Shown: positions 1-32,000, counted from the stretch's first letter. The stretch is 32,000 nt of DNA from Erysipelothrix larvae (GCF_001545095.1 NZ_CP013213.1:1380001-1412000), one strand, 5' to 3'. Program-made: numbers and translations. The notes: generated by a model from the letters alone, not told the origin.

Positions 1-308
1 TCTATACTTCGACATGACCTCCGATATACTTAACTGAACTAATTCTATAATGTTCAAAGATTTAGAACCATAAATAGATTGTGATGTTATGATAAGCTAT
101 TTGAATATATAATAAAAAACAGTCTCATATGTCATCATCTAATAAGTAATGTTGAAGTAAAGGCTGTTTTTTGTTTCTTTAATATTTTTATGTCCAATAA
201 TCATTTTTGTTTCAGGGCTTGTAGCTTATATCAAAAACAATCATTAACTTTTTCTTCCAAGCAAAGTAAAAACTTAGACCAATCCCAGCAATTTTTGCTG
301 ACAAATAT

Positions 309-1148
309 TCACCAATTCTTCAAGAAGTTCGCATTATTACTAATTACAACTTCTTTTCCAAGGGAGCTTCGACCAGCAGTGTGCATAATACTGTATTTGA
401 TTATTATAAACCGATTATAAATTAAATTAATTAATTCACAATCATCATAAGTAATTATCCATTGCCCATCTCCTAAATGTTGAGTAATTACATCCTTCAA
501 TTCCACATGATCATTTTCCATAAAATAGTTTTTATATAATTGATGTCCTTTATTAACATACGGTGGATCAATATTGTAAAACAAAGTATCAATTCGTTGA
601 TGGAGTTCATTAATTATCAAATCACTCGCATCTCTGTTAAACAATTCTATGTTTTCACTAAAGCTAGCAATTAGCTCTATCCTATTTTTTATATTTACCT
701 TATTATAACGACAATCAACTTTATACTTACCTTTTTGGGAAACCCCCCCCATTGGTCCACCCGAAATAACACCCGAATAGTTTACTCTATTTAAATAAAA
801 TGTAGCAAATCCATCATCTAATACAGATGTATCTTCACTTATATATATCGATTTCTGTCTTTCTCTCTCTTCAATTGTCACTGGCGTTTCATCTAAAAGT
901 TTTAGAAAGTTTTCAGTATCATGTATTACGGAATACCAGAAATTATAGATGTGAGAATCAAAATCATTTAGAATTACATTCTGTACAACTCCTTCCACAA
1001 GTAGTGCTAAACCAATTGCGAATCCACCAGCGAAAGGCTCTACATATGTTTTGTCTTGAAGTCCGTTTTCGACAATCAGTTTTTTGACTTTATCGTAAAT
1101 TTTAAATTTACCTCCTGGATATCTCAGTGGAGAAATTGTTTGTTTCAT
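309..1148 (-). CDS. Dam-family (D12 class) N6-adenine DNA methyltransferase; last gene of the helicase operon
   Basis: 279-aa ORF with PLRYPGGK near the N-terminus, SAM-binding EPFAGGFAIG and catalytic NIDPPY, in the order typical of Dam/MethyltransfD12. Its ATG at 1148 lies 2 nt after the helicase TAA (1151-1153). Confidence 0.9.
   Translation of the reverse strand: MKQTISPLRYPGGKFKIYDKVKKLIVENGLQDKTYVEPFAGGFAIGLALLVEGVVQNVILNDFDSHIYNFWYSVIHDTENFLKLLDETPVTIEERERQKSIYISEDTSVLDDGFATFYLNRVNYSGVISGGPMGGVSQKGKYKVDCRYNKVNIKNRIELIASFSENIELFNRDASDLIINELHQRIDTLFYNIDPPYVNKGHQLYKNYFMENDHVELKDVITQHLGDGQWIITYDDCELINLIYNRFIIIKYSIMHTAGRSSLGKEVVISNNANFLKNW
743..750 (-). repeat. G8 homopolymer (C8 on + strand) inside the methylase coding sequence
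   Basis: The + strand reads aacccccccc at 741-750. On the coding strand this is atg ggg ggg gtt, encoding PMGGVS. It is currently in frame. Confidence 0.95.
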
Positions 1149-1150
1149 AA

Positions 1151-4100
1151 TTATTTCCTCTTCTCAACGAGTTTACAATATTCTAAATAAGAATTTGGCA
1201 ACCAATCAGATAAATCTAATGGATTAAAAAATATCATATTGGAAACATTGTCACTTTTTTTCAATAATGCTGGTATAACTTCGATATTATTCAATACTTC
1301 TTTTTTGGCAATTCTTGAGTTTTCTTCGATAAGTCTGAGTAGCGGTTCTAAATAATCTTGTTGCTTGCTTTCACTGTATGGTTGAGGATAAACATCAAAC
1401 TGAGCATAATCTAGTAACTGTAACGCTAAGTCCCTATTAAACAGGTCATGATTTCTTTGGTTCCAATAATTATCTAGACAGTTTTTACATGCTCTAGAAC
1501 ATTCACACTCTGTCAAAATTCTCCTTGACTGATCTAGTACTTGATCTAATATTGAACCAATCAATGTAGAGTATCCTGCTCCACTGGATAAATTGTCATA
1601 GAAGAAAAACTCAAGCGATGAATCATCTGCTTTCCCAATTCTAGGACGCCAACCACCACTAATCTCATTATAGTCAATATCTAAAACTATTGAAATGGAT
1701 TTTTTTAAAACCTCATGTAATGAAGTAGCAGCGGATTTTAGGATTGTTTTCTCATCAATACGACCACTTCCAACAAGTTTCTTCGTATCATAAGAAATAT
1801 CGAGCATAAACATATCAGTTAGAAATTCATACCCTAAAAATATATTCGCTTCCACTGAACCGTTATGTTGACAAACGCTATAGCCATGGTAAGGTTGTGT
1901 TACAGAGAATTTATTTGTAACAAGATCATTGGAAACTTCAGCACCCCCGCATTTCTTACATACGTTAAATCCATTTTTTTGTTTTCCCATATTAACAGTT
2001 AAAACGTTACGATCCGGGAGATTTGAAAACTTTATGTTACTCGATTTATACCGTTGCATTTTGGTATTAGAAGGAACATAAGAATAAAATGGTGCTTCAG
2101 TAAACGTGTATTGTTCATCTTCATCTTCAAACTTTACAGATTGTCCTTTAATGGGTGCAAATCCCCATGGTCTTAACATTTTATTTTTTGTATACTCCGA
2201 TCCACAATAAGGGCAAACAGGGTGACTTGATGATTCATTTTCTAAACCGAACCAATTGCATTCTGAACAGACAAGAATATTTTTGAAGTAATCTCTGTTG
2301 TTAAAATAATATTCTGCTTGATTATCTTCATATCCTTTCGGCTTTGGATTGGAATAAATTCCACCACTTTTATATATTTTTTTGTCAATTGTTATAAATC
2401 TACCGGGAGCATATTCGCTTAAAGCAACAGAAATATCACGATCAGGAGCATATTGAATTTCTCTGTTAGCGCTTTTATAGTTCTTCAAATCTTTTTCAAC
2501 ATAAAACTTAACAACATTCTTTGGGAACGAATATGATGGTATAAATCCTTCTTTATAAAACACATCAAAAACACTAGTTTCTTTATCATTATTCATAAAC
2601 TCCTCCCGTCGATTATGAAGAATAATTGTATCATAGATTTCATTAAATAACTTAATAGTACTCACGGTAGACACAGAATTCTTCAACTCGAAGTCTTTTG
2701 CATATTCAATAAACAATGATCCGTATTTCTCACAAAAAGTTATAATTCCTATATCCATTATTCCATCATACTTTGTACGCATTCCATCACTCGACATAAA
2801 ACTATTAATCACTAACATATTAATATGACGTTGTTTAATTTTGTGGTTCATTCGATCTATCCATGGTTTTCGTGGGGCACCAGATATCATTTCCTCAGGA
2901 TTAGAAAAATAATGACTATCGTGGGTTCCACCAGATGCAAAAGTAACAATCGTAGAAATACCCGAGTTAGTTCGCCCTGCACGTCCAGCTCTCTGTTGAT
3001 AGTTTTCTCTCATCGGTGGTATATTTCGTAACCCAACAGCAGTAAGTGAACCAATATCGATCCCAACTTCCATAGTTGTAGTGCAACTTAATACATCAAT
3101 GGAATCTTCCCCATTTTCACCAGCTGTGATATCTTGAAACTTCAATTCATATTTCTCAGTGTTGCTTCGACTATTACTTCTCGGTTCTTTATGTGAAAGT
3201 TGTGCAGTATGTTCCTCTGTTTCAATTGTCTGAATTTTCTCTTGAGTTTCTAGAGCTCTTATAATAGGTTTGCGCCAAAAATCAAATCGAGTCAAATCAT
3301 CATTACCAATAATCTTTAGATCGACTGACTGATAACAAGCAGCACATTTATCTCCTAACTTAAAAGGAGATAATTTACCACAGTGCATACATTTATACCA
3401 AGGAAATTCTTCACTAGTAAACTCAATTCTTACCTTTCGCAAATTAATATAGTATTTACTCTTTTTTGAGGAATCAAAGAAACAATCCCGAATAATGTCC
3501 AATAATTCTTGAGTTTGGTTATCACTTATATTAAATAGACTTTTTGATGTATCTACAAGATTTTTGTCCAAAGACTTAATAAAATCAAAATCTAACCCAA
3601 AATCATTATTCATACTTCTCCCTGGAAGACCTCGTCTCACATCATCATCAATAGTATGTCCTAATGCTGCTTCACCATCCATCACATCCCAAAATAGAGT
3701 AACTAAAAACTGATAAAACAAATCACTATCAATTATAATGTCATTCTCTTCCAATTCCTCAAGACATTCATCTAGTAATATTGATTTTGGGGCTAAATAC
3801 CCAAGCCCAATATCTTTAAATGAACGAGGACTTTCTGTAAAGAACGTTAAAAGTTGCTCATAGTATTGATCAGGAAGTTCTTGAAAATCAGATACAACAT
3901 CTAAAAAATTAAACACATTACCTTTGTTTTCAATTCTTGCTTTTCTTCTTGAAAACTTTCTTTTTTGATCTTGAAATAATAACTTACTAGACCCGTTAAA
4001 AAAACTAAGTTTATTATCTGCGCACACTTCTAAGAAAGCTGGATATAACTCAGCTAGGGAACATTCGTACGAAGCAGTATTTGCTCTTAATGAAGCTAGT

Positions 4101-6370
4101 AATATTGCTTTTCTGAAAGCATCAGCATCTGATGACTTCGATAAATCTAATGCTAGTTTTGCAGCGATTTGTCTTGAATCAGAAAAAAGAAGCACTTTTT
4201 TCCCTTGGTTAATTAAATTAGATTTTGGAGTTTGTAATTCAAACTGCGCTTTAGTTAGATTATAGAACGGGATATTTCCCTTTGTAGATAAATCAGAAGG
4301 TTTTTGTAACCTCATTTGTTTCTTGCATTTTGGACAAACATTAAAATTATATGACTTTGATTTCGTATCAAAGTCATCAGTATAAATAACGGTCAGTAAC
4401 CCATCATCATCCTGTGGTGATAAATACAATTTACCAGTATACGGATCAAGTGCTCCAATATTATCTTTTGATCTTCGATGATATCCTTTGGGAACAATAT
4501 ATAGAAGCATCTCATTTAGTGAATGTACATCTCCACTCAATCCTCTTTTTGGAAATGTATACCAAAATGACTCCCCTTCATTTTTCTGAATGTATACTCT
4601 TAGATACAAACCACCACATTTTCTATGATTTAGAATTTCATAAACTTTTCCGTTGCATTCACATTTTTCCTTAGGAATAGCGATTACTTTTCCTATTGGA
4701 AGTTTTTCTTCAGAAGAATACTTTGCATACTTACATTTTGGATTAGTGCATGCATACAAACCTTGTAAACCTCTTAAGAACATATGTAATCTTACTGGAA
4801 AAAGAACATTTCCATTTTTTGTTGCTAAGGAAGCAACTACAAGTAAAGAGTCTAATGCTTTATCTGAATTTGGATGATTCCCAAATAATTCTTGTTTAAT
4901 AGTGCTGTAGGATTTTGCCCCATCTCGACATATTTCGTTTAGTTTCACAAATGCTTCATATCTATACAGATTATCATATAGCCAAGTTTGTAGTTCTTCT
5001 TGATTCATATCTTCGTTCAATTCTTCATTATAAACTGATTTTGAAAATGATTTAATTCTATCACTAATTTCATTACCATGAACTTGACTAAATCCAATAG
5101 AGACTAAAGCATCAACATTTGTTTGGATTTCAAAACTATTTGAAATTGATTTTTTTGTGCCATATAAGAATTCACAATTATTTGCAGGTTTACCAGTTAA
5201 ACCTTCATAGAAAGCATTGATAGCTTCAAATTCCTCTTTAGGCATACTTGCAGTTGTTAAAATATATTGAACTTGACTTAATGAAATATCTAAACGAGAG
5301 TAGAGTCGTTCAAGTAGCAATGCAATCTCTCCCCCGGAAGATCCTCGGTACATATGTGCTTCATCTAATACAATTAGAAGTTTATTATCTGTAGATTCAT
5401 GAAGCCAGTCTTTTGTTTGATCCCAAATGTTTGCCTCGCGCTGTCTCATCAGCATAAATTCTAACATTGAGTAGTTTGTGATGAGTATATCTGGCGGACA
5501 AGCTTGCATCTCAAATCTTGTAATCAATTCGGCATCAAATGGATCCGTCTCATGAATGTTTCTAGTTAAATTATCGACGAATTTTTCAAGTCCATCTTCA
5601 CCATACCTTGCAGGATACTTATTAACAGATTTTAAGCCTTCAATATCCAAGATTTTCTTTTCTCTATCTGAAGTACGAAGATCGTCCAACAAATACTCTT
5701 TCCTAAATACTTCTGCTAGCTCTTTACTGTTTTGAGGTGTTTTTTTCCCTGGTGATGGTGTTCTGCCGGTGTACATTCCAAAATGAGGAATACGCTTTGC
5801 TTTCGTATCCTCGGTAAATATTTCTTTAAATTTCTCACTTCCAATATTTTTTCTAAATCTCGAAAGTTGATCAGAAACTAGAGCATTCATCGGATATATA
5901 ATTAGAGTCCTAACAGCATTTCTTTCAAAGCTTCGTGGTTTATTCTTAGCTTCATAAAAGCTTTTTGAAATAATTGGCCATAAAAAACATTCTGTTTTCC
6001 CTGAACCAGTTCCTGTTGAAACAAATAAATCTTTTCCTTCCATAAATAATTCCAGAGACTTAACTTGGTGTTCGTATGGGTTTTCATAAATTCCTAAATT
6101 TGCATCAATTAATTTCACAAGTGAACTCTTAATATTATTATCTAAAGCTGCTGATAAACGAATTCCATCATATGATTTTTTATAAGACGCTGATGTCTCG
6201 ATATATGGTTCCTGCGATATACTGGTGTGTTCCGAACAAAACTCCCCCAACAAATCCTCTTCATATAATAATAATGTCTCGCTATTTGCCAAATAATCCG
6301 ATTTAATGTAATCTTTCAAACGAAGCCTAATTGATTCATAATATTCTTTTACTCCAACTGAATTACTCAT
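1151..6370 (-). CDS. Giant DEAH-box helicase with multiple zinc ribbons and a C-terminal DUF1998/MrfA-type Zn domain (DruE-like)
   Basis: Walker [13 protein letters not shown] (~5989-6024) and motif [14 protein letters not shown] (~5341-5380). MrfA/YprA-like [11 protein letters not shown], and helicase-C motifs [13 protein letters not shown] and [12 protein letters not shown]1998 signature [23 protein letters not shown] (~1443-1512). I place the start at ATG 6370, preceded by AAGGAG with an 8-nt spacer, rather than the track ATG at 6388. Confidence 0.85.
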
Positions 6371-6371
6371 A

Positions 6372-7385
6372 TTATATTTCTCCTTCATAAATTACAATTC
6401 CTATATCATTTAATACACTCCCAACAAATGGCAATGCTTTATTAATAATGATGAAACTACTTTTATCAAATGCGTTACTAGCAGGCCATGCAAGGAGTAA
6501 AAGTAAGTAATATTCTCTATTAGGCAAGTGACCCTCAAATGACAATATAGAATAATTATTATCCAATCTTCTAACTCTAGCTCTCAACGGATTATCATAT
6601 AATGACTTCAATGCAAAGTAGTCTCTACGATACTCATACGCTGTTAATGATCCATTCCTTTCATCTTCAATCATTTCTGCAAAATAGAAATCATTATTCC
6701 GGTTAATTACTCGGTAGTATGTTCGTGTTTTGATTCTACGCGCTATAGTAAATTCTGTGTTTGGACTTTTTTCCCAAGAGCTTGACGGCGATTTTTTCGA
6801 GAGGGGATTGAAGAACTCAAGCTCGTTAATATCAATTTCTTTTAGAGAGAAATCGCTAGAATCGAAATTACATAAACAATATTCTTGTGGACTTAGTGTG
6901 TCTCTAATTAAAAAGTCCTTAGTCTCAACTGGTAATACTATTGATTTTGGTGTAGTTAACACACCTAATCCACTAATTTCGTACCGTATATTTGGAAGTC
7001 CCAACATAATTGCAAAATCATTATCAAATATTAATCCATCACCAAAGTTTGAAACTTGTAACAAATTGGCATTTGTTAACGTCAAATACCCTGTTTCTAA
7101 ATAGACTGTTTGAATGTGTAAGGATAGTTTTACACTAGATTCAGAATAAAGAATATTTTCTAATACTGGGAACAAATCAATATACTTTGCTATTAACTCA
7201 TTTAAAGCAATCGAAATATGGTGTTTCGTCACTCCATCCATTTCATTAATTTTACTAGCTGCAATTGTTAAGCACCATTGACCTAGTGCAGAATAAATTA
7301 CTCTAAATACATAAGAGTCATAGCCTTCATTTTTATAGCATGGGATGTCCATAGACATTCCCATTTTCTCAATCATATCTTTCAT
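6372..7385 (-). CDS. Hypothetical protein, third gene of the operon, no recognisable motif
   Basis: Long ORF in an operon context. ATG 7385 forms an ATGA start/stop overlap with the upstream gene (TGA 7384-7382), so I prefer it to the track start at 7424. Its TAA (6374-6372) lies 1 nt before the helicase ATG. Confidence 0.75.
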
Positions 7386-8971
7386 AATAAAAACCATTCC
7401 ATTAGCTGTTTCCTTATATAGCAATTTCCGGTAAATCCAGCATATTTGACCAATCTTTCTGACTCATTAAAAGGAGAAATATTGGCGACATCCACACTAT
7501 ATGGCAATATACTAAACGCTAATTTGCCACATAAATCCTCTTCATTGCTAATATGATTACATTGAATCATAGCAAATCCTTTATTGTTATATAATTCAGT
7601 GATTATTTCTGTGATTACCTTAGTGGTTTTACGTTCTTGTTTTTCTTGACTAAATATATTTTCTACTTCATTAACCTGAGATGAGTTAGCAGTTAGACTA
7701 ATACAAGCAGATAATTGACTAAATCGATTTACGTTTAGATATTCAACAGTATTCAAGAATTCAAAAGGGACGTAATTAAGTGTCTTATCATATGTTACCA
7801 TTAAGAAAATTATTTTATTCTTATTGTTTTCAAGGATCGAAAATAATTCAGTTTCGTTATAGTTGCCAATGAAATCAACTAAACACTTAATTCTTCCATC
7901 CAAATTCAAGAACGTTTCTATTTCATTACTTCCTATTCCATTCGAATAATTTAACATCTGAATATCCTGGTGTCCAACTAAAGCATTGGAAATACATTTA
8001 ACAAGTAATGATCCCGGTACTCGATTCAGTACTATTGGTTTTCCCAAAAACAGTATCTTTGTAAGATGATGAATCAATAATCGCTCTAGATCTCGATCAT
8101 CAGATAGTAATATATTTCTAAAGTTATCCAATAAGTAGTCAGAAAACTCTTCCATATCAACTGGGACTAATGGTACGTTAGATTCTTGTTGTTTTCTTTT
8201 AATTATTAATTGAATTTTATTCTTGTCAAACCCGATTGGATATTTGAGTGTCCTTGTCCCATTAATTAGTTGTCTTAGCTTTTCCTCATATTGACAAATT
8301 ATATTTTCAAGGTCATTAGTTTTTTCTCTAAGCTCAGCATTAATTTTTTCTTTCAATATTATCTCATCTTCCAGTTTTAATAGTTCTTTTTTTTCCTTTT
8401 CTATTCGCCCAATCTCAATCAATAATTCATTATTCTTTTCTTTAAGATTTTTCTCTGATTTGAATGACACTTCAATTTTTTTGTTTAGTTTTTCTTCCTC
8501 AATCCTGTTCGAATCATTAAGTCTTTGTAATTTCTTAATTTCATCAAGATGCCCTTTTGATATTGTAATCGCATGAGTGATAAACTCAATTTGATCATTA
8601 GTTATCTCAGTTTTGCTATCATATAATTTGAAAAACAAGGGAATATTATCCGAAAAGATACTTTCTGGTAAAACACGGATAAATGATATAAATTCTTTTT
8701 CACTCTTTTCAGTGTTAGGTGTTAATTCAGTTTCAATGTCATTTATCCATATACTAATTATTTGGTCAATAAAAGTAGCTATAAATGAATTTGACTTGTT
8801 TCGTATAATCAAGTCAGGACTTATCTTATCGATTGACTCAGGTCTAAACCCTCTAAATATTTTTGAGAATTGTTTTGAATTCCTCTTGGAATAGTCTATT
8901 CGAACCTGCTTCGGAATTTTACCCCAAATATATTTTGTTTCTTCATCTGTCAATAAACTTACATAATTCAT
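7382..8971 (-). CDS. Hypothetical protein with a central charged coiled-coil-like segment, second gene of the operon
   Basis: 529-aa ORF with a K/E-rich heptad-like stretch (EEEKLNKKIEVSFKSEKNLKEKNNELLIEIGRIEKEKKELLKLEDEIILKEKINAELREKTNDLEN). Its ATG 8971 overlaps the upstream TGA (8970-8968) as ATGA. Confidence 0.8.
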   Translation of the reverse strand: MNYVSLLTDEETKYIWGKIPKQVRIDYSKRNSKQFSKIFRGFRPESIDKISPDLIIRNKSNSFIATFIDQIISIWINDIETELTPNTEKSEKEFISFIRVLPESIFSDNIPLFFKLYDSKTEITNDQIEFITHAITISKGHLDEIKKLQRLNDSNRIEEEKLNKKIEVSFKSEKNLKEKNNELLIEIGRIEKEKKELLKLEDEIILKEKINAELREKTNDLENIICQYEEKLRQLINGTRTLKYPIGFDKNKIQLIIKRKQQESNVPLVPVDMEEFSDYLLDNFRNILLSDDRDLERLLIHHLTKILFLGKPIVLNRVPGSLLVKCISNALVGHQDIQMLNYSNGIGSNEIETFLNLDGRIKCLVDFIGNYNETELFSILENNKNKIIFLMVTYDKTLNYVPFEFLNTVEYLNVNRFSQLSACISLTANSSQVNEVENIFSQEKQERKTTKVITEIITELYNNKGFAMIQCNHISNEEDLCGKLAFSILPYSVDVANISPFNESERLVKYAGFTGNCYIRKQLMEWFLL

Positions 8972-10413
8972 AACTTACCCTCTAATATATATTGCTTTAC
9001 AACGGTATTAATCTGTTTTTTCTCATAACAACCATATACATATTTTTTTGCTTCTTCACAAATTTCAAATCCATCAAACTCACCATCTCTTATACATTCT
9101 GTTCTTTTATAATATTTCAATATATCTGCTAGAATTAGTTTTTTTGAATTTACTAGTCTTTGTCTTGGGTAAACAACACCACATAATCTATTACCTGAGT
9201 AGCACTTGATCGTACTCCCTTTTGTCAAGATAACTTTCTGTCCACTGTTTAACTTATGTACACCTGAACTGTTAAATAAATGATACGACTCTGAACCAGT
9301 AAAAGAAGGAACCTTAAATATTGATGCTTCGTGTTTAGAAAATGTAATTTGATCAAAATCAGTCGAGGTATCTTGATGCGTAGCTAGTACAACATCGATA
9401 TTCTTTGAATTTATTCTCAAATCAGAATCAAAACATACTCTAGTAATCCCTTTTTCATGCCTTCTAATATTATCTTCATCTATATTTATATTTCGTCGAA
9501 ACTTTAGGTCAAATGATGAGTAAAGATATGAAAAATTAGTATTAACTAAGTATTTATTATTCTGATTTATTGCAGGAGGCCATAACAATGTTAGTGTTTC
9601 AGAGTCTTCTAATTCATATCCCCAAGATCTAATAAGATTCATTACTTCTTGACTTCGTTTTGTAAACCTAACAACCCGACCTATAAAATTTCTATCCAAC
9701 GTCCTAAAATAAGTTGGTAACATTGGTGTTTTAATTTCTTGTGGATAATTAATGTCCATTGGTGAAGAGTAGAGTTCTTGATAAGTAATAAAATATGGTA
9801 TATTTGTATACAAAGTTTTACTTAATACAAGTTTCGCCTTATACTTGGGCTCGTCTCCTAACATCTTAAAAAACGTAGGTCTGCTATTTGAATTGAAGAT
9901 TTTTTTAACATCCGAGTAATTATAGTAGGGATTTGAAAGCTCATATTGGTTTGAAAAAAAATCAACTTCTATCTTCGCTACTGAGTTTGGAGAAAAGAAT
10001 GTATGATTAATTGCAACCTTCTTTTTTTGACTTTTGTTATAGTGATTATATATTATAAGGTGTGAACGTTCTTTCTCAAATTTTGATATTTCTTCATCGG
10101 AAAAAGTAACTCCAAAATAAAAAGATTTGTTAAAATTATTATAATAAAAATCGCACTTTATTTTCTTTTTTTTCGGAAATAAATGTACTAATTTAGAATT
10201 ATCTAAATGGCCTAAATACTTCTCACATTCAATGTCGTTATTACCATTTCGATGGCGGAAATGTGCTACCATACTACTACTATCCGCAGCCGCAATCTTT
10301 ACTTCTTCACCACAATGTAAGCACTCATAACGAAGAGGTTCATAATCACTATTATCTTCCACAGAATCTGCAAATACTGAAATCTGAAGTACCGAATCAA
10401 ACGCTTTCAGCAT
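8968..10413 (-). CDS. Hypothetical protein with an N-terminal Cys/His zinc-finger-like module, first gene of the operon
   Basis: Long ORF. The module is CLHCGEEV...HFRHRNGNNDIEC at 10228-10323. The track GTG start (10425) lies inside the AGGAGG Shine-Dalgarno (10425-10430), so ATG 10413 is the likelier start. Confidence 0.8.
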   Translation of the reverse strand: MLKAFDSVLQISVFADSVEDNSDYEPLRYECLHCGEEVKIAAADSSSMVAHFRHRNGNNDIECEKYLGHLDNSKLVHLFPKKKKIKCDFYYNNFNKSFYFGVTFSDEEISKFEKERSHLIIYNHYNKSQKKKVAINHTFFSPNSVAKIEVDFFSNQYELSNPYYNYSDVKKIFNSNSRPTFFKMLGDEPKYKAKLVLSKTLYTNIPYFITYQELYSSPMDINYPQEIKTPMLPTYFRTLDRNFIGRVVRFTKRSQEVMNLIRSWGYELEDSETLTLLWPPAINQNNKYLVNTNFSYLYSSFDLKFRRNINIDEDNIRRHEKGITRVCFDSDLRINSKNIDVVLATHQDTSTDFDQITFSKHEASIFKVPSFTGSESYHLFNSSGVHKLNSGQKVILTKGSTIKCYSGNRLCGVVYPRQRLVNSKKLILADILKYYKRTECIRDGEFDGFEICEEAKKYVYGCYEKKQINTVVKQYILEGKL

Positions 10414-10563
10414 TCTGAATAACACCTCCTAATATAAACATATTTTTTTCAGTTAAAGTAAAGAAATATATACTTGAATTCTGTCCAAGCCAGAATAAAT
10501 AGTTTGAGTTTTAATCAAAACTAAGTATAAGAAATGGCATTAATAAATAATTTAAACTTCCAC

Positions 10564-10598
10564 TGTAATAAAATATAATCCTATTATATTTTATTACA
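10564..10598. promoter_or_regulatory. Perfect 16-bp inverted repeat (tgtaataaaatataat-cct-attatattttattaca), operator-like
   Basis: The arms at 10564-10579 and 10583-10598 are exact reverse complements with a 3-nt spacer. The repeat overlaps the predicted -10 of the operon promoter. Confidence 0.6.
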
Positions 10599-10611
10599 TA
10601 GATTAAATCAA
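10583..10611 (-). promoter_or_regulatory. Putative sigma-A promoter of the helicase/methylase operon
   Basis: Minus strand reads TTGATT (10611-10606), a 17-nt spacer, then a perfect TATAAT (10588-10583). This is about 170 nt upstream of ATG 10413. Confidence 0.45.
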
Positions 10612-10782
10612 CACCACTATGAAAGCGATTTCTTAAATTATAGTAGATTTCATAGGATAAAATACTTTGTTTAACACGATGAGGCAAAAAAAAAGGAAGC
10701 TTTTCTTTTAGAATTAAGTTTCAAGACAAAATCTAAAGGCGACTTCCAATATACAATTCTATCATATTTATTGTGCATTAAA

Positions 10783-10905
10783 ATCTTGCTCTCAGACAGT
10801 GTTGGTAACGAAAATAAGTGATTAGCCATATATGAGGCATTTTGTGTCGATTTTAATACAGTTGAGGTGACCTCTAGATGTGAATAAGTCCATCAATATC
10901 TCCAT
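10783..10905 (+). repeat. Copy 1 of a ~123-bp direct repeat (partner at 24118-24241)
   Basis: A hand alignment to 24118-24241 gives about four-fifths identity. Shared blocks include atcttg(c/t)tctcaga, ttagccatatatga, tcgattttaataca, cctcta(g/a)atgtgaata and tctccat. Confidence 0.8.
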
Positions 10906-10918
10906 GAAACATTTTTTT

Positions 10919-10970
10919 TGTATTTGATAATCTAAAAGTGGTCCAATTCTCAATTGAAAACTGGTCCACT
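10919..10970 (+). repeat. IS21 left terminal inverted repeat
   Basis: The sequence tgtatttgataatctaaaagtggtccaattctcaattgaaaactggtccact aligns without gaps, with a few mismatches, to the reverse complement of 12998-13049. Confidence 0.8.
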
Positions 10971-11031
10971 ATTTTTATAACTTCAGAAGTGTGTGATAAT
11001 GCTTTTGGAGGTGAAAGAGGTGATATCACAA

Positions 11032-12318
11032 ATGAGCAAATATTCAATTATCACATTAAAAAAGAAAGGATGATCTAACAGAAAGATTGCCCTTGAATTG
11101 GGTATAGACCGAAAGACGGTCGCACGGTATCTTCAGGAATATAATAAATGTCAAATACAATTGATTGATAATCATGGTTTATCAGACGAAAGAAAAGTAG
11201 AAGTCATTGATCAAATTGTTGGGGACCGTCACTATGATGCAAGCAAACGAGGTAAGCGCAAGTTAACGCAAGAAATTCAAGCTTCACGAGAAACATTTAT
11301 TCGACAAGATTATCGATATGGTGAGCGGTTAGAGTTTGACTTTGGAGAAGTAAAGCTTTTAATTAATGGTGAACCAAGAACATATTATCTCGCTGTTTTC
11401 TCATCACCAGCAAGTGGATATCGGTATGCATATTTATATCCAAACCAACGCAAACAAGTATTCATAGATGCACATGTTCGCTTCTTTGAGCATTCTAAAG
11501 GCTCTTGGGGTGAAGTTGTATATGACAATATGAGAAACGTCGTGAAGCGCTTTATAACGCCTTATGAAAAAGAAATTAATGATGATTGCCTCAAACTGGC
11601 ACTCTATTATAATTTTGAAATTAACCTGACTAATATACGAAGTGGTCATGAAAAAGGAAGTGTAGAAAACAGTGTTAAGGTAATTCGAAATCGTGTATTC
11701 GCAAAGGACTATAAGTTTGAAACATTTGAAGAGGCATGTGTTCATCTTGAACAGACTCTTGATGAAATCAATATAAAGAGTTCAATCGAAGATGAAAAGA
11801 AAGAACTTCAACCTTACAGAATTCCTTATGAATTCGCTGATATCGAAGTATATAGTGTTGACAAGTATGGTTGTATACACGTTGAAAATAATTTTTATTC
11901 AGTCCCAGACTATCTCCAACACAAAAGAGTTACGGTCAAAAACACCGTAAATTCGATACGCATCTATTCAAATCACACATTTGTGTACGAACATAAAAAG
12001 ATAGATGGTCACCATCAATATCAGCTTGTGTTGGACCACTATCTGAATACAATGATGACTAAGCCGGGATCTGTAAAGAATTCACTTGTCCTAAAACAAC
12101 ATCCTGAGCTTTATAACATCTACCATAATCATTATAAAACAAGAACTAAAGAGTTCATAGAAATTCTTCAAGAAAACAGGAATGAAACGTATAAAACGCT
12201 CAAAGATGCTTTAAAGTATCGGTTGGTTTCAAATGCAATTGACACCGTTGAGTATGATGACAGCATACAAGAACAATCACGTAAACAACTTAAGAAAATA
12301 AGCCAATTAATGCACTAG
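11032..12318 (+). pseudogene. istA: IS21 istA transposase interrupted by an in-frame TGA in the N-terminal HTH
   Basis: ATG 11032 gives MSKYSIITLKKKG, then TGA at 11071-11073. The same frame continues SNRKIALELGIDRKTVARYLQEY (HTH) into the 406-aa track ORF, which has the DDE-integrase-like core. The track ORF itself starts at a TTG. Confidence 0.75.
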
Positions 12319-12329
12319 GAGAAAAATTA

Positions 12330-12989
12330 ATGGAAACAGTTGAACAATTGTCAAAAGAATTAAAACTTTCATTCATAAAAACACACTATGAAGCAGCAAT
12401 ACAGGAAGCGAAACACAAAGGATTGGATTTTCAAGAATTTCTTAACGAACTGCTTTATTGCGAACGAAACAATCGTCGTGACAACGGAATAAAACAACGC
12501 ATTCGTGCTGCTCGATTTCCTCAAAACAAGACATTGGAGGATTTTACGACTGTAAAATTTAATTCAGAATTAAAACGAAAGTTTAAAGAACTGGAAACAT
12601 TGAACTTTATAGAAAATAAAAAAGTGCTATTTATCAGCGTTCCTAATCTAATTATAGAGTTAAAAGAAGCTATGTCAAAAAATCAAATTACGCAATACAA
12701 AAAGAAGTTTGAAAAATTTGATCTAGTAATTCTTGATGAACTCGGCTATGTGTCATTTGATAAAGAAGGAAGTGAAATTCTATTCAATCTAATTTCAAAT
12801 AGAATAGCAGTAGGTTCTATGATTATTACAACAAATTTAATGTTCGATAGATGGGAAGAAATATTCAAAGATCCCATTCTAACAACTGCTCTAGTCGACC
12901 GATTAACCTATAAATCACATCTATTAAATATGAGTGGAGAGAGTTATCGTGTTGAAGAAACAATTGCTTGGCTAAAGAGCAAAGAATGA
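12330..12989 (+). CDS. istB: IS21 IstB helper ATPase lacking its Walker A segment (probably non-functional)
   Basis: IstB-like motifs are present: DLVILDELGY (Walker B), ITTNLMFDRWEEIFKD and ALVDRLTYKSHLL. The sequence jumps from FIENKK directly to VLFISVPNL (junction ~12621-12626), where IstB proteins normally carry GxxGxGKT. It is 219 aa, against the ~250 aa I recall for IstB proteins. Confidence 0.75.
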   Translation: METVEQLSKELKLSFIKTHYEAAIQEAKHKGLDFQEFLNELLYCERNNRRDNGIKQRIRAARFPQNKTLEDFTTVKFNSELKRKFKELETLNFIENKKVLFISVPNLIIELKEAMSKNQITQYKKKFEKFDLVILDELGYVSFDKEGSEILFNLISNRIAVGSMIITTNLMFDRWEEIFKDPILTTALVDRLTYKSHLLNMSGESYRVEETIAWLKSKE

Positions 12990-12997
12990 CAAACGGT

Positions 12998-13049
12998 AGT
13001 GGACCAGTTTTCAATTGAGATTTGGACCATTATTCAGTTGACAAATACA
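12998..13049 (-). repeat. IS21 right terminal inverted repeat
   Basis: The sequence agtggaccagttttcaattgagatttggaccattattcagttgacaaataca is the reverse-complement partner of 10919-10970. Confidence 0.8.
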
Positions 13050-13107
13050 GCAGACTTAATAAATTAAACAACACTATTTTCAACAATAATACTGCTCATC
13101 ACTGGTA

Positions 13108-14298
13108 TTATGATTGCACCCACCTTAAAAATCTATATCCAATCTCTTTCCATTTAGTTGGATTACAATTTACACAATCTCCAATTCTTCTCATTATTGA
13201 TTCATTAATATAGAGTAAATGCTTTAGATTACGATAAGATGTATCAATGTCTCCAACAATAAATCGTTCCTGATGTTGATAGTGTAAATTATTCCTTAAT
13301 ATTTTTATTTGTTGAATGTCCTCTTCTTTTACATCAGAAATTAAACTAATGAATATTTTCTTCATTTCATTATTCTGACTCTTAGAGATAAATCCCTGGA
13401 TGTTATCAATAGTTTCATCTAGATGGATAGAAATCATTTTTCGATAAAAATATACTAGATATGGCACTTCTTTGATGTATTCTCCTATATCAACTAAGTA
13501 GGTAAAGAATTCATAAATTGAAGATGTAACATCGAGTGCAATGATTAATCTATCAATTTCTCTCTCTCCCAAATCCTTGTTTGATTTTATAATATCCGAA
13601 TAAGAATAAGGAATCCACTTATAGTTTGGTTTCTCAGGAGCTTTCCTTATATTGAAGATATCAGTTTTTGCAAAACAGATATTTTGAATTAATCGTAATT
13701 GTAAAGTCATAGATTTTACGAAAGTATCATTTTTAATCTCCTCGTGTACATATTCAAATTGGTTTGTACCAATCATGTATCTACACTTGTCAATTATTTC
13801 AAAGTGCAAACATATATCTATGTAAGGATTCTTTATATCTCGGGATCTACCCATTCCTGTATCAATCATTGTCAACTTTTTATTGAAGTCGCTGAATCTG
13901 AATTGATGCAAATTATTCCTTAATCTGGTAAGCATTGAAATGTATGTTGAACTTAATCCATAAAAATCTCCTTTTTTCACTATTCCAGGTTGCAAAATTA
14001 GTTTGTTAAATTCACTAAGAATTATTGAAAATAGTTCAATTATCAAATTATTCGATTTCCTAATATCATTTATATTCTTTCTACTGACATTTGTATTGAA
14101 AAAATTCAAAATTGTTATTAAACCTAAACAATCTAAGAGACATGAATAAAGAGATAAAGTATTTGAATAAATAATCTCTGGATTGGATAATAATTCTTTA
14201 AAAAATTCAAAAAATATTTCAATATTCAACTCTTCTGGCCCATCTTCCCTTATTGTATCTCCATTAAAATTGGATTTATCATAATCATCAATCATCAC
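13108..14298 (-). CDS. Orphan hypothetical protein with a duplicated LRNNLH motif (possible HEPN-like, unproven)
   Basis: 396-aa ORF isolated between two IS elements. RNNLH is encoded at 13906-13920 and again at 13282-13296 with near-identical codons (aggaataatttgcat / aggaataatttacac). The start is ambiguous (GTG 14298 or ATG 14295) and the Shine-Dalgarno is weak. Confidence 0.7.
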   Translation of the reverse strand: MMIDDYDKSNFNGDTIREDGPEELNIEIFFEFFKELLSNPEIIYSNTLSLYSCLLDCLGLITILNFFNTNVSRKNINDIRKSNNLIIELFSIILSEFNKLILQPGIVKKGDFYGLSSTYISMLTRLRNNLHQFRFSDFNKKLTMIDTGMGRSRDIKNPYIDICLHFEIIDKCRYMIGTNQFEYVHEEIKNDTFVKSMTLQLRLIQNICFAKTDIFNIRKAPEKPNYKWIPYSYSDIIKSNKDLGEREIDRLIIALDVTSSIYEFFTYLVDIGEYIKEVPYLVYFYRKMISIHLDETIDNIQGFISKSQNNEMKKIFISLISDVKEEDIQQIKILRNNLHYQHQERFIVGDIDTSYRNLKHLLYINESIMRRIGDCVNCNPTKWKEIGYRFLRWVQS

Positions 14299-14582
14299 AA
14301 TTACTTATTTTTCCTAGTATGATAATGTTGTTCATAATCTTACCCATCATCACATCCCTTTCTATTAACTTTTTTTCTGAATTAGACACGATTACAATGT
14401 GAAATGTAAATTTAGTTATCGCCTTAAGACATGACTTCTTACGAAACGCTGCAACCACATCTTTAACGTCAAATGGTAATGAGCAGGATGGATTTTTTGA
14501 ATCTTTATAGCAAGCTAGGTAACTAACGTGACTGCTTTTGGAACAATCATTTCATAAACCATTCAGAAAGTTGGTAGTTCTT

Positions 14583-15746
14583 ATGATTCTCATTGGTATT
14601 GATATCCCTTAGTGTAATCATATCGTCTCATTCATGAGTTCTTATGGCGAAGTACTTCCACACTGCACAATTCAAGAATAATCGAGAAGGATTCAACCTA
14701 CTAAGTGTTATCATCAAACCCTTCAAAATCCAACACTATTTCATCGATTTTGAATCAGCTGGTCACTATGGTGACAATCTAATCCGTTACGTAGTCGGCA
14801 AAGACTATACTGTTGGTCTCATCAATCCTTTGACCACGGATGCATACCGTAAAAACGGAAATTCGAAAAACCAAGCCTGATTAAGTCAATTCCCTGACCA
14901 TCTTGTTGTGAGTGATGGTTACTTCTTTCAACTCTATGTTTATCAAACATGCGGGAACTGAAATATCTGACCAGCTACTATACACGCCAGAAACACAACC
15001 AGTCTTAGCTTAAAATTATCGTTCGAGGTCATTTTGATATTGGCTAACCTGAATTCATTGACTTCTTTTCGGATGCTTCAGCAATGCTTCTAAAGAGCTT
15101 TTTTCAACAGGCTTGTACTGCTAAGGAAGTCTCTGAACTTCACCTGAAAAAGATCACGAACCTGCTTCACCAGGATTCTAGTGACCGACTTAAGAAAGAG
15201 AAAACGGAGTCTCTTATACAAACTGCTTCATCTTCAGTCGGCATCCATGAACTGTCACTAAAGTTTGAAATCAAACAATCCATTGATTAACTTGAACTTC
15301 ACAAGGAACAGTTGGATGAAGTAACAAAAAGATAGAAGTCCTGAACTCTCAAACACAAACTTCTATCTTATCAATCCCAGACATTGTAACAGTAAAGTGA
15401 TTAACCATTCTATCAGATATAGGGGATATCTCTCGTTTCTCCAGTGCATCAAAGTTCTTAGCTTATGTAGGGTGTGGTCCATCCATTTACCATTCTGAAA
15501 CTAATCAAGCGGTCAATAGCCGCATATCCGAACTGGGAAGTCAGCATCTTCACTATGCGTTGTATAATGCAGTTTTTATTGTAAGCCAGTTTGAATCTGC
15601 CTTTAATCCATATTATAAACGAAGTGAGAACATAGAAAGTCTCTCGCAATACTTTGGATCATGTGGCTAATAAACTTTTTAGTGTACTCTATAAATTGTC
15701 GTGAGAAAAAGTCATGTTTGATGCTTCAATAATCGGACAAAGTTGA
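14583..15746 (+). pseudogene. IS110-family transposase, multiply frameshifted or stopped
   Basis: Fragments lie in different frames. They are MILIGIDIP*, GEVL..., KNNREGFNLL...FESAGHYGDNL...GLINPLTTDAYRK (DEDD N-domain), DIGDISRFSSASKFLAYVGCGPSIYHSETNQ...GSQHLHYALYNA (Transposase_20-like) and LDHVANKLFSVLYKLS*EKVMFD. Confidence 0.7.
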
Positions 15747-15789
15747 TTTAGCATTGTACTCTCAATTTGATAAAAATCTGAAAACATAA

Positions 15790-16320
15790 GTATCAACTAC
15801 CATACACTAATTGAAATTTAACAATTGTTTTTCCATCTAAGGGTAATTCAACAAAGACGCTTTAAGTTCTTGTTTGTCGCATTGGTCAAAGAGTTAATTG
15901 CATCATTTTTTTCGGAACTTTGTTTTCCAACTAACTCCCAAATTAATGTCTTCATAATCATAACTATTATCATGATTAATAAAAGCTAGTAATACTTCAA
16001 ATTGAATTTCATCAATTAAAGTGATTCCAATAACATGTCCATCTGCTTTTGTATGAGATATGCTATATGTTTTCTGTAAAACTGTTTTACCCCTTATAGT
16101 AATGCAGATTGTCCATTTCCTGAGTAGTTATTAAACTTAGAATAAGTCTCGTATGGAAGTAATATCAACACATCAATATCACTTTTGTGAATCTCTGTTC
16201 CCGTCCACAAAAACCAACATATAATCTGTTCATTGTGTCCGATGTAGAATTAAGATAATTCAAATTAAGCCTTTGTGCGATCAGTTTAAACTTTTTGCTG
16301 GATGGATGATACAGATTCAT
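15790..16320 (-). pseudogene. SMODS/CD-NTase-like nucleotidyltransferase relic (CBASS-type synthetase family), frameshifted and 3'-truncated
   Basis: Minus-strand fragments across three frames: MNLYHPSSKKFKLIAQRL..., GTEIHKSDIDVLILLPYETYSKFNNYSGNGQSALL, GKTVLQKTYS...DGHVIGITL..IQFEVLLAF...GVSWKTKF and NDAINSLTNATNKNLKRLC*ITLRWK. These recall the GSxxRGT...SDxDxxxxLP...NGQSxLL...FEVxPxF...GGxWKxT pattern of this family. The lower boundary is approximate. Confidence 0.5.
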
Positions 16321-16565
16321 TATTGATCCTCAGATTTGAACAAAACATATTAAAATCATTCCTACTTCCCATTTATCCTTGCTAATACTACTTCAATAAT
16401 CTCTTACAATACTAGACAGTATTTTCCTTTATTTCTTTAAGGTTTATCTAGTAAATTCTGTTGGAAAATTCCGTTTGGGATTTATTTTATTTTTGAATCC
16501 AAACAATTAGCGATTACACATTCTAACACTTTTTACTGCATTATCGATAAACTATTAGTATTCAT

Positions 16566-17243
16566 CTAGAAAATTGATATATCCCAAGACGTAATGATTC
16601 CAAGCAACGACTGATTTTGTGATCCGGACTCTGTTACTAATAAAACCTTTAAGTTTAATATTTCTTTAAACATACGATGTATTTCGCTAAAATTTTGATG
16701 CTTGCTAACAAATCTAAAGTGGTTTCTATTTTCATCGTTATTTATCACGTCATTTATCCTTGTTTCTTGAATTGAAATGATATCTGTATCAATAGAATTA
16801 GCCAGCCAGTTACTAATTCCGTTATCAGTTAGTAAACCCACTAATTCATCATCCCGATAAATAGGAAACTGACTTATCCCTTTATCTTTAATACATCTAA
16901 GTGGTTTTGTTATCTCATCAGTAATATCAAACTTAATGATTTGTTTGCTCATAATGCTTGATGCTGTCACATCAACCGGTATCATATGTAATGTATTTTC
17001 TAATATTTCAATTGCTTCTTTACTTACTTCAAAATATTGACTAGACGTTCCATGTGATAAAGCATTTCTGATCTCCCTTAATTTATTTAAAGTTACAGTA
17101 TTTCTCTTTATAAATAAATCGTTACTTTCATTGATTTTTTCCTTCAGACTTTTATCATGGTTATACGATAAAGAATTAATATAATCTTCAAGAATTTTAA
17201 ATCCTATAATAAATTGATCATTCCTATTAGTATTGTTCTGCAT
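16566..17243 (-). CDS. HEPN (Rx4H: RNALSH) plus CBS-domain protein appended to the type I R-M operon
   Basis: LREIRNALSHGT is encoded at 17052-17069. The C-terminal half has CBS-like strands (ISQFPIYRDDELVGLLTDNGISNWL ... LLGIITSWDI). I prefer ATG 17243, preceded by AGGAGAG, over the track start 17273 that abuts the hsdM stop. Confidence 0.7.
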   Translation of the reverse strand: MQNNTNRNDQFIIGFKILEDYINSLSYNHDKSLKEKINESNDLFIKRNTVTLNKLREIRNALSHGTSSQYFEVSKEAIEILENTLHMIPVDVTASSIMSKQIIKFDITDEITKPLRCIKDKGISQFPIYRDDELVGLLTDNGISNWLANSIDTDIISIQETRINDVINNDENRNHFRFVSKHQNFSEIHRMFKEILNLKVLLVTESGSQNQSLLGIITSWDISIF

Positions 17244-17273
17244 AATAAACTCTCCTATTCGCGACAACTTCAA

Positions 17274-18902
17274 TTATTCAATACTTAACAAATTCATTAA
17301 CTTGTTTAGCTCTTCTTTTGCTTCGTCAGTGGTTCCTTCCAATTCTTGTAGTATACTAAATAGATTCATTGATGACTCTTGAACCTTTTTTCTTGCTTGA
17401 ACTAACTCTTGAGCAACTTGCGACAACGGGATTACTTCTTCTTCTTCAAATGTATCGACATATCGTGGAATATTTAAATTATAATCATTGCTTTGAATTT
17501 CTTCCAACGTAGCAACGTGAGCGTACTTGTCAATGTCCACTCTATTACTATAGGCTTGGACTATTTTATTAATGTTGGCTAATGATAATTTGTTTTGATT
17601 CTTACCTTTTTCAAACTCATTTGATGCATCGATGAACATAACATCAGTGGTTTTCCGTGCCCCTCTTCCTTTAAACACTAATACACATGTAGGAATACTA
17701 GTTCCATAGAACAGGTTCGCTGGTAAACCAATAACAGCATCCAGAAGATTATTGCTGATAATATTTTGTCGTATTCTTCCTTCAGAAGCTCCTCTGAATA
17801 ATACACCATGAGGCAAGACAATTGCCATCGTTCCTTTACTACTTAAGTGATAGAGTCCATGTAGTACAAAAGCATAATCCGCCTTTGAACCTGGTGCAAC
17901 TCCAAACTCTTTAAATCGAGCATCTTTTTCTCTATCTGTACCTTTTATATCCCACTGCTGAGAATAAGGTGGATTTGCGACAACTGCATCAAATGTAAGC
18001 GGAAGCTGAATCCCATTATTTTTATCAAATGGCCAATCTTCTGAAAGGGTGTCAGCCCTTCTGAGTTTCATATTCATATATTGAACACCATGCATCATTA
18101 AGTTCATCCGTGCTAAGTTATAAGTTGTGGTGTTGATTTCTTGCCCGTAAAACTCCACGCTTCCAACTCGTTCACCATAAGGAAGTTCTTTTTGAACTGT
18201 TAGCAGTAATGAGCCAGAACCCATAGTAGGGTCATAAACGCGAAATTGTCCGTGATCCTCTGTAGCATTCAAGGTAACTAGTTTTGCTAAAACTTGACTT
18301 ACTTCATGAGGTGTATAAAACTCCCCACCTTTTTTCCCTGCATTAGCAGCGAATTGTCCAATTAAGTATTCGTAAACATCACCTAGAATGTCTTTGCCTG
18401 AACTATCCTTAAAATTAAACTCATTAATCATAAGAACGATATCATTTAATGCCTTTGCTCGCTCATTCGTGCTAGTCCCAAGACGAGAATCGCCCAGATT
18501 CACATCAGAAAAAACATTAGCAAAATCAATTTCAGCAATTTCATTTCGCTTTGCATTCTTACTGAATGATTCAAACATATCTTGGAAATCACTTGCTTTG
18601 ATTTTGTGGTTATCAATTCTAGACACAATTTGCTCCCAAATGTATTGAGGTTCAATGACATATCCGATTCCTTTACTAACCTCTACAAGATAATCCTCTA
18701 ATTCTTCAACATCTGTTACACTATAATAATCTTCAAGAGCATTCTGTTTCAGATAATTATCCTGATTTTCAGACAAGTATCGATAAAACATAAAAGGCAA
18801 GATATAATTCTTATATTCACTTGCATCCATGGTACCTCTTAGTTTATTTGCCATAGACCATAATTTAGCTGTTACCGAAGTAGTATTATTACTCATTTTC
18901 AA
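17274..18902 (-). CDS. hsdM: Type I restriction-modification methyltransferase subunit M
   Basis: 542 aa with an HsdM_N-like N-terminus (LWSMANKLRG, YKNYILPFMFYRYLS). It has SAM motif YDPTMGSGSLL and catalytic VVANPPYS. Confidence 0.9.
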   Translation of the reverse strand: MKMSNNTTSVTAKLWSMANKLRGTMDASEYKNYILPFMFYRYLSENQDNYLKQNALEDYYSVTDVEELEDYLVEVSKGIGYVIEPQYIWEQIVSRIDNHKIKASDFQDMFESFSKNAKRNEIAEIDFANVFSDVNLGDSRLGTSTNERAKALNDIVLMINEFNFKDSSGKDILGDVYEYLIGQFAANAGKKGGEFYTPHEVSQVLAKLVTLNATEDHGQFRVYDPTMGSGSLLLTVQKELPYGERVGSVEFYGQEINTTTYNLARMNLMMHGVQYMNMKLRRADTLSEDWPFDKNNGIQLPLTFDAVVANPPYSQQWDIKGTDREKDARFKEFGVAPGSKADYAFVLHGLYHLSSKGTMAIVLPHGVLFRGASEGRIRQNIISNNLLDAVIGLPANLFYGTSIPTCVLVFKGRGARKTTDVMFIDASNEFEKGKNQNKLSLANINKIVQAYSNRVDIDKYAHVATLEEIQSNDYNLNIPRYVDTFEEEEVIPLSQVAQELVQARKKVQESSMNLFSILQELEGTTDEAKEELNKLMNLLSIE

Positions 18903-18917
18903 TTTTCTCCTTTATAT

Positions 18918-20111
18918 TTATACAAACATTAATTTAAGTAATGTTTTTTTCACTATTTGAAGTTGTTCTAACTCACGCTGATGAAGGGTGATAAGGTCAT
19001 CGAGTTGTTTGAAAAAGCTTCCGATTTGTTGTTGCTCGGCAAAACTAGTAGTAGAGATATTAAACACTTCAACATCTTTTTTAGAAACTGATGGGATGTT
19101 TGCTGATTGTTGGTAATCTGTGAACAAGTGCTGTTTATGTTTAGTAAATTGATATAGGTAATCTAAATCAATCTCACATTTCTTCATAATTTCAACAGAA
19201 TAACAACTATTTCCAGCCCAATATCTTTTTCTAACAAGATTTACATAACCTGCGTTAGCTCCACGAGCGCTAATGACTATTTTATCTGATTCATTGTTGT
19301 AATCTTCGTAGAATCCAGTGTATGATATACCACCGTTATATACCGGATATGGACTATCTGGGTTTTGCTTACTCTTAATCACAAACTCACCAATTGATAC
19401 TTCAGCCAAATCACTTAGCTTACACTGTTCCCAATCATCAGTAAATCCATCAAATCGAACTTCAGGTTGCTTCATTCCTTCTTTTGGGAACATTTTCGAA
19501 AGCATAGTTTTCTTAAAATTAGAAACTGCTGATAACTCACGCTGATGAAGGGTGATGAGGTAATCGAGAGAGTGAAAGAATTTTCCGATTTGGGTTTGTT
19601 CTATTATGCCAGGATACATTAACTGAATTTCCTTTAAATCTGAGTTGTGCAAATGTACAACTGATTTCCCTTGTGCGCGCCTCATCATTTCTTTTTTTTG
19701 ACTACCATTAGAAATACTTAATGCTAAGAAAATAGGATTTAATATTGAATTTGGTCTAATTACATTTAGATCACCACCTAAAGTAATCCCCTTCTTTAGT
19801 ACGTATGAAGCTCTTGCTATATCTTCCGCTGACTCTCCTGAAGCTGGAACAATTACCTCGTTTCCTAAACTTAATGTTGAGTTATTATTATCTGCAATGA
19901 AAGTATCTACTGTATCAATGACAGTTTCATACTTCGTGTACAAACGCCCATAAAGAATAATAGGAAATCCTTCATCAACTAGGTCTGCCTTTGAGTAACC
20001 ATTCCCTTTAGTAAATGATGCTAATTCTTCCAACTTACCCTGTTCCCAATCATCAGTAAATCCTTTAAATCTTACTTTTGGAATTTTATTATTACTTTCA
20101 AAACTTTCCAT
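18918..20111 (-). CDS. hsdS: Type I R-M specificity subunit S (two target-recognition domains)
   Basis: 397 aa with a duplicated architecture: RFKGFTDDWEQGKL / RFDGFTDDWEQCKL, and two conserved helices ...LITLHQREL.... The matching DNA repeats are 18969-19004 vs 19533-19568 and 19425-19448 vs 20040-20063. Confidence 0.9.
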   Translation of the reverse strand: MESFESNNKIPKVRFKGFTDDWEQGKLEELASFTKGNGYSKADLVDEGFPIILYGRLYTKYETVIDTVDTFIADNNNSTLSLGNEVIVPASGESAEDIARASYVLKKGITLGGDLNVIRPNSILNPIFLALSISNGSQKKEMMRRAQGKSVVHLHNSDLKEIQLMYPGIIEQTQIGKFFHSLDYLITLHQRELSAVSNFKKTMLSKMFPKEGMKQPEVRFDGFTDDWEQCKLSDLAEVSIGEFVIKSKQNPDSPYPVYNGGISYTGFYEDYNNESDKIVISARGANAGYVNLVRKRYWAGNSCYSVEIMKKCEIDLDYLYQFTKHKQHLFTDYQQSANIPSVSKKDVEVFNISTTSFAEQQQIGSFFKQLDDLITLHQRELEQLQIVKKTLLKLMFV

Positions 20112-20268
20112 GATATCACCATACCTTTCAAATTAAAATAATTAACCAGTTAATAAGGAATTGAAATATTTGCTCATTATTTCGATTCAATTCCAAATGC
20201 TATACAGAATATAAATATATAACTCATTGACTAGATAAACTAAGTTAATTAATCGTCTATACATTTTA

Positions 20269-20277
20269 ATTATACCA
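20269..20277 (-). promoter_or_regulatory. Possible extended -10 (TGGTATAAT) internal promoter for hsdS-hsdM
   Basis: The minus strand reads tgtagaTGGTATAATtaaa within the 222-bp hsdR-hsdS gap. I see no good -35. Confidence 0.35.
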
Positions 20278-20333
20278 TCTACACAGTTTGATTTGAGCGT
20301 ATAATTTACTTAATATACAATATGTAACATAAG

Positions 20334-23300
20334 TTACTCGTTCTTCTTGATTTCATCTGCCATTTCATAAAATGCTTTTCGTAGTTCAATGCGATATTTT
20401 ACCCATGATAATGATGCAACGTCTGCTTCTGCAATTGATGAATAGACATCTTTTGCATCATTCATGATTGCTGTAAGTTCTCCTTGTTTATTCATATCTT
20501 CTTGCCCAAATCTGTGTTTTTTTATTAAGTTGTCAAGCTCTTTAGGTTTGACACTATTATCCAATCCCCATTGTCGGATAAAATTCGTGATTAGAAGGAT
20601 ATTTCCATCTCGATACATGCGATCGATTTCTTTTTCCATTTTATCTACGCTTCTGGGAGCTGGATACTTATCAAACACAAATTCTTTTGAGAATATCTTT
20701 GATACGAATTGCTTGAACTTTGATTTGACACTGTCATTATCTGATTTAGCAATTTCGATAAGTATTTCTTTTTGTGTTTCTGCTGCTTGTGACATATCGT
20801 TTGCATTTACTTCATCTGCCATCTTAGCGATTAGCTCTATTAAATAATCATAATTGATTGTGACGTCATGAATATGTACCATTGATAGATTTATTTGTGA
20901 AATATCAATATCCTCACGTTTTGACCTTCTTTCGACAAGCTCATTAGCCAATACTGTTGTGAGTATAACTTCTTGATCCTCTGTAATTCCGATTCTATTG
21001 TAGAATTCTTCAGGATTGTCGTATGCAGATACTGGTACTTTATTGTCATCTTCGGAGTACTGCTTAAGTTGACTTAATAAGCGATTATAATCATTGAGTG
21101 CGTCAAATACTTCATCTTGTGCTCTTTCACTTGGAGGAAGCTTATTAAAATCATTCGTAAGTTCAGCAAGTTTATTCACCACTGCCTTAAGTTCAGACTG
21201 TACTTCACTAAAAGGCCTAGAAATAATATTGTCTTCTGTATTCTTTGATTTTAGTTCACTCAGTGATTGTTGTTCGTCAGCTGAGGCTCTATTTGAATAT
21301 ACTGCAAATGCTTTATTCATTTCGTATTCGTTTTGTACTGGCCATCGATAATTCACAACATTACCCCATGGTTTGTCAATTGAATTATGAACTCGATTTG
21401 TTCGTGAGTATGCCTGTATCAAATTTCTCCCTTTAAGAGTTCGGTCAATGTATAGTGTATTGAGTTCAGGAGCGTCAAAGCCTGTCAACAATTGATCAAT
21501 TACAATTGCGAGGTCTAGATACTTACCGTCATCAGATGTCTTATTGAGACGTCTGGATAAGTCCTCTGTGTAGGCTTTGACACTTGTCATATCAAATACG
21601 GTTCCAAAAGTATTATTATAATAGTTTATTGCTCGATGTAAGTTAGTGTTTGTCTTGAGTTGATGAACACTGTTTGATGTATCCACTGAGAAACTTATAC
21701 CTATCTTCAATCGTTCGCTCTCAGGACGTATTTTGTTCTCTTCCACGATTCGATCAAAATATTCCATTGCACGGGGAGTACTTGGACGATTACCACCCAC
21801 GTGAACCGTTAATAATGCATTGTACTTCCGATCATTAGAGCGCTTTCTCCAATTGTCAAAGATATCTTTGACCACCAAGTCTACATGGTCAGGACTAATA
21901 TCATAAACGCTTCCTTTTATCGTGTCATCAATGTCATCAGCAGATGGATTGAGCGGGGCTTCAATTGTTTCTTTGAATTCAACATTGAAACCAAGAACGT
22001 TTCGATCTGCAATGGCTTCTTTAATTGTATATGCGTGAAGAAGATCACCAAATATTTCTCTTGTTTCCGGGAAACGTGGCGTCCCTGTATATCCTACCCA
22101 TGCAGCATTAGGTATTTTACTTCGAATATTCTTTAGCATTCCTTCATTATCTGATCCATCACCTGTTGATCGATGTGCCTCATCAACAATAAACAGAATG
22201 CGTTTGTTTAGTGGCTTAAAGTGTTCCCGCATGACGTAGCGTGACATTTTTTGAATACTTGTTACAATGATGTTCTTGTCGCTCTTTTTTGTGAGTTTAT
22301 TGTGGAGGTCTGATACATTGGCTGTATCCGCTACCACACCACTTTTACCTTCAAATCCTGCGATTGGATCATATGCTTGATATGCGTCTACTGTTTGGTT
22401 TGTAAGTGCAATCCGGTCAACAAGGAATACAACCTTATCAACATTTGGCATTTTGCTTGCAAGCCATGCAGTTTTAAAACTTGTTATAGTTTTACCGCTT
22501 CCTGTCGTATGCCATATATACCCCAATTGTCCTTCATCGTAGCTAAAGTTAAATCCTTTCACTTTCTCAATAACTTGTCTCGTTGCATAAACTTGATAGG
22601 GGCGCATCACTTTAATCCCCTCTTTATTTTTGGTTCCGTCTAGCACCATATAGCGTGTAGCAAGATCATGTGCCATCGGAATGGACAATACGTTATCTGA
22701 GAATTCCCTCCATGAACGGACTGGCTTAGCGTCTTCTTCTGTTTGCCAATTAAACGCAAACGCACGATTAAATCCATCAAGTGTTGTATTTGCCATGTAT
22801 CTGATATCGTGTGGAGTCATCGCAACCAAAATCTGGACCGTCGAGAAGATATCACTAAATTGTCTTTCAGCAATATATTGTTTCATTTGATTTAGGGATT
22901 CTGTAGCCGAATGAAGCGCTTTCTTGAGTTCAATTTGAATTATTGGCAAACCATTTATCAGCATAGTAACATCAAAACGTCGATTCATTTTTCCATCCAC
23001 AATTCGTTTTCTTTCGATTTGGTTTACTACCTGATATACTGTTGAGCCTCCGCCCACTTGAGCTTGATCAAAAACAGTTAAAAATACATGTCTTCCATCG
23101 TCTAGATCAACTTCTATTTCTGAAACACCGTTCACTCCATATAAGAATTGTCCCGCTTTATACGGAGTATCAATAGCGTTAATTATTTTTTTGACTTGAT
23201 TGAATTCTGATTCAGATAAGGAACCATTGATTCGACCTTGATTGTTTTGTTCGAGAATGTGTTTAAAGTTAAGCCATAGATGCTCAGTTGATTTGATAGA

Positions 23301-23405
23301 AGGCATATATTCCCATTGCTTTACACCGCCAATTTGAGTTAAATACTCAATGACTTCATTTTCAAATTGAACCTCTGATTGATTCTTAATCCCTTTGTTA
23401 ATCAT
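20334..23405 (-). CDS. hsdR: Type I restriction endonuclease subunit R
   Basis: 1023 aa with helicase motif I HTTGSGKT, motif II FIVDEAHRS and motif III-like GYTGTP, plus an N-terminal type I nuclease-like region. Its ATG 23405 overlaps the upstream gene by 8 nt. Confidence 0.9.
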   Translation of the reverse strand: MINKGIKNQSEVQFENEVIEYLTQIGGVKQWEYMPSIKSTEHLWLNFKHILEQNNQGRINGSLSESEFNQVKKIINAIDTPYKAGQFLYGVNGVSEIEVDLDDGRHVFLTVFDQAQVGGGSTVYQVVNQIERKRIVDGKMNRRFDVTMLINGLPIIQIELKKALHSATESLNQMKQYIAERQFSDIFSTVQILVAMTPHDIRYMANTTLDGFNRAFAFNWQTEEDAKPVRSWREFSDNVLSIPMAHDLATRYMVLDGTKNKEGIKVMRPYQVYATRQVIEKVKGFNFSYDEGQLGYIWHTTGSGKTITSFKTAWLASKMPNVDKVVFLVDRIALTNQTVDAYQAYDPIAGFEGKSGVVADTANVSDLHNKLTKKSDKNIIVTSIQKMSRYVMREHFKPLNKRILFIVDEAHRSTGDGSDNEGMLKNIRSKIPNAAWVGYTGTPRFPETREIFGDLLHAYTIKEAIADRNVLGFNVEFKETIEAPLNPSADDIDDTIKGSVYDISPDHVDLVVKDIFDNWRKRSNDRKYNALLTVHVGGNRPSTPRAMEYFDRIVEENKIRPESERLKIGISFSVDTSNSVHQLKTNTNLHRAINYYNNTFGTVFDMTSVKAYTEDLSRRLNKTSDDGKYLDLAIVIDQLLTGFDAPELNTLYIDRTLKGRNLIQAYSRTNRVHNSIDKPWGNVVNYRWPVQNEYEMNKAFAVYSNRASADEQQSLSELKSKNTEDNIISRPFSEVQSELKAVVNKLAELTNDFNKLPPSERAQDEVFDALNDYNRLLSQLKQYSEDDNKVPVSAYDNPEEFYNRIGITEDQEVILTTVLANELVERRSKREDIDISQINLSMVHIHDVTINYDYLIELIAKMADEVNANDMSQAAETQKEILIEIAKSDNDSVKSKFKQFVSKIFSKEFVFDKYPAPRSVDKMEKEIDRMYRDGNILLITNFIRQWGLDNSVKPKELDNLIKKHRFGQEDMNKQGELTAIMNDAKDVYSSIAEADVASLSWVKYRIELRKAFYEMADEIKKNE

Positions 23406-23976
23406 TTAGATTGTCCTCCATTATTGTTAACGTTAATTGTTCAATTAGCGTTGTATACTTTCTTAAATGTTTTTGAATATTAAGCATTTCCAAGTAGCTT
23501 TCACCAATTCGCCTTTGCTTATCAAAAGGTGGGTAAGGAATAATCATCCTGCTAATTGAGGTAAGGGTTAGCCTTAATACTGAACCACTACCCTGTGATT
23601 CCCGCTCTTTTTGTCGTTGGAACCCTTTGAAAGCATTAAATATATATATAAAATATCCTTTATCAAGCAAAGTATCGTCGAATTCCACTTTTATAAAGTT
23701 GAGTGATAATACCTTTCCAGCATTGTTTGATGAGACGACTGTGGCAAGTTGCATAGAGTTGCTAATTAATATATCACCTTCATTAACAAATATTGCGGGG
23801 TCATAGATCTGTTCATTATTATTAAATAATGACTTGGTCATATTTTCAAAGTCTGATTCAAAAGAGCTTTGATCGTAAAACTCATCGCATTCATTCAAAC
23901 CATATTTTTCACGCCTTGACTGATTGATTCCTGGTGTTAATTTAACATATTCATCCACCCTTCTATTTTCTATCAT
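23398..23976 (-). CDS. Half-size, single-TRD HsdS-like specificity protein; first gene of the R-M operon
   Basis: 192 aa with Methylase_S-like features: GDILISNS, then LTLTSISRMIIPYPPFDKQRRIGESYLEML and a C-terminal helix. A strong Shine-Dalgarno (aggagg, then 6 nt) precedes ATG 23976. Confidence 0.65.
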   Translation of the reverse strand: MIENRRVDEYVKLTPGINQSRREKYGLNECDEFYDQSSFESDFENMTKSLFNNNEQIYDPAIFVNEGDILISNSMQLATVVSSNNAGKVLSLNFIKVEFDDTLLDKGYFIYIFNAFKGFQRQKERESQGSGSVLRLTLTSISRMIIPYPPFDKQRRIGESYLEMLNIQKHLRKYTTLIEQLTLTIMEDNLND

Positions 23977-24017
23977 CTTCGTCCTCCTTCTATGCGAAAC
24001 GATTATTTGTTATACTT

Positions 24018-24036
24018 CGATATTACAATAATATCG
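24018..24036. promoter_or_regulatory. 8-bp-arm palindrome cgatatta-caa-taatatcg overlapping the R-M promoter -10
   Basis: The arms at 24018-24025 and 24029-24036 are exact reverse complements. The half-site aataatatcgt recurs at ~24081-24091. Confidence 0.5.
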
Positions 24037-24056
24037 TCCCGAAGTTATTTTGTCAA
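24028..24056 (-). promoter_or_regulatory. Sigma-A-type promoter of the type I R-M operon
   Basis: Minus strand reads a perfect TTGACA (24056-24051), a 17-nt spacer, then TATTAT (24033-24028). This is about 50 nt upstream of ATG 23976. Confidence 0.6.
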
Positions 24057-24117
24057 CACTTTTTGTAATAATCGCATATTTAATAATATCGTTATTTGCC
24101 GTCATTAATCCTATAAG

Positions 24118-24241
24118 ATCTTGTTCTCAGAAAACGCAAGTACTAAAATTAAGTATTTAGCCATATATGACGCATTTTTGTTTCGATTTTAATACAATTT
24201 AGTTGGCCTCTAAATGTGAATAGGTACATCTATTTCTCCAT
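24118..24241 (+). repeat. Copy 2 of the ~123-bp direct repeat (partner at 10783-10905)
   Basis: See the copy 1 entry. It has the same orientation and also lies upstream of a minus-strand defence operon. Confidence 0.8.
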
Positions 24242-24824
24242 AAGGCGCTCTTTTCTGTAGAAGTATGCATGAGTTCTCATATACCATTAAGAATGCACAA
24301 TATCCCTGTAGATATGTAATTGAAATTTGGATGATCTACACTTTAGTAGAAAGTAAATAAAAGTGATATCTTAAAAAATGAACTAGAAACTGAACCAAGG
24401 AGTGCTTATTGAAAAAGAATTGTTGGATTAAACATATCTAGCCAAACATCACAAAAGATTGCACAAACTCTATCTATAAAATCAAACAGAAAAAGATATA
24501 TAGAAGAATTGCAAGATTAAAGAAGAATGTTTCAATCTAAGTGTAGATATTGAAATTTTCACGGCGGTAAATATTGAACTTTAGATTTTGACTATCGTTA
24601 TAAGTTAAACTAACATCAACTAGATATTGAGAATGTTGCAAAATACTCTCTACCATCTTTCGGATACAATTTAAAAAATTCAATCCATAGATTATCAATT
24701 AAAACAGTGATATTTAACGAATTTTCATGATTCTTGTCATTAAATATTTCACAATTTAATTATTTTCTTGTCCTTATTTTCTTAAATAACTTAAGTTATA
24801 CTAAACATATAAGGGGGAATTCAT

Positions 24825-25652
24825 ATGGCTTTAAACGACATATTCTCAATGCAACCCTATCTTGTGACATCGATGCATTACTTTTACCTATCTAAGTCTT
24901 GTTGGAACCATAATCAAGAGAATATGAAGGTATATTATGAAGAGTTTTCAAACCATGAACAGGATGTGATTATTGATATCCTTCCGGATGGTTTCTCTAC
25001 GATTTGCTTTGAGATTGGACCACATAGATGTACCGCTATATATTTTGGAAAAACACCCAAACAAAAAACAGTGTATTACCAGAAAGGTTACACATACTTC
25101 ACGGTTAAAATACCGCCAAATTATATATTACCCGATACAATAGATCCTATTAAAACATATCAAAATAAAGTGACCCGACTCACCAAATTCACGCATGCAT
25201 TTGATGAATTTAACTATGATAATCTGTACGCATTAAGTTTCCAAGATAAAATTACGTATTTTCAAACATATACGGCCTCACATCTGGATTTGATGGTGGA
25301 TCCTCTTATTGATTATGTTGTGACACGATCCATTGAAAATCAAGAAACTGTATTTATCGATACCATCGCTCAAGAACTTGAAATAAGTAGCCGATATATT
25401 CGAAAAGTATTTAGTGAGAAGGTTGGTATCAGTCCAAAACGAACCATTCAATCCATTCGCTTTCAAAATGTCTTATCAGGACTTATCGACGATAAAAAAG
25501 GGATCACCGAGACATCACTTGATGCTGCATTCTTCGATCATCCCCATTTAAATAAATTCTTTAAGGAACATGCAAACCGTTCCCCTTCAGATGTTCAGTT
25601 GTTTCTATCCCAAAAGCGCACACAACGGCATAACAAGAACGAGTCCAGGTAA
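24825..25652 (+). CDS. AraC/XylS-family transcriptional regulator
   Basis: 275 aa with a C-terminal double HTH (IAQELEISSRYIRKVFSEKVGISPKRTIQSIRFQN ... FFDHPHLNKFFKEHANRSPSD). The Shine-Dalgarno aaggggg precedes the ATG. Confidence 0.85.
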   Translation: MALNDIFSMQPYLVTSMHYFYLSKSCWNHNQENMKVYYEEFSNHEQDVIIDILPDGFSTICFEIGPHRCTAIYFGKTPKQKTVYYQKGYTYFTVKIPPNYILPDTIDPIKTYQNKVTRLTKFTHAFDEFNYDNLYALSFQDKITYFQTYTASHLDLMVDPLIDYVVTRSIENQETVFIDTIAQELEISSRYIRKVFSEKVGISPKRTIQSIRFQNVLSGLIDDKKGITETSLDAAFFDHPHLNKFFKEHANRSPSDVQLFLSQKRTQRHNKNESR

Positions 25653-26306
25653 CATATTTGATACTGAAAACGATCGAATCTGTAACAAGTTAAACCCTGT
25701 TGCGATTAAAATTATGCCTCCCAATGCCTCAAAATCTTGAATGAGTAAGGGCGTGGTTAGTGGCAAGATAAAGCGTCCAATTGTAAACATCAATAACAAG
25801 ACAATCAGTTGTGGTATCGCAATAAATGCGACCATGATTCCCAAACTTGCGCCAAAGATTGCGGCCGTGACTCCGTCTAATATTGACTTTAGAACCAACA
25901 TTGAAGGATCACCACTCATACTCTCACTCATCGCGCCAATAATGCCAAAGGCACTTGCGCAAAATAAGACAATTACGGTGATTAATTCATTCATCGTATC
26001 ATCTGTGTCACTTGAGTTTGCTTTTGATATGCGTGCAAGTGGTTTTTTTGCTTTTGTAGCGATGTTTTTAATGATTCGCTCGATTTGAAGCATTTCACCG
26101 ATAATAACACCGATGAGTAACGCTAAAACGACACCGGTCTTATTATGCATGCCAATAACCATCTTAATTCCTAAACTAAATGCCACAAGTCCAAAGGTTA
26201 ACGGGAGTTTTCGTTTTAAGATATCAGGAATGAATCTTCCTAAACTTGCACCAACCAATCCACCAATAAAGGTTGCGGTTGCGTTAATAAGTGGTCCTAC
26301 TGGCAT
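25605..26306 (-). CDS. DUF554 (YqgA/YdfK-like) integral membrane protein
   Basis: 233 aa and highly hydrophobic, with several predicted TM spans. The N-terminus MPVGPLINATATFIGGLVGASLG resembles the DUF554 family as I recall it. Confidence 0.6.
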   Translation of the reverse strand: MPVGPLINATATFIGGLVGASLGRFIPDILKRKLPLTFGLVAFSLGIKMVIGMHNKTGVVLALLIGVIIGEMLQIERIIKNIATKAKKPLARISKANSSDTDDTMNELITVIVLFCASAFGIIGAMSESMSGDPSMLVLKSILDGVTAAIFGASLGIMVAFIAIPQLIVLLLMFTIGRFILPLTTPLLIQDFEALGGIILIATGFNLLQIRSFSVSNMLPGLVLVMPLCALLG

Positions 26307-26323
26307 CTTTATCCCCTTTCATA

Positions 26324-27376
26324 TTATATATATTCATGTGCTTTTTCGCCTTTTAATATACGATTAACCCCTTGGTATAATGCTTCCATTTCCATTTCTC
26401 CAGGGTAAACTGTAACCTCTGCAAGAAATTCAACGCGTTTTGTGATAAGTGATACCATTTGTTTTGAATAAGCAACACCGCCAGTCAAAACAATTCTGTC
26501 CACTTGTCCATAATTCACAACAGCAAGTTGTCCAATTCCTTTCGCTATTTGATAAGCCATGGCTTCAAAAATCAGACGAGCTTCTTTGTCTTGTTCATCA
26601 ATACGACGTTGAACTTCACGCAGGTCATTCGTCTTCAAATATGAATACAGTCCACCCTGTTGGCGATAAAGACGCATCATCGTTTCATACGAATGATTTT
26701 GACACCATTGAATCACTTTCTTTACAGGAAGTGCTCCGGTTCGCTCTGTTGAGAATGGTCCCTCATCATCTGATAGCAAATCAACTAAGCGTCCATTTAC
26801 AAAGATAGCGGTAGTGTTACCACCCCCAAGATGTGCCACAATATAGGTAGAATTGTTGAAGTCTTGGTTTAAATCCTGTGCGACACGTTTCGCTATCGCT
26901 CGGGTATTAAGCATGTGTCCTAAACTTTCACGTTCAATACCACAAAGTCCTGATATACGGCTGATGGGTTCTAATTCATCAACTGTTACTGGATCATAGA
27001 TATAGGCCTTTGCATGGTGTGTTTCTTTTTGAAGAAGCCACGCCATGGGTGCACCAAGGTTTGCAGCGTGATGATTGCGAGGACGATTTTTTAAATCGTC
27101 CAACATCGTTTCATTGATTTCATATCCTCCTGATTTAAGAGGTTTTAATAGCCCACCCCGTGCTGCAATTCCATCCACACCCTTAAGGTCAATCGCCCAC
27201 GATTCAAGGGTGTGTTTTATGTCTTGAAATCGCATATCCAATTGTTGCGCGATTGTTTCAAATTGACATACTTCATCATTAGTATATTGAATGGTCGTTG
27301 TGTGAAGCGGTTTATCGTTTTGCCAATACGCTAATTTTGTCGAGGTTGCCCCTGGATTAATGACGATTATGTTCAT
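26324..27376 (-). CDS. buk: Butyrate (short/branched-chain acyl) kinase
   Basis: 350 aa in the ASKHA fold, starting MNIIVINPGATSTKLAYW, with later HLGGGNTTA and LTGGVAYS. Its ATGA start overlaps the ptb stop. Confidence 0.8.
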   Translation of the reverse strand: MNIIVINPGATSTKLAYWQNDKPLHTTTIQYTNDEVCQFETIAQQLDMRFQDIKHTLESWAIDLKGVDGIAARGGLLKPLKSGGYEINETMLDDLKNRPRNHHAANLGAPMAWLLQKETHHAKAYIYDPVTVDELEPISRISGLCGIERESLGHMLNTRAIAKRVAQDLNQDFNNSTYIVAHLGGGNTTAIFVNGRLVDLLSDDEGPFSTERTGALPVKKVIQWCQNHSYETMMRLYRQQGGLYSYLKTNDLREVQRRIDEQDKEARLIFEAMAYQIAKGIGQLAVVNYGQVDRIVLTGGVAYSKQMVSLITKRVEFLAEVTVYPGEMEMEALYQGVNRILKGEKAHEYI

Positions 27377-28311
27377 AGCACATCCTCACAAATTGCAAGT
27401 GCAAGCATTAAGGAATACAGTTTTTCTTGGGATGATGATCCACGTGATGTCATGACAATCGGAACATTTGCACCCCATACAATTCCTGCCATGGATCCTT
27501 GTGCAAGTGTAGTGATACTTTTCCCTAAGACATTCATCATATCGATGTCTGAGCCAATGAGAATATCGGCATTACCCGCAACTGGATGCTCATAATGTTT
27601 TTTCTTTGCACTGTCTAAACTCAGCGCAATATCTAGGGAAATTGGTCCAGCTGCATTACAGGCAAAGGTATAGTCTGTCATCAGGAATTCTTGAAGTTGA
27701 CGTGCTTCAATTGAGTCCTTATGCTTTTGATTAACATGCTCTGCGGCACTTAATATCGCGATGTTTGGTTTTTCAATTCCAAGACGATGGGCGACTTCAA
27801 GTACATTCAGGGCAATTTCTTGTTTCATTTTAAAATCAGGGTGTACGACCATCCCCCCATCAGTTGTCAGTAATACCTTATGATAGGTGGGGATTTCATT
27901 GAGGGCAATATGGGTCAATAATCGATCCCCGACAATGCCCTGTTCTTTATCGATGATTGCTTTAAGGAAATCACGGGTTTGAAGATAGCCTTTCATCAAC
28001 ACATCACATTGTCCATTTTTTATGGATGCAACTGCTTTTTGTGCACTATCACAATCATCACTTGAAGGCACGATGTCATAGGCTTCTTGTATATCATATT
28101 GCTTTGTGAGAATATCTTTAATCTGTGCTTCATTGCCAAAGAATACTGGATGTATGTATGGCTTAAGTGCTGGATTTAAGACTGCGCTGATGCTTTGTTC
28201 ATCCGCGCACACAACTGCAACATTGCGCTTCTTGGCATTTTCCAACCGTGTTTCCAACTGTTTTAATGTTGTAAGCATGATTTTTATATGCTTCCTTTCT
28301 AAATTACTCAA
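27373..28311 (-). CDS. ptb: Phosphate butyryltransferase (PTA_PTB family)
   Basis: 312 aa, of a size and sequence consistent with phosphate acyltransferases (..VVCADEQSI.., MKGYLQT, GNADILIGSDIDMMN). It is coupled to buk. Confidence 0.75.
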   Translation of the reverse strand: MSNLERKHIKIMLTTLKQLETRLENAKKRNVAVVCADEQSISAVLNPALKPYIHPVFFGNEAQIKDILTKQYDIQEAYDIVPSSDDCDSAQKAVASIKNGQCDVLMKGYLQTRDFLKAIIDKEQGIVGDRLLTHIALNEIPTYHKVLLTTDGGMVVHPDFKMKQEIALNVLEVAHRLGIEKPNIAILSAAEHVNQKHKDSIEARQLQEFLMTDYTFACNAAGPISLDIALSLDSAKKKHYEHPVAGNADILIGSDIDMMNVLGKSITTLAQGSMAGIVWGANVPIVMTSRGSSSQEKLYSLMLALAICEDVL

Positions 28312-29617
28312 TCGGCGTTGAAACGCGTGTTATATTGAGTAAGTGTTTATATGTTAAGTTCTCAGAAATAATGTTATTGCCCCATGTCCCACATCCCAAC
28401 GATACAGTTGGGTTCAGACCATTTGCAGGACTTCCACCTGCATCAATGGTTGGTTGATTAACCACCACACGACATACAGGAAGTTTTAATCCCACTTCAA
28501 CTGCGTGATCAGGGTTGTGTGTGAGAATCCCTACTGAGTGTCCTTTTCCTTCAACACATAGATTTGCTTTAGCGATTTCAATCGCTTCATCAAAGGTTTC
28601 ATAAGGCACTGCAAGTAATACCGGGAACATCTTTTCTTTCGCAAGTAATTCATTGGCACCATAGGCATTGGATTTCAAAACAATAATTTCTGTTTGATTC
28701 GAAATAGGTTCACCTGCTTGATTGGAAATAATATCTGAATTCACGCCAATCAGGGATGGATTTGTTTTTCCTTGTGGGAAAAGCAGTTGACGATAGGTTT
28801 CAACGGTCTTGTCATCTTCAACCACATGTGCATGATGTTTTGTAAAGGCTTCAAACAAAGCTGTTTCTTTAGCCTTGGGGTAAATGATTGCCTGTGTACA
28901 TGCACACACAATACCATTATCAAAGCCACGCCCAATCACTGCCAGATTCGCAGCGTCATCACAGTCAAAGTCATCATCCATTATAAGTTGTACATTACCC
29001 GGTCCAACACCATAAGCCGGTGTGCTGCTGGAATATGCTGCAAGAACCATGCCAGGTCCACCGGTTGCGATGACTAAGTCGACCGTTTTCATGAGCTTTT
29101 GTGAGTTTTCAACAGATGGTGTGTCAATGATTTGAACCAAGTCTTGGGGTGCATTAACCCCTTTTAATGCTTGTCTTAATAAATTAATCGTCTTGGTACT
29201 TGTTTTTAAAGAGCGCGGATGTGGTGAAACAATGATTGCATTACGACCCTTCAGTGCCATCAGACTGTTTCCCATTGGGGTGATTACTGGATTGGTGGTT
29301 GGTGTTACCGATCCAATGACTCCGACGGGTTGTGCAATCTCAACTAATCCTTGTTCTTTTAGTTCTCGAATAACACCCACTGATTTTTTGCCTTTAAGGT
29401 GAGCATAAATGTTTGTAGCCATGTTGAAATTCTTTCCAATTTTATGATCAACACGTCCCAGCCCTGTTTCTTCTACTGCCATAATTGCTAACGATTCTTT
29501 ATGTTCAATAATAATATCAGACATTGCTTTTAACATTTCATCAACTTGTTCTTGTGTGTAATTTTCAATTTTTTGCATCGCGCGACGTGCTTTCATAACG
29601 AGGTCATCAATAAACAT
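28304..29617 (-). CDS. CoA-acylating aldehyde dehydrogenase (EutE/PduP/SucD-like)
   Basis: 437 aa with QPVGVIGSVTPTTNPVITP, VIATGGPGMVLAAYSSSTPAYGVGPGN and a catalytic-Cys region FDNGIVCACTQA. Confidence 0.75.
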   Translation of the reverse strand: MFIDDLVMKARRAMQKIENYTQEQVDEMLKAMSDIIIEHKESLAIMAVEETGLGRVDHKIGKNFNMATNIYAHLKGKKSVGVIRELKEQGLVEIAQPVGVIGSVTPTTNPVITPMGNSLMALKGRNAIIVSPHPRSLKTSTKTINLLRQALKGVNAPQDLVQIIDTPSVENSQKLMKTVDLVIATGGPGMVLAAYSSSTPAYGVGPGNVQLIMDDDFDCDDAANLAVIGRGFDNGIVCACTQAIIYPKAKETALFEAFTKHHAHVVEDDKTVETYRQLLFPQGKTNPSLIGVNSDIISNQAGEPISNQTEIIVLKSNAYGANELLAKEKMFPVLLAVPYETFDEAIEIAKANLCVEGKGHSVGILTHNPDHAVEVGLKLPVCRVVVNQPTIDAGGSPANGLNPTVSLGCGTWGNNIISENLTYKHLLNITRVSTPIE

Positions 29618-29647
29618 ATTGTGTGTTCTCCTTTCACTTATGGTTTA

Positions 29648-30766
29648 TTATGGTTGATACGTTTTATCCATTACCACTACAGATTTCACAACACGACCCT
29701 CAACAGAGTCTTTTTCTGCTTGTGATATGTCTTCAAAGTCATAAAACTTTATGAATTGATCAAATGGGAATTTCCCTTGTTTGTAGAAATCAATTAAGTT
29801 ATTGAGGTGGAACTTTGGAATAGTATCGCCAATTAGGCATCCCACAAGTTTCTTATTGCCAAATACAAGATCAAAGAATGTATTCATTTCAAAGGTGTTT
29901 TTTGTAACTGCAAGGGGTGCAAAGGTTCCACTTGCTTTCAGTACATTAACCGCTACTTTCATGATTGGAAGATACCCTGTTGTATCAACGGTATAGTTCA
30001 CACCACTTCCATTTGTGTGTTCACGAATTAAGCCTTCGACATCCACATTTGGATCTTTACTGTTTATCGTGCAGGTTGCACCTAATTCTTTCGCTTTGAG
30101 TAGACGTTCATCGTTTATGTCCACAGCAATAATCTTTGAACACCCTGCAATCTTTGCGGCCATAAGTGACGCAAATCCTACTGCTCCAGTTCCAAAGACG
30201 GCAATTGACTCGCCTGCTTTCGGTTTTAACACACTTAACACAGCACCACTTCCAGTACCCAACCCACAACCAAGGGGTCCCAATAGCCGAAGGTCAATAT
30301 CTTTATCGACTTTCACAATGTTTGATTCATCGACTAAACTATAGGTTGCGAAAGATGATTGATTGAAGAAATTATTGATGGGTTTATCATCTTGTGTAGT
30401 AAGAACATACTCTTGTCGTCCATTGGTTCCTGAGTTATTTATCCCCATCCAGTGATCACATGAGGATGGATGTCCTGTACTACATCCTTCACACTTTTCA
30501 CAATAACCATAGGATAAGATAACATGATCTCCAGGTTTGACACTTTTAACAGAAGGCCCAACACGTTCAACAATTCCTGATCCTTCGTGCCCTAAAACAT
30601 TTGGAAAACTGATTGAGTTCCCATTGCGCTCACCATAATCAGATCGACAAATTCCTGCTGCTACAACCTTAACAAGAACATCACTTTCTTTAGGTTCTTG
30701 AAGGTTCACATCCATAATCGTATAGTCCATTCCCTTTTCTAAAACAACGGCTGCTTTTATTTTCAT
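29648..30766 (-). CDS. Zn-dependent alcohol dehydrogenase (aryl/benzyl-alcohol dehydrogenase-like MDR)
   Basis: GICRSD, GHEGSGIVERVG, the structural-Zn cluster CEKCEGCSTGHPSSC, and Rossmann motif VFGTGAVG. AAAGGAGG directly abuts the track ATG 30775, so ATG 30766 (9-nt spacing) is the likelier start. Confidence 0.85.
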   Translation of the reverse strand: MKIKAAVVLEKGMDYTIMDVNLQEPKESDVLVKVVAAGICRSDYGERNGNSISFPNVLGHEGSGIVERVGPSVKSVKPGDHVILSYGYCEKCEGCSTGHPSSCDHWMGINNSGTNGRQEYVLTTQDDKPINNFFNQSSFATYSLVDESNIVKVDKDIDLRLLGPLGCGLGTGSGAVLSVLKPKAGESIAVFGTGAVGFASLMAAKIAGCSKIIAVDINDERLLKAKELGATCTINSKDPNVDVEGLIREHTNGSGVNYTVDTTGYLPIMKVAVNVLKASGTFAPLAVTKNTFEMNTFFDLVFGNKKLVGCLIGDTIPKFHLNNLIDFYKQGKFPFDQFIKFYDFEDISQAEKDSVEGRVVKSVVVMDKTYQP

Positions 30767-31676
30767 CTTGAGCATCCTCCTTTACTTTAAGTATATCGGC
30801 AAGCCCCTTTAGCGTGATAGTAAAAAACGGAACTCAAATTAGCTCTAGTAATAATGTTTAGTGCATTTAAACCACAAAAAAAGAGACAAAATGGATGTCA
30901 TAGCCCATCACAAATTGAATCTTTGTATATTTCAAATGCTCGAAAATCATGTATATTTCTTCTTGATTTGTCACCTAGACATAAAAAAACACTCACGCTT
31001 TTATACTTGCATTCGTGTTTAGTTTCAGTCATGTGTGATGACTAACCGCGTTTAACTCAAGGCTTCCTACTATTCAATGGATATTAAGATACCTTGATCA
31101 AGTCCTTTGTTCATGAAGGTATCAACTAAATAGTTTAATGGTGTCGTAGTGCCCAATAAACTTCAGGCTTAACATGTGATTACATGACTTATTAAACAAT
31201 GTATGCGCACATGTTTTTTGAATATAAAGGGTTTGATATTGACCCTTGTTTCATCAGAAATTGATAACGATTATAAATGCTAATTTCAGTTTATTTTATC
31301 ATCCTTGGGGTTGATCCAGGACATATATGAATAAAAAATGCCCTAAAACATGATCCATGAGTGACCACACCCTACTTCCATATTCAAAGACTCTTCTCAA
31401 TCTAACAATGCACTGATATAAAATCAACATATAATATATGTTTGTTATTGGAATTAAGTTCCTTTGATTTTAGGATAATCATAAAAAAGTCTTAAGACAC
31501 TTCATTTCTCTTTACCTGTTTTTCACATAACGCTTCCGATCCTTCATAATCCATCATTCCTCACTCCTTATTAGGTGTTTCAAAGACTTGTTAAACACAT
31601 CATTTTGATCGTTAATACTAGAACCATTATCGTATATTTTTATTCACGTCCTCATTAATTTATAACACACAAGAAA

Positions 31677-31708
31677 ACGACAGTGTGATATGAAAATCAA
31701 ACTGTCGT
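31677..31708 (-). terminator. Possible intrinsic terminator downstream of the GyrI-like gene
   Basis: The 8-bp stem acgacagt / actgtcgt encloses a 16-nt loop. On the minus strand it is followed by tttcttgtgtgtt, about 25 nt after the stop at 31733. The loop is large for a canonical terminator. Confidence 0.4.
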
Positions 31709-31732
31709 ATTGAAATTATTTAGGTTGTTATA

Positions 31733-32000
31733 TTATACCTTACGCACGGGTCTTATATACTTCCAAAACCGTAAACAATCGTGGTAGAAATAGAAAATTC
31801 GATTGGGTGAGGTATCAAGGCAGTACCCTGTAGCTGAATAATCAAATGTTTTCATGGCTTCTTCGATTAATTGTTCTACGCTACTGTTTTCTGTTTCAAA
31901 ATCAAAGGGTCCATGTTCGAATACGATATATTCTGCTTCTGGTACAACAACCATGTGCATCTGTGGTGGAATTTCACCATCATAATCAATTGGTAAGCGC
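31733..32000 (-). CDS. GyrI-like / effector-binding-domain protein, C-terminal part (5' end outside the window)
   Basis: The frame stays open to the window edge (..RLPIDYDGEIPPQMHMVVVPEAEYIVFEHGPFD...YFYH). The pattern resembles the C-terminal half of GyrI-like small-molecule-binding domains. Confidence 0.5.
   Translation of the reverse strand, partial: RLPIDYDGEIPPQMHMVVVPEAEYIVFEHGPFDFETENSSVEQLIEEAMKTFDYSATGYCLDTSPNRIFYFYHDCLRFWKYIRPVRKV

Follow-up and report, generated by a model that had tools for sequence, protein, structure and literature searches.

To what kind of system does a five-gene operon of Erysipelothrix larvae belong, in which a very large DEAH/DUF1998 helicase is coupled to an adenine DNA methylase and three further proteins? 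The operon occupies positions 309-10413 on the minus strand of the window, the whole 32,000-nt stretch analysed here (GCF_001545095.1 NZ_CP013213.1:1380001-1412000). A sequence-only reading had described the three partners as unrecognisable, judged the set to resemble Druantia and DISARM while matching neither, and proposed an undescribed system or subtype. As judged from sequence comparisons, the operon is instead a divergent lineage of type I Druantia rather than an undescribed system, and very probably a lineage of that family that lacks DruA and bears a methylase. Type I Druantia as such is known; the operon belongs to a conserved, mostly Firmicute branch of it without druA and with a Dam-like methylase, a composition which hints that a helicase-based defence marks its own DNA.

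The operon consists of five intact ORFs (Table 1), and every junction was read directly in the sequence. ATGA stop/start overlaps connect druB with the druC-position gene (8971/8968) and the latter with druD (7385/7382). A single nucleotide lies between the druD stop (6372) and the druE ATG (6370), and 2 nt lie between the druE stop (1151) and the methylase ATG (1148). Both druE and the methylase gene have a Shine-Dalgarno-like sequence (GGAG/GAGG) ahead of their start. These coordinates and junctions confirm the tight coupling noted earlier, and the five genes would be transcribed and translated as one unit. Within the leader, a consensus scan identified a sigma-70-like sequence at 10611-10583 (TTGATT-17-TATAAT, 10/12 consensus match), overlapped by a perfect 16-nt inverted repeat (10564-10598); since the scan as a whole showed no enrichment relative to shuffled sequence, this promoter is a candidate only. 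Upstream, the leader abuts the left end, at 10919, of a defective IS21-like element (10919-13049) lying 490 bp upstream of druB. Regarding the wider surroundings, a type I restriction-modification (R-M) system (hsdM/S/R) is indeed present at 17274-23405, while the "CBASS relic" of the sequence-only reading shrinks to a fragment of 38 aa whose similarity to SMODS/NTP_transf_2 is weak (E~0.03-0.06).

Table 1. Genes of the operon and its leader, in window coordinates
Feature	Position	Strand	Description
druB-like	8968..10413	(-)	481 aa from ATG at 10413; ORF to 10425, GTG at 10425 as alternative start
druC-position gene	7382..8971	(-)	529 aa
druD-like	6372..7385	(-)	337 aa from ATG at 7385
druE	1151..6370	(-)	1739 aa; YprA/MrfA-like SF2 helicase
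D12-class (Dam-family) N6-adenine DNA methyltransferase	309..1148	(-)	279 aa
Non-coding operon leader	10414..10918	(-)	promoter candidate and inverted repeat

The helicase connects the operon to type I Druantia. It contains a Walker A motif (GTGSGKT), a DEAH box and a C-terminal MrfA Zn-binding (DUF1998) Cys cluster, and Pfam matches to DEAD (E=6e-20), Helicase_C and MrfA Zn-binding (MZB)/DUF1998 (E=9e-12) bear out its earlier assignment, as MethyltransfD12 (E=7e-23) does for the adenine methylase. The PADLOC model DruE1 aligns with it at 1950 bits over profile positions 2-1774 of 1776, the canonical Ralstonia DruE scoring 2300 bits on the same model, whereas DruE2 models cover only part of the protein (651 bits). 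This full-length match contradicts the view that the operon matches neither Druantia nor DISARM and places it with type I Druantia. Over 96-97% of its length, the helicase shares 30-32% identity with DruE from the DruA-containing loci of Pseudomonas and Haloplanus, and its PDB homologues include the DruE-like chains 9tu7 and 9wae (E~1e-70) as well as MrfA 6znp.

PADLOC profiles also place two of the three partner proteins in Druantia families. The 481-aa protein matches PDLC00003 (DruB1; E=9e-230, profile positions 1-477 of 477) and the 337-aa protein matches PDLC00008 (DruD1; E=8e-152, profile positions 1-336 of 338); both models are lineage-specific, canonical DruB being represented by PDLC00005. 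For these two of the three partners, such a placement is the outcome that the sequence-only reading had itself named as counting against it. The DruB-like protein has a Zn-ribbon (CxxC...HFRH...C) at its N-terminus and, after it, an all-beta body similar to tandem Ig-like domains; its AF2 model is beta-rich (pLDDT 77), with weak Foldseek matches only, to tandem Ig-like domains. In hhalign its similarity to canonical DruB is confined to the Zn-ribbon (E=3e-6, probability 88%), BLASTP detects none between the two, and its family is small and self-contained, with 213 representatives among 1.84 billion proteins and no canonical DruB among them. The DruD-like protein aligns weakly with canonical DruD (hhalign, E=0.012) across 267 collinear columns that include a conserved LPxRE motif, the site at which BLASTP also finds a match (E=6e-4); Pfam and PDB sequence searches with it returned no match, and no fold was assigned to it.

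The remaining 529-aa protein is encoded at the place of druC, between druB and druD, an arrangement found in all complete related loci. Its N-terminal domain is helical, a long coiled coil spans about residues 125-236, and the alpha/beta domain at the C-terminus has a degenerate AAA+-like fold devoid of the GK[ST] Walker A motif. PADLOC, Pfam and NCBIfam searches with this protein gave no match, and only 9 of 45 orthologues are touched by the PADLOC DruC1 model, weakly and within the coiled coil. Foldseek relates its AF2 model (pLDDT 81) to the AAA+ ATPases BchI and RavA (probability 0.97-0.98, E only 0.02-0.07), and hhalign aligns it weakly with canonical DruC (E=0.003, probability 10%) over 236 collinear columns with a common PGFR motif. 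According to Bell et al. (2025), Druantia I and II carry an inactivated CnuB/McrB-like protein with an McrB-like GTPase/AAA+ domain and an extended coiled coil; the predicted coiled-coil and degenerate AAA+ build agrees with this account, the homology scores being weak.

The gene order B-C-D-E is kept in 54 related loci, comprising 51 species-level genomes and 3 metagenome loci, mainly from Bacillota and with unrelated flanks. Given that over 50 other genomes and metagenome contigs have the genes in the same order, the five-gene arrangement is not a product of chance, and the conservation expected by the sequence-only reading is borne out. Across the lineage, the distance matrices of the DruB-, DruC-, DruD- and DruE-like proteins correlate at r=0.93-0.96. 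A DruA HMM built from five DruA sequences and applied with a cut-off of E<=10 found nothing in the window or in the 54 related loci (none within 10 kb), and PADLOC DruA1 had no match among the ORFs upstream of druB. By comparison, all loci recovered through DruA or a close DruE match, namely those of E. coli, P. putida, R. solanacearum, N. watsonii and Haloplanus and 54 metagenome loci, bear DruA and are without a D12 methylase. DruA and the D12 methylase are therefore mutually exclusive, the methylase being strictly absent from DruA-bearing loci and found with DruA-less ones, albeit not with all of them.

The methylase retains the SAM-binding FAGG and catalytic DPPY motifs, FxGG and DPPY are kept in 41/41 homologues, and its nearest solved structures are 7m6b and DpnM 2dpm. 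Among 47 informative related loci, drawn from several phyla and with unrelated flanks, its gene immediately follows druE, in the same orientation, in 38, mostly with a gap of -4 to +23 nt, and is located within 2.5 kb upstream in 4 more; the other 5 have neither a nearby D12 methylase nor a remnant. Because the same spot is occupied in 38/47 loci despite varied flanks, this placement would hardly persist unless co-expression were selected for. The methylase distances and those of DruB-E correlate at r=0.56-0.63, a value reached by 0/999 permutations, although this co-evolution is looser (r~0.6) than that among B, C, D and E (~0.95). In the window, the methylase is followed by 308 nt of non-coding DNA without a partner restriction gene, and PADLOC and Pfam detected no endonuclease family in the neighbouring genes; three related loci (L001, L003 and L005) likewise show no partner gene following it. 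In two of the loci with an upstream methylase (L011 and L024), the enzyme stands beside a protein of 565-591 aa (AAA_15/AAA_21 in L011), with which it may constitute a separate module.

Two rival explanations concern the identity of the operon. It might be an ordinary DruABCDE system that lost druA at this site through the IS21-like insertion, the methylase being incidental, and the defective element does sit exactly where druA would be expected, with a 396-aa ORF of DruA-like size just beyond it. Yet this ORF matches nothing in PADLOC, Pfam, NCBIfam or the DruA HMM, all 54 relatives are without DruA within 10 kb, and none of them has the same IS among its called genes. Furthermore, since the DruB-, DruC- and DruD-like proteins are not BLAST-alignable to their canonical counterparts, a deep lineage rather than a recent deletion is indicated; the insertion scenario is effectively refuted and extremely improbable. 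The proposal of the sequence-only reading, namely an undescribed defence system sharing merely a DruE-like helicase with Druantia, could appeal to the missing DruA, to the 529-aa protein without a defence HMM match and to the isolation of the DruB-like family, which is not recovered by BLASTP with canonical DruB. Nevertheless, it is improbable when set against the full-length DruB1 and DruD1 matches, the fit of the helicase to the type I DruE model, and the agreement of gene order, protein sizes and collinear B, C and D profile matches with type I. In addition, PADLOC DruB1 and DruD1 derive from loci that Doron et al. list as Druantia, so the lineage has probably already been filed under type I; given that PADLOC holds lineage-specific DruB and DruD models, the original Druantia dataset probably contained it. 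Literature searches found no paper describing a DruA-less, methylase-bearing Druantia composition, nor any on this lineage. The label "undescribed subtype" is still defensible for a divergent lineage of type I Druantia, even though "undescribed system" is not.

The other two rivals concern what the methylase does. That it supplies self-marking for the system appears to us about an even prospect. A less likely view regards it as a passenger without a role, either a Dam-like orphan or one remaining half of an adjacent R-M-like or PD-lambda-5-like module. Its best PADLOC match, over the full length, is PD-Lambda-5_B (E=2e-98; MTase_II, E=4e-74), a part of another system; it is missing from 5/47 loci and upstream instead of after druE in 4, the 565-591 aa neighbour in L011 and L024 could be its real partner, its distance matrix follows those of the Dru proteins only at r~0.6, and type I Druantia in its canonical form functions with no methylase. 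Against this stand its close, same-strand placement behind druE in most loci, the lack of a following partner gene in the window and in three relatives, and its restriction to DruA-less loci. Alternatively, the methylase may belong to the system without self-marking, serving as a signal on phage or replicating DNA, as an epigenetic regulator of the operon, or as a guard against a co-resident nuclease. The operon has no recognised nuclease that would need a protective mark, and characterised type III Druantia reads DNA structure rather than modification; this alternative is nonetheless rather improbable. As far as is known, methylases that accompany defence operons self-mark in every characterised case, both the D12 enzymes of type II R-M and those of other classes in DISARM and BREX. 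Moreover, m6A-dependent evasion of type I Druantia, as reported in preprints, fits marking. E. coli type I Druantia, which "lacks a methylase domain", is reported nonetheless to introduce a new m6A motif, and an anti-Druantia gene of a phage to act by altering phage m6A (10.1101/2024.04.14.589459), while Loeff et al. cite phages escaping type I Druantia through a methyltransferase.

Taken with its proposed working, the description of a type I Druantia lineage ("Type IV CoCoNuT") made up of DruB-, DruC- and DruD-like proteins, a type I DruE and a D12 m6A methylase is, on balance, the account we favour. The methylase, whose SAM-binding and catalytic motifs are kept, would methylate adenines in a host-specific motif and so designate resident DNA as self. 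By homology to the characterised type III DruE and to MrfA, DruE would be a 3'-to-5' helicase, driven by ATP and loading onto incoming phage DNA where ssDNA is exposed or replication intermediates are forked. The predicted folds suggest that the DruC-like protein, with its coiled coil and dead AAA+/McrB-like module, may form a scaffold, and that the DruB-like protein (Zn-ribbon and Ig-like beta domains) and the DruD-like protein may be sensor or adaptor subunits licensing DruE on unmarked DNA. As none of the five proteins has a recognised active nuclease domain, the system may act by halting replication or through recruited host nucleases.

The core machinery has no strict need of a methylase, since canonical type I Druantia provides defence although none is recognisable in it. 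More speculatively, the Dam-like methylase could be an obligatory self-marking module that functionally replaces DruA, type I being generally epigenetic and nuclease-less with DruA giving an equivalent mark; we advance this only tentatively and consider it doubtful. If true, type I Druantia would be an R-M/BREX-like self/non-self system built on a helicase without a dedicated nuclease, and a DruA that supplies or directs the canonical DNA mark would explain the Druantia-dependent m6A reported in E. coli.

With respect to known systems, the earlier observation that the composition differs from the published DruABCDE, DruMFGE, DruHE and DISARM layouts holds, DruA, DruM/F/G, DruH and DrmB/C/D/E all being missing. 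The operon resembles PD-lambda-5, a two-gene system (A+B) in PADLOC, in that its methylase is close to the B component; unlike that system, it has no A component, the methylase standing between druE and non-coding DNA. Unlike in type II R-M, the D12 methylase adjoins no cognate restriction endonuclease. With DISARM, thought to act on unmethylated incoming DNA, it shares a YprA-like helicase carrying a DUF1998 module and a DNA methyltransferase. However, DISARM consists of DrmA/DrmB/DrmC with DrmD/DrmMI or DrmE/DrmMII, whereas here a single DruE-type protein contains both helicase and DUF1998 and the methylase is of another class. PADLOC matches to DrmA are weak and confined to DruE's helicase core (E 3e-12 to 3e-9), none to DrmB, DrmC (PLD), DrmD, DrmE or DrmM occurs in the operon, and the sole DrmD match in the window is the IstB ATPase of the IS21-like element.

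Among the Druantia types, type III (DruH-DruE) shares a homologous helicase core (PDB 9tu7 and 9wae), and the Ig-like beta domains of the DruB-like protein loosely resemble those reported in DruH; the operon contains neither a PADLOC match to DruH (about 1100 aa) nor any gene that large among the partners of druE. Type III is the only type studied mechanistically, recognises DNA structure rather than modification and shows no host methylation. According to Bell et al. (2025), type I DruE is without the active PLD nuclease domains of type III-A. Type II (DruM-DruF-DruG-DruE) likewise couples DruE to a DNA methyltransferase. DruM is a cytosine methylase, unlike the D12 adenine enzyme of the window, the DruE2 match is partial, and PADLOC finds no DruM, DruF or DruG in the operon. 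Types I and II were grouped as "Type IV CoCoNuT" by Bell et al. (2025). The closest known system is type I (DruABCDE; Doron et al. 2018), represented by the E. coli, Pseudomonas and Ralstonia loci (L144, L058 and L059). Common to both are a DruE1-model helicase with DEAH and MZB/DUF1998, the B-C-D-E order, strand, tight coupling, protein sizes and defence-island setting, together with the DruB N-terminal Zn-ribbon, the DruC coiled-coil build and the DruD C-terminal LPxRE motif. The lineage differs in that DruA (DUF4338), the head of the canonical operon, is absent from the window and its 54 relatives, in the D12 m6A methylase appended after druE in most loci, and in DruB, DruC and DruD proteins that have diverged beyond BLAST detection (apart from the local LPxRE match of DruD). 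Taxonomically, its centre lies in Bacillota rather than in Proteobacteria.

The five-gene anatomy proposed in the sequence-only reading was confirmed by ORF coordinates, direct reads of all four junctions and Pfam domains. Neighboring genes either share ATGA overlaps (8971/8968 and 7385/7382) or are separated by very short gaps, 1 nt ahead of the druE ATG and 2 nt ahead of the methylase ATG, with purine-rich ribosome-binding sites upstream of the last two starts; by this layout, the five genes form one co-translated unit. The large protein (DruE) carries DEAD, Helicase_C and MrfA Zn-binding (DUF1998) domains with Walker A, the DEAH box and the Zn-cluster all intact, while the last gene encodes a D12-class N6-adenine methyltransferase. 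The 308 nt downstream of the methylase contain no ORF, and a 490-nt leader separates druB from an IS21-like element. A perfect inverted repeat of 16 nt (TGTAATAAAATATAAT / ATTATATTTTATTACA, 10564-10598) within this leader shares sequence with the strongest promoter-like candidate ahead of druB and may serve as an operator. At the corresponding position of other loci lie small helix-turn-helix (HTH) genes of two unrelated families. Such a gene was rejected as a sixth core component, as only 9 of 46 small upstream ORFs belonged to the two HTH families (five XRE-like, four MerR/excisionase-like) and the rest were singletons.

Features of the operon and its surroundings (window coordinates)
Feature	Position	Strand	Remarks
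Methylase ORF	309-1148	-	279 aa, ATG 1148
druE ORF	1151-6388	-	1739 aa from the start in the sequence-only reading, ATG 6370
druD-like ORF	6372-7424	-	337 aa from the start in the sequence-only reading
druC-position ORF	7382-8971	-	529 aa
druB-like ORF	8968-10425	-	481 aa from the start in the sequence-only reading, which is also the NCBI start
Defective IS21-like element	10919-13049	+	53-nt terminal inverted repeats, 85% complementary
396-aa ORF	13108-14298	-	Between the IS21-like element and the decayed stretch
Decayed stretch	14300-16560		About 2.2 kb without an ORF of at least 90 aa
IS110-family DEDD transposase fragment	14644-14880	+	E=4e-7
SMODS/nucleotidyltransferase-like fragment	16094-16210	-	38 aa; weak, E 0.03-0.06
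Type I R-M operon	16566-23976	-	hsdR 20334-23405, hsdS 18918-20111, hsdM 17274-18902
CBS-domain protein	16566-17273	-	235 aa; starts right after the hsdM stop; faint CARF/HEPN-type PADLOC match, E=0.006
Extra half-size hsdS-like gene	23398-23976	-	Overlaps the hsdR start
Housekeeping neighbors	25000-31000		DUF554, acetate/butyrate kinase-like, phosphotransacetylase, aldehyde and alcohol dehydrogenases

The same reading had described three unrecognizable partner proteins and an operon matching neither Druantia nor DISARM. This part of the claim does not hold, because PADLOC recognizes two of the three partners over their full length: the 481-aa protein (DruB') matches the DruB1 model PDLC00003 (E=9e-230) and the 337-aa protein (DruD') the DruD1 model PDLC00008 (E=8e-152). 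The helicase is likewise a full-length match to the DruE1 model PDLC00013 (1950 bits), with partial or weak matches to the models for DruE types II-IV, DpdJ and DrmA. For the methylase, the models matched are PD-Lambda-5_B (E=2e-98) and those of type II methylases. No model of PADLOC, Pfam or NCBIfam matched the 529-aa protein (DruC') with a cutoff as loose as E<=10; its sequence is that of AOC36_06465 from Erysipelothrix larvae, and an exact-sequence lookup returned no entry. The NCBIfam scan assigned a Druantia name to none of the five proteins, and DruA had no match anywhere in the window. By the measure of the sequence-only reading itself, namely whether the partners belong to Dru families, the operon is Druantia; its departure from the published layout is nevertheless real, consisting of the absent DruA and the extra methylase. 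The operon therefore descends from, and works like, type I Druantia, and is a non-canonical member rather than a new system, a status resting on the fact that DruA was tested and found absent and a component was added, both features being conserved across the lineage. For PADLOC, the proteins of the loci listed by Doron et al. were clustered at 30% identity and each cluster was given a model; since the window proteins have DruB1 and DruD1 models of their own, with a nearly perfect fit, this lineage was probably on the original type I list already. In the supplement of Bell et al. (2025), DruE alone is annotated for type I. No description of a DruA-less, Dam-bearing lineage was found in the literature searched, and there may be some awareness of it in the field.

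Three metagenomic relatives of DruC' (29-38% identity) lie in the same five-gene arrangement with entirely different flanks, their genes encoding proteins of about 480, about 530-570, about 335, about 1720-1740 (DEAD/MZB) and about 280 aa (MethyltransfD12). A DruD profile run against a set with a single genome for each species identified 51 further loci, most of them in Bacillota (Bacilli, Clostridia, Negativicutes and Tissierellia) and a few in assemblies labeled Deltaproteobacteria, Bacteroidota and Spirochaetes, as well as in Candidatus Auribacter. A synteny script found the B-C-D-E order in every complete locus, and the distance matrices of these four proteins are pairwise correlated at r=0.93-0.96; mean identity within the lineage is highest for DruE (70%) and lowest for DruB and DruC (about 39-40%). 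An exhaustive profile search recovered 213 DruB' representatives among 1.84 billion proteins, a real but small family, and tblastn found no DruB' match on plasmids. In a second homology search, a 45-sequence DruC' profile had the same 7 proteins among the matches listed. In one Bacillota metagenome-assembled genome, a gene for a TnsE_C-domain protein lies just upstream of druB (L009:5039-6667), and the Druantia operon there may be cargo of a Tn7-like transposon.

Among the 47 loci with enough sequence, the D12 methylase lies directly 3' of druE in 38, a homologous methylase lies 0.7-2.5 kb upstream of druB in 4, and 5 have no methylase and no remnant detectable by tblastn. FxGG and DPPY are kept in all 41 methylases (41/41). 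The methylase distance matrix correlates with those of DruB-E at r=0.56-0.63, a level reached by none of 999 permutations. The methylase is therefore mostly co-inherited with the operon, yet has been swapped more frequently than the core genes. Two of the four loci with an upstream methylase (L011:3711-6313 and L024:3577-6300) pair it with a protein of 565-591 aa (an AAA_15/AAA_21 ATPase in L011), and the pair may be a separate PD-lambda-5-like two-gene module.

In the IS21-like element, the istA frame is broken near the N-terminus by a frameshift at an A-run around 11060-11100, and istB encodes 219 aa without the Walker A region; the element lies 490 bp upstream of druB and interrupts no Dru gene. 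The 396-aa ORF beyond it was considered as an IS-separated DruA and rejected, with no PADLOC, Pfam, NCBIfam or DruA-HMM match and no DruA in any relative. For the CBASS relic proposed earlier, the sole support is the weak SMODS-like fragment. GC content is 29-35% over the defense genes (1-25000) versus 38-42% over the housekeeping genes, suggesting that the island ends near 24-25 kb; the window has no tRNA gene. The Druantia module is conserved and horizontally mobile, and is located here in a low-GC island adjoining a type I R-M system.

The AlphaFold 2 model of DruC' (pLDDT 81), built from a 7-sequence alignment, comprises a helical N-terminal domain, one ~110-residue helix, a disordered linker and a C-terminal alpha/beta domain whose best Foldseek matches are AAA+ ATPases (BchI 6l8d, RavA 6q7l, spastin and RFC; probability up to 0.98, E 0.02-0.1), and no GK[ST] is present at the expected P-loop position (LGKPIVLNRVPGS). 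Bell et al. state that the CnuB homologs encoded by Druantia I and II ("Type IV CoCoNuT") are McrB-like, inactivated and equipped with an extended coiled coil, a description that the modeled build of DruC' weakly supports. Profiles of the DruC' C-terminal domain and of DruD' yielded nothing useful against PDB sequences, and DruD' had no Pfam or PDB match. DruB' (pLDDT 77) is modeled as a Zn-ribbon followed by an all-beta body weakly matching tandem Ig-like domains; weak CoiA_N/DUF7830 matches raised a CoiA-like nuclease as a candidate, which is not supported, as the Zn-ribbon alone matches and the remainder is all-beta and Ig-like. Solved homologs of DruE are MrfA and the structures 9tu7 and 9wae, both at E about 1e-70. 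In none of the five proteins was an active nuclease domain recognized, and Bell et al. describe the C-terminal end of type I DruE as an inactivated Vsr-like domain.

A possible mode of action can be outlined. The methylase, whose catalytic motifs are intact, would mark host DNA at a sequence motif; DruE would load on unmarked DNA, at intermediates that are forked or contain ssDNA, and unwind it 3'-to-5', as demonstrated for its type III homolog; DruC might scaffold the complex, with DruB and DruD as putative sensing or adaptor subunits. A methylation link for type I Druantia is plausible on two preprint-level reports: the E. coli system generates a new m6A motif though it "lacks a methylase domain", the phage inhibitor Druad1 works by altering phage m6A (preprint 10.1101/2024.04.14.589459 for both), and methyltransferase-encoding phages are cited by Loeff et al. 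as escaping type I Druantia. The main counter-arguments to a methylase role are that five loci have no methylase, that the canonical system works without one, that the methylase co-evolves more loosely with the core, and that no nuclease is identified.

To our knowledge, no mechanism is known for type I Druantia, and no canonical partner protein has an assigned biochemical activity. Type I Druantia was nonetheless reported as the broadest-acting of 33 defense systems against 263 E. coli phages (preprint 10.1101/2024.04.14.589459). The lineage offers a simpler experimental system of five genes with one known enzymatic activity. Since no NCBIfam Druantia name is assigned and no PADLOC model matches DruC', such loci may be under-called, as incomplete Druantia, by tools requiring DruA and DruC.

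Comparison with canonical type I loci defines what distinguishes the lineage. Annotated loci in P. putida, R. solanacearum, N. watsonii and Haloplanus were reached by searching plasmids with DruE (tblastn), and a subsequent DNA search with DruA added E. coli; there, druA-druE are named in RefSeq and the system occurs in 64 of 5426 complete genomes. In all five, DruA heads the operon and no methylase follows druE. DruA is unusually conserved, with 74% identity between Pseudomonas, Ralstonia and Nitrosococcus. A second canonical architecture, in which DruA is followed by a ~955-aa protein, a ~363-aa protein and a ~1850-aa DruE, occurs in DruA-anchored metagenomic loci (L062, L084-L143), where this four-gene layout is commoner than DruABCDE. 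The canonical proteins match PDLC00002 (DruA), 00005 (DruB), 00006 (DruC) and 00009 (DruD), unlike the window proteins, whereas canonical DruE falls on the same DruE1 model (2300 bits) as the window helicase. By BLAST, DruE alone is similar between the two groups (30-32% identity). Profile-profile comparison relates DruB' to canonical DruB within the N-terminal CxxC...HFxH...CE Zn-ribbon (E=3e-6, probability 88%), DruC' to DruC over 236 collinear columns with a common PGFR motif (E=0.003), and DruD' to DruD over 267 collinear columns including LPxRE (E=0.012). The DruA HMM had no match in the window or in any of the 54 lineage loci (54/54), and the methylase HMM had none on the upstream side of 80 DruA-anchored metagenomic loci, which mostly stop at or just past druE, so that its downstream absence is drawn from the five annotated loci. 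DruA and the D12 methylase are mutually exclusive in the sample analyzed. The loss of DruA and gain of a catalytically intact Dam-like methylase, an exchange consistent across more than 50 genomes, yields the testable hypothesis that type I Druantia uses DNA methylation to distinguish self from non-self, and the lineage is a useful natural experiment on such discrimination.
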